The notes beneath the pieces were generated by a model that was not told where the DNA came from, made no database searches, and saw only the letters and a list, made by a program, of their open reading frames with translations. Position numbers and translations under genes: made by a program. Below, in pieces: positions 1 through 64,000 of a stretch of DNA of 64,000 nt (its first letter is position 1; each line of letters starts with the position of its first letter). The DNA is from Bacteriovoracia bacterium (lineage in GTDB: Bacteria; Bdellovibrionota; UBA1018; CAIPTA01), in contig JBFWVL010000003.1 in NCBI GenBank assembly GCA_050246755.1, forward strand, positions 32,001 through 96,000. Direction: 5' to 3'.

Positions 1-80
1 TCGACTAAGGGCTTCTTTAAAAGTGGATTCATAGTGGAATAAGTTACCACATTCCCCCAGGAACAGTCACCCGTGTGTGA

Positions 81-809
81 CTAGCGTTTTAGGGCCTTGT
101 TTTTGCTGTTTTTCGAGGCATGGGCATGGATGATCGCCGCGGCTTCTTCGGCGGAATCGACTAGGCTCAGCAAATCCAGATCTTGCACGTCAATTGTTTT
201 CGAGGCCACGAACATGGCGCGCATCCAATCCAGGAACCCGATCCAATACTCGCGTCCCACGAGAATCACGGGGAAGCGCACGCTTTTGCCGGTTTGGATC
301 AGCACGAGGGCTTCAGTGAGCTCGTCGAGGGTGCCGAAGCCGCCGGGAAAAATCACGTAGGCCGAGGAATACTTCATGAGCATCACCTTGCGCACGAAGA
401 AATAGTAGAAGTTCATCGTTTTGGTGAGGTAGCGATTCGGTTTCTGCTCGTGCGGCAAAACGATATTGCAGCCCACGCTGACGCCGTTGGCCTCGAAGGC
501 GCCGCGGTTGGCGGCCTCCATGATTCCGCCGCCTCCCCCGGTAAGCACGGCGAAATTGTCTTTGGTGAGCAAGGCGCCCAGTTTGTGCGCTTCTTGGTAG
601 GATTTGGTTTCTGCGGTGAGGCGAGCGGAACCGAAAACGGTTACCGCTGGGCCGAGAAAATGCAGGTGACGGAAGCCGCGGATGAATTCCACGTTAATGC
701 GAAGCACACGGAGGAATTCCATGAGCCGGGTGGAGCGTTCGCGCAGGAAGGTTTCCTCACGCAGGCTTTTGATGGGTGGCGATGGGGACTTGGGTTCTAC
801 GTTATCCAT
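81..809 (-). CDS. LOG family (TIGR00730) nucleotide phosphoribohydrolase
   Basis: VTVFGSAR, TGGGGGIMEAANRGA, FFVRK and PGGFGTLDEL motifs. Confidence 0.9.
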   Translation of the reverse strand: MDNVEPKSPSPPIKSLREETFLRERSTRLMEFLRVLRINVEFIRGFRHLHFLGPAVTVFGSARLTAETKSYQEAHKLGALLTKDNFAVLTGGGGGIMEAANRGAFEANGVSVGCNIVLPHEQKPNRYLTKTMNFYYFFVRKVMLMKYSSAYVIFPGGFGTLDELTEALVLIQTGKSVRFPVILVGREYWIGFLDWMRAMFVASKTIDVQDLDLLSLVDSAEEAAAIIHAHASKNSKNKALKR

Positions 810-898
810 AGGATAAACCTAGCTTAGCGTCTCCGTCGCCGGCTAAGCGCTGCGTCAAGTTCCTTGCAAATTAGCGGGATTAAGCCTATCTCCGGAGG

Positions 899-1525
899 AT
901 GCCAAAACCCCGCTGCGAACGATGTTTCCTCCACACGGAGCTTTGCCTCTGCGCGGACATTCCCTCGTTCGCACTCAGTACCCGGGTGGTTTTGCTCATG
1001 CACGCGCAGGAAGCTGAGAAGCCTACCAATACGGGGCGGCTCGCCCATCTCTGCCTTCCCAATAGTGAAATTCGCCTGCGTGGTTTACGGATGGGCCCGC
1101 CGCTTAGCCTGGAAGGCTTGGTGGACGATACCCACGAGAGCTGGATGCTTTATTTAAGCCCCGAAAGCGAAGCGCTCACCCCGGAATTAGTGGCTCGTAC
1201 TGCGAAACCCATCCGCTTATTAGTTCCCGACGGAACCTGGAGCCAGGCCAGCAGCCTGGGCGCCAAGCTTGTGAAAAAACTACCGGGCGTGAAGCATATC
1301 AAGCTTATTTCCGCGAAGCCCTCGATGTACCGGCTCCGCTCTGAGCATCACCCCGATGGCATGGCCACGTTCGAAGCTATCGCGCGCACGCTCGGCGTGA
1401 TCCACGGCGCAGCCGTGCAGGAAAAAATGGAGCATATTTTCCGCGTGATGACGGACCGTATGCTCTGGACCCGCGGGCAGTTGCCGGCGCGCGAAGTGGT
1501 GGGCGGGATTCCGGGGAAGAAGTAG
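899..1525 (+). CDS. DTW-domain tRNA-uridine aminocarboxypropyltransferase (TapT/YfiP-like)
   Basis: N-terminal CxxC...CxC, TNTGRLA, DGTW motif, TFEA; GGAGG upstream. Confidence 0.88.
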   Translation: MPKPRCERCFLHTELCLCADIPSFALSTRVVLLMHAQEAEKPTNTGRLAHLCLPNSEIRLRGLRMGPPLSLEGLVDDTHESWMLYLSPESEALTPELVARTAKPIRLLVPDGTWSQASSLGAKLVKKLPGVKHIKLISAKPSMYRLRSEHHPDGMATFEAIARTLGVIHGAAVQEKMEHIFRVMTDRMLWTRGQLPAREVVGGIPGKK

Positions 1526-1870
1526 TTACGCCTTCTTCACCCAAGAAGAACACCAGCCGTGGCCGGGAACGGTATTCTTGGTCATCAGCATGCATTTGCC
1601 GATGGCCGCTTTTCCGTCTCCGCTCGTCTTCGTGAAGAGCTGGCAATTGTGGCAATATTCGTCTTTTTTCTCGGCCTTCTTGCGATCCGGGCAAGATTTC
1701 GACGGCTTATCGGCATCGAGACAAAACTTCAGCGATTTGGGCATGGGATCGGTTTCTTTGGCCATGGGCAGATCGGCGGCGAAGGCCACCGAAGGGATTT
1801 TTCCGAGCAGGGGAACGCTGGCGATTCCGAGACCAAGGTATTTGAGAAAAGAACGACGATTGAAATGCAT
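1526..1870 (-). CDS. High-potential iron-sulfur protein (HiPIP), Tat-exported
   Basis: RRSFLK Tat signal; CHNC...C...GWC 4Fe-4S ligand pattern. Confidence 0.88.
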   Translation of the reverse strand: MHFNRRSFLKYLGLGIASVPLLGKIPSVAFAADLPMAKETDPMPKSLKFCLDADKPSKSCPDRKKAEKKDEYCHNCQLFTKTSGDGKAAIGKCMLMTKNTVPGHGWCSSWVKKA

Positions 1871-1929
1871 AGCAATGCCTCCAAGAAGGGGATGTGTGTT
1901 GAGGCTATGATACGCCGAAAGAAAAAAAA

Positions 1930-3174
1930 CTAAAGGACTGGATCCATTTGCGGTAATGACGCATGGAAGAAGAGAACGTCCACGTCGGCACGGATGGAAC
2001 GTTCATCCCAGCTATCGAGAAACAGACGATCGGGATGCGGTACTCGGGAAAGAGCTACGTAGGCCTGGCCCGCTTCCCAGAGGCCCGCCAAACGCATGCG
2101 CACCGTATCGAGAGTGGCGCCCTGCGCTTTGTGAATGGTGGAACCATAGGCGAGGTTGAGCGGAAAGTTTTTCGCGGTAGCGGTTACTTCCCCTTCGGCG
2201 CTGAGCAGTTCAAACTTCATGGGCTCGAGGTCTACGGTATTTCCGCCGTCAATGAGCTCCACCGTCACGCGGTCTTTGCGGTAGGAGCGTACTTTAGCGA
2301 GGCTCCCGTTCACGTACAGCCCGTTAGTTTCATTTTTGCGGATCATCACGAGCGCGTCGGTTTTCAGCACGAGCACATCGGGCACGGGGCTATAGCGCTT
2401 GAGCTGCGCAATTGAGCCGGGATCTCCGCGGTAGTCGGTGGTATAGGCAATCGGCTCATCGGGAAGGGCGGCGAGGCGTTCCTGGTTATAGCGCTCGGCT
2501 TCGTCGCGGCGGCCGAAGAGGCGGGTGAGCTCATCGGGGCTTTCGCGGTTCATGCGGCCGTTGAGGATTTTCTTTACGGCTTCGGAGCAAATCCCGTCCC
2601 GTACGTCATTGAGGGCCTGGGTCCACTCGGGAGATTTGGAGCGGTGGACGATATCGAGGGCCACGGAAGTAAAATTCGTGCGCGCCCATACTTCATGTTG
2701 GAAGGCCCAGTCGGTGGTATTGCGGTCGCGGGAAATAGGTGGGAGCTGGGCAAAATCGCCGACGGCGATGAAGCGGAGCCCGCCCCAGGGCTCGGCGCTT
2801 TTCCGGGCGGATCTGGCGATTTCTTCCGCGCAGGCGAGGGTATCTCCGCTCAGCATCGAAATTTCGTCTACGATTACGGTGGAGGTACGCTTCAAGCGTC
2901 GCTTTAAGTGTGGGTTCTTTAGCGCGCGCTCTACGGTCTTCGCGATGCCGCCTTCCATGATGCCAAGGCCGAAAAAAGAGTGGAAGGTTCTTCCTCCCAC
3001 GAGCACGGCGGCGGCACCGGTGGAGGCGAGCACCACGATCTCTTCGGGATCGGCGGAGGCGATGAAGGCTCTCAGGACGGTGGATTTTCCGGTTCCCGCG
3101 CGGCCCGTGAGGTAAACGTTCCCTTTGCCCCTGAGCGCTTCGAGGGCTTTTTCTTGGTCGCGGGAGAGTTGCAT
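1930..3174 (-). CDS. Pif1/RecD-like SF1B DNA helicase
   Basis: GRAGTGKS Walker A, TFHSFFG, DEISM, GDFAQLPP, TIHKAQG, QAYVALSR. Confidence 0.9.
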   Translation of the reverse strand: MQLSRDQEKALEALRGKGNVYLTGRAGTGKSTVLRAFIASADPEEIVVLASTGAAAVLVGGRTFHSFFGLGIMEGGIAKTVERALKNPHLKRRLKRTSTVIVDEISMLSGDTLACAEEIARSARKSAEPWGGLRFIAVGDFAQLPPISRDRNTTDWAFQHEVWARTNFTSVALDIVHRSKSPEWTQALNDVRDGICSEAVKKILNGRMNRESPDELTRLFGRRDEAERYNQERLAALPDEPIAYTTDYRGDPGSIAQLKRYSPVPDVLVLKTDALVMIRKNETNGLYVNGSLAKVRSYRKDRVTVELIDGGNTVDLEPMKFELLSAEGEVTATAKNFPLNLAYGSTIHKAQGATLDTVRMRLAGLWEAGQAYVALSRVPHPDRLFLDSWDERSIRADVDVLFFHASLPQMDPVL

Positions 3175-3320
3175 GGGGGGAGCTTAGCCTAGATCGCGAG
3201 TCAGTTCCCGGTAAGAAATTGACGCGGTGGTTATTCGGAGCGGGCTTTTTGCGCGCCGCTTCTCTGCTGAGTGGTTGCCCTTGAGTTTTTCGCCCTGCGG
3301 CGATAGTCTCGGCGCCATCC

Positions 3321-5327
3321 ATGAGTCGCCTGAACTTTAAGCTAGAAAATACCGCGAAAGATTCCCGCGCCCGTGCCGGAAGATTCAAAACCCTGCATAA
3401 CGAAGTGCTGACTCCGCTCTTCATGCCGGTAGGCACCCATGCCACGGTGCGGGGCCAGCGTTTCGATTGCCTGCTCGAATCGGGCTCCCAGATTTTGCTC
3501 GCGAATACCTACCACCTGCTACTGCGTCCGGGCCCCAAGATCTTCGAAAAGCTCGGCGGCATCCACGGTTTCATGAAATGGCCTAAATCCGTGCTCACCG
3601 ATTCGGGTGGCTTCCAGATTTTTGCCATGCCCAACGACCGGCAGATGAGCGAAGAGGGCGCGCGCTTCCTTTCCTACGTAGACGGTAAACACATTTTACT
3701 TACTCCCGAACTCAGCATCTCGATGCAGCGCTCGATCGGCTCGGATATCATGATGGTGCTCGATCAGTGCGTCCCTTCCACTGTACCGCACAAAGATGCC
3801 GAGCACGCGATGGAGCTCTCCAACCGCTGGGCCCTGCGCAGCCTTGCGGCCCGCGAAGATTCCCCGCAGTCGATGTTCGCGATCGTGCAGGGCGCTTGCT
3901 ACGAAGACCTCCGCGTGCGCAGCGCGGGCTTTCTCTCGCAGCACCCCTTCGACGGTTTCGCGCTCGGCGGCCTGGCGGTGGGCGAATCCAAGAACGAACG
4001 GGAAGATACGGTGGAATTCGCGGCCGAGTTATTGCCGCGCCACACTCCGCGCTATTTGATGGGCGTGGGCACCCCGATCGATTTGCTCGAGGCCGTGCAC
4101 CGCGGGATCGATATGTTCGATTGCATCATTCCCACGGCCCACGCCGAGCAGGGCTGCGCCTATACCTGGCGCGGGAAAGTTTTGCTGCGCCGGGGAGTAT
4201 ATAAAGAAATCGACGCGCCGATCGATTCCACCTGCGCTTGCGCCACTTGCCGCACTTATTCGCGTGCCTACCTTCACCACCTCACCAAGACGGAAGAGCC
4301 ACTCGGGCGCCAGCTCATTGCTGCGCACAATATCCATTTCTACCATGATCTGATGCGCACGATGCGGGAACGCATTCTCGACAATACCTTCGTGGGATTC
4401 TATAAAAATGCCCGTGAGTTGCTGGCCGGATCCGACGAAGAATTTCCGATCAAGCGCGCGAAGCCCAAGAAAATAAAGTCCACCACGCTCGGCGAATATA
4501 CCCTGGAAAATTCGCCGCAAGGCTTCACCAGCATCAAGCACGTGAATTCCGGCGAAGTGATGCATTCCGTGATCCCGCCCGAGCAAGAGGCGCGTGAACT
4601 CTACGTGAATCAAAGCCGCCTCGCGAAGCGCCTGCAGGAGCCCGGCGAAATCGTGATCTGGGATATCGGTATGGGGGCCGCGGCTAACGCGATGGCCGCC
4701 ATCACCACCTTTGAGGAATTAGCCGAGGCGGGAAAAGTGCAAGCCTCACTCAAGATCATCAGCTTCGAACGCGATTTGGATTCGCTTCGTCTGGCGAATC
4801 TGCACCTGGATAAATTTCAGTACCTCCGGCACGGGGCGCCGAACGGCATCCTTCTGCAGGGAGAGTGGCGCGCGAAAAAGCATCCGGTCAGCTGGAAACT
4901 GCTCGAAGGCGATTTTTTCGCTCACTTCGGCCGCGCGGCGGCGCCGAATATTCTTTTCTTCGATCCATTTTCTTCCAAGACGAACCGAGATTTCTGGTGT
5001 GTGGAAACACTGGAAAAAATCTTCGCCCATATCGGAGATCAGGCGGCGGAGGTGTTCACCTACTCTTCGTCCACCTCGGTGCGCGCCGCTTTTCTCGCGG
5101 CCGGTTTCCACGTGGCCAAGGGAATACCTACCGGGCCTAAGGGCGAGACCACGATCGCCCTGAACCGCGCCGCATTGCCGGGAAGAAAAGACCAGCTGCT
5201 GGGCCGCGAATGGCTCGAGCGCTGGGAACGCAGCGATGCGCGCTGGCCGCTTTCGCTCGACGAAAAGAAGGAAGACAAAATGCTCGAGCGCGTGCGTTCT
5301 CATCCTCAATTTGCGGGCACGAAATGA
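3321..5327 (+). CDS. tgt: tRNA-guanine(34) transglycosylase fused to a C-terminal MnmC/MnmD-type SAM methyltransferase
   Basis: TPLFMPVGT, DSGGFQ, GGLAVGE, DMFDC, CxCxxC..H Zn site; C-terminal DIGMG, SFERD, FDPFS, TYSS...AGF motifs. Confidence 0.88.
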   Translation: MSRLNFKLENTAKDSRARAGRFKTLHNEVLTPLFMPVGTHATVRGQRFDCLLESGSQILLANTYHLLLRPGPKIFEKLGGIHGFMKWPKSVLTDSGGFQIFAMPNDRQMSEEGARFLSYVDGKHILLTPELSISMQRSIGSDIMMVLDQCVPSTVPHKDAEHAMELSNRWALRSLAAREDSPQSMFAIVQGACYEDLRVRSAGFLSQHPFDGFALGGLAVGESKNEREDTVEFAAELLPRHTPRYLMGVGTPIDLLEAVHRGIDMFDCIIPTAHAEQGCAYTWRGKVLLRRGVYKEIDAPIDSTCACATCRTYSRAYLHHLTKTEEPLGRQLIAAHNIHFYHDLMRTMRERILDNTFVGFYKNARELLAGSDEEFPIKRAKPKKIKSTTLGEYTLENSPQGFTSIKHVNSGEVMHSVIPPEQEARELYVNQSRLAKRLQEPGEIVIWDIGMGAAANAMAAITTFEELAEAGKVQASLKIISFERDLDSLRLANLHLDKFQYLRHGAPNGILLQGEWRAKKHPVSWKLLEGDFFAHFGRAAAPNILFFDPFSSKTNRDFWCVETLEKIFAHIGDQAAEVFTYSSSTSVRAAFLAAGFHVAKGIPTGPKGETTIALNRAALPGRKDQLLGREWLERWERSDARWPLSLDEKKEDKMLERVRSHPQFAGTK

Positions 5328-6103
5328 TTTTTCTTCTGTTTTTCTCTTTGCAGGCTTTGGCCGGTCCGCTCACCGAAAAATGGTCGGCCACCGTTTCCGG
5401 ATCTCCCGTGGCGGCATTTTTCGATGCGGGGAGCGCGAGCGTGTTCGTGAGCGTGGCGGAAGGCCGGGATTCCCGAGTAGATAAATTCGATCTCAGCGGA
5501 AAATTGGTGAAACAGGAGATAGTTTCCGCGAAGGGGGCGGCCGGCCCCTTGCGGGCGCATTTCGGCAAGCTCTATTGGGTGGCAGGAGATACCCTCTGGC
5601 GTTTTGATCCGGAGGCGGGAAAAAAGGAAAAACTGGGCCAGTTCCCGGAGAGTCTCGGCAAGCCGGCCGATATCGCCGTAGCGAGGAACGGGAGCGTTTA
5701 CCTTGGCCTCAGCGGAGGAACCCTCTACGAGATCCACGCCGGAAACGGCAGCATAGTCTCCCAAGGCTCGCCGATCAGCGGCCTTTTCTTGCTGGATACC
5801 GCGCTCTATATTCTGCGTGAACGGAAGCTCGAGACCTACTCATTGGACGGCAAAAAGGTGGGATTTCAGCGGCCATTCTGCCAGGCCAAATGCAGCGGGC
5901 TGGAGAAAAGCTCGGGTGGTTCCTGGATCACTTCCGAGGGAATGTCGCTACGCGAGTTCTCCACGAATAGGAACCGTGTATTGCTTCAGATCAAAGAGGT
6001 TCCTGGGCGTTTTGCGTATGTCTACGACCGCGAACCGAGTCAAGATTTCTTAATAGTGCCGTTCCCTGCCGGAAAAATTCTTCGCGCGTACCGCTTTCGA
6101 TAA
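5324..6103 (+). CDS. Secreted beta-propeller-like hypothetical protein
   Basis: ATGA overlap with tgt stop; signal peptide; PADIAV..NGSVY blade-like repeats. Confidence 0.6.
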   Translation: MIFLLFFSLQALAGPLTEKWSATVSGSPVAAFFDAGSASVFVSVAEGRDSRVDKFDLSGKLVKQEIVSAKGAAGPLRAHFGKLYWVAGDTLWRFDPEAGKKEKLGQFPESLGKPADIAVARNGSVYLGLSGGTLYEIHAGNGSIVSQGSPISGLFLLDTALYILRERKLETYSLDGKKVGFQRPFCQAKCSGLEKSSGGSWITSEGMSLREFSTNRNRVLLQIKEVPGRFAYVYDREPSQDFLIVPFPAGKILRAYRFR

Positions 6104-6180
6104 AAAATTCTTACCCCACTCAATTCCCCCCTTTGTTTTCTTCTCGTTTTTGCCGAAATAACAGTATTCGGAGGTTCTCT

Positions 6181-6990
6181 ATGTTTCGCTTCCTCGCTTT
6201 ACTCGCCCTTATTCCTGCCGCTTACGCCAACGACCACGCGATCCAGTCCATGAGCGGCTGGGATGCTTTCTCGGCCCTGCAAAATGGAAATATGCGTTTC
6301 TACGAAGGTAAAGCTCTGCACCAACACCAAGACGCGGTCCGAAGAGACGAGTTGTTCACTGGCCAGAAGCCGCATACGATCGTGCTTTCCTGCAGCGATT
6401 CCCGAGTGGGACCCGAAGTGATTTTTGACCAGGGCCTCGGCGATCTCTTCGTGATTCGCGTGGCCGGAAACGTGGTGGGTGCGGAAGCCATCGCCAGCGT
6501 GGAATATGCCATCGAGCATCTAGGGGCTCGCCTCCTGCTCGTGATGGGCCACGAAAGCTGCGGAGCCGTGAAGGCGGCTATCAGCTCTAAGCCCGGAGTA
6601 TCGAATGGATCCGAGAGCCTCGATGTGCTCGTGGAGCATATTCGTGGCCACCTCACTTCTCTCTCGCTTACTTCCGCCGCTACGGATTCTAGTTTGCGCC
6701 AGCCAGTGAAAGAAAACGTTTCGGCCACGCTGAAAGAAATACTCCGCAAATCAGACATCGTAACGGAGGCCGTGCGAAAAAAAGGCCTCGTGCTGGCCCA
6801 AGGCGTTTATAGCCTCAAGACCGGCCGCGTAGAATTTTGGGATGTGGGCGTGAAGAACCAGATCGTGAGCGCAGTTGGATCCGCTATCGACGCGCCCAAA
6901 ATTCAGGAACAAAGCGTCCACGAAGAAATCATTCCCGACCAAGTGCCGCCTCCGGCGAAAAAGTTGAAGCTAAAAGCGACAGCGCCCTGA
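6181..6990 (+). CDS. Beta-class carbonic anhydrase, exported
   Basis: CSDSRV, RVAGN, GHESCGAV; signal peptide; GGAGG RBS. Confidence 0.92.
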   Translation: MFRFLALLALIPAAYANDHAIQSMSGWDAFSALQNGNMRFYEGKALHQHQDAVRRDELFTGQKPHTIVLSCSDSRVGPEVIFDQGLGDLFVIRVAGNVVGAEAIASVEYAIEHLGARLLLVMGHESCGAVKAAISSKPGVSNGSESLDVLVEHIRGHLTSLSLTSAATDSSLRQPVKENVSATLKEILRKSDIVTEAVRKKGLVLAQGVYSLKTGRVEFWDVGVKNQIVSAVGSAIDAPKIQEQSVHEEIIPDQVPPPAKKLKLKATAP

Positions 6991-7011
6991 ATTTACGGTA
7001 GTCTCGGGCTT

Positions 7012-7374
7012 ATGCCGGGACTCTTTCATCGCGCCGAACACCTGCTCAAGCATCCCGAAGAGCTGCTCTCCATGCTCGGCGCTGCGGGCAAAAAGGCTTA
7101 CGCCAAACGCTCGGTGCTCGTGCATATCTTCGAAGAGCTGCTGCTGCTCTTTCGCTTCGTGAAATCCTGGGTTAGCGGCGAATACCGCGATGTGCCCACG
7201 CGCTCGGTGTTCTGGGCGGTACTGGCCATTCTCTATTTTCTGAGCCCGCTCGATCTGGTGCCCGATTTATTTCCCGGCGGTTACTTCGACGATATCGCCC
7301 TGATCACGTTCGTGCTGAAGAAGATCCGGGCCGACCTGGATACCTTTCGCTTATGGGAAAAGGATAAAAAATGA
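7012..7374 (+). CDS. YkvA/DUF1232 family membrane protein
   Basis: YFLSPLDLVPD...GYFDD motif. Confidence 0.85.
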   Translation: MPGLFHRAEHLLKHPEELLSMLGAAGKKAYAKRSVLVHIFEELLLLFRFVKSWVSGEYRDVPTRSVFWAVLAILYFLSPLDLVPDLFPGGYFDDIALITFVLKKIRADLDTFRLWEKDKK

Positions 7375-7796
7375 GCAAGCAATGGTGGAGCGAGGGCATA
7401 CGTTTTGAGTGCCAGGGTTCAGGGAAATGCTGCGTCTCGCGGGGAGACTACGGGTACGTGTACGTGACCCTAAAAGACCGCCGCGCGCTCGCCAAGCATT
7501 TTGGTCTCTCCACCGCCGCGTTCACCAAAAAATATTGCGAAAAAGACGAAGGTATCTGGAAGCTGCGGGATTTCACGAAAGCCTGCGTTTTTCTCAAGGA
7601 GAAAATGTGCTCGGTATATGAGGCACGGCCCACGCAGTGCCGAACCTGGCCGTTCTGGCCGGAGAATATGAGCGCGAAGGCCTGGGACAAAGAAGTAACC
7701 TCCTTTTGCCCGGGAGTGAATAAGGGCAAGGTATGGTCGGCGGCGGAAATTAAAAAGAACCTAAACGCGCAAGAGCGCAGCGAAGAGCAATACTAA
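7371..7796 (+). CDS. YkgJ family cysteine-cluster protein
   Basis: FECxxxGxCC, CVFL, CSVYEARPTQCRTWPF, CPG. Confidence 0.85.
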   Translation: MSKQWWSEGIRFECQGSGKCCVSRGDYGYVYVTLKDRRALAKHFGLSTAAFTKKYCEKDEGIWKLRDFTKACVFLKEKMCSVYEARPTQCRTWPFWPENMSAKAWDKEVTSFCPGVNKGKVWSAAEIKKNLNAQERSEEQY

Positions 7797-8245
7797 TGGA
7801 ACCAATCAGTTTAAAGCCCGCCACTCCGGCCGATGAAGCAGCCGTGCTGGAAATGGCCACCGCATTTCACCTCGAGGATGGCCATCCCCTGAAGCCTTCT
7901 TCGCCCGATGCTATCCGCAGTTTACTGCGCGGAAGCGAGCTGGGCTCGATCTTCGTCATCCAGCGTCTCGGTGAGAGCATCGGCTACTGCGCGCTTTGTT
8001 TCACGATGAGCCTGGAGTTCGGCGGGCTCGTGGTGATTCTCGATGATTTCTTCGTGCAGCGATTGCACCGTGGGCAGGGGGCGGGGCGGGCGGCGCTCAA
8101 GCAGATCGAGCAAATCGCAAAAGATAAAAAAGCCGTGCAGCTTTTTCTCGAAGTGGAAAATACCAACGGCCGCGCACTGAATTTCTACGAGGGATTTGGA
8201 TTCAAACAGCGGCATCGCCGGATGATGGATAAGCGCTTTAGTTAA
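7796..8245 (+). CDS. GNAT N-acetyltransferase
   Basis: HRGQGAG acetyl-CoA motif; NxxALxFYxxxGF. Confidence 0.85.
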   Translation: MEPISLKPATPADEAAVLEMATAFHLEDGHPLKPSSPDAIRSLLRGSELGSIFVIQRLGESIGYCALCFTMSLEFGGLVVILDDFFVQRLHRGQGAGRAALKQIEQIAKDKKAVQLFLEVENTNGRALNFYEGFGFKQRHRRMMDKRFS

Positions 8246-8600
8246 TTTCGCAGGTCATCACCGCATCCACCGGTAGAGCTCCGTCGAAAGAGAACTGCAC
8301 TTTCAGGGCGCCCTGATAATTTTTGTCGGGGGCCCAATAATCTGCGCCAGCTTTGATGCTCATGCCGCCGCTTTTGCCCGCGTACCGGATGGATTTTCCG
8401 GGAAGGATTTCTTCCTCTACGGTTTTCATTTTAGCCACTAAATCCAGGCCATCGCTCGTGACGTAGGCGAATTCCAAGTTGCCCACGATCTGGTTCTTCT
8501 CCACCTTACCGAGAAGCTGGTAGTAGCTGGAATCGTCGAAGGGGGCCAGGCACTTGAGTTCCGCGGCTTGTGCCATCACGGCGAATAGTAAAAACAGCAT
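8238..8600 (-). CDS. Small secreted hypothetical protein
   Basis: Signal peptide, two terminal Cys, coupled to srkA stop. Confidence 0.55.
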   Translation of the reverse strand: MLFLLFAVMAQAAELKCLAPFDDSSYYQLLGKVEKNQIVGNLEFAYVTSDGLDLVAKMKTVEEEILPGKSIRYAGKSGGMSIKAGADYWAPDKNYQGALKVQFSFDGALPVDAVMTCEIN

Positions 8601-9583
8601 CAGTATTCACTCCCGATTGCCTGCATCTCCTGCAGGGCCTGAATTTCTTCCTCCCAGTATCGCGGAGTTGCGAAGAGGGGGAAAGCTTTTTTGAAGGCGG
8701 GATCGTCCCAGCGGCGCGCGATCCAGGCCGAATAGTGGATCATGCGCAGGGCGCGGAGGGGCTCGATCAGGGAAAGGGTGGAGCGATCGAAAGGCCTAAA
8801 GGCTTCGTAGCCTTCGAGCAGGAAATCGCGGTCACGCTCGGCATCCTCGCCGCGCCCGCGCACCACCATCCAGATATCCTGCACGGCGGGCGCGGTCATG
8901 GCGTCGTCAAAATCGAGGAAGAAAGGGGAATCGAGCTGCCAGAGCGTATTGCCGAGGTGGCAGTCTCCGTGGAGAGCCAGCGCGGGCACTTCTTCTAGGG
9001 CGTCTTGGGCCTGGCCGATCAAATTCTCGCAGACCATCTCGAATCGTTTGCGGTATTCCTCGTTCACCAATCCCGAATCCAATAAATAATCCAACGGCTG
9101 CCAGCCCCAATTTTCGGCGTTCATGTGGAGGCGATGCCGGAACTCAAAACGTTCGCCCACGTTGTGGATGCGCCCGATATAGCGGCCGAGGGTTTTCAGG
9201 CGCTCGGGATCCAGTTCATCGAGGAGGCGGCCTTTTACCTTAGGAAAAATAGTGAACCACATTCCCTCTTCTGAGAGAAATAGACTCTCGTCGTCGAGAT
9301 TCCAGGGGGCCACCACCGGAATTTCGGCTTCTTCCAGCGCAAAAAGAAAGGCATGTTCTTCCCGTATCTGCTCGGGGGTCCAGCGGCCGGGGCGATAGAA
9401 TTTCGTCACGATATGGGAATTATCCTCGAGCTCAACGTCGTATACGCGGTTCTCCAAGCTGTTCAGGGCGAGGGCGCGGCCCGTAGCGCGCAGCCCGGGG
9501 TGTCGCCGTTGCACCACGGCTTCCACCGCATCGAGGATGGCTTCCGGGGTGAGGCGGAAAAAATCATTGAGGCTATTTTTCAT
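8600..9583 (-). CDS. srkA: Stress response Ser/Thr kinase SrkA/RdoA (YihE)
   Basis: LNSLENRVY, KFYRPGRW, HGDCHLGN, DFDD, AVQDIWM. Confidence 0.92.
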   Translation of the reverse strand: MKNSLNDFFRLTPEAILDAVEAVVQRRHPGLRATGRALALNSLENRVYDVELEDNSHIVTKFYRPGRWTPEQIREEHAFLFALEEAEIPVVAPWNLDDESLFLSEEGMWFTIFPKVKGRLLDELDPERLKTLGRYIGRIHNVGERFEFRHRLHMNAENWGWQPLDYLLDSGLVNEEYRKRFEMVCENLIGQAQDALEEVPALALHGDCHLGNTLWQLDSPFFLDFDDAMTAPAVQDIWMVVRGRGEDAERDRDFLLEGYEAFRPFDRSTLSLIEPLRALRMIHYSAWIARRWDDPAFKKAFPLFATPRYWEEEIQALQEMQAIGSEY

Positions 9584-10407
9584 TTCAGTGCCTTCTCGAT
9601 CCGCGCCAAAAATCTCTCGCGGATGCCTTTGTGCTGGAAGAGGTCGGTATGGTAGCCGCCGTCGATTTTCCAGAATTCTTTAGGCTCGCCGGCTTCGGCA
9701 AAAAGCTCTTCTCCGCTCGCGAAGGGGACGATTTGGTCGATATCGCCATGAATCACCAGCAACGGGGTAGGGGCGATGCGCGCGATTTCTCCCCGCGGCG
9801 CATAGCCATCACTCAGCACTAGCCAGGGCATCCACTGGAAGGGCCAGGTGAACCAAAGGCCGGCAAGTTTTTTTCTCGCGATGCGTTTATAGGAAGAGAA
9901 AGTGGAGTCCACGATCACGAGTGGAATGGGATATTTTTCCTTGAGATCGATCATGTTTCGGAGAGCGATGATTCCACCCAGGCTTTGGCCGAAAACCACG
10001 ATCGGTAATTTAGGCTCGCGTGCATGAAGCCAGGCAAGAGCGGCGGCGCCGTCGCGCACGGTATTTTCGGGTGAAGGGGATCCCGTGGATTTTCCGTAGC
10101 CCTCGTAGTCGAAAATAAAGAAGTCGTAGGGAGAGTTCAGGATCCAGTGAAGGTAAGAAAACTGGCTGGAAATATTCTGGCCATTGCCGTGGTAAAAAAG
10201 AATCACCGCCCTAGTTTTCTTGCCGGTATTTTGGCGAAAGTACCACCCATGCAGCTTTTCCCCGCCTCCGGCGGTGAAGAAAATATCTTCCGGCGCCGGG
10301 TTCAGCTTCGCCGCGTCCACGTAGGTATTGCGATCTGGGTAATAAAATAACGAGCTGCATCCGCAGAGCGAGAAAATCAAAAGTCCGGAAATTAACAGCG
10401 CTCTCAT
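9580..10407 (-). CDS. Alpha/beta hydrolase lipoprotein (YfhR-like)
   Basis: Lipobox LCGC, HGNGQN, GQSLGG nucleophile, HGDxD, H. Confidence 0.85.
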   Translation of the reverse strand: MRALLISGLLIFSLCGCSSLFYYPDRNTYVDAAKLNPAPEDIFFTAGGGEKLHGWYFRQNTGKKTRAVILFYHGNGQNISSQFSYLHWILNSPYDFFIFDYEGYGKSTGSPSPENTVRDGAAALAWLHAREPKLPIVVFGQSLGGIIALRNMIDLKEKYPIPLVIVDSTFSSYKRIARKKLAGLWFTWPFQWMPWLVLSDGYAPRGEIARIAPTPLLVIHGDIDQIVPFASGEELFAEAGEPKEFWKIDGGYHTDLFQHKGIRERFLARIEKALK

Positions 10408-10421
10408 GCTAAGCTTTCCCC

Positions 10422-11807
10422 ATGGAAGACAAAGTATATGTGAACCGCACTTTGAACCTAAGAAAAATCCGTTACCTCGGATTTGATATGGATCATACCT
10501 TGGTGCGCTATAATAGCAGCGCCTTCGAGCAAACCACCCACGAGCTCGTGCTGGACCGAATGCTGGCCCGCGGCTATCCCGCCGACGTGAAAAAGCTCCC
10601 CTTCGATTACGATCTCGCCATCCGCGGCCTCGTGATCGACAAACAGAAGGGCAATTTGCTGAAAGTAAGCCGCCATGGCGGTATTCGTGCCGCCTACCAT
10701 GGCGTGAAGCCCGTGGATTTCGCCACGCAGAAAAAAGAATACGATTCCACCTATATCGACCTTCGCGATTCCTCGCGTTATTCCTCGATCGATACCGCTT
10801 TTTCGATTTCGCTCGCCAATCTTTTCATGCAGATCGTAGACCTGAAAGACAGCCAGCCCCAGCTCGAGCTTCCCGATTATGCCACCATGGCCGGGGATCT
10901 CATCGCCTCCGTGGATCTCGCCCACCGCGACGGCAGCCTCAAGAGCCGCGTGCGCGCCGATCTAGCACGCTATATCGTGAAGGACGAAAGCCTGGTGCGG
11001 GACCTCGAGCGCTACCGACGCCACGACAAAAAACTTTTCATCCTCACCAATTCCGATTTTCACTACACGAAGCTCCTGCTCGACTACGCGATCAATCCTT
11101 TTCTCAAAGAGCACAAAGACTGGAGCGAGCTCTTCGAGATCGTGATCACCGCCGCGCAGAAACCGAGGTTCTTCTTCGATAATCTGAAGTTCCTGAAAGT
11201 AAATCCCAGAGACGGTTCCATGACCAACGTGGACGGTAAGCTCGAGGCGGGTATTTACCAGGGGGGTTGCGCTTCCACATTCACGAACGACCTCGGCCTC
11301 GACGGGGACGATATTCTCTATATCGGCGATCATATTTACGGCGATATCCTTCGCTTAAAAAAGGACTGCAATTGGCGCACGGCCATGGTGGTGGAAGACC
11401 TAGAAGAAGAAGTGGAGCAGTACCGCGAGGTGGCTCCGATTCAGGAAAAAATAGAAGACCTGATGGAGCAGAAGGAGCCCTTCGAGCACGAGCAGGTGGA
11501 GTTGGTTTCCGAGCACGTGGAGAAGGGCGAGAGCCTGCGCGACGCGCGCGTGAAGGAGCTTCAGGAAAAAATCGCGGAACTGGACCGGCAGATCGGCGAA
11601 CTCATTCGCAAGCACCAATCTCACTTTAATAAGTATTGGGGTGAGGTGATGCGCGCCGGGAACGAAGAAAGTTACTTTGCGCACCAGACCGAGCGCTTTG
11701 CCTGCATCTATATGGCGAAACTCGGGGATCTTTTGGCTTATTCTCCGCGTACGTATTTCCGCGCTCCGCGCCGCCCGATGGCGCATGAGATTCAAGCGCG
11801 GGGCTAG
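10422..11807 (+). CDS. HAD-IG family (cN-II-like) 5'-nucleotidase
   Basis: GFDMDHTL, LTNS, KPxFF, YIGDHIYGDI. Confidence 0.9.
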   Translation: MEDKVYVNRTLNLRKIRYLGFDMDHTLVRYNSSAFEQTTHELVLDRMLARGYPADVKKLPFDYDLAIRGLVIDKQKGNLLKVSRHGGIRAAYHGVKPVDFATQKKEYDSTYIDLRDSSRYSSIDTAFSISLANLFMQIVDLKDSQPQLELPDYATMAGDLIASVDLAHRDGSLKSRVRADLARYIVKDESLVRDLERYRRHDKKLFILTNSDFHYTKLLLDYAINPFLKEHKDWSELFEIVITAAQKPRFFFDNLKFLKVNPRDGSMTNVDGKLEAGIYQGGCASTFTNDLGLDGDDILYIGDHIYGDILRLKKDCNWRTAMVVEDLEEEVEQYREVAPIQEKIEDLMEQKEPFEHEQVELVSEHVEKGESLRDARVKELQEKIAELDRQIGELIRKHQSHFNKYWGEVMRAGNEESYFAHQTERFACIYMAKLGDLLAYSPRTYFRAPRRPMAHEIQARG

Positions 11808-11841
11808 CGAACACGGTAGCGTTAGCTTGTGCCTAACTAAC

Positions 11842-11869
11842 TAAGCGAAAACCCGCTTTTTCCCGATAC
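11842..11869 (+). promoter_or_regulatory. Candidate sigma28 (FliA) promoter
   Basis: TAAG-N16-CCCGATAC, 6 nt before ATG 11876. Confidence 0.45.
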
Positions 11870-11875
11870 ATAGCC

Positions 11876-13585
11876 ATGCATTCAATGAAAATTATTGTAT
11901 CGGTATTGCTGCTATCCGCCCCGCAGGCTTACGCCAAAGACTACTGCGTGGCGATCCGCGGAAACGGCGAGAATGCCGCCGCCCACTGGGCCGGATTGGC
12001 CCGAATGGTGGAAGAGCAGGGGATGCCGGCGGGCGCGGCGGGCGGTAGCTCGGCCACGGTTTCGATGTTTTTCCTCGATAGCATCGCGGGCAATCCAGCG
12101 GTGACCGCCGAAAAAAATGCGAAGAAGAAGCGTCAGATGCAAGCGCTGCTGTTAAAGTCCCTCCCCCAATTCGTGACCACCATGGGGGAGCGCGACAATA
12201 TTGCCGGCGCCTATAATTTCATCGGTGAGCTGAGCAAAAATAAGTCGGACCTGAAGGCCTCGGCCGCGAAAGTATTCGAAGGCGCCGGCAAGCTGGATTC
12301 GAAACAGGTGAAAAAAGCCTTTCATAAATACGGTCCGCTCGTGAATCCCGAGATGCTTCAGGGCCTGGCCAAGAGCCCGAACTTTTTCCGTAAAGAAGCC
12401 CAGGAAGGCCTGGCGGTATTCGGGAAATTTGATGCTTCGAAGGATGAGAAATTATTTTTCCGCCCCGGCCTGGTGGATTTCAAATCATTCTCCGTGATTC
12501 TCGGCACGATCGCCGATTTCTACGCGGGCAATACGGATCCGAAAACGCAACGGGCCCTCGATGCCTATACCCGGCGCTGCGCCGGTGATTCTTTCGGGAA
12601 GGCCTGGCAGAAATCTCGGGAAGCTTGCAAAAAGCGTTTTGAAAAAATCGTGGGCGATTATCTGGACCGCGGAAAATTTCAGAATAAGGCGCTCTTCTCC
12701 CCGGTGGGAAATCATATCTCGGCGCTGCCCACCACTTCTCTCGTGAAGGGCGAAGGCATGGCGAAGTATGAGGAACTAAAGGCCGCTTACAATAATGGCG
12801 AGAAGCGGGACTACGGAAAATTCTCGGTGAACTTCGATCGCGACGTGGAATTCGGCTATTGGGGAAAGAAGCGCGATCTTGCCAGGGCGGATCGAGGCCT
12901 CGAATCCGACCGCCGCGCCGGCGATTTGAAGGCACAAAAATTTAAGGCGCTTGGGGGCGCGAACTGGTTCGAGGTGCTCGCCGTTTCTCCCGCCGAACCG
13001 GGCCTCGCCAATCTCCAGGCAATCCCCCAAAAAACTTCCCGCGAGCAAGTCCTGGCTGAATTAAAAAAACCGGTGCTCGATCGCTGGAAAGGCTTGAACT
13101 ACCGCTCCGATATGCTTTCGGCGGGCGGGTGGTCGGACCTCGCGCCCGTGGGCGTGCTTAAAGCCATGGGCTGTAATTCCGTTACCTACCTCACGCGCAA
13201 GGGCGGCGACACGATCTTCGGCCAGCAAGTTTTGATCAAGCTCGCCGGCGACAAAGAAAATGTTCCCTTCTGGATGAATATCAAAGACCAGAACGCGGAG
13301 GGCTGGAACACCGCCGGCACGGCCGCCGAGAAAACGGCCTGGAATCGCCTTTCGAACCGAGGGAACCTAAACAGTTCCCTGCAGAATTCCATGCGCAAAG
13401 CGGATTCTTTTTATTGCACCGACTGGGACGCCTACGAGGTTTTCGGCGGGCAGATGTGGCCGATGGTGGACGAAGCCTACGCGGCCGGATTGAATTCGCG
13501 TAAAACCGAAGCCGGTTGCCACGGCATGAAACTGCCGCAGGCGGAGGCCGTGGCTGAAGATGTGATGGAAAAAAGCGCGCTTTAG
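11876..13585 (+). CDS. Secreted protein with degenerate patatin-like motifs
   Basis: Signal peptide; AIRGNG..AAH, AGGSSA, SAGGWSDLAPV. Confidence 0.6.
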   Translation: MHSMKIIVSVLLLSAPQAYAKDYCVAIRGNGENAAAHWAGLARMVEEQGMPAGAAGGSSATVSMFFLDSIAGNPAVTAEKNAKKKRQMQALLLKSLPQFVTTMGERDNIAGAYNFIGELSKNKSDLKASAAKVFEGAGKLDSKQVKKAFHKYGPLVNPEMLQGLAKSPNFFRKEAQEGLAVFGKFDASKDEKLFFRPGLVDFKSFSVILGTIADFYAGNTDPKTQRALDAYTRRCAGDSFGKAWQKSREACKKRFEKIVGDYLDRGKFQNKALFSPVGNHISALPTTSLVKGEGMAKYEELKAAYNNGEKRDYGKFSVNFDRDVEFGYWGKKRDLARADRGLESDRRAGDLKAQKFKALGGANWFEVLAVSPAEPGLANLQAIPQKTSREQVLAELKKPVLDRWKGLNYRSDMLSAGGWSDLAPVGVLKAMGCNSVTYLTRKGGDTIFGQQVLIKLAGDKENVPFWMNIKDQNAEGWNTAGTAAEKTAWNRLSNRGNLNSSLQNSMRKADSFYCTDWDAYEVFGGQMWPMVDEAYAAGLNSRKTEAGCHGMKLPQAEAVAEDVMEKSAL

Positions 13586-14223
13586 TGGCGGGTATGGGCC
13601 GAGCAAATTTCGGGCAATAGGCCTTCGATCACGTAGGCTTCGAGCTGGGCGAGCATCTCGTCGGGCTCTTGGGTCACGGAAAGCTCGTCGTAATAAAAAC
13701 AAAGAAGATTTCCGTATTTTTGCACTAGGCCGCTGATCACGTGGGCCCGCAGGCGCGCCTCGTTCGCGCTGAGGCGATAACCGGAAGCGCGCTGTACCAG
13801 CGCCGTAAGCCGATCATGAAAGGGATGCCAGAGATTCGCCGTGATGCGTTTCTTGAGTGCCGGCTCTTCGAGCAGCGTGCGCTGGGCGAGGAGATGAAAG
13901 CTTTGGTCGTTGCGCACGAAGGCGAAGAGACCGCGGACGAGCTCCTGCACGTCCTTCAGGGAAAGCGGGCCGGCCTTTTTCGATGGAGGAGCGAGCAATT
14001 CGTCGAGGCTATCGAGTTTCTCGTCGAGCACGGCATCCCAGAGGCCTTCCTTACCGCCAAAATAATAGGAAACCAGCGCCCCATTCGCCCCGCTCTTGGC
14101 CGAAATCTGGCGCAGCGTGGTGGCCTGGAATCCCTGCTTGGCAAAAAGCTTTTCCGCCACCCGCAGGATGGTGGAGCGGCTTTTGCGGCTCTGGGATTTG
14201 GCTAGAGGCTGAACTTGGGCCAT
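13582..14223 (-). CDS. TetR/AcrR family regulator
   Basis: ILRVAEKLFAKQGFQATTLRQI...YYFGGKEGL HTH. Confidence 0.92.
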   Translation of the reverse strand: MAQVQPLAKSQSRKSRSTILRVAEKLFAKQGFQATTLRQISAKSGANGALVSYYFGGKEGLWDAVLDEKLDSLDELLAPPSKKAGPLSLKDVQELVRGLFAFVRNDQSFHLLAQRTLLEEPALKKRITANLWHPFHDRLTALVQRASGYRLSANEARLRAHVISGLVQKYGNLLCFYYDELSVTQEPDEMLAQLEAYVIEGLLPEICSAHTRH

Positions 14224-14227
14224 TGGT

Positions 14228-14752
14228 TTAGTTTCCGCGTACTACGCGCAGCTGGCCGTCGATCGTGTCGCCGATCGTGAAAACAATGGGACCTTCGATC
14301 ACGCCGTTACGCATGGTGCCCGACATCTGCACCACCCCTTGATTGGGAGTGGGGGAAACGATCTTGTCGATATTTTCCATGGCAACGGTTCCCGGCTCTT
14401 CGTAGTAGCGGACGCGCACGGGGCGCCGGGCCGCGGGAGTGATGCTAAGGTAATCGGTGCGGATGAAAAATCCACGGAGTTCGGGATGGAACGTAACTTC
14501 CCGGCTATCGTTCGTGGTTCCGTCGGCTACGTCTACCACGCTAAGGCGTACTTCTACCGGGATCGGGCGGCGGTCACCCGAGTTGGGCACCACGGTGCCG
14601 CGGTAGGTTCCGTTGAATTGCGAAAGCCTGGCTCTCAACCTGTCTATGTCCTGCAATTCCTTCGCGTTGGTGGAATCGGTCTCTTTTGGGCCACAGCCAG
14701 CGAGCAATAAGAGCGCGGAAAGGAGGAAAAAGCAGTATTTTGACGTCGACAT
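14228..14752 (-). CDS. Hypothetical lipoprotein
   Basis: Lipobox LAGC; start reassigned to ATG 14752. Confidence 0.65.
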   Translation of the reverse strand: MSTSKYCFFLLSALLLLAGCGPKETDSTNAKELQDIDRLRARLSQFNGTYRGTVVPNSGDRRPIPVEVRLSVVDVADGTTNDSREVTFHPELRGFFIRTDYLSITPAARRPVRVRYYEEPGTVAMENIDKIVSPTPNQGVVQMSGTMRNGVIEGPIVFTIGDTIDGQLRVVRGN

Positions 14753-14788
14753 AGGCACCCCGGGGCGATTTCTCGTTTTCGGCTTGAA

Positions 14789-14810
14789 TTTAATCAACCA
14801 ATTAACTAAA
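14789..14810. promoter_or_regulatory. Candidate TetR operator in divergent promoter
   Basis: Imperfect inverted repeat TTTAATCAA-ccaa-TTAACTAAA (7/9 arm match). Confidence 0.45.
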
Positions 14811-14861
14811 TAAAGGGAACAAACGAAGCTGTCAACGTGATTCCGAAACGGTCGGGGGCCT

Positions 14862-16064
14862 ATGAAAAACAGATTTTTGCTTTTGGGCGTATTTTTGCTC
14901 GTATCTTGCGGATCCAAAGACAACGTGGCTACCGATGGCGACCTCGCTTTGATCGGCGGCGGCGGCCAGGGACAAATCGACCAACCCATCGACGGTGGTG
15001 GCAGACCCAGCACCGGCACTTTGATTCAGATCGCTTGCCAGTCCACTCCCGAGCTAGGCATCACGCTGCCCAACTCTCAGATGCCAAGCGGCCAGCGTTT
15101 CGTGGATGCCATTCCTCGCCTTGGTTCCAACGAGAGCCGCGCTCCAACCGTGCTCGGCGTGCAAAATAATGTCCTCTCGGCGCTCTTCGTGTCCGGGGCA
15201 AAAGTGTACTCGGTTCGCTACGATTTATCCCAGCACCAGCAGCTCGAAAAACCAGTGTCTCTAGGCAGCGCAGGTGGCGGCAGCTCCGAGGTCTATCGCA
15301 AGCTTGGCTTCTCGCAGCCTCGTTTGGCGGCCACCTCCCCAAACGGGCGTTCATTCGTTCTTTCCAGCGGCGGAAATTTAAGCCTTCGCTCGGTGGCCAA
15401 CCCCGAGGATTCTTCTCGCGGCTGGAAACTCGGTGGCGGCTTCCAGCAGCCTCGCTGGGACGGCAACGAAATTTTCGTGGACCGCATCAGCGGCGGGCGG
15501 CTCGCTCAGTCGGTGATTTTCGTGGACCAAAATGGCAATCAGCAGGGCGTGAAATCCGCCCCCGGTGCGCTTTCCGGACTTAACCAAATCGGCTTGCGCC
15601 GCTACGACGCTAAATCCTATATTTGGCTCGAGCACGGCTCCAGCCGCGCCGTACTGCGTGTTTGGAATGCGGAAAATGGCAGCGTAAAAAACTTTGAGCT
15701 GCCCAATGGAAAAGTTTTCGGTCCCGGTTTCGCTTTGTTGCGCTCTTCGCCCGAAGCGGGCGCCCGGGCCGTGTTGAACTCGCGTGAGGGTATTTTCTAT
15801 TTTACCCTGAGTGAAGATGGGCAAGTATCCGCCGATTCTTATCCTTACCCTGACGATACGCAGCGCTTGATTGATAAGAAAGAATATCCGATCGATTGGA
15901 ATCCGGGCGCAATCTATTCCGCCGCGGGCGATACCCAGTTATTCGCGATCCTCCCTTCCACCTTCGGCAACCGGATGCTGATGGCGATCGACAATGAATA
16001 CTCCTACCGTTTGCTCGGTTTCGAAGCCTGCGCCAATCCCGATTTCTACCGCACGAGGAACTAG
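14862..16064 (+). CDS. Lipoprotein, probable beta-propeller
   Basis: Lipobox LVSC; Gly-rich linker; SPNG/PRWDG TolB-like blade motifs. Confidence 0.6.
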   Translation: MKNRFLLLGVFLLVSCGSKDNVATDGDLALIGGGGQGQIDQPIDGGGRPSTGTLIQIACQSTPELGITLPNSQMPSGQRFVDAIPRLGSNESRAPTVLGVQNNVLSALFVSGAKVYSVRYDLSQHQQLEKPVSLGSAGGGSSEVYRKLGFSQPRLAATSPNGRSFVLSSGGNLSLRSVANPEDSSRGWKLGGGFQQPRWDGNEIFVDRISGGRLAQSVIFVDQNGNQQGVKSAPGALSGLNQIGLRRYDAKSYIWLEHGSSRAVLRVWNAENGSVKNFELPNGKVFGPGFALLRSSPEAGARAVLNSREGIFYFTLSEDGQVSADSYPYPDDTQRLIDKKEYPIDWNPGAIYSAAGDTQLFAILPSTFGNRMLMAIDNEYSYRLLGFEACANPDFYRTRN

Positions 16065-16868
16065 ATGAAGACCTGCATGTTTTTTTTATTTCTGTTGATC
16101 GCGATGCCCTTGGCAGAAGCGAAGCCGAAAAAAAATTCCGCCAAGCCGGATCCGAGGCAAATGTCGGAAATAGAGCTTAGAAATACGGCCGAGAGCGAAT
16201 TGCGCAGTGTTGATCTACCGAAAGAAAAAGCGGCTCCCCTCCAAACTCCTTCCTACGATTCCGGTCTAGTTTCGACCTCCGAGATCCTGCGCGAAGACGA
16301 GAAAGAGCCTTTGCCCGCTTCCGAAATGGACTTGGGTGCCCAGGCTTTTCGCCCGGTTGGAACGGGCCGGGTTTCTTCGGGAGAGACTTATTCTTTCGAC
16401 GGCCTCAGTGCCAAGCCCATGATTCTCCTCGGCGGAAGGCATTGGCTTTACCAAGGTTTGCGCACCAGCGTTCCCGCACGCGTGGGCTTGGGCCTGCAAG
16501 TAGGGGTGAGTTCTAGTACCCTGCGTATCCAAACCAACCGCGGCTTCGTGTACGACAATGTGCGCCTCAATTCTTTTCTGGCCATGGTCGGACCCGACGC
16601 GGAATACTTTTTAGACCGCCGCCGCCGATTGGCAGTGGGGGCTCGCGTAGCCGCCGGCCGCATGCTTTTGAGTCAGTCCGCGCCAAACTCCTCGATCACT
16701 CAGAGCCGTTCGGTGGGGGCCTGGGAAGCGGGTGGTCATCTGCGGTACCAGCCCACGCGTTCTTTTTTCGTGAACGCGGCCTACGCGCGTCGCGCTACGA
16801 TAGGCGCTGGGCAAGGACTGGGAATCCAGCAAAATAATTACGAGGCATTAATCGGCTTTGGAATGTAG
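16065..16868 (+). CDS. Putative outer-membrane beta-barrel protein
   Basis: Signal peptide; amphipathic strands; C-terminal YEALIGFGM. Confidence 0.6.
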   Translation: MKTCMFFLFLLIAMPLAEAKPKKNSAKPDPRQMSEIELRNTAESELRSVDLPKEKAAPLQTPSYDSGLVSTSEILREDEKEPLPASEMDLGAQAFRPVGTGRVSSGETYSFDGLSAKPMILLGGRHWLYQGLRTSVPARVGLGLQVGVSSSTLRIQTNRGFVYDNVRLNSFLAMVGPDAEYFLDRRRRLAVGARVAAGRMLLSQSAPNSSITQSRSVGAWEAGGHLRYQPTRSFFVNAAYARRATIGAGQGLGIQQNNYEALIGFGM

Positions 16869-16878
16869 AGTGGTGTTC

Positions 16879-18303
16879 GTGCGATTTTTATCGGCTTTAG
16901 TTTTTCTTTTTTCTCTTTCCGCCCATGCCGAGATCCAGGTGGATCCCCAATTCGTGGTGGATAAAGTTCTTGGTGACGGACGCCAGGCCAAACAAATCGA
17001 GCTCGAGGCGCAGCAGGCCTTTACCGGCTACTACACGAATTACTCGATCTACGATTGGCGCCTCGGCTCCACTCTTTCTGTGGAAGACAGCCGTCGCCAG
17101 CTTCTGTCCGGCGGGGGAAATCTTCGTGAGCGCACCGGTATCTGGGATATCTTGGTTTCGAAACGGATTCCCACCGGTACGAATTTCGACATCGGCTTTT
17201 CCCGCACTAAGCAAAATACTATCTATCGCCCGGGAGTGATCAATACTTACCGCGGGGCCTATGCTGTTTATGACGTAGGGGAGTTAACCATCACGCAGGA
17301 CTTGCTCGGAAATTTTTTCGGTATCGCCGAGCGCAAGGCCAATAAGGCCGCCGATTCGCTCCTTCGTGCCGCGGAACTTCAGAAGAAAGAGAAGCAAGAA
17401 GGCCTCGTACTCGATGCGCTGAAGCTGTTCTGGGACACCTTCGTGGCCCGCGAATCCTTGCGCGAAGCGATCGCGCAGCGGGACCGCTACGAAGCTCTCG
17501 TGAAGGACGTGGAAAATAAGAACCGTCTCGGCTTCGCCAGCCCTGGCGACTTGCCTAAATCCCGCGCCGAGCTCAATGCGCAAGTTCGCAATGTGAAGCT
17601 GGCCTCTTTTACCTACCTGAAAAATTTGGATCTTCTGCTCACCGCGATGCGCTTACAAGACGTGAATGACCGCGACGTGCGCTTCGTGTTGAAAGAGGAA
17701 ATGCCCGCCGTGCCGGCGATGATGATGCCCGACGTGGAGTCCTTGCGCGTGATTGACATCGCCAAGATGACCCTCGATTCTGCGGAGCTCACCAAAACGG
17801 CCGCCACGCTCGCTTCCGACTGGCCGGAGCTGAAGCTGGTCGGTAAATCGACTTTTACCGGGCTCGAGGCCAATCAAAATCGCTCCTTCGCTGCCATGAC
17901 TTCTGGCGATCATCCTGATTACTACGTAGCCCTCACCCTAAACTATCGCTTTTTCTCCGATAAGGTGAAGGCCGACAAAAATCAGGCCGGAGTGGCGTTC
18001 GAGATCGCTTCCAATGCCTACCTCAAGTTTCGGGAAGACCTTCGCCAGGAAATCGGCACCGCGATGGAAAACGTGCGCTATACCTACGCCGCCGCGATCT
18101 CGGCTACCGAGGAGTTAAAGCAGTGGGAAGCCGCCATCAAGGCGCAAGAAACCAGCTACCGCCAGGGCCGCCTAGATTTTTCGCAATTCATTCTCGACTA
18201 TAATTCGTATTTCCGCGCTCGTTCCAATCGCCTGCGCGCGATTGGCGACTACCATATCGCGCTCCACGCCTACGCGGCGGCGATCGATCAGCTCGTAAAA
18301 TAA
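16879..18303 (+). CDS. TolC family outer-membrane efflux protein
   Basis: Signal peptide; duplicated helical/strand architecture, YRQGRLDFSQ repeat; start uncertain (16858-16879). Confidence 0.8.
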   Translation: MRFLSALVFLFSLSAHAEIQVDPQFVVDKVLGDGRQAKQIELEAQQAFTGYYTNYSIYDWRLGSTLSVEDSRRQLLSGGGNLRERTGIWDILVSKRIPTGTNFDIGFSRTKQNTIYRPGVINTYRGAYAVYDVGELTITQDLLGNFFGIAERKANKAADSLLRAAELQKKEKQEGLVLDALKLFWDTFVARESLREAIAQRDRYEALVKDVENKNRLGFASPGDLPKSRAELNAQVRNVKLASFTYLKNLDLLLTAMRLQDVNDRDVRFVLKEEMPAVPAMMMPDVESLRVIDIAKMTLDSAELTKTAATLASDWPELKLVGKSTFTGLEANQNRSFAAMTSGDHPDYYVALTLNYRFFSDKVKADKNQAGVAFEIASNAYLKFREDLRQEIGTAMENVRYTYAAAISATEELKQWEAAIKAQETSYRQGRLDFSQFILDYNSYFRARSNRLRAIGDYHIALHAYAAAIDQLVK

Positions 18304-19572
18304 CTATCGCTCTAGGATCGCCGTAACGCCCATGCCGCCGCCGGTGCAGATGGAGATCAGGCCGCGTCCGCTGCCTTTTTTCTCCAGGAGCTTTCCGAGA
18401 TTGGCGATGATCCGCCCGCCGGTGGCGCCGAAGGGATGGCCGAGCGCCACGCTTCCGCCCACCACGTTCATTTTCGCGCGGTCGATGCTGCCGAGCTTGC
18501 CGGGAAGGCCGAGGCGATTGCGGCAGAAATCTTCCGATTCCCAGGCCTTCAGGGTGCAGAGCACCTGAGCGGCGAAAGCCTCGTGGATTTCGTAGAAGTC
18601 GAAATCCTGAAGCTTGATCCCTTTGCGCATCAGCATCTTCGGCACGGCGTAGGCCGGAGCCATGAGCAGTCCTTCTTTTTTCACGGTGAAGTCCACCGCG
18701 CTCACTTCGCAGTCCACGAAATAGGCCTGGATGGGGAGATTATGGCGGCGGGCGTAGTCTTCGCTGCAGAGGAGCACCGCGGAAGCGCCATCGGTGAGGG
18801 GAGTGCTATTGCCGGCCGTAAGCGTTCCCTTCCCGCTGCGGTCGAAAGCGGGTTTCAGTTTAGCGAGTTTTTCGAGGGTGGTGTCTCCGCGCACGTTATT
18901 GTCTTTGGTGGCACCGGAAAAAGGGAATACTAGGTCATCATAAAAGCCTTCGGCCCAAGCCTTGGCGGCGTTTTTATGGCTCGTGAGAGCGAGCTCGTCT
19001 TGTTCCTTCTGCGTGAGCTTCCATTCCTGCGCCATTAGCTCGCAGTGTTCGCCCATGGAGAGGCCGGTGCGGGGCTCGGTAACGGCGGGAAATCTGGGTT
19101 TTAAGTCGGCGGCGCGCAGCGAGAACCAAGGCTTGATCTTGTCCACGAAAGTGCGGCCCTTGGCGCTGGTCACAAGAGTTTTCGAAAGTTTGGCGCTGTA
19201 GGCGATTGGCACGTCGCTCATCATGTCGAATCCGCCTGCGATGCCCACCTCGATTTGCCCGAGGGCGATTTTATTCCCAATTTGGATCGCCGCTTCGAGG
19301 CCGGTGCCGCAGGCGCGCTGCACGCCCACGCCGGGAGTCTCGTTGGCGAGGCCGATGCCGAGGGCCACTTCGCGGGCCAAGTTCCAATCCGCCGAGTGGT
19401 TCATCACTCCGCCGAGGGCGATATCGCCGAGCACTTTCCCGTTTAAATTAAACTTAGTTACCAGAGCCTTGGCCGCGGCCGTCATGAGTTCCTGGTTGTT
19501 ATTGTTGGCGTAGTTGCTATTGGCCCGGCAAAAGGGAATCCGGGCTCCGCCTACTAGTACAACTTTTTTCAT
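18304..19572 (-). CDS. Acetyl-CoA C-acyltransferase (FadI-type thiolase)
   Basis: RACGTG, TAGNS, HEAFAAQ, GHPFGATG, CTGGG. Confidence 0.93.
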   Translation of the reverse strand: MKKVVLVGGARIPFCRANSNYANNNNQELMTAAAKALVTKFNLNGKVLGDIALGGVMNHSADWNLAREVALGIGLANETPGVGVQRACGTGLEAAIQIGNKIALGQIEVGIAGGFDMMSDVPIAYSAKLSKTLVTSAKGRTFVDKIKPWFSLRAADLKPRFPAVTEPRTGLSMGEHCELMAQEWKLTQKEQDELALTSHKNAAKAWAEGFYDDLVFPFSGATKDNNVRGDTTLEKLAKLKPAFDRSGKGTLTAGNSTPLTDGASAVLLCSEDYARRHNLPIQAYFVDCEVSAVDFTVKKEGLLMAPAYAVPKMLMRKGIKLQDFDFYEIHEAFAAQVLCTLKAWESEDFCRNRLGLPGKLGSIDRAKMNVVGGSVALGHPFGATGGRIIANLGKLLEKKGSGRGLISICTGGGMGVTAILER

Positions 19573-19579
19573 AAATTCC

Positions 19580-20353
19580 TCACACGATCGGTTGGTAATG
19601 GCTTTGGATGGCCTGGTATGCAGTTTGGGCTATTGTATCCCGGTCCGAATCGGCGGCAACCGGGATTTCCGGGAGTACACTGAGCCGGATACGGATTCGG
19701 TTATAGCTTAGCAGCCTTAGCGAATGCGAGAAGAAGGGCATATCGCCGTACCAACAGAGGATCTGGTGGCTAGCGCGGGTCACTTTCCTCCCGTCGATCT
19801 TTTCGTACTGGATCACGATCGGCAGAACGGGCTTCCCACCAAGGATGGCCGCCGCGAAGAGCGGGCGTTTGAAGGGCAGGATTTTTGATCCGTCCGTGGA
19901 GGTGGCTTCGGGAAAAACGCCCACCGGAAAGCCTTGCTTCAAGGCATTTTCCACCTCTCCCACCTCGCCGCGAATATTAGAGCGGGATCTCCTCTCCACG
20001 AAGAAAGAGCCGGCGAGCTTGGTGAAAGTGCCGAGAAAAAAAGCATCGCGCATTTCCACCGAAGTCACGAAGGCCATGGGCGTGAGGGCGGAGAGCAGCA
20101 GGGGGTCAAGGTAGGAAAGGTGGTTGGCCACCACGAAATAATTCTCACCGGCGCGGATATTCTCCCTTCCCTCCACGGTAATTTTTATGCCCATCACCGC
20201 CAGCAAAACACGGCACATGCGGCTGAGGAAATGGAGTAGAAAAAGTTTTTGGTCGTGGGGATTACGAATCAGCAGCCGGCCCAAGGAGGCGAAGATCACG
20301 TAGATCACGAGGAGCGCCGCGAACACGAAGGTTTTCCAAATCCGGTGAATCAA
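19580..20353 (-). CDS. Lysophospholipid acyltransferase (PlsC/OlsA family)
   Basis: NHLSYLD, FVER, FPEATS. Confidence 0.9.
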   Translation of the reverse strand: MIHRIWKTFVFAALLVIYVIFASLGRLLIRNPHDQKLFLLHFLSRMCRVLLAVMGIKITVEGRENIRAGENYFVVANHLSYLDPLLLSALTPMAFVTSVEMRDAFFLGTFTKLAGSFFVERRSRSNIRGEVGEVENALKQGFPVGVFPEATSTDGSKILPFKRPLFAAAILGGKPVLPIVIQYEKIDGRKVTRASHQILCWYGDMPFFSHSLRLLSYNRIRIRLSVLPEIPVAADSDRDTIAQTAYQAIQSHYQPIV

Positions 20354-20856
20354 GGTTTTCCCCGTTTCAAGGAAAGGGTGAGAGTGAATTCCGCCACTTT
20401 CTCCTTAGGATTTTTGGCCAACACGGCGTAAGCCGGCACCGCAAGATTTTTACGGTCGGGGCTGGCGATGGCCTCGTCCACAACTTTGGCCACCATCTCG
20501 CCCGCTTCGCACACGAAGAGCACGTCTCCTTCGGGCCGTTTAATGAAGTTGGCGTGGAAATCCTTGAACGCAAACTGCACCTTCGCTTTGCGTTTCCGCA
20601 CGTGGTGCACGGCCAGGAGCCCCACCACGCAGTCGGCGCCCATCGCGAGCGTTCCGAAATACATCGATTTGAGGTGGTTGCGGGTCCAGCGGTTGAGCGC
20701 GATTTTTACTTCCACGCGTTCGTCGGTGATTTCGGTAACTGAAGGCCGCACCGAAAGCAGGAGCGGTACGTGCAGGAGGCCGAAGCCCCGGAGAAGAGCC
20801 GTGGCGCGAAAGGAGGCGGGTAGGTGAGATGCCAGTTTTGCGAAATCGGGAATCAT
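20350..20856 (-). CDS. DUF4442/PaaI-like hotdog-fold protein
   Basis: TRNHLKSMYFG..AD motif. Confidence 0.8.
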   Translation of the reverse strand: MIPDFAKLASHLPASFRATALLRGFGLLHVPLLLSVRPSVTEITDERVEVKIALNRWTRNHLKSMYFGTLAMGADCVVGLLAVHHVRKRKAKVQFAFKDFHANFIKRPEGDVLFVCEAGEMVAKVVDEAIASPDRKNLAVPAYAVLAKNPKEKVAEFTLTLSLKRGKP

Positions 20857-20874
20857 GGCAAGATTCTAGTGCGA

Positions 20875-21675
20875 ATGAACCTTCTGCTCAATTTTTTGTT
20901 GGGAATTGGCATCGGCTGCTACGGTACCTTGGTTGGGGCGGGCGGTGGATTTCTGCTCGTTCCACTTTTTCTCCTGCTCTACCAGTTTCCTCACCAAATG
21001 GCGGTAGGCACCTCATTGGCCATCGTGGCCTTCAATGCGTTCTCTGGCGCACTGGGTTACGTGAAGGACGGAAAAGTCGATTTCCGTGCGGGGATCACCT
21101 TTGCGGTAGCCACGGTTCCTGGCGCCATCGGTGGGGCCTATCTCACCGGTATGATGTCCGGGCCTTTATTTCTCCGCATCTTCGGAGTTTTTCTGATCTG
21201 TGTTTCGCTCTACTTATTTTTGCGTAAAGAGCGCAAGGAAGTGGTCGTGATTCACGGGAAGCGCGGCTGGGGTTGGATCACGAGAAAGACCCAAACGGCT
21301 CATGGCGAGGTGGAATACGAATACTTTGAGCCGCTCGGCTTAAGCATCAGCGTGGTAGTAGGGGCGGTTTCGAGCTGGCTCGGCATCGGCGGAGGAATCC
21401 TCCACGTGCCGGCGATGACGGAGGTTCTGCGTTTTCCGGTGCACGTGGCGGTGGCCACTTCGCATTTTGTGCTGGCATGGACGGCACTCGTGGGGGCAGT
21501 GATGCACGCGAGGGCCGGGCACTGGGATCCCACGGTGGCACTCTCGGTGGGGGCGGGCGCCGTGTTGGGAGCGCAGATCGGCGTGCGGTTTTCGCGCCAG
21601 GCGAAGGGCTCGGCTATTTTACGGTATCTTTCGCTGGCGTTATTACTGGTGGGACTGCGGCTGTTAGTTGGGTAG
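20875..21675 (+). CDS. TauE/SafE (TSUP) family transporter
   Basis: GAGGGFLLVP, AVGTSL, GIGGG..HVP, AVATS. Confidence 0.9.
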   Translation: MNLLLNFLLGIGIGCYGTLVGAGGGFLLVPLFLLLYQFPHQMAVGTSLAIVAFNAFSGALGYVKDGKVDFRAGITFAVATVPGAIGGAYLTGMMSGPLFLRIFGVFLICVSLYLFLRKERKEVVVIHGKRGWGWITRKTQTAHGEVEYEYFEPLGLSISVVVGAVSSWLGIGGGILHVPAMTEVLRFPVHVAVATSHFVLAWTALVGAVMHARAGHWDPTVALSVGAGAVLGAQIGVRFSRQAKGSAILRYLSLALLLVGLRLLVG

Positions 21676-21750
21676 GGGCTTACTTTCGCGGCGCCGCGAA
21701 AAGTATTCGAAAAACGAACGCGGCGTTACTTCAGCAGTGGAAGTAAAGAC

Positions 21751-22110
21751 CTAACGGAACTTCCATGCGCTCCACGCCAGCGAGAGCCAGCCTACGATAA
21801 ATAATAATCCGCCCATTGGCGTGATCGCACCGAGCCATTTGGTGCCAGTGAGGGCCAATAAGTAGAGGCTTCCCGAGAAAAAGAAAATTCCGAGCCCGAA
21901 TCCCCAATGCGAAACGGGAAGACGCGATTGAAACTGACGTTCGCAGATCCCTAGCAGCACGAGGGCCAGGGCATGGCTTAAATGGTAGGCGGCGGCGGTA
22001 TGCCAGATTTTGAGCCCGTATTCGTCGAGCACTTTCTCGAGACCGTGGGCACCGAACGCCCCCATCACCACCGCGAGAAAAGCCTGGAGGGCGCCATGCA
22101 CGATCGTCAT
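21751..22110 (-). CDS. DUF423 (YgdD/TMEM256) membrane protein
   Basis: GAFGAHGL, FSGSLY, ITPMGG. Confidence 0.9.
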   Translation of the reverse strand: MTIVHGALQAFLAVVMGAFGAHGLEKVLDEYGLKIWHTAAAYHLSHALALVLLGICERQFQSRLPVSHWGFGLGIFFFSGSLYLLALTGTKWLGAITPMGGLLFIVGWLSLAWSAWKFR

Positions 22111-23507
22111 TTGCCTTTCCCCTGTTTCTTCTCGGGAGTCGGAGCTGGCTTGCCGCCATTTTTGCGAAAGGCGTGGAAGAAGAAGCCGTCGCTGGGGCCG
22201 GGGCCGAAAAATCCGCCGCCGATGCTGGTGAAATCGGGGTTAGCCTGGAGGAATTTGTCCACCTGCGCCTGCGTTTCGTTCTTGCGGAAGGTGCATACGC
22301 CGTAGGTGAGCGTGCCACCCGGCTTCACGAGTTTCGAATAGGTAGAGAGTAAGCGGGCCTGGAGCTCTTCAAGACGAGGAAGCTCATCGGGCTTCTGGCG
22401 CCATTTTACATCGGGATTGCGGCGGAGCACGCCCCAGCCCGAGCAGGGGGCATCGACCAAAACCATATCGGCTTTTTCTTTGAACTTCGTGGCCACGGGC
22501 TCGCCGGAATCGTCTACCTTCGCGGTTTTAATATTGAAGAGATTGGCGCGGGTAGCCCGCTTGCGGAGCGCTTCGAGCTTTTTCTCGGACACGTCGTAGG
22601 CGTATACCGAGCCTTTACCGAGCAAAGCATCGGCGATGGCGAGGGTTTTTCCGCCCGCGCCCGCGCAAGCATCGATCGCCACGAAATTACCTTTGATCAC
22701 CGGCAATTCTTTATCGCGGGGCCATTCGCGGCAGGCGCCGGGAACTTTGCGCAGCATCGGAATAAAAATCTCCGGCCAGAGCGCGAACAAGCTCATGATC
22801 TGGGAGCCCTCATCCTGGATTTCGTAATTTCCTTTTTTGAAAAGCTCGTGGCCCATCACGGCCGTATAAACGGGATAGTAAAAGCCGAAGGGCGTGTGCG
22901 CGGAAGAGCGGGCGCGGATCGGCATTTCGCGGGAATCGTTCACGGCGGAGAGCACTTCGTCGCGTCCCTTGGAACGGGTGGCGCGGAGGCTGAGGGGCGC
23001 GCGGCGGCCTAGGGCATCCACGAGATCCTTCGTTACCTTATCGCCAAAGTCTTTACGCCATTCGTTGATGATCCATGGCGGATAATCTTCCACCACGGGA
23101 TGGCCTTCGTTGGCGAACTCGGGATCGCGGCTCCAGGTGAGGAATAGGCGATGCGCCATCGCGCGCACGGTGGGCCAATTGGCGAGGGCCTCACCTTCGA
23201 GGCCCCAGGGCTCGTCGTCGTTCAGTTGGAAGCGGAGGTATTTGCCGAGGGAGCGAGGCCGCTGCAGGAGCAAAGGGGTAAGTTCCGCGAGCGCGGATTT
23301 TTGCGAGGGCGGGCTTTTCGAAAGCGCCGAATCCAGGTGGATGGGAGAGGAAAAAATCAGCTCCCAGAGAATATCGAAAGCGTCCCGGAATAGCATCGGG
23401 CGTCCACGGTGAACTTCTCGGGAATTAGGAGTGCGGACATTACGAGCATGGCTACGGCCTGATTCGCGTGCAGGGGCTCGTTTTTGTGGGTTTTTCTTGG
23501 TTTTCAT
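22107..23507 (-). CDS. RsmB/NOP family RNA m5C methyltransferase
   Basis: IQDEGSQ, DACAGAGGK, DAPCSG, VCT. Confidence 0.88.
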   Translation of the reverse strand: MKTKKNPQKRAPARESGRSHARNVRTPNSREVHRGRPMLFRDAFDILWELIFSSPIHLDSALSKSPPSQKSALAELTPLLLQRPRSLGKYLRFQLNDDEPWGLEGEALANWPTVRAMAHRLFLTWSRDPEFANEGHPVVEDYPPWIINEWRKDFGDKVTKDLVDALGRRAPLSLRATRSKGRDEVLSAVNDSREMPIRARSSAHTPFGFYYPVYTAVMGHELFKKGNYEIQDEGSQIMSLFALWPEIFIPMLRKVPGACREWPRDKELPVIKGNFVAIDACAGAGGKTLAIADALLGKGSVYAYDVSEKKLEALRKRATRANLFNIKTAKVDDSGEPVATKFKEKADMVLVDAPCSGWGVLRRNPDVKWRQKPDELPRLEELQARLLSTYSKLVKPGGTLTYGVCTFRKNETQAQVDKFLQANPDFTSIGGGFFGPGPSDGFFFHAFRKNGGKPAPTPEKKQGKGK

Positions 23508-23582
23508 GGTGGTGCAACGCTTATATGCTGAAATGCAGCAAAACTCCTTAAAAAAGGGGCTTTGGGGAAGGATTCAGGAGGA

Positions 23583-24215
23583 CTAAGGGACTTCCTTCTC
23601 CACGAGCTCGAGTTCCTTCTTATGCGACCACCAGCTCTTGAGTACAATCACGGCCACGATCAGCAAAATGGTTCCAAGTACGCCGAACTGCACGCGCTTT
23701 ACCACGCGCACTACCTTGTCCACGTGGTTGCCAAAATAATAGGTGGCGTACACGATCGTGGGCACGCTCACGAGGGCGGCCAGGCCGTCGAAAAATAGAA
23801 ATACCCGGAAGGGGAGATGCAAGGTGCCGGCGCTGAAGAAGATCGGCGTGCGAAAGCCGGGCATGAAGCGAGCGGCGAAGATCACTTTGTTTCCTTGCTC
23901 GTGCAATTTGTGCCGCACGATTTTTAGCCGCTTGGGCGGAAGGAGCCTTCTCATGAAGGGGCGTTTCCGCAATTTCCTCCCGTATAGAGCGCCGATGGTG
24001 AAAACGGCGGAATCCCCGAGCATTACACCTACGAAACAAACCAAGATCATGAGACGTACGTCGGTGGCACCGTAGTAGCTCATCAGGCCAGCGGCAAAAA
24101 GGATGATGTCTTCGGGCATGGGTAGGCCGAAGCCGCAGGCCACGAGCAAAAAAAACACGATGAAGTAGGGCGTAGGGCCCGAATGAGTCATCAGTGTATT
24201 GAGCAAGGTTTGCAC
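23583..24215 (-). CDS. DedA family membrane protein
   Basis: GLPMPED, LGD, ARFMPGFR. Confidence 0.9.
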   Translation of the reverse strand: MQTLLNTLMTHSGPTPYFIVFFLLVACGFGLPMPEDIILFAAGLMSYYGATDVRLMILVCFVGVMLGDSAVFTIGALYGRKLRKRPFMRRLLPPKRLKIVRHKLHEQGNKVIFAARFMPGFRTPIFFSAGTLHLPFRVFLFFDGLAALVSVPTIVYATYYFGNHVDKVVRVVKRVQFGVLGTILLIVAVIVLKSWWSHKKELELVEKEVP

Positions 24216-24330
24216 GGCTTCAAAGAATACAAGAAATCCTGGGATGACATAGCGTATAAACGGTGAAAATCCCTTTGGATTTGGCCCAGTACCCGGGAGA
24301 ATAGGGGCTTCATTTCAAAAGGGAGAAAAA

Positions 24331-24753
24331 ATGGCCTCTACCAATAAAGAAATTCTCAAAACCTTGGACGATATTCTTGAAAGCGAAGTTTCGGGTATTG
24401 TGCGTTATCTACATTATTCTCTGATGATCAAAGGACCGAACCGTATCCCGATCGTAAAGTTTTTCCGTGACCAAGCAACCGAAGCGTTCGATCACGCCGC
24501 CGTGATCGGGGAAAAAATTACGGCTTTGGGCGGACACCCTTCCCTGAAAGTAAACCCCATCAAAGAATCCAATAAGCATGATGTGATGGATATTTTGCGG
24601 GAGAGCTTGGAGCACGAAAAGCAGGCCGTGGCGCTCTATAGTAAATTACTTACTCTCGCCGGCGACAACGTGGCCCTCGAAGAGCTTGCCCGCCAGATGG
24701 TGCGCCTCGAAGTGGAGCATATCGAAGAAGTGGAGAAGATGCTCACGCGATGA
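24331..24753 (+). CDS. Ferritin-like / short bacterioferritin
   Basis: E..Y, EAFDH, LGG.P, E, EVEH ferroxidase ligands. Confidence 0.85.
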   Translation: MASTNKEILKTLDDILESEVSGIVRYLHYSLMIKGPNRIPIVKFFRDQATEAFDHAAVIGEKITALGGHPSLKVNPIKESNKHDVMDILRESLEHEKQAVALYSKLLTLAGDNVALEELARQMVRLEVEHIEEVEKMLTR

Positions 24754-25667
24754 AGGATTCCTTCTTCGTTCGCATCTCCGTAAAAGGGCTGGGGCACGCT
24801 CCGCGGGAGGCCCTCTCCACCTTGGTTATCCGTTTGGCCGCAAGATTTTCTTTCCGCGGCCTTGAGGACTGGACCGTGGATCTCGCTTCCTCCACCAAAA
24901 TATTGGGGGCCGAGCGGGAGTTTCACGATTTGCAAGGCCGAGGCAAAACCAGCGATCAGCTAGTGGTATACTTCGGCACGAAGGCCGACGCGCTTTCCTT
25001 CGGAAATATTTTGCGGAACGCCTTCGCGGATCTCTCTGTCTCCAAACCCATGCGTCAGGCAAAACGCGATTGGATGAAGACCTGGCGCAAATACTATAAA
25101 CCAGTACGCTTGAAGGAGGTCGGCACCTCGCTCGTGATCACCCCGGCCTGGAAAGCGGCGCCCAAGGGCATGGCGAGCGTGAGGATTTATCCGGGGCAGG
25201 CCTTTGGTACCGGCACCCACCCCACCACGCGCTTGTGTTTGCGGCTGTATTTGAAGCATCGCTCGGCACCTAAGAAAATTTTAGATTTCGGCGCCGGCAC
25301 GGGGATTCTCGTGCTGGCGGCGCTAGCCTTGGATAAGGGGGTGCAGGCGCTCGCGGTGGAAAGCGACCCCGAGGCGCTGGATCAGGCCCGAAAAAACGCG
25401 CGGATCAATAAAGCGAAGCTAAGATTTGCCCTGAAAATGGGCGCGGGATCTTACGATTTGGTTTTCGCGAACGTGCTCGCGCCGGTTTTGGTGGCGCAGA
25501 AGAAAGCACTGGCACGTGCGGTGAAAAAGGGAGGGATAATTATTCTTTCGGGAATTCTCCGCGCGGAAGGAAAGAAGTTCCTGCGCGATTTCCGAACGCC
25601 CGATTTGAAGTTCGTGGAAGAGCTTGGTGAAGGCGACTGGGCGGCTTTTGCGATGCGGAAGGTATAA
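24750..25667 (+). CDS. prmA: Ribosomal protein L11 methyltransferase
   Basis: DWMKTWRKY, PGQAFGTGTHPTT, LDFGAGTGIL, ANVL, LSGIL. Confidence 0.88.
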   Translation: MKDSFFVRISVKGLGHAPREALSTLVIRLAARFSFRGLEDWTVDLASSTKILGAEREFHDLQGRGKTSDQLVVYFGTKADALSFGNILRNAFADLSVSKPMRQAKRDWMKTWRKYYKPVRLKEVGTSLVITPAWKAAPKGMASVRIYPGQAFGTGTHPTTRLCLRLYLKHRSAPKKILDFGAGTGILVLAALALDKGVQALAVESDPEALDQARKNARINKAKLRFALKMGAGSYDLVFANVLAPVLVAQKKALARAVKKGGIIILSGILRAEGKKFLRDFRTPDLKFVEELGEGDWAAFAMRKV

Positions 25668-25693
25668 AACCGTGGGGTTTTTCGTTAAATACC

Positions 25694-26620
25694 TTAACAG
25701 CCCTTGGTGCTAGCCGTCTTACGCTTGGCCTTCTGGGCCTTTTTCAGGCAATTGCTCATGCGCAAGATGCGGGTTACATAGGCGCGGTCGCGGTTATAAT
25801 GAAAGAGCGCGGCTTCGTGGGATTCTCGATCCTTCTTGGTCCAGCCGTTCGAAGACAAATAATTCGCCACGCTGAGAATGGAATCGTCGGCTTTGAATAG
25901 ATTCGGTTCGAGCTTCTTGCCTTTCGCCCAGGTGAGGTAGCTAGAGGGCAGGAACTGCGCCATGCCAAAAGCTCCGGAAAAGGAGCCCGAGAGTTTTGTT
26001 ACGTCTTTAAGGCCGCGGCGGTGCACCTCTTGGAGGGCCACGAGCTCGCTGACGGCCCAAGTCGATTTGGCGCGCGAGCGGTCGATTATTTTGGCCTCGA
26101 TCACGGGCGTGAATTCGGATGTTTTTTTCCGGGCCGAATCGAGCGTTTGGTCGAGAATGGTAGGGTAATCAGCTTCTACTAGGCTGAGGAACGCGCTGCC
26201 CACGTGGAAGGTGCCGAGGTCTTTGCCGTGCTTGGTTTCCACCCATAGGAGGGAGGCGATCACTTCTTTGGGAACAGGGTACTTTTTTTCCGCCCGCATA
26301 AATTCTTTGCGGTGGGCACGGATGAACTTTTCCACCCTTCCCAGTTCCCAGCCGGGAATTTTTTCGTCGCCGGTGGCCTTAGAAGAACGTAAGAATCCCA
26401 GGAGATTCAGGTCGAGCACTTTGGCGCGCTGGTCGTCGCGGTAATTATTGAAAAGTAGCTGAAGGAAATCTTCGTTGAGGCCGGCGGCGCGGAGTTTTTC
26501 GGAAGCGTATTCTCTCGGGCCGATCGAGCTGATCTGACGGTTCGAATGCACGGATCCACCCGAGCAGGCGCCGAAGGCGAGAACTAAGATAAGAAGGCTA
26601 AGGCGGGGGACACGCGGCAT
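25694..26620 (-). CDS. Lytic murein transglycosylase B-family lipoprotein
   Basis: Lipobox; VETKHG catalytic Glu, GSFSGAFGMAQFLPS, SVANYL, YN. Confidence 0.88.
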   Translation of the reverse strand: MPRVPRLSLLILVLAFGACSGGSVHSNRQISSIGPREYASEKLRAAGLNEDFLQLLFNNYRDDQRAKVLDLNLLGFLRSSKATGDEKIPGWELGRVEKFIRAHRKEFMRAEKKYPVPKEVIASLLWVETKHGKDLGTFHVGSAFLSLVEADYPTILDQTLDSARKKTSEFTPVIEAKIIDRSRAKSTWAVSELVALQEVHRRGLKDVTKLSGSFSGAFGMAQFLPSSYLTWAKGKKLEPNLFKADDSILSVANYLSSNGWTKKDRESHEAALFHYNRDRAYVTRILRMSNCLKKAQKAKRKTASTKGC

Positions 26621-26704
26621 GCTACGTCCTTGTGAAAGGCTGGAGAGGATTCATTCCCGTCCTAAGCAATATTTTGCCTTATTCGCGGCGGGAGGGGAAT
26701 ACCG

Positions 26705-27034
26705 CTACCATTTTTTAAACATCACGAAGGCCGCAGCCACTAATAGCCCGAAACCCAAGGCGTAATTCCAGCGGAATTCTTCCTTCAAGTATACCACCGA
26801 GAAGATGGCGAAAACGGCCAGGGAAATAACCTCCTGGATCGTTTTAAGCTGGGCAGCATTAAATTGTCCGTGACCAATGCGGTTAGCGGGCACCTGGAAA
26901 CAGTATTCGAAGAAGGCAATGCCCCAGGCCACGAAAATCACCACGATGAGCGGCGAAGATTTGAATTTGAGGTGGCCATACCAGGCGATCGTCATGAACA
27001 CATTGGAGACGGTAAGGAGCGCGATGGTCCACAT
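26705..27034 (-). CDS. DMT family (DUF486) small membrane protein
   Basis: SNVFMTIAWYGHL, FEYCFQVPANRIG, QLKTIQEVI. Confidence 0.9.
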   Translation of the reverse strand: MWTIALLTVSNVFMTIAWYGHLKFKSSPLIVVIFVAWGIAFFEYCFQVPANRIGHGQFNAAQLKTIQEVISLAVFAIFSVVYLKEEFRWNYALGFGLLVAAAFVMFKKW

Positions 27035-28216
27035 CTATCGACCCAGGGCATACTCGAGGTCGGTCCAGAGGTCTTCGATACTTTCTACGCCCACGGAGAT
27101 ACGGATGAGGCCGTCGTCGATACCGAGGGCTTTGCGATTTTCTGGCGGAACGGAGGCGTGGGTCATCACCGCCGGATGCTCGATCAGGCTTTCCACTCCG
27201 CCGAGCGATTCGGCGAGCGCGAAGATCTTGGTGCCTTCCACCACTTTGCGGGCTTTTTCCAGTCCGCCCTTCACCACGAAGGTGATCATGCCACCGAAGC
27301 CGCTCATCTGTTTGGCCGCCAGAGCATGCTGGGGATGAGATTTCAGCCCGGGATAAATCACTTTAGCCACCTCGGAATGTTCCGATAGCTTTTGCGCGAT
27401 GGTGCGGCCGTTGGAATCATGGCGCTGCATGCGCAGGGGAAGGGTTTTCAGGCCGCGCATCGCGAGCCAGGAATCCATCGGTCCCGCCACGCCGCCCAAA
27501 GATTTTTGCAGGAAATAAATTCTGTCGGCGAGGCCTTTGTCTTTCGCCACCGTTACTCCGCTGACCACGTCGGAGTGGCCGTTGAGGAATTTGGTGGCGG
27601 AGTGGAGCACGATATCGGCGCCGAAACGGAAGGGGCGCTGAAAAATCGGGCTCATGAACGTATTGTCCACCACCGTAAGAATTTTCTTCTTATTGGCGAA
27701 TCCGATCACTTGCTCGAGGTCGATCACCTTGAGCATCGGGTTGGTGGGCGTTTCGATCCAAACCATTTTTGTATTGGGGCGGAAGGCCGCTTCGTATGCG
27801 GCTTGGTTCGTCATGTCCACGTAGGTGAACTGGATGCCCTTGCCGCCGGCGGCGAAAACTTTATCGAACATGCGGAAGGTGCCGCCGTACACGTCGTCGG
27901 AAACCACCATGTGGTCGCCCGGCTCCAGCAAATGCACGATCGTGGTTTCGGCGGCGCAACCGGAGGCAAACGCCGCGCCAAAGCCGGCGCCGTCTTGTTC
28001 ACACTCGAGCGCGGCTACGCAGGCTTCAAAGGCCGAGCGGGTTGGGTTTTTCGTGCGGGCGTATTCGTAGCCGGCTCGTACGGGTTTGCCGAGACCATTC
28101 TGCACGTAGGTGGACGTCTGGTAGATCGGGGTCATGATGGCGCCGGTGGAGGGATCGGGAGTTTGGCCGGCGTGGATGGCTAGGGTATCGAGCGAGAGTT
28201 TGCGATCTACTTTCAT
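27035..28216 (-). CDS. Cystathionine gamma-lyase/synthase (Cys/Met PLP enzyme)
   Basis: YxRxxNPT, YGGT, ETPTNP, DNTF, HSATKFLNGHSD, AESLGG. Confidence 0.93.
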   Translation of the reverse strand: MKVDRKLSLDTLAIHAGQTPDPSTGAIMTPIYQTSTYVQNGLGKPVRAGYEYARTKNPTRSAFEACVAALECEQDGAGFGAAFASGCAAETTIVHLLEPGDHMVVSDDVYGGTFRMFDKVFAAGGKGIQFTYVDMTNQAAYEAAFRPNTKMVWIETPTNPMLKVIDLEQVIGFANKKKILTVVDNTFMSPIFQRPFRFGADIVLHSATKFLNGHSDVVSGVTVAKDKGLADRIYFLQKSLGGVAGPMDSWLAMRGLKTLPLRMQRHDSNGRTIAQKLSEHSEVAKVIYPGLKSHPQHALAAKQMSGFGGMITFVVKGGLEKARKVVEGTKIFALAESLGGVESLIEHPAVMTHASVPPENRKALGIDDGLIRISVGVESIEDLWTDLEYALGR

Positions 28217-29187
28217 ACGCTGATCCCCTTCTCTTTCAGCCAGGCGTCGTTGTAGAACTTGCCCAAATATTTCGAGCCGCTGTCGGGAAGGATCACGAGC
28301 ATTCTTCCGCCGTTGAGTTTTTTCGCCGCCTGAATGGCGCCCGCTACGGCCATGCCGCAGCTCGAACCGGCAAAAATTCCTTCTTGTTTGGCGAGGCGAT
28401 GAAGCATCGTGATGGCGTCCTGGTCATTCACCTGCTCGAACTCATCGATATAGTTAAAGCGCACGTTATCGGGAATGATGTCTTCGCCCACGCCCTCGAT
28501 GAGGTAGCTTTTTGCTTCCACGATTTTTCCGGTGCGCTTGAAATCGGTGAGAATAGAGCCGACGGGATCTACGCCGATGGTCACGAGCTTAGGATTTTTT
28601 TCTTTCAAAAATTTGGAGGTGCCGGAAACGGTACCGCCCGTGCCCACGCCGGCCACGTAGTAGTCGATTTTGCCTTCCATCTGTTCCCAGATTTCAGGGC
28701 CGGTTTTGGTGTAGTGGGCTTCGAAATTCGCGGGATTATTGTACTGGTTGCCTAAGAACGCGTTGGGAATTTCGTTGGCGAGGCGCTTAGCCACCGAATA
28801 GTAGGAGCGAGGATCTTCCGGACCTACTTCGGAAGGGCAAACTACCACTTCCACGCCCACGGCCCTCAAGGCATTCACTTTGTCTTGCGATTGCTTGGAG
28901 CTCATCACGCAAACACATTTATAGCCTTTCACTACCGCCACCATGGCGAGGCCCATACCGGTATTTCCGCTCGTGGCTTCCACGATGGTGCCACCCGGCT
29001 TCAACTGCCCGGATTTTTCGGCCGCTTCGATAATGAAGGGCGCGATACGGTCTTTGATCGATCCGCCTGGATTCGTGAACTCGAGCTTCGCGAATATTTC
29101 GGTTTTCAAACCCTTGGTGATGTTGTTGAGGCGAACGATGGGAGTGTCGCCGATGGCTTCCAGGACGTTATTACAGATCTTGCGCAT
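28213..29187 (-). CDS. Cystathionine beta-synthase / cysteine synthase family
   Basis: NPGGSIKDR, TSGNTG, GTGGT, IEGVG, PDSG; no CBS-domain tail. Confidence 0.9.
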   Translation of the reverse strand: MRKICNNVLEAIGDTPIVRLNNITKGLKTEIFAKLEFTNPGGSIKDRIAPFIIEAAEKSGQLKPGGTIVEATSGNTGMGLAMVAVVKGYKCVCVMSSKQSQDKVNALRAVGVEVVVCPSEVGPEDPRSYYSVAKRLANEIPNAFLGNQYNNPANFEAHYTKTGPEIWEQMEGKIDYYVAGVGTGGTVSGTSKFLKEKNPKLVTIGVDPVGSILTDFKRTGKIVEAKSYLIEGVGEDIIPDNVRFNYIDEFEQVNDQDAITMLHRLAKQEGIFAGSSCGMAVAGAIQAAKKLNGGRMLVILPDSGSKYLGKFYNDAWLKEKGISV

Positions 29188-29229
29188 GCGGGGGAGATTA
29201 CTGCGCCGCGGAGGAAAAGGGAACCCTAA

Positions 29230-30504
29230 CTAGCGTCCAATTATTTCCCGGCCATTAGCCAAAGTCGACAGTCGACCCAGTGCCCCATAGAGTTTCTCGA
29301 GAATTACGTTTTCTCGATTTGGGCTGCGGAAAAGATTCGCAAAGCAGAGAGGCTTAAAGTGAGCTCCGGGAGAATTCAAATTACTCTCCGCGTCGCGATT
29401 GGGATTCAGGCGCAAAAATCCCCCGATCGGATCGGTGCCCGCTAGATAAATCACTGGTTCCGCGGTTTCATCGTCTTCTTTCAGGTCGGTGGGAATGCCT
29501 TCCATGATGATCACGCTGGAAACCTGCACTCCGCCTTTGCCGACGTTCATTTTATTTTTATCGCGGCGATTTAGCGCGAGCAATTCTTGGCCCGAGCGGG
29601 CCGTCATGATGCTGCGGCCGTAGGTACCGGAATTATGCTTGATGAAAACGTGAGGATCTTTGGCGATCCCGCGGGCTTTGTAGTCGGCACGGATTTGGGA
29701 GAGCACTAAGTCGGCGCCTTCGGCGAGTTTTTCCATGCCGATTCCGTTATCGAAATCGAGGCCGTCTACCGAAGTGTAGCGGGTGGTGATGAGCCAGGGA
29801 TCGAAATCGAGCAGGTTGGCGAAACCGGTGGCGAGCTCCGTATAGTGGCGAAGGTGCTCGCTCTTGAGGCGGCGGTGCCAGCCGACGGAAGGGTCAGGGG
29901 CAAGCGTTTGCTCGATGCCTTCGAGCTCAGGCGGAACGCCCGAGGAGAGGTCATTATTGAGTAATACGAAATCGGTTTTGGTAAAGGGCACGCGCTCTGT
30001 GCGGAGGAGGTTTCCGGCGCGCAGGATACGTTCAAGCACGATGGTGCGGCCAGTGGCGGTTTTCACGGAGGTGCAGCCCTTGGGCAGGTTGGGTTCAAAG
30101 GCCGGATTTAGATGACCAAGCACCACTTCAAACTTCGCGAGGGAGAGGATCTCTTTCAGGGCCCAGAGGTTTTCGAAGTAAAATAAATTATTCGTATGGT
30201 TTTCGGCCACTACCAGCACGCGCTCGGGCCTAAGGCCGCGGTTCTGGGCGGTAAGGGTTTTTTCAAACGTAGCGGCGGCGAGCGCCCAATCGTCTACGCA
30301 GATATTATTATGGCCGCCGGGAAAGATATTGGAGTCCACCGGACTTACCTTGAAGCCGGAATCTCTTAGGTCGATACTCGTATAGGGGGGGGCAGGGGCC
30401 ATGCGCCCTTGTTCGGTGAACCATTTTTCTAGTTCTTCGTGCTTGGCAAAAATACGGTCTACTAGATCACAACGAAACTCGCGGGCGTTTTCACAGGGGT
30501 TCAC
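29230..30504 (-). CDS. gshA: Glutamate--cysteine ligase (ATP-grasp-type GshA)
   Basis: SIDLRDSGFKVSPVDSNIFPGG, ENHT.N.FY, LNNDLS.G, GW..R.KS.H, GTYG, NLNSPG. Confidence 0.85.
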   Translation of the reverse strand: MNPCENAREFRCDLVDRIFAKHEELEKWFTEQGRMAPAPPYTSIDLRDSGFKVSPVDSNIFPGGHNNICVDDWALAAATFEKTLTAQNRGLRPERVLVVAENHTNNLFYFENLWALKEILSLAKFEVVLGHLNPAFEPNLPKGCTSVKTATGRTIVLERILRAGNLLRTERVPFTKTDFVLLNNDLSSGVPPELEGIEQTLAPDPSVGWHRRLKSEHLRHYTELATGFANLLDFDPWLITTRYTSVDGLDFDNGIGMEKLAEGADLVLSQIRADYKARGIAKDPHVFIKHNSGTYGRSIMTARSGQELLALNRRDKNKMNVGKGGVQVSSVIIMEGIPTDLKEDDETAEPVIYLAGTDPIGGFLRLNPNRDAESNLNSPGAHFKPLCFANLFRSPNRENVILEKLYGALGRLSTLANGREIIGR

Positions 30505-30533
30505 GGGGATTCCTCAGAATTCTAGGTTCTGTT

Positions 30534-31631
30534 TTAAGATGGGCGCGATAAGGAAACAAGCAAGAGATCCACGCGCTTTCTGATTAACTCTAAGGGTGCC
30601 GAGCTAACGCCTCGATTTTTAAAGGATTTTATGTTTTTATCCAGTTCGGTTAAGAGTCGGTAGAGTTGCCCCTGCGCGGCGCGCTCCAGGGCTTGGCGGT
30701 TCTTCAGCGATTTCCCTTCGGCCGCTAAATACTGACGAAGCTTAGCGGCCAGGCCATCGATATTACGGTTGAGGGAGTTGGATACTTGAGGGGACCAAAT
30801 GCTTTCCCGGGAAAATACCTCGTTGCTGGCCAGGGTGATCGCTGCCCGCAGGCATTCGGTGAAGCCCTCTAGCCAATTTGCGTACAAGGTTTTGCTGCCC
30901 TTCCCAGCCGCGATCTTTTGCGGATTCATGGCCAAGCATTCCCGTTCGCTCACGAGCAGCGAAGTATAATAGTAGCGTCCCCACACGTCGCGCTCCGCTT
31001 CTTTCAAGATGGAACGATCTTCTCCGGAAGTGAGATCGAGGTATTGGGTGGCATCTTTCAGCTGACCCTTGGCGCCCATGGTTTCATTGTTTTCGATCAG
31101 CGCCCGCGCCCACAGGAGCTTGAGCAACGCGCGATTATTCTGGAAGAGCGTTACGTTTTCGGTTTCTGCGGCTAAGCCTAGGAGCCTGGGCCAATCGGAC
31201 AGCCGTTCGTAAATCAGGAGAAGCGCCATGCGGGCATCCTGGCTTTCCCGACGGGCCTTGCCCACCTGCAAAAACTTTTCGAGGTAGCCGGCGGCTTCCC
31301 GGTTATTGCCGCTATTGAAGTGGCTCATGCCAAGATAATAAGGAATGAGATCAAAGTCCGGTACGCTGGGGCCGGTTTTCTCCAACTGGCGAAATTGAGA
31401 AATGGCGCGAGGATAATCACCGGCTTCATAGCTTTGCACGGCCCACTCAAACTGGTTCGCACGAATGCGATTGTATGATCGTTCCCGCGTAGGACTACTC
31501 ACCGTTTCTTTACCCAAATCGGATTCCGGCGTGCCATTGAATATAGAGCAGGCGGGCAATACCGCAACAACGGCAAGAGCCAGGAGGCTATTCCAGGTAG
31601 CGCGCGAGCTGCAGAAGGGAAGGCAGGTCAT
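30534..31631 (-). CDS. TPR-containing lipoprotein
   Basis: Lipobox LPAC; TPR-like YEAGDY..AI..F, YYLGMSHF; start uncertain. Confidence 0.7.
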   Translation of the reverse strand: MTCLPFCSSRATWNSLLALAVVAVLPACSIFNGTPESDLGKETVSSPTRERSYNRIRANQFEWAVQSYEAGDYPRAISQFRQLEKTGPSVPDFDLIPYYLGMSHFNSGNNREAAGYLEKFLQVGKARRESQDARMALLLIYERLSDWPRLLGLAAETENVTLFQNNRALLKLLWARALIENNETMGAKGQLKDATQYLDLTSGEDRSILKEAERDVWGRYYYTSLLVSERECLAMNPQKIAAGKGSKTLYANWLEGFTECLRAAITLASNEVFSRESIWSPQVSNSLNRNIDGLAAKLRQYLAAEGKSLKNRQALERAAQGQLYRLLTELDKNIKSFKNRGVSSAPLELIRKRVDLLLVSLSRPS

Positions 31632-32667
31632 GTACGTCTTTTTCCAATTCCGGAACACGTAGTACCGGGCAAGTTTTGCCCGCTAGCTCCTTAACAAGTT
31701 TAAGGTTTTTTTCCTCTTCTTCCACCACAAAGCGCAAGCGCCGGTAGTTTTCGGCCACCACCTCCGGGGCGGAAGCAAGCCCGCGGGGACTTTCTTCGGG
31801 GGCTAAGTGGCTGAGGCTGCGGTTCACCACGAAGGCGAGGATATCGATGCCTTGTTTTTTCGCATCGGCGAGGAAAGGCTTTGCTTCCCCGCGGGAAATA
31901 TCCGAAGGGCTCGTGATAAAAAGCGCCCCGGCCTGTTTGCTCGTGAGCAGTTCCCGGATTTTTTCCTGCCGCGCCACGAAAGCCGATTTCACCTTTTGGA
32001 TATGCGGCGCTAATGCCACGAAATCACCGATTACGCCTTCGCCCGTGAGTTTTTCCAGCACGGAAAGTGCCACGCGGGCTCCTTTGGCGCGGAGTTTTTC
32101 GGCAAATCCCCGGGACTGCGGGTCCGTGAGAAACCAGGAAAAAATACGGTCGTCGAAGAACTTTGCGATCAAATCCGGGGCGTCGAGGAAATCGAGGGTG
32201 TGGCGGGCCGGGGGCGTGTCGAGCACCAATAAGTCAAATTCCCCCGAAGCGTCGAGCTTATAGAGCTTTTCCATCGCCAAGTAATCATGGGCGCCGCCGA
32301 AATTTCCGGCGATCACTTCGAAGAGCGAGCTTTCGGCGAACCGATTTTTCATTTCGGGCCCGCCTACCTCTTCCAGGAAGCGGTAGAACGTGTTTTCGGA
32401 ATCGAGCATCATCGCCGCGAGCGAGCCCTTCAGCTTTTCGCCCAGCGCCTTCTCGATGTATTTATTTAAATTCTGCGGCTCGGCGCTCAGCGTTTCGAGG
32501 CCGAGCGAAGTGGCTAAGCGTTTGGCGGGATCGATCGTGATCAAGCCCACCCGTTTGCCCGCTAACGCTCCACGCAGCGCGAGCGCCGCCGAGGTGGTGG
32601 TTTTTCCCACGCCCCCGGTGCCGCAGCAAACCACCATTTTCTTTCCGAGAATTTTCTGGAGGCTCAT
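31588..32667 (-). CDS. ArsA/Get3-family ATPase, subunit 2
   Basis: GTGGVGKTT, TIDPAKRLA, DTPP. Confidence 0.88.
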   Translation of the reverse strand: MSLQKILGKKMVVCCGTGGVGKTTTSAALALRGALAGKRVGLITIDPAKRLATSLGLETLSAEPQNLNKYIEKALGEKLKGSLAAMMLDSENTFYRFLEEVGGPEMKNRFAESSLFEVIAGNFGGAHDYLAMEKLYKLDASGEFDLLVLDTPPARHTLDFLDAPDLIAKFFDDRIFSWFLTDPQSRGFAEKLRAKGARVALSVLEKLTGEGVIGDFVALAPHIQKVKSAFVARQEKIRELLTSKQAGALFITSPSDISRGEAKPFLADAKKQGIDILAFVVNRSLSHLAPEESPRGLASAPEVVAENYRRLRFVVEEEEKNLKLVKELAGKTCPVLRVPELEKDVHDLPSLLQLARYLE

Positions 32668-33566
32668 CGTAGCTCCTCCGAAATACGCAGGTAAAGCGGC
32701 TCGGCATCGGGCTCGGGAAAGAAATAGGGAATTTCTTGATTCTGCTTGCTGAGTTCCTGAATCGATTCTCGCTCCCGCAAAGAGCGGGCTAGGGAATAGG
32801 CGTAGGCTTTCCATACCAGCGAATCTTTCTTTGGTGCTTCGAGCTCTTCCATTTTGGGAAACAGCTTATTCACGAACACAAAAGGCTTTACGAAGTTCTT
32901 ACCAATGATTTGTTCTGATTCGAGCGTTTCCTGGATCGACATTTCTTCCGGTAGGCTCACCAGGCCAATGCCGGTTTGAGCGGGATCGGCGAGAAAATCG
33001 GCCATCTTCGAAGCATCGCGGAAAATCGGGCCATTTCGCGTAATGCGGCGAAAATTGCCTGGAGCACTCAGCAATGAGATGGCGTGACCAGTGGCGGGCG
33101 CATCGAACACGATCGCGTCGTAACCCGCGCTTTTCTCCGGGTGAGTGAGCTCGTACCAAAGCTTTCCCACGGCCACGAGATCGGGAAGGCCGGGAACCAC
33201 TTCGAGGAAGGAGGCGGTAACGCTATTGCCAAGCAATACTCCGGCGAGCCCGCCCGTGGGCAATTTTAGATCCACATATTCGCCGAGGCAGCGCGAAGGA
33301 TCGAGTACCGAAACGAAGATCTTTTCTTTGGCTCCGGGAAGTTTGATTTCGGTAGGCTTATGGCCCAGTTCCTTTTTTCCGACTAGGCCGGGAAGCCGGG
33401 AAAAGGCTTTCTCGCGTCCGCGGCCTAACTCGACGAGCCAAATTTTTTTGCCTTCCGTTGCGAGGCGGTGCGCCAAAGCCAAGGAGAGCAGGGATTTTCC
33501 CGCGCCGCCCTTGCCGGTAACTATCAAAAGCTTTTTTTCCAAGAAATCCGAAAGCTTCGCGTCCAT
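32664..33566 (-). CDS. ArsA/Get3-family ATPase, subunit 1
   Basis: TGKGGAGKS, PGL, DAPATGH, LPEEM; ATGA-coupled to next gene. Confidence 0.88.
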   Translation of the reverse strand: MDAKLSDFLEKKLLIVTGKGGAGKSLLSLALAHRLATEGKKIWLVELGRGREKAFSRLPGLVGKKELGHKPTEIKLPGAKEKIFVSVLDPSRCLGEYVDLKLPTGGLAGVLLGNSVTASFLEVVPGLPDLVAVGKLWYELTHPEKSAGYDAIVFDAPATGHAISLLSAPGNFRRITRNGPIFRDASKMADFLADPAQTGIGLVSLPEEMSIQETLESEQIIGKNFVKPFVFVNKLFPKMEELEAPKKDSLVWKAYAYSLARSLRERESIQELSKQNQEIPYFFPEPDAEPLYLRISEELR

Positions 33567-33650
33567 TGCGAGCACTATAACGATCCGTGGATTTCTTGCA
33601 AACGCCGGAATCGTATGGCACAACTAAAAACGTCAATTTTCCCTGGTTAA

Positions 33651-33726
33651 GGGCGCGTAGCTCAGTTGGTAGAGCACCACAATGGCATTGTGGGGGTCAT
33701 CGGTTCGATCCCGTTCGCGTCCACCA
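33651..33726 (+). tRNA. tRNA-Ala(GGC)
   Basis: Acceptor stem GGGCGCG/CGCGTCC with G3:U70, anticodon stem CCACA/TGTGG with loop ATGGCAT, TTCGA loop, encoded ACCA. Confidence 0.97.
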
Positions 33727-33921
33727 ATTTAAAGATCCCAAATCACGTAGAAACCATTGAACTCAAAGGGGAGTGGGAAACCATCCCTGCAATGGGCCAG
33801 TCTAAATCTGGTCTGTTTCTTTCTGCGTATTACGCAAAAAAAACCAAAAACGATTTGAAAATGATTTGAACGGCAAACGCCGCAAGAGATCGGCTTAACC
33901 GATGGCCAAGCGCTTTACCGA

Positions 33922-33971
33922 CACTCAAAAATGGGGTACCCGCTCCCAAAATGGGAGCAGTTCGCTCCCAT
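33922..33971. promoter_or_regulatory. Inverted-repeat operator array
   Basis: Perfect GCTCCCA-AAA-TGGGAGC at 33942-33958 flanked by a degenerate copy and a half-site. Confidence 0.5.
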
Positions 33972-34011
33972 TTCTCTGTCCGTCCGCGTATCCGTGTGTA
34001 ATAAACACTCC

Positions 34012-34770
34012 ATGAGCAATGAAACACCAAGTTTTTCGGTCCGCTGGCTGGCCACCGAGCTTGAGCGACGCCAACAAGACAATCCTCGCCAGTCGTTGCG
34101 AGGGTATGCCAAGCAACTAGAGATTCCATCCGGGCGGCTATCGGAAATACTTTCCGGAAAAAGGGGGCTTAGCCAAAAGCTTGCGGTGAAGCTGGCCGGA
34201 CGGCTTGGGCTCTCACCCGAGCAAAAGTCCGCATTTTTGTCTCCTGGTAATTCGCTCCAAGGAAGTTCGGAGGAAGCACACCATTCATTGTCCGAAGATG
34301 CCTTTACAGCCATTTCCTGCTGGCAGCACTTCGCGTTACTTAGTCTAATGAACACTTACGACTTTCGTTCCGACTTGAAGTGGATTTCTCGCCGCCTTGG
34401 GTTAACGACAGTAGAGACACGAGCCACGATCGAGCGGCTCATTCGACTGGGACTGATACAGAAAGGTGCAAAGGGTTATTGTCGAACTCACCAAAAGTTA
34501 AAGACTACTAATGAGATTTCTTCGCCCGCCTTGAAAAAGTCGCACCGGCAATCGCTTGAGCAGGCTATTGGTCATATTGAAGCTACCCCCCTTGACGAGC
34601 GTGACATCACTTCGATGACTATGGCGATCGACCCAAAGAAAATCCCATTGGCCAAATCCCTTATCCGAGACTTTCGTTACCGGCTGGCAGAGGTGCTGGA
34701 GAGCGGGCGCCGCAAAGAAGTTTACAATCTGAACGTTCAACTTGTTCCCGTAACCAGGAGAAAAAAATGA
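34012..34770 (+). CDS. TIGR02147/DUF4423 family HTH protein
   Basis: NP..SLR.YAK.L....G.LSEIL.GKR HTH, W.H.A, ERDITSMT, VYNLNVQL.P. Confidence 0.88.
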   Translation: MSNETPSFSVRWLATELERRQQDNPRQSLRGYAKQLEIPSGRLSEILSGKRGLSQKLAVKLAGRLGLSPEQKSAFLSPGNSLQGSSEEAHHSLSEDAFTAISCWQHFALLSLMNTYDFRSDLKWISRRLGLTTVETRATIERLIRLGLIQKGAKGYCRTHQKLKTTNEISSPALKKSHRQSLEQAIGHIEATPLDERDITSMTMAIDPKKIPLAKSLIRDFRYRLAEVLESGRRKEVYNLNVQLVPVTRRKK

Positions 34771-35849
34771 AATACTTACTGATAATGACCTTGATTCTCG
34801 CCTTGCCAATTTGCGCTTTGGCGGAGGAGGGAGACGATCGCGGCAATGGCGGCGATGCCTACAGCCAAGAATTCATTTCGACCGCTCGTACTGTGGTTAA
34901 GCTTTTGCAGAGATTTCCTATAAAAGGTTTGGATTCGGACGGGATTTCTCGATTGATCGATCGCACGGTGGTTGGATCGAAAGAATCGTTACTTCTGCGG
35001 GGTACAGAGGTAGACGCAATTAATTATCCTGACGCCAACAAACCTCGAATCGAGGTGAGCCGGAGGGGATGGGACAGAATGCGGCACGATTTTCGTCGCA
35101 AGCGAATTATCGTATTGCATGAGTTTTTGTCCATCGCGGGAATTGATGATTCACATTACCAATATTCGGAGCTTCTTACCGACGCAGACGTTTGTGAACG
35201 CACGCCAGCTATTCGCCTATTGCTTGAAGCCCAACTAAAAAAATCTTGCACCCAGATCAGCTCGCGAGATCTGGAAAGTGTTACGTACCTAGACTTTCCC
35301 GCCCAACACTTGAACCGGCTCGAGCACGGTGATTTCGCAGGGCTAGTCCGGCTGCGCAGCGTGAGCTTGGGGAATAATAGTTTTACCTCACTGCCAGCCG
35401 ATCTATTTGAAGGGGCACCAAGCATCGAGGGACTCGGCATGGGGAGTTTTGTGGAAAACCTTGCCGATTGCTCATTCTTGCGGGAGCTTCGCTACCTGGC
35501 CACGATCAGCATCGGTAGTGCTGCTTCTCCTATAAGAAATGTTCCGGCCGGGTGCCTTGCGGAGGCGAATTTTGGGATGCTATTTCTTCGGATAGACGGA
35601 AATGACTTTGATCCCAACGGCTTGTTTGCGAATTTTACTCAGGAACATCGGCAGTTCGCTGTTACCTTCCAAGGAATTGGCTTTGAGAAGTTGCCTGTAA
35701 GCTTTTTGGCGGAACAGCGGCCGGCGTTACATCAAATCAACTTCGAGCTCTATACCTGGCGAAGGAACGACGAATTTTTATCCAGCGTGCAAAATGCCAC
35801 ACATTTGACCTGTGAGCCTCATCTGGGGGTGGAGATTCGCTGTGAGTAG
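34767..35849 (+). CDS. Secreted leucine-rich-repeat protein
   Basis: Signal peptide, GDDRGNGGD motif, LHE, LRR units (LRSVSLGNNSFTSLPADLFEG). Confidence 0.7.
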   Translation: MKYLLIMTLILALPICALAEEGDDRGNGGDAYSQEFISTARTVVKLLQRFPIKGLDSDGISRLIDRTVVGSKESLLLRGTEVDAINYPDANKPRIEVSRRGWDRMRHDFRRKRIIVLHEFLSIAGIDDSHYQYSELLTDADVCERTPAIRLLLEAQLKKSCTQISSRDLESVTYLDFPAQHLNRLEHGDFAGLVRLRSVSLGNNSFTSLPADLFEGAPSIEGLGMGSFVENLADCSFLRELRYLATISIGSAASPIRNVPAGCLAEANFGMLFLRIDGNDFDPNGLFANFTQEHRQFAVTFQGIGFEKLPVSFLAEQRPALHQINFELYTWRRNDEFLSSVQNATHLTCEPHLGVEIRCE

Positions 35850-35967
35850 TGATATTAAGGAAAATTTAGTGCTTTTGTCTGCTTGTCCAGATCGATGCAC
35901 TGTGGAACCTCAACAGAAATATACCTACGCAATGCTGAATTCCTTAGTTGCTTAGGGTGCTTAGTAT

Positions 35968-36434
35968 TCACAAGTGGCGCGCCTGCCGTTTTTCCTCTCG
36001 TGTTGGCTTATGGTAGAAGCTCGCTCGCGCGAGCCTCATTATTTCGCATCCTCTTTTAATCGAGCCAAATTCTCGGAGGTGATTACGGATGAATCTTCGT
36101 TTTTCTTCCGTAGTGAATGTTCCAAGGCTTTTTTTAACATCAGGTTCTCAAGGTAGAGGTCGGCGATCTCGAGCTTGAGATCCTTCATCTGTTGCTGGCC
36201 TCCCGATAGCTCATGCCATCTTCTACAACTTTCTTGGCTACCATCATTCGATATTCGGGTGAATGCTTTGGCTGGCGTCCTGGTGGGCGCTTGGGCTTCA
36301 CGTCTGGCGGGGTAAAGATCTCCATGGGTCGGTCCTTTTCTCGTGGGCCTGTGCCTATCACAGGGCCCCACACTAAGGCCAACCGCTGTTCAGAAGAGTT
36401 TTGGAACGGTGTCTAACCTAAGGGACTCAGTCTA
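35968..36434 (-). mobile_element. IS3-family remnant (left IR, internally deleted OrfA, first ~30 codons of OrfB)
   Basis: IS150/IS3-like end TAGACTGAGTCCCTTAGGTTAGACA at 36434-36410; OrfA HSPEYR..VAK and LENLMLKKA in two frames; OrfB start CEIMRLARASFYHK; no DDE domain. Confidence 0.75.
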
Positions 36435-36806
36435 ATTACGATAAAAATATTTCAGGGCGTGCGCGTAATAGAGCGGATCTTGAATAAGAGACCAAAAGTA
36501 GCGCCCACCAAAAAGGTGCCCAGAACGCCTGGATTGCGTGTGGATAATGCACGTGCTTGAGCTGAGGACGTTTTGCATGACCCTACTGATCGAAATCCGT
36601 GGGGTGGTCAGAAGCAGGTGAATGTGATTTGGCATCAGCACGAACGCGTGCACCTGAATTCCGTGCAAGACGGTTTGCAAGTAAAGTTCGCTCGTGAGCG
36701 TTTTCCAGGCAAAGTCGAGACCGCAAGGAAACTCTTCTCTATTATTCACCCTTGCGGCCACGTGATATGGGAAATTGGCAGATTGGATTAGGCGTTTGCG
36801 TGGCAT
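36432..36806 (-). pseudogene. Truncated Y1/REP-associated tyrosine transposase (RAYT)
   Basis: MPRK.R, YHV..R.NN, MPNHIHLL (HUH), GHLF.GRY; stops at KYFYRN where the IS3 end supplies TAG. Confidence 0.8.
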
Positions 36807-36982
36807 TGTCAGCTATTGCCTGCAACGACCGCGCCTGTTTCTACTAGTCATTCACGAGCTAAATCTCGACTCCGTATGCCCGCGCCGTTTCCTCTAAGTT
36901 CTGAATTTCCTTTTGATGCTTTTCTTTTGCTCACGAATGGACGCAGAGAAGCATGAGACTTGGCCGAGTTTTTGTTCGTTGC

Positions 36983-38047
36983 CTATTTCGCGCTCATCTC
37001 TTGAGAGTGGTCGTCTTCCTCTGCCGTCGCCGGCTCGGATTTTTTGATCGGCGCAAGATCATCCGGTTTCTCGTAAGGAAGGTCGCCGTCACAGCCGAAG
37101 ACATTCTTTTTTACCCAATCCGCGGTGCCTGCGGCCCGCTGCTTTCCGGCGAGATCGTTCCATAGCAAGCCGCCCTCGTTCGGGATGACAGGGCTGGCAT
37201 TGCGGGCCGAATCCATGAAGAGGGTTTGGATCAGGAGGCGATCTTCATTGTTCGTGTCCGATTTTTGTGTGAAATAGCGAACTTGTTCCGCGTTCAGGCT
37301 ATCGCTCCGGAGCATTACGAAAGAATACTCCATAGAAGTTTTAGCGGGACACGCGGGGAATTTCGTTTGCATGTAGTAATAGCCCAAAAGATCTACCTTT
37401 AGGATATCGCGGAACACGCTCTGTAATAGCGCTTGGCAAGGAGGCGCGAGCTTGTCTCCGCCGTTTTTAAAATAGGAAGCCGAATCCCCGTCGCACTTGA
37501 AGGAAGCGAGAATTTTTTTTGCGTCGGACTCGTCCAACAGGAAGACGCCCAGAATAGGATTGAGTACATCGAATACTTTGAGTCCTGCCGGTAATTTCAG
37601 CTGCAGCAAAACCCAATTCTTGCCGCCGTAGTTGCGGGTGATTACTGGGTCGGCCGCCAAGTAGAGTCCGGATCCGAAATAGTTTCCCGATTTTTTTCCA
37701 AATTTATCCCAGAAGATCTGGGAGCGCGATTTAAGGTAATCGAGATCCTCTTCTGCATTGTGGGCTTTCGTGAAATAGCTGTCATATTCGACGTGCGACC
37801 AGCTATACATCGCTAGCGGACGATTCGTGGTTCGAATGCGTTTTTGAAAATAAGTTACTACTGGGGTTATGTCGGTGCCGTTCAGCTCGTAGGTCTCGCC
37901 TTTAGCGGGCGAGGAAAACCAGCAGGCGAAAAATATACCGAGCAAAACCCAAAGGCCGTAGCGAGCCGGGCCGGTACGCGAGAACCGCCATGGCAGTCCG
38001 ATCAGCGTAAGAGAGGGATAGGTCCATGTATGAGCGAGGTTTCCCAT
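36983..38047 (-). CDS. Secreted protein with ADP-ribosyltransferase-like motif
   Basis: Signal-like segment ending PAKG; FGSGLYLAADP..T..YG..LLQLKLP. Confidence 0.55.
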   Translation of the reverse strand: MGNLAHTWTYPSLTLIGLPWRFSRTGPARYGLWVLLGIFFACWFSSPAKGETYELNGTDITPVVTYFQKRIRTTNRPLAMYSWSHVEYDSYFTKAHNAEEDLDYLKSRSQIFWDKFGKKSGNYFGSGLYLAADPVITRNYGGKNWVLLQLKLPAGLKVFDVLNPILGVFLLDESDAKKILASFKCDGDSASYFKNGGDKLAPPCQALLQSVFRDILKVDLLGYYYMQTKFPACPAKTSMEYSFVMLRSDSLNAEQVRYFTQKSDTNNEDRLLIQTLFMDSARNASPVIPNEGGLLWNDLAGKQRAAGTADWVKKNVFGCDGDLPYEKPDDLAPIKKSEPATAEEDDHSQEMSAK

Positions 38048-38054
38048 CTTAGAC

Positions 38055-38081
38055 AATTCGGCATTTTGGGAGATCTTCTTA
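38055..38081 (-). promoter_or_regulatory. Candidate sigma28 (FliA) promoter
   Basis: TAAG-N15-GCCGAATT, 7 nt before ATG 38047. Confidence 0.55.
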
Positions 38082-38249
38082 AGGAATCGCCTTCGAAAAA
38101 GGGATCTCGGTTTTCATAGGGGCCAAAACCGGCTTTGGGTAGCATAAAAGCTGTCAGCGGGTGTTCCAGAGGCCTTGAATTGCCCCCCAGGACTCCTTTA
38201 CTTTGCCGCCCGTCTTTGCCACCATTTTACAAATGGAGGATTTTTTATA

Positions 38250-38627
38250 ATGGGAAAAATTACGATCGCGGTGCGTATTCTCTTGGGTTTGATTTTTGTC
38301 GCTTCGGGAGTTGCGTTTTTTCTGAGCACGCCTCCCCCGATGGAAGGGCCCATCGCTGATTTCTTTAAGGGCATGGCGGCCACCGGGTACTTTTTTTATC
38401 TCCTCAAGGGCACCGAAATCGTGGCTGGATTGCTGCTGATCGCGGGAATGTTCGTTCCCCTGGCGCTTATCATGCTCGCGCCGGTGATCCTGAATATCTT
38501 CCTGGTGCACGCCTTCCTGATGCCTAGCGGATTGCCGCTCGCGATCGTACTATGCGTGCTCGAGATTTATCTGGCCTTCTTTTCAGAGCATAGCCCGAAG
38601 ATTAAGGCGCTTTTTCGCCGGGCTTAG
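38250..38627 (+). CDS. DoxX family membrane protein
   Basis: RILLGLIF..SG, EIVAGLLL, FVPLAL..LAPV..NI..H; GGAGG RBS. Confidence 0.85.
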   Translation: MGKITIAVRILLGLIFVASGVAFFLSTPPPMEGPIADFFKGMAATGYFFYLLKGTEIVAGLLLIAGMFVPLALIMLAPVILNIFLVHAFLMPSGLPLAIVLCVLEIYLAFFSEHSPKIKALFRRA

Positions 38628-38643
38628 CCAAACTCTTTCAGGT

Positions 38644-38684
38644 AAAAAAATCCGCGGTTCTCGAAAGAGATTCGCGGATTTTTT
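38644..38684. terminator. Bidirectional intrinsic terminator
   Basis: A7-TCCGCGGTTCTC-GAAA-GAGATTCGCGGA-T6 between convergent genes. Confidence 0.8.
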
Positions 38685-38724
38685 GTTTTAAGCCAAACGC
38701 TCCCCTCTGCGAAGGGGCGGGAAT

Positions 38725-39090
38725 CTAAAAAGCGGCGCCAAACACGGTATAGCGCAGGAGCATCTGCACGAGGGAGAGCACGATGGCGCCGAAGATGGCG
38801 GAAAACCACGAGCTCACTTCAAAGCCCGGCAAGATGAACGCAGAAATTTTTAGGATAATGCCGTTAATCACGAAGGTGAAAAGCCCAAGCGTGAGGATAT
38901 TGATCGGCAAAGTGAGCACGAAAAGTACTGGCCAGAGCACGGCGGTGCAGCCGGCGATCACGATGGCGGCTATCAGGGCGGAGAGAAAACTTTTGGCGCG
39001 GATTCCGGGCATGATCCAGGAAGTGATGAGCACGCCGAGCGCGGCTACGAACCAATAAAGAATGATGCCGAGGTAAGATTGGTTTTGCAT
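38725..39090 (-). CDS. YvlD/DUF360 (phage holin superfamily IV-like) membrane protein
   Basis: LTLPINILTLGLF.FVING motif. Confidence 0.88.
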   Translation of the reverse strand: MQNQSYLGIILYWFVAALGVLITSWIMPGIRAKSFLSALIAAIVIAGCTAVLWPVLFVLTLPINILTLGLFTFVINGIILKISAFILPGFEVSSWFSAIFGAIVLSLVQMLLRYTVFGAAF

Positions 39091-39347
39091 GGGGCCAGCT
39101 TAGCAAAGCTCGGCGAACCATCCCAAAAGAAAACGCGCAAGAGCCTGATGGCTGGGATATTTTTCCCCAAATCCATACCGATTTAGCCCCGGTGGATCCA
39201 TTTCCCAAATCCGCGCCGTCGCGTGTAAAGCGCAGAAAATTCGTCTTCTACTCAGTTTTAGGTAGGGCAGGCCAAAAATAAGCGCAGCGTTAGGGTCTTT
39301 TGGTTTTCCAATTGCACTATCGGCCCTCGAAACTCGAAAGGAGCTCG

Positions 39348-40922
39348 ATGCATCCGCAAGAAAAGAAGAAAAAAGAAGGGAAGAAGCAGGCCACTATTTC
39401 TGCGCGCTTGCTGGACGCAGAATCAGAAATCATTCGCGTGTGGGAAGATCGCGTGCGCGAGCAGATTCCTTTGGCCGATGAGCATAGCAGCCAAGTGCTC
39501 CGAAATTCTTTGCCCAGCTTTATCATCGGCGTGGCGAAAGTATTGGCCGAAAATGCCGAGGGCGAAGACTTTAAAGCCGTTTGCCAAAAGCACGGCGAGC
39601 AGAGGGCTGAGAAAACTTATTATTCCGTAGAGCAACTGGTGCATGAATACCGGATTTTGCGCGAAGTGATTTTTGAGCTCATAGAGGGAAAGGAAGCGCT
39701 CGATTCTCGCTCTCGTCAACTGATTAATCTAAGCGTAGACCATGGCTTGGCGGAAGCCGTTACCAGTTTCATCCGGCGCGTGGGCTTGGAGCGGGAGCAG
39801 GCCGAAAAAAATTTGCTCGAAAGCGAAGAACGGCATGATCTCGCCCTTAAAGCGGGCAAGATCGGCATCTGGGAAATGGACTTGAAGTCGCCCCGTATTA
39901 AATGGAGCAGCCGCCAATTCGAGATTTTCGACGTGGATTCTTCTATTGACCCCCTCACCTACGATACGTTCCAGAAGTGTGTGCATCCCGAAGATAAGCC
40001 GCGCATGGCCCTGGAGCTCGACCGGGCCGTACGGGAAAAGCGCGATTTCTTACTGGAGTATCGGGTGATCTGGAGGGATGGAACCATTCACTGGGTGAAG
40101 GCGAGCGGGCGGCCTTACTACGATACGGACGGCAATCCCGATCGCATGATGGGAACGAATATCGACATTACCACCATGAAGGCGGAGCAGGACCAGCGCC
40201 ATGAATTAATCGACAGCCTAACCCGGGAGCAGGAGATTCGGGAGCGTTTCGTGAACGCGCTCACCCACGATCTGCGCACTCCACTCACGGCCGCGAAAAT
40301 GAGTGGGCAGCTGGTGGCCCGAATGGCTTCCCGGCCCGACGACGTAGTGAGGCTGGCGGCTCGCGTGGTGGATAACTTAAATCGGGCCGATGAGATGATC
40401 AGCGATCTGCTTGATTCGAGCCGAATTCGCGCGGGCTTGCCGCTCGCATTAGATATCAAAGAGTGCGAAGCGCGCGCGGTGGTGGTGGCTACGCTCGAAG
40501 AGTTGACGATCATTCACGGCAATCGCTTCGTGGTGGAGAGTGGGAGCGAAGTGCGGGGCTACTGGGATTGCAAGGGCGTGCGCCGTATTCTGGAAAACCT
40601 TTGCTCGAACGCCGTGAAATATGGCGACGCGCATGCGCCGATCTACGTGGCTTGCCGCCGGGAAGCAGCTGAGCTGGTACTTTCGGTGAAAAATACGGGA
40701 GCGCCGCTCGGCACGGAAGAAAAGATGACGCTCTTTAACTTGTTTGAACGCACGGAAAGCGCACGTTCCCTTGGCCGGAAGGGATGGGGAATCGGGCTTA
40801 CGGTGGTGAAGGGAATCGCCGAGTCGCACGGCGGATCCGCCGAGGTGCAGAGCGACGCGGGCAGCACGATCTTCACCGTGCGCTTACCCCTCGACGCCCG
40901 TAATTTTCTCTCTGCACGCTAG
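39348..40922 (+). CDS. Cytoplasmic PAS sensor histidine kinase with RsbRD-N-like domain
   Basis: HG.QR..Y...Q...EY N-terminus; PAS (VHPEDK, EYRV..DG..HW); HDLRTPL; NAVKY; GWGIGL. Confidence 0.9.
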   Translation: MHPQEKKKKEGKKQATISARLLDAESEIIRVWEDRVREQIPLADEHSSQVLRNSLPSFIIGVAKVLAENAEGEDFKAVCQKHGEQRAEKTYYSVEQLVHEYRILREVIFELIEGKEALDSRSRQLINLSVDHGLAEAVTSFIRRVGLEREQAEKNLLESEERHDLALKAGKIGIWEMDLKSPRIKWSSRQFEIFDVDSSIDPLTYDTFQKCVHPEDKPRMALELDRAVREKRDFLLEYRVIWRDGTIHWVKASGRPYYDTDGNPDRMMGTNIDITTMKAEQDQRHELIDSLTREQEIRERFVNALTHDLRTPLTAAKMSGQLVARMASRPDDVVRLAARVVDNLNRADEMISDLLDSSRIRAGLPLALDIKECEARAVVVATLEELTIIHGNRFVVESGSEVRGYWDCKGVRRILENLCSNAVKYGDAHAPIYVACRREAAELVLSVKNTGAPLGTEEKMTLFNLFERTESARSLGRKGWGIGLTVVKGIAESHGGSAEVQSDAGSTIFTVRLPLDARNFLSAR

Positions 40923-40965
40923 CAGAATATTTGAGTCGCACGCGCTTGTTCGCTATGCTTAGCCG

Positions 40966-41118
40966 ATGAGCGCGGAAAACACTGACCTCGTGGAAGGGGA
41001 AGACTACTATCTCGATCCTGACACGGGACTGCTCACCTTTACCGCGGATTACCTGCGCAAGCGTGGGTATTGCTGCGATAGCGGCTGCCGCCATTGTCCC
41101 TACGAGAAGCCATGCTGA
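40966..41118 (+). CDS. DUF5522-like small Cys-rich protein (50 aa, absent from ORF track)
   Basis: MSAENTDLVEGEDYYLDPDTGLLTFTADYLRKRGYCCDSGCRHCPYEKPC. Confidence 0.82.
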   Translation: MSAENTDLVEGEDYYLDPDTGLLTFTADYLRKRGYCCDSGCRHCPYEKPC

Positions 41119-42332
41119 TCGACCTCAGTCCGCTGAAGAATAACCGCGACTATCGCCTGCTTTATTTCAGCCAAGTGGTCTCTCTTTTTGGCAGCATGAT
41201 CACCTACGTAGCGATTCCCTACCAAGTGCATCAGCTCACGCACTCAGTTTTTTTGGTCGGTCTGCTAGGCGCCGTGCAGCTCATTCCGCTAGTGCTGAGC
41301 GGCCTGGTTGGGGGAACCTATGCCGACCGCCTGGATCGCCGCCGGCTCATCCTCTGGTGCGAAGTGCTTATGTTGGTGGGCACGCTGGTGCTCGCGGCGA
41401 ATTCTTGGCGCGCCGAGCCCAGCGTGGTTCTTATCTTTTGCACCACCGCCTTCATGCAGGCGGTGAACGGTTTCCATCGGCCTTCCCTCGAAGCGATCAC
41501 CCAGAAAGTGGTGGCGAAAACGGACTACGCCGCGATCGGGGCGCTGAATTCTCTGCAGCGCACCGGCGGCGCTATTCTCGGGCCGATGCTCGGCGGCGTG
41601 CTATTAGCGTCGGGGGGAGCGGCCTTTGCGTACTTGGCCGATGCGGTCACGTTTTTCTGGGCCTTTGTCATGATCAGTTTATTGCCCCGTAGTGGCTTTG
41701 TTCCCGAAAAAAGAGAGGCCAGTCCGCTCGAGAGCTTTCGCGAGGGTATGGATTTCGCCCTTCGCCGCCCGGAACTGCTCGGAAGTTATTTCGTGGATAT
41801 CGTGGCCATGACTTTCGCTTTTCCGATCGCGATATTTCCCGCGCTCGCGTTGAACTGGGGGGGAGAGAAGGCCGCCGGGCTGCTTTTTTCCGCGATGTCG
41901 GTGGGATCCCTGCTCATTGCCCTCCTGAGCGGATGGCTAAACCGCTTTAAGCGGCACGGGGCATTGATCACAATTGCCGCCGGCACCTGGGGCTTGTGCA
42001 TCGTAGGGTTTGGGATGGCCGATTCGCTCTGGATGGCGCTTCTTTTTCTCGCGCTGGCGGGCGCCTCCGATATGGTGAGTGGAGTGTATCGCTCGGTGGT
42101 ATGGAATCAGGTAATTCCGAACGAAATGCGCGGGCGCTTGGCGGGAGTGGAAATGATCAGCTATATGATCGGCCCTCTCCTCGGGAATTTACGTGTAGGC
42201 ACGCAGGCCTCGTTCATGGGCACACGGATTGCCGTAGTTTCGGGCGGAGTTCTCTGCGCATTGGCTTGCGTGGCCTGCGTCTGGATTTTTCCTAAATTTT
42301 GGAACTACCGCGAAGCCGCGATTCCCGTGTAG
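41112..42332 (+). CDS. MFS transporter (EntS/DHA3-like)
   Basis: IDLSPL..RDYRLL, G..ADRLDRRRL, MRGR; many TM segments. Confidence 0.9.
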   Translation: MLIDLSPLKNNRDYRLLYFSQVVSLFGSMITYVAIPYQVHQLTHSVFLVGLLGAVQLIPLVLSGLVGGTYADRLDRRRLILWCEVLMLVGTLVLAANSWRAEPSVVLIFCTTAFMQAVNGFHRPSLEAITQKVVAKTDYAAIGALNSLQRTGGAILGPMLGGVLLASGGAAFAYLADAVTFFWAFVMISLLPRSGFVPEKREASPLESFREGMDFALRRPELLGSYFVDIVAMTFAFPIAIFPALALNWGGEKAAGLLFSAMSVGSLLIALLSGWLNRFKRHGALITIAAGTWGLCIVGFGMADSLWMALLFLALAGASDMVSGVYRSVVWNQVIPNEMRGRLAGVEMISYMIGPLLGNLRVGTQASFMGTRIAVVSGGVLCALACVACVWIFPKFWNYREAAIPV

Positions 42333-42454
42333 TTCGGTAAGATCCCTAAATTCTGTCTCGATGATAATTGTTTTGGGGCGGCGCTTCTTAGCCCTTATCC
42401 TATGTATAGAAATACTGCTCATACTGCCCGTAACGATATCATGGAGGATACCGT

Positions 42455-43654
42455 ATGCTACGCACGCATGGATGCTTGCTGCTCGCGATTCTGTTATTTG
42501 CCCTGCCAAATATTTCCGCCGCCACGGAGGTGAAGGAATGGACCTTCCTGGTATTCCTCAATGGGCACAACGATCTCGACCAGTACGGGGCTTCGAACAT
42601 GAAGCAGATGGAGCGGGTGGGCTCTACCGATAAGGTAAACGTGGTGGTGCAGTGGGCCTCGATGGCTTCGCCAACAACAAAACGCATTTATGTGAAAAAG
42701 AGCACCAACGCGGAAGTGGTTACCTCGCCCGCAGTGGAAGAGCTTTCGCCGGTGGATATGGGAAATCCCAATAGCCTCATCGAGTTCGTGCGCTGGGCGA
42801 AGGAGCGGTATCCCGCCCGTCACTATTTCATCGACGTGTGGAATCACGGCAGCGGCTGGCACCGGATCAATAAAATTGGCGGGGAGGCGCACCAGGACGA
42901 TATTAGCTGGGACGAGCGTTTCAACTCGCATATCACCACGAAGCAGCTGGGGGCCGCGATGCAGGTTATCAGCCGCGAGCTCGGCCAAAAAGTGGACGTA
43001 TACGGTAGTGACGCCTGCCTGATGGCCATGGCCGAAGTGGCCGGCGAGATGAAAAATTCCGTGGAGGTGTTCGTGGGCGCCGAAGAAACCGAGCCCGGAG
43101 ACGGCTGGCCCTATGACCAGCTGTTGGCCGAATGGAATAAGAAAGAGCGCGCCACTGCTTCCGATGTGGGCCAAATCCTGGTGCGGGAATACGTGAAGGC
43201 CTATTCCGGCGGCCAGTTTGGCAAAGAAGAAGTCACGCTCTCGGCGATGAAGATGTCGAATTGGAACCGCTTCGAGTCGGCATTCAAAAGCTTTTCCTCG
43301 GAAATGCGTAGTCTTGATGCGGCAGAACGAGCAGCGGTGCTCCGGGTGGCGGCCAATACCCAGTCCTACCAGTACTCAGACTATAAGGACTTGTTTCATT
43401 TCACCCAAGGACTTGCGGCCGCCAATCTGCCGAGCGTAGGCCGGAGCAGTCTGGCCCGCCTGCAGGAATCCCTGAATGACCTGATCCTCGAGAACGGAGT
43501 TACGGGAGAGTACCGCAATTCCCGCGGGATTTCCTTGTGGGTGCCTGATACTCGCTACCAGTACGACGCCCACGCCAAAGCATATCAGAGCTTGGCATTT
43601 CATCAGGCCACGAGCTGGGGCCAAGTGCTGGCGCGGCTTTTTCCCAAAAAGTAA
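42455..43654 (+). CDS. Clostripain-family (C11) cysteine peptidase, secreted
   Basis: WTFLVFLNG.NDL, WNHGSGW, DACLM, PG.GW.Y. Confidence 0.9.
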   Translation: MLRTHGCLLLAILLFALPNISAATEVKEWTFLVFLNGHNDLDQYGASNMKQMERVGSTDKVNVVVQWASMASPTTKRIYVKKSTNAEVVTSPAVEELSPVDMGNPNSLIEFVRWAKERYPARHYFIDVWNHGSGWHRINKIGGEAHQDDISWDERFNSHITTKQLGAAMQVISRELGQKVDVYGSDACLMAMAEVAGEMKNSVEVFVGAEETEPGDGWPYDQLLAEWNKKERATASDVGQILVREYVKAYSGGQFGKEEVTLSAMKMSNWNRFESAFKSFSSEMRSLDAAERAAVLRVAANTQSYQYSDYKDLFHFTQGLAAANLPSVGRSSLARLQESLNDLILENGVTGEYRNSRGISLWVPDTRYQYDAHAKAYQSLAFHQATSWGQVLARLFPKK

Positions 43655-43877
43655 TAGCTGAGATCAGCTATGCTCCGATTTTTGGGGCCGGATATGGTGC
43701 TGCCTTCACACGGCAGCGCGATCCGGCCTTTTCATTTTCCCTTTTCCGCCCGCGATGATACGCCGCGCATGTTTCAAAGATATATACCTTTCTATATAGT
43801 TGTTTATTTTTTTTTGGAATCTCCGAAAGGATTGGGGGCCCGCTACGCGAGTGGTTGTTTAATGGAGGTAAAGTGAA

Positions 43878-44591
43878 ATGAAAACGATATCCGGGAGTCA
43901 GCTACGCTTCTGTATTTTACCGTCCGCTAATCCGCCTGCAGAGATGAAGGCGCTGCACGATAATTGTTTCCGGCTATGGATGGATGTGTGGAGCGAAACG
44001 TTCCGCAAGCTGAATTTTGATACTTCTCGGCTCGTGGACGATTTTATCCGCCAAGATTTGATCGCCTGCATTGCCGATGGTGACATGCCGGTGGCGATCC
44101 ACCTTTATTCCTTTTACGCCGCCGATAGCGAGGCCGCACGGGCCCACAGCTACCTAAACGGCAATTACCCTGAGCTCTACTTTGCGCGGCTGAAGAAGCA
44201 GAAGGTACGGTCGCTGATGTCGATGGAGTACCTCACCGTGCATCCTGATTGGCGCAAAGGGAAGAGTAACGTGCATTTTGCCATTGTGCTCGTAGGTCTT
44301 GCCCTAAAAACACTCCGGGCCTACGGTGCCGACGCCGCCATCGCGCCCGCGCGCCGCGATCATAAGGTGCATGATTTGGCTTACGCTTTTGGCGGAGAGC
44401 CGGTGATTGAAAACGTGCTCAACCACAATGTGGCTTGTGATCTGCTGATGTGCCACCGCGACCGCGTGATTCCGCACGCCAATCCCGAAGTGAACGAGCT
44501 CGTAAACTCGCTCTGGCAAACCAGGAAATTCTATCCCAACTACGAATTGCAGCCGGAAGACAATATTCTTCCGCTGCGTAAGGCGGCGTAA
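43878..44591 (+). CDS. Hypothetical GNAT-fold protein (acyl-synthase-like)
   Basis: MEYLTVHPDWRKG resembles GNAT motif A of FeeM/LuxI-type synthases; GGAGG RBS. Confidence 0.5.
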   Translation: MKTISGSQLRFCILPSANPPAEMKALHDNCFRLWMDVWSETFRKLNFDTSRLVDDFIRQDLIACIADGDMPVAIHLYSFYAADSEAARAHSYLNGNYPELYFARLKKQKVRSLMSMEYLTVHPDWRKGKSNVHFAIVLVGLALKTLRAYGADAAIAPARRDHKVHDLAYAFGGEPVIENVLNHNVACDLLMCHRDRVIPHANPEVNELVNSLWQTRKFYPNYELQPEDNILPLRKAA

Positions 44592-45544
44592 TGGAAAACG
44601 TAACGACCAAATTACCGGCCCGCACGGATTTTCCTCCCGAGCTCACCGTTTCTTCGCCGTGGCCTACCGTGGCGGCGATCGCGATGGACTGGGCGATTAT
44701 CGTGGGTTCCATCTGGTTGGCCGAACGGTTCTCTAATCCCGCTACCTTTCTCTTCGCCGTCTTTATGGTAGGTTCGCGGCAGCATGCCTTTTTCTTGATC
44801 ATGCACGAGGGGGCACATAGCTTGATCAGCAAAAACCGCTTTTGGAATGATAAGATCAGTAATTTTTTCGCGGCTTGGCCGGTAGGCTTTTCCACCGAAA
44901 AATATCGGCTACGTCACTGGATTCACCACCGCTACGTAAATACCGACAAAGATCCCGACTGGACCCGCAAGCGCGACGACGTAACTTGGCAATTTCCAAA
45001 AACTAAGATTGTTTACTGGAAGGATACGCTGGCGCACTTGCTCGGCAAGGGCGTGCTGGAGATGATTTTTGCTCTTCGCGGGCTCGGCCTCGCTAAATCG
45101 GATATCCCGCTCGCGGTTCCTTATTTCGGGTTCATCGTGGCAGCGATTACCTTGCTCGGCGGCTGGCGCTTGTTCGGCCTCTATTGGGTGGTTCCCTATT
45201 TCACGGTACTGCCGCTTCTGCACCGAATTCGGAATTCCTCGGAGCATTTGGGGCTTCCCAAAACTCACGTGCTGAATGGAACCCGTAACGTGGTGGGCTC
45301 GCCGGTGGAAACGTTTTTGCTCTGCCCCCATAACGGAGCAATGCATTTAGTTCACCACGTATATCCTTTTATTCCCTGGTACCGACTCAAGGCGGCGAGG
45401 GCCTTTCTTCTCACCAATGAAGAATATCGCACTTACGCCCACGAGAACGATAGCTACTTTCTCCCGCTCGGACGCAGCATGTACCGCGATATGCTACATC
45501 CGCCCCAGACCGAACTAGCCGAAAACACGAAACGAGCCGCATAG
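44591..45544 (+). CDS. Membrane fatty-acid desaturase family protein
   Basis: His boxes HEGAH, HWIHH, SEH, HLVHH; TM segments. Confidence 0.9.
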   Translation: MENVTTKLPARTDFPPELTVSSPWPTVAAIAMDWAIIVGSIWLAERFSNPATFLFAVFMVGSRQHAFFLIMHEGAHSLISKNRFWNDKISNFFAAWPVGFSTEKYRLRHWIHHRYVNTDKDPDWTRKRDDVTWQFPKTKIVYWKDTLAHLLGKGVLEMIFALRGLGLAKSDIPLAVPYFGFIVAAITLLGGWRLFGLYWVVPYFTVLPLLHRIRNSSEHLGLPKTHVLNGTRNVVGSPVETFLLCPHNGAMHLVHHVYPFIPWYRLKAARAFLLTNEEYRTYAHENDSYFLPLGRSMYRDMLHPPQTELAENTKRAA

Positions 45545-45562
45545 AATACATTGGAGTCACCC

Positions 45563-46210
45563 ATGAAAAAACAAACCATCAAAGAGTTTACTGAAGGCGA
45601 GATCAACCGAGTAACCGCTACCATGATGAGCATCGACTGGAGCAACCCGGCGGCTTACGGCGATTTTTTGGCGCAAACCTATTATCATATCTGCCATTCC
45701 ACGCGCCTGCTTGCAGCGGCGGCGGCCCGCTTTCCTTTGCATCAGGAGAAATTCCATTTGCAATGCATGCGGCATTCCGAGGAGGAGCGCAGTCACGAAA
45801 AGCTTTCGTTGAGTGATCTCAAGGAAATCGGCTACCGGCTGGAAGAATTCTCCGAGCTGCCCGGCACCAAGTCTCTTTATCGCTCCAATTATTTCTTGAT
45901 CGAGCACGTGAGCCCCTTGGCGCTTTTCGGCTACGCGTATTTTCTGGAATGGATCGCCATCGCGGGCGGCGAAAAATTGATGGCCGCCACGGAGCCGGTA
46001 TACGGGTCCAGGGCCGTGAAGCATATGCACGTTCATACCAAGGAAGATCCTGAGCACCTAAAGGCCTATGAAGGATTGCTGGAGGAGTTTTCGGGGAAAG
46101 ACCGGGAAGTTCTGATCGAGGCGATCGCCACCACGGCTGCGGACTACGAAAGAATTTATCTGGAGATTGACGCGCGGGCCGCCAGCAAAAAGCAGAAACG
46201 GGCCGCTTAG
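45563..46210 (+). CDS. Heme-oxygenase-like diiron (iron-containing redox) enzyme
   Basis: LAQTYY...STRLL, H..EE..HE, Y.LE, HxxxDxxH ligands. Confidence 0.8.
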   Translation: MKKQTIKEFTEGEINRVTATMMSIDWSNPAAYGDFLAQTYYHICHSTRLLAAAAARFPLHQEKFHLQCMRHSEEERSHEKLSLSDLKEIGYRLEEFSELPGTKSLYRSNYFLIEHVSPLALFGYAYFLEWIAIAGGEKLMAATEPVYGSRAVKHMHVHTKEDPEHLKAYEGLLEEFSGKDREVLIEAIATTAADYERIYLEIDARAASKKQKRAA

Positions 46211-46953
46211 AGGAAACGCATGTTTCCGCGTGCCGTATTTTCGGAACCTACTTCGCGTACGGTTTTAAGGGTGAGCACATAGGTCTCACCCGTAATCGCG
46301 GAAACGAGCTTTACGATGTACTTTTCCTTCATCGCGAAAATGCATTCTTGTTCCGTCATCAATTCGCGCAGAGTATACTCGGGCACGTTTTCCCATTCCG
46401 AGTAGCTAAGGCGCCCTTCCAAAACTTTTTCGACCGTCTCGCAGAGTTGTTTCGTGACTAGACTCGAGCGTTCGTAGAGCTCGAACCAAGGATACGTGGT
46501 GAGCTCGAGGATGGAATAATTGCAAAGCGTGAAGCAGCTGTAGCTGCGGTAGACCTGGATATAATCTTTGTTGGCTACCTCGATCACATCGCCCGGGCTG
46601 ATCTGGGTCATGAAGTTCGAAACGTAGCCAGAATCTGAAAGCAGGAAGAGCTGGCCCATGGCGTAATTCAGCATGGCGCTTTCGTCGAAGCCGTCGATCT
46701 GTTGCTCAAGGGCCCCGGCCACGAAGCGGCTCTGCTCTTGGAGGCCGCGAATAATGCCGATTTGGTTGTCACTGCTTAGTTCGGCAAAGCGCGCCCAAGC
46801 TCTCGCCGGAGCCTGAGGAACCTGTTTTTTAATGAGCTGCTTGAGCAGCGCTTCAAAATGCGTGAGCGTCGAACGCATGAGCTCGATATTGCAGTTTTGA
46901 TGGGGCGGGCCCATCGAGGGGGTAGGGCTTAATTTGGCAGTGCTAATGGGCAT
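46207..46953 (-). CDS. Hypothetical protein with PAS-like segment
   Basis: DVIEV...IQVYRS...LCNYSILEL...W.EL resembles PAS core. Confidence 0.55.
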   Translation of the reverse strand: MPISTAKLSPTPSMGPPHQNCNIELMRSTLTHFEALLKQLIKKQVPQAPARAWARFAELSSDNQIGIIRGLQEQSRFVAGALEQQIDGFDESAMLNYAMGQLFLLSDSGYVSNFMTQISPGDVIEVANKDYIQVYRSYSCFTLCNYSILELTTYPWFELYERSSLVTKQLCETVEKVLEGRLSYSEWENVPEYTLRELMTEQECIFAMKEKYIVKLVSAITGETYVLTLKTVREVGSENTARGNMRFL

Positions 46954-47021
46954 TTGGTGTACTTATACCAAACTGTAGTATTATAGTCAACTACTTTAAG
47001 CGGCCATAAGCTATTATAGGC

Positions 47022-47318
47022 CTAGCTGGGGCGCTTCGGCTTAAGGGCATGCTCCAGCTGTTCGCGCTCTGATTCCAGGATTAGTTCCATCACCGTTTGA
47101 GCGGGCATATCGTACATTTTAATCAAGGCTTTGAGCTTCTTAAGCGGCGGCACCGCGATTCCACGTTCGAAGTTGGAAATAAACTGGGCAGAAGAATAGC
47201 CGAGGGTGTTGCTTACTTCTCGCTGCGTAAGGTTTGCCCGCATGCGCATTTTTTGGAGGTATTCTCCGAGGTTGGTGTATTTGCGGGGAAGTATATATCG
47301 TTTTTTCTTTGCCATCAT
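47022..47318 (-). CDS. XRE family HTH transcriptional regulator
   Basis: LGEYL...R...NLTQREVS..LG......ISNFERG...P. Confidence 0.9.
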   Translation of the reverse strand: MMAKKKRYILPRKYTNLGEYLQKMRMRANLTQREVSNTLGYSSAQFISNFERGIAVPPLKKLKALIKMYDMPAQTVMELILESEREQLEHALKPKRPS

Positions 47319-47634
47319 GTTGTCACATTTCCAAGGTGAATTAGACGCGAGTATGTAAGGAAATCTGAAAAAAATCAAATCTTAGTTAGGGAGGAAATTT
47401 CTTTTCGAATGCCGAAAGGGCACCGTCCGACTGGAGAAATTGCGGTTAGTAAAGGGTGTGCGGCGCATTGTCTGCCCATAAAAATCGCCGCGAAGCCCCA
47501 AAATCTTTCTAATATCCCTATAAGCTCGGAATTATCGTAGTTATAGAGACATATTTCCGTATTCTGCCGCAAATATGACGCACGCGATTGAAGCGTGGAA
47601 ATCGCACGTTTAGCATTGCCTTATAGTAGGCAAA

Positions 47635-48033
47635 ATGAATAAACGGGTTGCGGCGATGAAAGCTACGCCAAAAGTATTGGTGGCCGATGATGATGAGGCT
47701 ATCCAAATTTGTATGGAAGACATCTCCATGCAGGAGGGCTGGGACCTCATATTCGCCCGCGACGGCGAAGAATGCCTTTCGATGGTGGCCACGCAGAATC
47801 CTTCCCTTATTATTTTGGACCAGCGGATGCCGCATATGACCGGAGAAGAGGTGCTCACGCGCCTGCAGGATGAGGGGCGCCACTATCCCATTATTTTAAT
47901 TTCCGCCGAAAAGGATTTATCCCGCATGAAGCGTTTTCCGGCCATCGTAAAGACCCTCACCAAGCCCTTCGACTTAGATGAGTTCATTAATGTGGTAAAC
48001 GCGGAGCTCTCTCGCTTGTCGGCGCCCCTCTAA
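47635..48033 (+). CDS. Single-domain response regulator
   Basis: VLVADDD, LDQRMP, ISA, KPFD. Confidence 0.9.
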   Translation: MNKRVAAMKATPKVLVADDDEAIQICMEDISMQEGWDLIFARDGEECLSMVATQNPSLIILDQRMPHMTGEEVLTRLQDEGRHYPIILISAEKDLSRMKRFPAIVKTLTKPFDLDEFINVVNAELSRLSAPL

Positions 48034-48073
48034 GCCACGCGTTTTTATTCATGAGACATTTTGCCCAATTGAG

Positions 48074-48089
48074 TTGTCAGTTCTGACAA
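48074..48089. promoter_or_regulatory. Candidate enhancer (bEBP) binding palindrome
   Basis: Perfect TTGTCAG-TT-CTGACAA about 50 nt upstream of a sigma54 promoter. Confidence 0.55.
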
Positions 48090-48137
48090 GCCACACTGCA
48101 TCTATGGGCCTTTCTGCATTTTACGCTAGCTGAATTC

Positions 48138-48153
48138 TGGAACGGCTCTTGCT
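48138..48153 (+). promoter_or_regulatory. Sigma54 -24/-12 promoter
   Basis: TGGAACGGCTCTTGCT (GG-N10-GC). Confidence 0.75.
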
Positions 48154-48184
48154 TTTGTTAATTCAGTCATTGATGAGGTGAGGC

Positions 48185-49732
48185 ATGGAACAGCTGAGAA
48201 CGGGGCGGGATATGAGGTCCAAAAAAACTGCGAATGCAATTCGGATGTCTGGCAGCACTAGCGCCGAAGACTTCGAGGAAACGGAAGAGAAGCCGGTCGA
48301 ACGTGATTCGCGCCGCCGCAGCTTTCAGCTCATCAGCCAGGATGGAGTGCAACGGCGCATTGCCGTCATTGATGACGATGAGGGCATCCGTCTCTACCTG
48401 AGCGAGGTGCTCGCGCAGCAGGGTTTTCAGGTGCAAGAATACCCCAATGCGGAGCAATTTCTCGTGCGCTTGGAGCAGTCGCTTAAGAACGGGATATCCT
48501 TCGTAGACGTAATTCTCTGCGATGTGCGCTTGCCGGGAGTAGATGGGATCACTTTAGTGAGCCGCGTGAAAGAGCGCACGAACGATTTGCCTGTGATCCT
48601 GATGACGGCCTACGCCGAAGTGGAAGCCGCCGTGCGGGCCATGCGCGACGGCGCCTACGACTATCTCGAAAAACCATTCGACCTCAGCCGCCTGAACAGC
48701 GTGCTCGAAAACGCGGTGCGCTTTCGTAAGCTGAGCTACGAAAATAAATTCCTGAAGAATATAATCGATTCCGACATTCATCTGCAGGGAGTGCAATGCC
48801 AAAGCGCTTCCATGCGCGCGATATACGACCTGATCAAGCGGGTTGCTCCTACTGAATCGAGCGTGCTCATTACTGGGGAAAGCGGTGTGGGCAAGGAAGT
48901 GGTGGCCCGGGCGCTCCACGATAATAGCGAACGTGCCGATAAGCCTTTCATAAGTATTAACTGTTCGGCCATTCCGGAGTCTTTGCTGGAGTCCGAGCTG
49001 TTCGGCCATACCAAGGGATCTTTCACGGGGGCCACCCAGCATCGCAAGGGCCTTTTCGAAGAAGCCGACGGCGGTACTCTTTTCCTCGATGAGATCGGAG
49101 ACCTTCAATTCTCCCTCCAGGCGAAACTCCTCCGGGTTTTTCAGGAGCAGAAGATCCGCGCGGTGGGAGATAGTAAATTCCGGCCGGTGGACGTACGTAT
49201 CATTACGGCTACGCACAAAAATCTGGCGAACGAAATTAAGGAAGGCCGCTTTCGCGAAGACTTATACTACCGCCTCAACGTGATTCCGATTCACATCGCC
49301 CCCCTTCGCCAGCGCAAGGAAGACATCATCAGCTTGGCGAAATTTTTTCTCGATAAGTCGGCAGAAAAAAATAAGATGGACCTCCGGGGATTCACGCCGG
49401 CGGCCCTCACCAAATTGGTAAATCTCCCTTGGCACGGAAACGTGCGGGAGCTGCAAAACGTGATCGAGCGCAGCGTGGTTCTTTCTTCGGGAGACGCGAT
49501 CGATGAATCGGATATTCCTGTGGAGCAGGCCGCCGAGGGCGACGAAATGATGGAGGAGGTGGGTTTCGACATGCCTTCCCTGCGCGACGTGGAAAAGCGC
49601 TATATTCTTTCGGTGCTGCGAAAGCATAACGGAAAGAAAGATGCGGCCGCGAAAGTATTAGGGATGAGCCGCCGGACGCTTTACCGGAAGCTCACTAACC
49701 AGGACGACGAGTCGGATACGGGGCTTAATTAG
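48185..49732 (+). CDS. Sigma54-dependent NtrC-family response regulator
   Basis: REC, GESGVGKE, ESELFGH.KGSFTGA, LDEIGD, WHGNVREL, Fis HTH; start uncertain. Confidence 0.93.
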   Translation: MEQLRTGRDMRSKKTANAIRMSGSTSAEDFEETEEKPVERDSRRRSFQLISQDGVQRRIAVIDDDEGIRLYLSEVLAQQGFQVQEYPNAEQFLVRLEQSLKNGISFVDVILCDVRLPGVDGITLVSRVKERTNDLPVILMTAYAEVEAAVRAMRDGAYDYLEKPFDLSRLNSVLENAVRFRKLSYENKFLKNIIDSDIHLQGVQCQSASMRAIYDLIKRVAPTESSVLITGESGVGKEVVARALHDNSERADKPFISINCSAIPESLLESELFGHTKGSFTGATQHRKGLFEEADGGTLFLDEIGDLQFSLQAKLLRVFQEQKIRAVGDSKFRPVDVRIITATHKNLANEIKEGRFREDLYYRLNVIPIHIAPLRQRKEDIISLAKFFLDKSAEKNKMDLRGFTPAALTKLVNLPWHGNVRELQNVIERSVVLSSGDAIDESDIPVEQAAEGDEMMEEVGFDMPSLRDVEKRYILSVLRKHNGKKDAAAKVLGMSRRTLYRKLTNQDDESDTGLN

Positions 49733-49758
49733 TTAACGGCGAGAAAAGAGGGGTTTTT

Positions 49759-50073
49759 ATGGCGTTACCAAAAAGAGAATACAGTATGGCAATTTCCGAA
49801 GCCACGCGCAGCAGGTATATACAGAACCTGCAGGCGCAGGTGCAGATGCTTCGCAATGCCATGGAGAAGTCCGACTTTGAAGAAGTGAGAGCGATTTGTC
49901 ACCGCGTGCAGGGGAGCGCCGGGCTCTTCGGGATGAAGGATCTCGGCGAAGCTTGCCGCGCGATGGAAGAGGCGGCGATTGCCAATCTTCCCACTCAAGT
50001 AGTGGAGGCATTTCAGGTGATCGAAGTGATTTTGGCGCGGAAAGTAGAAGGCCCTATCGACGCTCAGGTTTAG
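49759..50073 (+). CDS. Stand-alone HPt protein
   Basis: CHRVQGSAGLFG...L...C..ME. Confidence 0.8.
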   Translation: MALPKREYSMAISEATRSRYIQNLQAQVQMLRNAMEKSDFEEVRAICHRVQGSAGLFGMKDLGEACRAMEEAAIANLPTQVVEAFQVIEVILARKVEGPIDAQV

Positions 50074-50094
50074 CGAGCAGAGAGAAAAATACGA

Positions 50095-50127
50095 GCGCCG
50101 GAGAGGAAAGCTCTCCGGCGTTTTTTT
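50095..50127 (+). terminator. Intrinsic terminator
   Basis: GCGCCGGAGAG-GAAAG-CTCTCCGGCGT followed by T-run. Confidence 0.85.
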
Positions 50128-50234
50128 ATGCCCCGCGGGGCAAAATGCCGGGTCTAATTGCCTGAGCCTTGTCATCTTTGTCCCGTCCACACGCTAATCG
50201 GACACTCTGCCACGGATAAAATCGATCCTAATTT

Positions 50235-50250
50235 TGGAACGGCACTTGCT
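50235..50250 (+). promoter_or_regulatory. Sigma54 -24/-12 promoter
   Basis: TGGAACGGCACTTGCT, one mismatch from the 48138 promoter. Confidence 0.75.
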
Positions 50251-50303
50251 ACTTTTTACCCAATGAACTGATTCGTGACCCTAAACTCAAGAGGAGATTT
50301 CCC

Positions 50304-50543
50304 ATGTTGCACCTTCGGCATTCTGCGCCCAGTCATCACCCTAAAGCGAAACGCCGTTACGCACGCGACTGCAATCTTTGCGGCCATGTTTTCATCGCGT
50401 CTGTTCCTCACAGCTGTTTCTGTGATGGTTGTAAGATGAGCAGCGATCTTTACCGGTTCCACGACTGGCTTCCCGACGCACCGGCCGAAATTTCGGATAA
50501 CGTTTTTTCTATAAACCGAACGGGCGGGAAACAGGCCGCCTGA
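50304..50543 (+). CDS. Small Zn-ribbon protein
   Basis: CNLCG..F......FCDGC; AGGAG RBS; ends KQAA. Confidence 0.7.
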   Translation: MLHLRHSAPSHHPKAKRRYARDCNLCGHVFIASVPHSCFCDGCKMSSDLYRFHDWLPDAPAEISDNVFSINRTGGKQAA

Positions 50544-50549
50544 GACGGA

Positions 50550-50891
50550 GTGAGTATGGAAATTATGGGGTCTATTCAAGGGGAAAATGTGGTGATCAGC
50601 GAGCGGGAAAGAATTCAGAAGCTGATGCGGGATTTTATCGGTATCTTGCGGCTGCGGCTAGAGCTGAACGAGGTGGCCTATCGGGTGCATTTCTGGCGCC
50701 CGTTCTTAGGCGCAAAAATTGACTCGCTAATCGAGTTTCGTGCCAACGGCCAGGATGCCTGGTGCGCGCGAGCTAACGGCCCGGACGCTTGGCGGGCATT
50801 CTCGAGAGCGCTGGGAAGTTTAAAGCAAATGATCATGGAAATTGAAATCAGGGAGGATTCACAAAATGCAAACCGCATTACTTCAGTTTAA
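50550..50891 (+). CDS. HPF/RaiA-fold-like protein 1
   Basis: IQGENVVISE and ARANGPDAWRAFSRALGSLKQMI align by eye with HPF. Confidence 0.55.
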   Translation: MSMEIMGSIQGENVVISERERIQKLMRDFIGILRLRLELNEVAYRVHFWRPFLGAKIDSLIEFRANGQDAWCARANGPDAWRAFSRALGSLKQMIMEIEIREDSQNANRITSV

Positions 50892-51306
50892 AAAAGATGT
50901 GCCGGCCCAAGCGCAGGACAACGTGCTTTTCTTGGATAAAAAACATTTATTGTATCGCCGCATGGAGCGCTGGGTGCGCCTTCAGCAGTTCGTCTATGGC
51001 CTGCCCGATGATTTCTCGTATTCAGTGCATGCCACCGAAAATAGCGGGGTTGTCACTTGCCGCACGCTAGTGAGAGTGGGCTGGATGTCGTGGTACGGCG
51101 TGGGTAAAGCTGCCGACCGCCAACAGGCCCTCTCGGTGGCTTTGCTGGAAACTTCCGAGGCGATCTCGGCGAATGCCTATAAAGTTTTTTTCTATTCGCT
51201 TTCGAAATGGCTGGGGGCCCGCTGGAGATTCACGAAATTGCCTGCGAGATCGAATCTGCCCAAACTGATGAAGAACGCCCGCGAGAACGAGTTGCTGGCG
51301 GGCTAA
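50866..51306 (+). CDS. HPF/RaiA-fold-like protein 2
   Basis: GGAGG RBS; TCRTLVRVG..WYGVGKAADRQQALSVAL. Confidence 0.45.
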   Translation: MQTALLQFKKDVPAQAQDNVLFLDKKHLLYRRMERWVRLQQFVYGLPDDFSYSVHATENSGVVTCRTLVRVGWMSWYGVGKAADRQQALSVALLETSEAISANAYKVFFYSLSKWLGARWRFTKLPARSNLPKLMKNARENELLAG

Positions 51307-51327
51307 AGCGAACGAAGGAGGTGCGTG

Positions 51328-51696
51328 ATGGAAAATGTGTACTCAATCACCGGTGGCAAGCCGGACGGCGAGCGAGGAGTGTCGCTTACGGGAGAAGTGA
51401 TCTATGAATCAATTCACCGGGCGATCAATAAGCAGGCGCTGAAGCGCTTCATTCATCGTTCGATACAGAGGCGCCTAAGGGAGGTGCCCAATGGCCTTAT
51501 TTGGGCGAGCTATTTGGTAATTTTCTCTCCGGGGCAAGATTACGAAGAGGTTCGCTGCCAAGTGGACGTGGAGACCGACGGCGATCGCGCCGGTTTTTCC
51601 ATCGGTTATGGGCAGCGGCCTAACCACGCTTTCAATGATGCGATCGAAAGAATGCAGTGGTACGAAAAAAATGTTCCGCTACAGCTGAGCGTTTAG
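51328..51696 (+). CDS. HPF/RaiA-fold-like protein 3
   Basis: AAGGAGG RBS; QALKRFI...I, RCQVDV..G...SIGYG..PNHAFNDAIERM. Confidence 0.5.
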   Translation: MENVYSITGGKPDGERGVSLTGEVIYESIHRAINKQALKRFIHRSIQRRLREVPNGLIWASYLVIFSPGQDYEEVRCQVDVETDGDRAGFSIGYGQRPNHAFNDAIERMQWYEKNVPLQLSV

Positions 51697-51736
51697 ATTT
51701 TCTGAGAATTCCATTCTGGCGATGAAGGGGACTACG

Positions 51737-52081
51737 ATGAAATATAACTTCAGTGATTCTATGGGCAATGAACTAGCGCAGCGCCGGGCCGACCTTCGGG
51801 TGCAGGCACTAGTGCAGCGCTGGTACGAGAATATCAGAAGCCGCTTGCCGGCGGGGAGCTCGCTGGTGGCGAATCTGGAAGAGGCCGCGCCGATGGGCTT
51901 CATGGTATCTTTCCGCGCCCAAACGGAGAAAGAGACTTTCATCTCTGAGGCTCGCGGAACCGAACCCGGCAAAGTGGTGGAAGAGGCGGGCCAGAGCCTG
52001 TATCAGCGCTTGGCTCAGCTCGGAGAGGGGCGAGCGAGCTTTAAAGACAAACTGAGGAAATTATTTTCCGAGGCCAGCTAA
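51737..52081 (+). CDS. HPF/RaiA-fold-like protein 4
   Basis: FMVSFRAQ....FISEARGTEPGKVVEEAGQSLYQRL. Confidence 0.5.
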   Translation: MKYNFSDSMGNELAQRRADLRVQALVQRWYENIRSRLPAGSSLVANLEEAAPMGFMVSFRAQTEKETFISEARGTEPGKVVEEAGQSLYQRLAQLGEGRASFKDKLRKLFSEAS

Positions 52082-52138
52082 TTGTGCTCCGCGATTGTAC
52101 TTGGGGCAGGAAATCGGGTAAAAGCACTCACGAATAAT

Positions 52139-52540
52139 ATGACAAATTGCACCGTACTTTTAGTTGAGGACGATAGGGACCTTCAAGAGGTGGCTTCCGA
52201 GCTGCTGCTAGAAGAAGGATTCGATTTGCGGCTGGCCACTACGGGCCAGGAAGTTCTCACATTGCTAAAGGGCGGTTTCCGGCCGGGATGTATTCTACTG
52301 GATTTGGGCTTGCCTGATATGAGCGCTGCTGATTTTCTCGAGCGGTATACCGCTATTCCGGGAGCCTCTGAGTTGCCTATCGTGCTAGTTTCGGGAAATT
52401 CGGACATTGGGGATTGGGCCAAACGCTTTAAGACAAGGCGCATTATTCGTAAACCCTATGGCCTAGAATCCCTGGTTGATTCTGTCACTGAGTTTTGTGG
52501 CCAGCCTAAAGCTCTTACCTCTTCTCCTGCCCCCCTCTAG
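52139..52540 (+). CDS. Single-domain response regulator
   Basis: VLLVEDD, LLDLGLPD, VSG, KPY. Confidence 0.88.
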   Translation: MTNCTVLLVEDDRDLQEVASELLLEEGFDLRLATTGQEVLTLLKGGFRPGCILLDLGLPDMSAADFLERYTAIPGASELPIVLVSGNSDIGDWAKRFKTRRIIRKPYGLESLVDSVTEFCGQPKALTSSPAPL

Positions 52541-52544
52541 GGAT

Positions 52545-52584
52545 TGCTGAAAATTGCAACAGTGCGCACTGGTGAAATGCAACA
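52545..52584. promoter_or_regulatory. Candidate tandem bEBP sites
   Basis: TGCAACA repeated at 52555 and 52578 upstream of a sigma54 promoter. Confidence 0.5.
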
Positions 52585-52632
52585 GGACGCAAGGCGTAAG
52601 TACTTGTAATCCAAAGGAAAAGCATTAGGGGT

Positions 52633-52648
52633 TGGCATTGGGCTTGCA
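52633..52648 (+). promoter_or_regulatory. Sigma54 -24/-12 promoter
   Basis: TGGCATTGGGCTTGCA (GG-N10-GC). Confidence 0.72.
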
Positions 52649-52690
52649 CTTATCTGGGCGAGAAACCCTCATTCAATAAATGGAGATACT

Positions 52691-52921
52691 ATGAAAAAAC
52701 TAAGCCTCGTTCTCGCTCTCTGTGCTTTCATCGCTGCCCCTGCTTTCGCTAACGAACACGGTGGAGCCACTGCTGCTGCTGACGCTACTGCTTCCAACGA
52801 AACCGCTAAAGCTCCTGCTAAGCACGGCAAAACCAAAGGCAAAAAAGCTAAAGGCAAAATGCACAGCGAAAAAGCTGCTCCTGCCGCTCACGAAGAGCAC
52901 GAAGAAGCTGCCCATCAGTAA
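52691..52921 (+). CDS. Small secreted Ala/Lys/His-rich protein (Asr-like composition)
   Basis: Signal peptide APAFA; GGAG RBS; GCT/AAA-biased codons; own terminator. Confidence 0.75.
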   Translation: MKKLSLVLALCAFIAAPAFANEHGGATAAADATASNETAKAPAKHGKTKGKKAKGKMHSEKAAPAAHEEHEEAAHQ

Positions 52922-52942
52922 GCTCTAGCTTTTCTGAAGGAT

Positions 52943-52988
52943 AAAGAGCTGGTGATTGCCCTCGGGCATCCCGGCTCTTTTCTTTTTT
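52943..52988 (+). terminator. Intrinsic terminator
   Basis: AAAGAGCTGG...CCGGCTCTTT followed by T-run. Confidence 0.7.
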
Positions 52989-53029
52989 GGCCTTCCCAAA
53001 ATCACTCTCGTTTAAGGTAGATTGCCCTC

Positions 53030-54451
53030 ATGCAATGGCTCGATTTTCGTCAGCGGATTTACCGCCTAGACCTGCAAGCCAAGGTTATTCTGGTGCTGGT
53101 TCTTGTGACCGCCCCCGTCTACTTGTTGGTGAGCTTTGCGGTTTCGCAGCTGACCCTGCCCGTGATCGAAGAAGAGATGCGTGTGCTCGGCGTGCATGCG
53201 GCCCGCTCTCTCGCCGATGAATTGCAGAACGATCGTTTCCTCATGGTTGGTAAGCCGGAGGACATCGAACAAAAACTCCGGGAAGTTTTCTATTTTCAGC
53301 CCAGCGTGGTGCAGGTGGACGCTTTTCGCAAGAACGAAGCCGGGCTGATTGAGCTGGCCGGCACCACCGAAGATCCCACGATGGTGGTGCGTCCTCCCGG
53401 CGAAGTGCTTCCCGACCACATGCTCTCTTTCCGCAAAAAATTCGAAGATGGCCGCGGTTTCTGGGAAATTTGGGTGCCCGTCCGCTCCAAGCGCGGCTCG
53501 CTCAATGGGGTGGTGCGTGTGGAAGTGTCGGTGCAAACCGCCACTACTCTAGGGCATGCCGTTTCCAAGATCATGTTTTTTGCCGGCGCGATCAATATTG
53601 TGCTGCTGCTCGTGGCCCTCAGTTATTTTTTACGCAAAACCATCGCCAACGATCGCAAGCTGCGCCAGGCGGAATTTCAGAACGTGGAGCTGAGCAAGCA
53701 GCTGCGGGACGCTGAGCGACAAGTGATGCTAAAGGAGAAGCTAGCGGTGATGGGGCAGCTCACGGCTAGCTTCGCCCACGAGATCGGAACCCCACTGAAT
53801 GCCATCGGCGGGCACTTGCAGCTTCTGCAGGAAAATCTTCGTGCGGCTAAAGGCGATCAGGCGTGGCTGAACCGTCTCGAGATCGTGAGCGATCAGTTGC
53901 TGAAGATCGAGAATATCGTGAAGGGGTTTCTGCAGAGCACGGCCAAGCCACCCTCGCAGTTCCAGCTGCTCGACATCAACCAGGTACTGGAAAAAACGCT
54001 CGGGATCGTGAGCCCGAGAATTGATTCCCTGGGCGTAAGGCTGGAGAAAAGCCTAGATAAAAAACTCGGGCCCATTCGCGCTGTTCCGCTCGATATCGAG
54101 CAAGTTTTTCTTAATTTGCTGAATAATTCTCTCGATAGCATAGAGTCGAAGCAGCGTGAGCATCCTTACTCCGCCGCGAAGCTTGAAATTTTTTCCCGCT
54201 ACTGCAAGGAGGGCCTCGAGGAGTGGGTGGAACTCGGCGTGATGGATTCGGGCGAGGGGATTCCCAAGCAAGACATCAAGAAAGTATTTAAGCCCTTTTT
54301 TACCACCAAGGCGGTGGGGGAGGGCACGGGCCTGGGTCTCACGATTTGCCAGGAGATTGCCGGTAAGTACCGCGGGAAGCTGGAAATCGAATCGCGTGAA
54401 GGCGCCTGGACAAAAGTTACCCTGCAGATGCCTTACGGAGTAAATGCATGA
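53030..54451 (+). CDS. Membrane sensor histidine kinase (NtrB/ZraS-like)
   Basis: Two TMs; AHEIGTPL; QVFLNL..N; DSGEGI; PFFTTK..GTGLGL. Confidence 0.92.
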   Translation: MQWLDFRQRIYRLDLQAKVILVLVLVTAPVYLLVSFAVSQLTLPVIEEEMRVLGVHAARSLADELQNDRFLMVGKPEDIEQKLREVFYFQPSVVQVDAFRKNEAGLIELAGTTEDPTMVVRPPGEVLPDHMLSFRKKFEDGRGFWEIWVPVRSKRGSLNGVVRVEVSVQTATTLGHAVSKIMFFAGAINIVLLLVALSYFLRKTIANDRKLRQAEFQNVELSKQLRDAERQVMLKEKLAVMGQLTASFAHEIGTPLNAIGGHLQLLQENLRAAKGDQAWLNRLEIVSDQLLKIENIVKGFLQSTAKPPSQFQLLDINQVLEKTLGIVSPRIDSLGVRLEKSLDKKLGPIRAVPLDIEQVFLNLLNNSLDSIESKQREHPYSAAKLEIFSRYCKEGLEEWVELGVMDSGEGIPKQDIKKVFKPFFTTKAVGEGTGLGLTICQEIAGKYRGKLEIESREGAWTKVTLQMPYGVNA

Positions 54452-55812
54452 TCACGAACACGCTTCTGGTGGTGGACGACGATCGGGTGACCCGCGAGTT
54501 GCTGCGCGAGGTATTCGAGGCCGAGCACTATACCGTTCGCTTGGCCGCCAGCGGAGAAGAGGCGCTGGCGATCTTAGCCAAGGAAAATGCGCCCCTGGTT
54601 CTCTCCGACATTCGCATGCTCGGTATTGATGGAATCGAGCTCTTGGGGCGTATCCGCAAATTGCACCCAGATTCCCTCGTGATCCTCATGACCGGTTTCG
54701 GCAACCTCGACGGTGCCGTGCGGGCTATTCAGGAGGGAGCCTTCGACTATATTTCCAAGCCTTTCCGTATTCAGGAGCTGAAGGCGCTGGTGGCCAGGGC
54801 CCACAAGCAGTGGAAGTCGCTACGCGAAGAAGGCCGGCCCGTGGGCGGACCCGCGCAGTTGCCGCGCCGTACGTTGATCGGGAAGTCGCCCATGATCGTG
54901 GATGTTTATAAAAATCTAGCCAGGGCCGCGCTTTCGGCTAGCTCCGTGCTGATCGTGGGCGAGAGCGGAACCGGCAAGGAGCTCGTGGCCCGCGCGATTC
55001 ACGAGCATGGCGCCCGCAAAGACAAGCGCTTCCTCGCGATCAATTGCGGAGCCCTTACCGACAGTTTGCTGGAGTCGGAGCTCTTCGGGCACGCCAAAGG
55101 TTCTTTTACCGGCGCGGTGGCAGAGAAGCGTGGTTTGCTCGAAGAGGTAAACGGCGGGACCCTTTTTCTCGATGAAATCGGCGATATTAGCCCTTCCCTG
55201 CAGGTGAAGCTGCTTCGCGTATTGCAAGACGGGGAGTTTAAACCCGTAGGCTCCAACGAGGTTCGGCAAACGGATCTACGCGTGATCGCGGCGACGCACC
55301 GAAATCTGGAGGAGATGATCAAGGCCGGAAAGTTTCGCGATGATTTATATTACCGCCTCAAGGTGATCGAGATCGCGTTGCCTCCCTTGCGCGACCGCCT
55401 GGAAGACCTGCCCGAACTTGTGAATCATTTCGTGGCCCATTACTCCGACGCAAACGGCAAACGCATATCCCACGTTTCGGCGGAGGCCATGGAACTGCTG
55501 GCCCAGCATACCTGGCCAGGAAATGTGCGTGAGCTTGAGCACAGTATCGAACGGGCCGTGGCGATGAGCGGAAGCTCGGTGCTCTTCCCTGAGGATTTTT
55601 CCGGGATGACGCCCAAGACGGCTTCCGAGCCTTTGGCTTCCGCTAAACGTTCCTCGCTCGAAGAAATGGAAAAAGAACATATCCTGCGCGTGCTACGCGA
55701 AACGAACTACAATAAGTCCAAGGCGTCGAATCTACTAGGGATCGACCGGGCCACGCTCTACCGTAAGGCCCAGCGCTACGGTATCGAGCTCCGAGGCGGC
55801 GAATCTAATTAG
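54448..55812 (+). CDS. Sigma54-dependent response regulator (ZraR/AtoC-like)
   Basis: REC, GESGTGKE, GSFTGA, WPGNVREL, Fis HTH. Confidence 0.93.
   Translation: MITNTLLVVDDDRVTRELLREVFEAEHYTVRLAASGEEALAILAKENAPLVLSDIRMLGIDGIELLGRIRKLHPDSLVILMTGFGNLDGAVRAIQEGAFDYISKPFRIQELKALVARAHKQWKSLREEGRPVGGPAQLPRRTLIGKSPMIVDVYKNLARAALSASSVLIVGESGTGKELVARAIHEHGARKDKRFLAINCGALTDSLLESELFGHAKGSFTGAVAEKRGLLEEVNGGTLFLDEIGDISPSLQVKLLRVLQDGEFKPVGSNEVRQTDLRVIAATHRNLEEMIKAGKFRDDLYYRLKVIEIALPPLRDRLEDLPELVNHFVAHYSDANGKRISHVSAEAMELLAQHTWPGNVRELEHSIERAVAMSGSSVLFPEDFSGMTPKTASEPLASAKRSSLEEMEKEHILRVLRETNYNKSKASNLLGIDRATLYRKAQRYGIELRGGESN

Positions 55813-64000: not shown

Follow-up and report, generated by a model that had tools for sequence, protein, structure and literature searches.

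A recurrent Bdellovibrionota gene module with a proposed role in N-acyl compound synthesis and sensing

Gene layout of the locus

The window, the whole 64,000-nucleotide stretch of Bacteriovoracia DNA analysed here, contains five open reading frames (ORFs) between positions 43878 and 47318. Three lie on the + strand: G (43878–44591, 237 aa), D (44591–45544, 317 aa) and H (45563–46210). G and D overlap in TAATG. The D stop codon is followed by an 18-nt gap before the ATG of H at 45563, which has a GGAG ribosome-binding site 8 nt on its 5′ side; an alternative TTG start of H lies at 45551. The − strand carries P (46207–46953, 248 aa) and, upstream of it, X (47022–47318, 98 aa from MMAKKK, with a longer ORF opening at a TTG at 47378). 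The stop codons of H and P share TTAG at 46207–46210. ORF, junction and Pfam/NCBIfam checks confirmed the five frames, overlaps and family assignments of an initial annotation made from the sequence, including the peptide EYLTVHPDWRK in translated G.

GC content is 0.506 at 43500–43999, against 0.56–0.58 on both flanks. A consensus scan placed a candidate promoter of the sigma-70 type, TTCAAA-16-TATAGT, at 43773–43800 on the + strand, where it could serve the G-D-H operon; the scan found two promoter-like sites where shuffles predict 3.4, which is no enrichment. Inside this candidate promoter, a palindrome scan identified the imperfect palindrome AAAGATATATACCTTT (43776–43791), a candidate operator. 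In relatives, the sequence upstream has diverged too far for alignment. A second palindrome, TTTGGTGTA-ct-TATACCAAA, occurs as a single instance at the start of P (46953–46972), within the 68-nt X–P spacer, and is a candidate regulatory site. The window also encodes, 1.5 kb upstream, an EntS-like MFS exporter.

Predicted enzymes of the operon

G is predicted to be a stand-alone acyltransferase with a FeeM/LuxI-type GNAT fold. It matches no Pfam or NCBIfam family, the FeeM and Acetyltransf_5 Pfam models do not detect it, and at E ≤ 1 the Pfam models for GNAT and LuxI proteins pick up none of 38 relatives. The GNAT, FeeM and LuxI sequence models are all without a match; the acyltransferase call comes solely from predicted structure. 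The AF2 model of G has a pLDDT of 93.8. Its best Foldseek matches in the PDB (E from 4.5e-6, TM 0.53–0.67) are four AHL synthases, BjaI, RpaI, MesI and EsaI, together with FeeM, which makes N-acyl amino acids, and in the Atlas the nearest named structural clusters carry PF21926 FeeM. The GNAT fold, set beforehand as a test, was thus borne out. The initial LuxI/FeeM-type reading stands as regards fold, with the amendment that G is nearer FeeM-type N-acyl amino acid synthases than LuxI and belongs to neither Pfam family. An hhalign comparison of G with a FeeM-domain protein of the same genome gave 1.2% probability. The G family itself numbers 938 representatives at E ≤ 1e-3 among 1.84 billion.

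D is assigned by sequence to the membrane diiron enzymes of the fatty-acid-desaturase superfamily (Pfam FA_desaturase, 9.7e-36), in a GntB-like subtype. GntB is an L-arginine gamma-hydroxylase. The NCBIfam GntB model is the best match and covers the full length of D (1.3e-40), although its 139.7 bits fall below the 380-bit cut-off. D is nearer this amino-acid hydroxylase model than the DesA and DesB lipid desaturase models. Of the four His boxes claimed for D, three read HX3H, HX2HH and HX2HH, and the fourth is a single conserved His. All nine residues (H72/H76, H109/H112/H113, H219 and H252/H255/H256) are kept in 14 of 14 relatives.

H is a predicted haem-oxygenase-like diiron oxidase (HDO). 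It exceeds the cut-off of Pfam Haem_oxygenas_2 (PF14518; 32 bits against 28.9), and 39/39 relatives match PF14518. A 3-His/3-carboxylate ligand set, E79, H82, E133, H162, D166 and H169 (counted from the TTG at 45551), is kept in 41/41. Against the PDB, the H profile scored 5.9e-19 with 3dde, 1.8e-7 (33.9 bits) with MboA and 0.0066 with UndA. The 3dde protein is nearer but uncharacterised; MboA is the closest characterised relative. MboA is described as desaturating C-beta/C-gamma of the C-terminal arginine in Leu-Ala-Arg (PMC13185094). The earlier oxidase claim holds for the desaturase family of D and the HDO family of H, but the nearest characterised relatives use arginine side chains, not fatty acyl chains.

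A PAS-like protein and an XRE protein

P has no sequence match in Pfam, NCBIfam or the PDB. Its AF2 model (pLDDT 84.9) comprises an N-terminal helical bundle (residues ~17–101) and a C-terminal PAS-like domain (~104–235). The best Foldseek matches are all PAS domains, with a top E of 2.7e-3 and none at E ≤ 1e-3. The second-best is the FAD-PAS of NifL, and haem-PAS domains appear too. An Atlas search agrees, and the PAS call made for the gene at 46953 holds at the level of fold, with weak scores. Conserved residues are E125 and E197 (43/43), R162 and Y146 (42/43), Q133 (41/43) and R136 (39/43). We consider P, a Bdellovibrionota-restricted family without a Pfam model, a candidate ligand sensor.

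X is, by its Pfam matches (HTH_31 8.6e-9, HTH_3 1.2e-7), a small XRE-family helix-turn-helix protein. It falls in a module-associated subfamily with the motif QFISNWERG..PP, seen in an alignment of 27 module-linked relatives. X lies no more than 400 bp from P in 22 cases; the two genes share a strand in 19 of them, and X is upstream in 13. Such pairs also occur without enzymes; four orthologous ones adjoin an acyl-ACP thioesterase operon. A search for a fused X-P protein, a weak one, found none.

The module recurs across Bdellovibrionota

Matches to the G profile occur in 133 of the 401 Bdellovibrionota genomes, spread over 67 of 204 genera. We counted neighbours within 3 kb of 50 G genes in 48 regions, which were picked from G matches and include the near-duplicates L005 and L049; the counts describe a sample of loci rather than all of them. 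At 49 of the 50 there is a diiron oxidase (H or D), at 45 there is P and at 31 X, which defines the conserved core as G + (H or D) + P, often with X. Co-occurrence in other genomes, the second test set beforehand, is thus upheld, but a fixed set of five genes is not, being complete at only 5/50. D is an optional part: 35/50 modules have the soluble HDO alone and no membrane enzyme. Gene orders and orientations are shuffled, with P mostly on the strand opposite to the enzymes and co-oriented with X. The arrangement is far beyond chance and recurs, rearranged, in all related loci examined.

Five G genes lack P within 3 kb, 19 lack X, and in 17 genomes there is a G but no P; a receptor is therefore not obligatory. 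Among the other genomes, 116 have both G and P, 22 have P only and 246 have neither. Of 16 ‘solo’ P genes, ten have neither X nor enzymes nearby, and five have X but no oxidase. In one genus P-like genes exceed G genes (up to seven versus three). The role of P may be broader than the module.

Up to three or four paralogous modules occur per genome, each with its own P, and the paralogues of one genome fall into deep, separate clades. A second module of the source genome lies at C1:832229-835160. Distances among G proteins correlate with those among P proteins (Mantel r 0.41, reached by 0/2000 permutations) and their nearest neighbours agree in 12/39, both measures being confounded by shared ancestry. 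P subfamilies follow the enzyme content of modules; all eight P proteins ending in FI belong to D-containing modules. The only recurrent neighbours are receiver/two-component proteins (26 ORFs, 16/48 regions). In both L005 and L049, G comes after a gene for a PaaK-like adenylating enzyme, and in L005 an MFS gene separates the two modules.

Enzymes of the module tend to end in Ala-Ala

An addition to the initial annotation is a bias in C-terminal tails. At the window locus G ends in RKAA and both D and H in KRAA. Ala-Ala ends occur in 27/50 G, 8/14 D and 23/41 H proteins but in 0/47 P, 0/38 X and 7/516 neighbouring control ORFs. Independent G-family representatives have them in 56/139. In the source genome they are fairly common (56 of 3238 long ORFs). 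The tmRNA (ssrA) tag of the source genome is GNEYALAA, and ClpX is present. The enzymes, never P or X, thus tend to end like the genome’s ssrA tag.

In sigma-AntA a native C-terminal Ala-Ala makes the protein a ClpXP substrate, and the part shared with ssrA, Ala-Ala-COOH, is described as essential for ClpXP (PMC7142297). The same source gives conservation in 67/71 sigma-AntA orthologues; the module tails are likewise kept across orthologues, at the fractions above, and in both cases the tail goes with a specialised-metabolite pathway, antimycin biosynthesis for sigma-AntA and a putative one for the module. Unlike in sigma-AntA, the module tails sit on biosynthetic enzymes, not on a regulator, and they are preceded by basic residues (K/R-K/R-A-A) rather than Leu.

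A proposed pathway and its precedents

We put at about even the chance that the locus is one of the copies of a conserved Bdellovibrionota module for making, and probably also sensing, a small oxidised N-acyl compound. G would take its acyl group from acyl-ACP or acyl-CoA and attach it to an amine; the likeliest amine is an amino acid, possibly one of the arginine/ornithine type. Arginine is a clue from distant relatives, MboA and GntB, the latter far below its cut-off. Desaturation or hydroxylation of this product would next fall to the O2-dependent H (soluble) and D (membrane, desaturase-like). X and P, transcribed apart from the enzymes, would form a two-protein cytoplasmic regulator, XRE for DNA binding plus PAS-like, that responds to the compound, or to a precursor close to it, and regulates the operon, possibly with other genes. 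Enzymes with the basic-basic-Ala-Ala tail would probably be short-lived ClpXP substrates, and we propose that signal production would therefore end fast once transcription ends. A cell-to-cell role for the compound is conceivable. The initial interpretation as a whole is partly supported: fold and co-occurrence stand, with corrections to the core, the family of G and the oxidase substrates. Support for its central proposal, that a split PAS+HTH receptor would sense the product in a quorum-sensing-like circuit, is contextual.

The enzyme logic has a precedent in an acyl-oxazolone pathway, in which the stand-alone acyltransferase TyzA, whose nearest structures are FeeM and BjaI as for G, acts before an O2-dependent enzyme, TyzC, described as desaturating an N-acyl amino acid (PMC10404671). 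The module differs in having diiron oxidases (HDO and/or FAD-like) and not a nitroreductase-type flavoenzyme, in lacking a ThiF cyclase, and in its dedicated PAS-like/XRE pair and Ala-Ala tails. [quoted passage not shown] The FeeM and Acetyltransf_5 Pfam models, as said, miss G.

LuxI/LuxR systems resemble the module in the structural matches of G, in a synthase gene adjoining one for a small-ligand-type sensor fold, and in the paralogy of such pairs, of which a genome may have several besides ‘solo’ sensors. They differ in that G has no Autoind_synth match and that AHL synthesis has nothing corresponding to the obligatory diiron oxidases of the module. LuxR joins an autoinducer-binding domain to a GerE HTH, whereas the module has a PAS-like protein and a separate XRE protein.

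MmyB relatives, which are mainly actinomycete, join an XRE-type DNA-binding part to a PAS-like ligand module, an N-to-C order that equals the X-then-P gene order. In the module these are two proteins, with no fused form found in the weak search noted above, and P has an extra N-terminal helical bundle, no Pfam match, and no 3pxp among the Foldseek matches listed. The fused MltR is reported to bind fatty acid and was crystallised with myristic acid (PMC3406030); the family is described as tied to lipid-derived signals and secondary metabolism.

H shares the ligand pattern E-x2-H, E, H-x3-D...H with MboA/VarO-type HDO desaturases. MboA and GntB are both described as oxidising C-beta/C-gamma of arginine, MboA on N-acylated (peptidyl) arginine. 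The kinship of H and D to them is remote by bit score. The module also lacks ATP-grasp ligases and an MboB-type reductase, and its substrate would come from a GNAT-fold enzyme. Present across predatory Bdellovibrio-type bacteria, the module has the look of a small-molecule signalling or metabolite system not yet described; our literature searches found no account of it.

Alternative explanations

A less probable, though quite possible, account is that the genes form a small biosynthetic cluster whose product is a bioactive compound, for example an antimetabolite or antibiotic against prey or competitors, with mangotoxin-like logic. X and P would be ordinary regulators answering redox, oxygen or prey contact, and the product would go unsensed, with no cell-to-cell signalling. 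The nearest characterised relative of H makes a toxin warhead, PAS domains often sense redox, O2 or light (compare the NifL and haem-PAS matches of P), and the MFS and PaaK-like genes noted above would suit such a cluster. However, the 48 regions share no recurrent gene for resistance, transport or further biosynthesis. Up to three or four paralogous modules per genome, each with its own P, resemble multiple signal/receptor pairs more than toxin clusters, and P subfamilies track enzyme content.

Remodelling of membrane aminolipids is improbable. G would be an OlsB-like N-acyltransferase making a lyso-aminolipid that D and H hydroxylate or desaturate, while X and P tune the membrane to conditions. 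FeeM and OlsB-type enzymes do have the fold matched by G (Foldseek; Acetyltransf_5 Atlas clusters), D is membrane-bound and comes from the superfamily of the lipid desaturases, some X-P pairs adjoin the thioesterase operon, and hydroxylases are described as modifying ornithine lipids (PMC12971839). Yet the 48 regions around G show no recurrent lipid gene, OlsA-like O-acyltransferases included, most modules have only the soluble HDO, and the D of the window is nearer the amino-acid hydroxylase model. Several divergent paralogues per genome and degron-like enzyme tails are unexpected for housekeeping lipid synthesis.

Least probable is that P is no sensor but an accessory of the diiron enzymes, such as a cofactor-binding PAS protein for electrons or metal-site assembly, as MboB is for MboA. 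Diiron oxidases need reducing equivalents, MboA is described as needing a dedicated partner, the module encodes no reductase, PAS domains can bind FAD or haem, and P is tied to G plus an oxidase more constantly than X is (45/50 versus 31/50); but the Pfam scan detected no NAD(P)H-binding or Fe-S domain in P, whereas MboB is described as a flavin/Fe2S2 reductase, P lacks the tail of the enzymes, P-like proteins occur without an oxidase, alone (10/16) or with X (5/16), and P is usually co-oriented with X, opposite to the enzymes.

Conserved linkage of an acyltransferase-fold gene, diiron oxidases and a PAS-like gene

All five open reading frames (ORFs) proposed for this locus in the initial annotation are present, at the places it gave for them. 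The first two lie on the forward strand. They are the acyltransferase-fold gene (G; 43878-44591, 237 aa) and the gene for a putative membrane desaturase-like diiron enzyme (D; 44591-45544, 317 aa), joined by the TAATG overlap that had been described. The third forward gene encodes a predicted haem-oxygenase-like diiron oxidase (HDO), here called H. It runs from an ATG at 45563 to 46210, with an alternative TTG start at 45551. The expected gap of 18 nt separates the D stop codon from this ATG, and a GGAG ribosome-binding site precedes H. The remaining two genes are on the reverse strand. P, a PAS-like protein (46207-46953, 248 aa), has a stop codon that overlaps that of H, again as claimed, and X, an XRE helix-turn-helix (HTH) protein (47022-47318), sits in a longer ORF that reaches 47378.

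The G profile matches 133 of 401 sampled Bdellovibrionota genomes and 67 of 204 genera, often 2-4 times per genome. In one family the module, meaning the group of G, D, H, P and X genes, occurs in 48 of 53 genomes, often in 2-3 copies. Complete single-contig genomes are among the carriers; the complete genomes G131 and G256, for example, have orthologous modules. Among 1.84 billion clustered proteins, the profile finds 938 representatives at E<=1e-3. Forty-eight regions were fetched (7 from genome contigs, 39 chosen from G-profile hits and 2 from the window's own genome) and scanned with iterated HMMs. These regions are a sample, not a census, and two of them (L005 and L049) are near-duplicates.

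Within 3 kb of 50 G genes, H or D is found in 49 cases, P in 45 and X in 31. The architectures around these G genes are HPX (19), HP (12), DPX (6), DHPX (5) and H (4), with DHP, DP, DHX and P alone seen once each. These counts make the desaturase optional and the five-gene form a minority (DHPX, 5/50). The co-occurrence anticipated by the initial annotation therefore stands, but not the five-gene form as a rule. The core of the module is G, a diiron oxidase and P, usually with X. Gene order and orientation vary between modules, so it is the linkage that is conserved and not mere synteny. Counted by genome, 116 carry both G and P, 17 have G without P, 22 have P without G and 246 lack both; these genomes are kin and not independent. 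The sole recurrent class of neighbour across the 48 regions is receiver/two-component proteins (26 ORFs in 16 regions). Paralogous modules of one genome fall in deep, separate clades.

The window's own genome (G000) carries a second, divergent module at G000:C1:832229-835160, in the order X, D, G, P. There, X (-) is followed by a generic desaturase-like D ending in EKAA (+), a G ending in LKAA (+) and a P ending in IHFI (-). The near-duplicate regions represent one lineage with two tandem modules and an MFS transporter between them. A gene for a PaaK-like adenylate-forming enzyme lies directly upstream of each G (L005:1349-2650 and 6275-7591; L049:5698-6999 and 10855-12171), which hints that G in this lineage uses an activated free acid. 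In one genus, one or two in-frame TAA stops interrupt some of the G-profile matches (for example G217:C36, G316:C1:625746, G388:C1:1819007 and G256:C1:2237122). These may be decaying paralogues or shorter gene calls; an ORF scan finds 216-aa G genes in the corresponding regions L045 (G388) and L042 (G256).

Predicted fold of G

G has no match in Pfam or NCBIfam, and Autoind_synth does not match it at E<=1. None of 38 relatives (0/38) matches any GNAT or LuxI model at E<=1, and the FeeM-type models PF21926 and PF13444 match neither G nor these relatives. Searches of PDB sequences with G alone, or with the profiles A1 and A2, returned no meaningful match. The 38 relatives served to build a confident AlphaFold model of G (pLDDT 93.8). 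Its best PDB matches in Foldseek are the AHL synthases BjaI, RpaI, MesI and EsaI and the N-acyl amino acid synthase FeeM. Scores are E 4.5e-6 and TM 0.57/0.63 for BjaI, and E 8.3e-6 and TM 0.53/0.64-0.67 for FeeM (2g0b). The nearest named neighbours of G in the ESM Atlas are FeeM-domain clusters (PF21926; TM 0.63-0.66); its Atlas neighbours also include a cluster rich in Myxococcota. The model thus displays the GNAT-like alpha/beta fold of EsaI and BjaI, in line with the LuxI/FeeM GNAT fold that had been expected for G. Because the modelled structure matches FeeM and LuxI-type synthases while sequence models find nothing, we assign G to a predicted FeeM/LuxI fold, yet to neither sequence family.

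LuxI-type synthases have conserved N-terminal SAM-binding residues and use SAM as the acyl acceptor. In G, residues W34, F56, R58, R159 and W213 are conserved among G relatives.

In this genome, PF21926 misses G but matches two other genes. The genome encodes a FeeM-PilZ protein of 353 aa (G000:C7:15168-16232, reverse strand; region L080). It combines a canonical FeeM domain (PF21926, 5.3e-13) with a PilZ domain and, like G of the second module, ends in LKAA. [quoted passage not shown] An hhalign comparison of the G profile with this protein was not significant (probability 1.2%), the HP(D/N)WR segment alone being aligned.

Predicted oxidative chemistry of D and H

D matches Pfam FA_desaturase (9.7e-36). 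Its His boxes HX3H, HX2HH and HX2HH, together with H219, are kept in 14/14 relatives. As judged from its sequence, D is a membrane diiron enzyme. It has no match among PDB sequences. The top NCBIfam model for D is GntB, an L-arginine gamma-hydroxylase (1.3e-40), at 139.7 bits against a cut-off of 380. D is a predicted relative of GntB and not an equivalog. The GntB-like subtype of D occurs in modules that also have H; modules with D only carry a generic desaturase-like protein.

H matches PF14518 at 32 bits (cut-off 28.9), as do 39/39 relatives. The predicted ligands E79, H82, E133, H162, D166 and H169 (three His, three carboxylates) are kept in 41/41 relatives. We class H as a haem-oxygenase-like diiron oxidase. 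Searched against the PDB, the H family profile finds the uncharacterised 3dde protein (5.9e-19), then MboA (1.8e-7), then UndA (0.0066). The ligand pattern of H parallels the one described for MboA (PMC13185094). MboA is reported to desaturate C-beta/C-gamma of the C-terminal arginine in a tripeptide, that is, of an N-acylated arginine, and the same account attributes comparable chemistry otherwise only to membrane desaturase-like proteins (PMC13185094).

Acylation followed by oxidation has precedents. In the reported Tyz pathway, an acyltransferase of the same fold as G acts first, and an O2-dependent enzyme then desaturates the amino-acid part (PMC10404671). For the stieleriacines, a synthase-plus-desaturase cluster has been proposed (PMC7293339). 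From the distant relatives MboA and GntB and these two precedents, we infer that the product of the module may be an N-acyl amino acid, possibly arginine-type, on which H and/or D would carry out the oxidation.

P and X as a candidate sensor pair

P has no Pfam or NCBIfam match, Pfam PAS included, and P alone gives nothing meaningful against PDB sequences. The model of P (pLDDT 84.9) has an N-terminal helical bundle and a C-terminal PAS-like domain. Its best Foldseek matches are all PAS domains (probability 0.87-1.0, TM by target up to 0.68), with a best E of 2.7e-3 and none reaching 1e-3. Atlas neighbours of P carry PAS families, and the P family is essentially confined to Bdellovibrionota. 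X belongs to a distinct XRE subfamily with the motif QFISNWERG..PP.

Several features together favour a regulatory, putatively ligand-sensing role for P with X. The first is orientation. The P gene usually diverges from the enzyme genes or converges on them, and in 19 of the 22 P genes that have X within 400 bp the two share an orientation. Second, the PAS-like part of P keeps two invariant Glu, two near-invariant Arg, one Tyr and one Gln. Third, the subfamily of P goes with the enzymes of its module: a P ending in FI belongs to a D-containing module in 8/8 cases. Fourth, X and P also pair without enzymes. Among 16 P genes away from known modules, 5 have X and no enzymes, 10 are alone and one lies in a module missed by the G search. 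Finally, the closest known regulator architecture is that of the MmyB/MltR family, in which XRE and PAS-like parts are fused, whereas here X and P are separate genes. MltR, a member of this fused family, is reported to bind a fatty acid (PMC3406030). A weak search for fused or longer P homologues found none. Distances among G and among P proteins co-vary, a relation confounded by phylogeny.

In contrast to LuxI/LuxR systems, a cognate LuxR-type receptor (autoinducer-binding domain plus GerE HTH) is not seen here, P being without a Pfam match and X having an XRE HTH. A toxin-antitoxin role for X and P, for which X offers weak HipB, MqsA and HigA-type HTH matches, was rejected on the PAS-like nature of P, the link of the pair to G and an oxidase in 45/50 cases, and the lack of any toxin family match.

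Four of the enzyme-free X-P pairs are orthologous (L092, L095, L100 and L103, from genomes G131, G126, G160 and G072, respectively). They are divergent from an operon encoding an acyl-ACP thioesterase, a 177-182 aa protein of no family and an MmgE/PrpD-family protein, and they adjoin TamB/Omp85 genes. A lone P-like gene in the window's genome (G000:C1:460007-460702; regions L089/L105) has a CHASE2 histidine kinase gene on one side and a sigma-54 response regulator gene on the other; two-component signalling may also receive input from P-like proteins. In a complete genome, two tandem P genes stand beside one G-H pair (L040:9298-10796). In that genus, the P profile matches up to 7 times per genome, compared with up to 3 times for the G profile.

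C-terminal Ala-Ala tails on the enzymes

The three enzymes of the window end in RKAA (G), KRAA (D) and KRAA (H). Across the regions, Ala-Ala ends are found in 27/50 G, 8/14 D and 23/41 H proteins, compared with 0/47 for P, 0/38 for X and 7/516 for neighbouring control ORFs. Of 139 G representatives in an independent set, 56 have an Ala-Ala end. The genome's own tmRNA tag is GNEYALAA, and ClpX is encoded (682 bits, above cut-off). Sigma-AntA is described as a ClpXP substrate through its native C-terminal Ala-Ala (PMC7142297), and an E. coli screen is reported to have found ssrA-like tails to be the most potent among short degrons. The tails suggest that G, D and H carry a putative programmed instability.

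Among 3238 long ORFs of this genome, Ala-Ala is the second commonest C-terminal dipeptide (56), behind KK (89), and 34 of the 56 have K or R immediately before it. One carrier, C1:860145-861092, is a response regulator by Pfam. By eye, three more resemble a CheW-like protein (C1:1779720-1780223), a receiver (C1:194837-195532) and an Hpt-like protein (C1:1648334-1648756). This organism may use ssrA-like tails more widely on signalling proteins.

A possible phylum-specific signalling system

The module is made of parts from known superfamilies, and precedents exist for its enzyme logic; G and P define two sizeable protein families without a Pfam model. A phylum-specific signalling system is a possibility. 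In searches of full-text literature and of an HDO review we found no description of the module, and in the literature searched no endogenous small-molecule signalling system of Bdellovibrio-type predators.

A broader reading joins these parts, and we hold it to be rather unlikely. Bdellovibrionota would own phylum-wide autoinducer-type systems, with oxidised N-acyl signals, short-lived synthases and a use in predatory-cycle timing. Within each genome, several paralogous synthases of FeeM/LuxI fold would each be paired with a PAS-like/XRE receptor, and there would be 'solo' receptors besides. The products would be N-acyl amino acids with oxidised side chains, possibly alkenes, alkynes or alcohols of N-acyl-arginine type, made by HDO and GntB-like diiron enzymes. 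The ssrA-like Ala-Ala tails would build a short life into the synthases, and the signals would time or coordinate stages of the predatory life cycle.

If true, such a system would be a first for endogenous chemical communication in predatory bacteria, and its signal chemistry would be new. If the reading of the module itself is right, the module would give a genetic handle on the timing of the predatory life cycle. G would then form a new acyltransferase clade, and HDO and desaturase-like chemistry would gain a new context on N-acyl amino acids. P and X would be a split version of XRE and PAS lipid receptors, and the tails a possible case of conserved built-in Ala-Ala degrons on biosynthetic enzymes.

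Surroundings of the locus

GC content falls to 0.506 upstream of G. At 43773-43800 there is a candidate sigma-70-like site that contains a palindrome; comparison with shuffles shows no enrichment of sites of this kind, and palindromes in the window are single instances. The sequences upstream of G, compared between the window and three genomes of the same genus, have diverged too far for operators to be discovered. A sigma-54 promoter was sought by eye upstream of G, with no GG-N10-GC match. Four public DNA metagenome runs contain the window stretch or part of it, and no RNA run is listed.

Upstream of the operon, at 41094-43654, lie genes for an EntS-like MFS exporter (3.7e-69, below cut-off) and for a C11 peptidase of the clostripain family whose start resembles a signal peptide. 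At the other loci examined, these two genes are not conserved alongside the module. This exporter, and IucB-like/NcdE GNATs among the weaker structural matches of G, had prompted a siderophore-type hydroxamate reading, which was rejected on the non-conservation of the MFS gene and the absence of an N-hydroxylase.

Phosphorelay genes flank the module on both sides in the window. A PAS histidine kinase (39300-40922) lies on one side, and a single receiver protein (47635-48033), a sigma-54 NtrC-type regulator (48185-49732) and an Hpt protein (49759-50073) lie on the other. A receiver and a sigma-54 regulator adjoin the module in regions L001 and L003 too.
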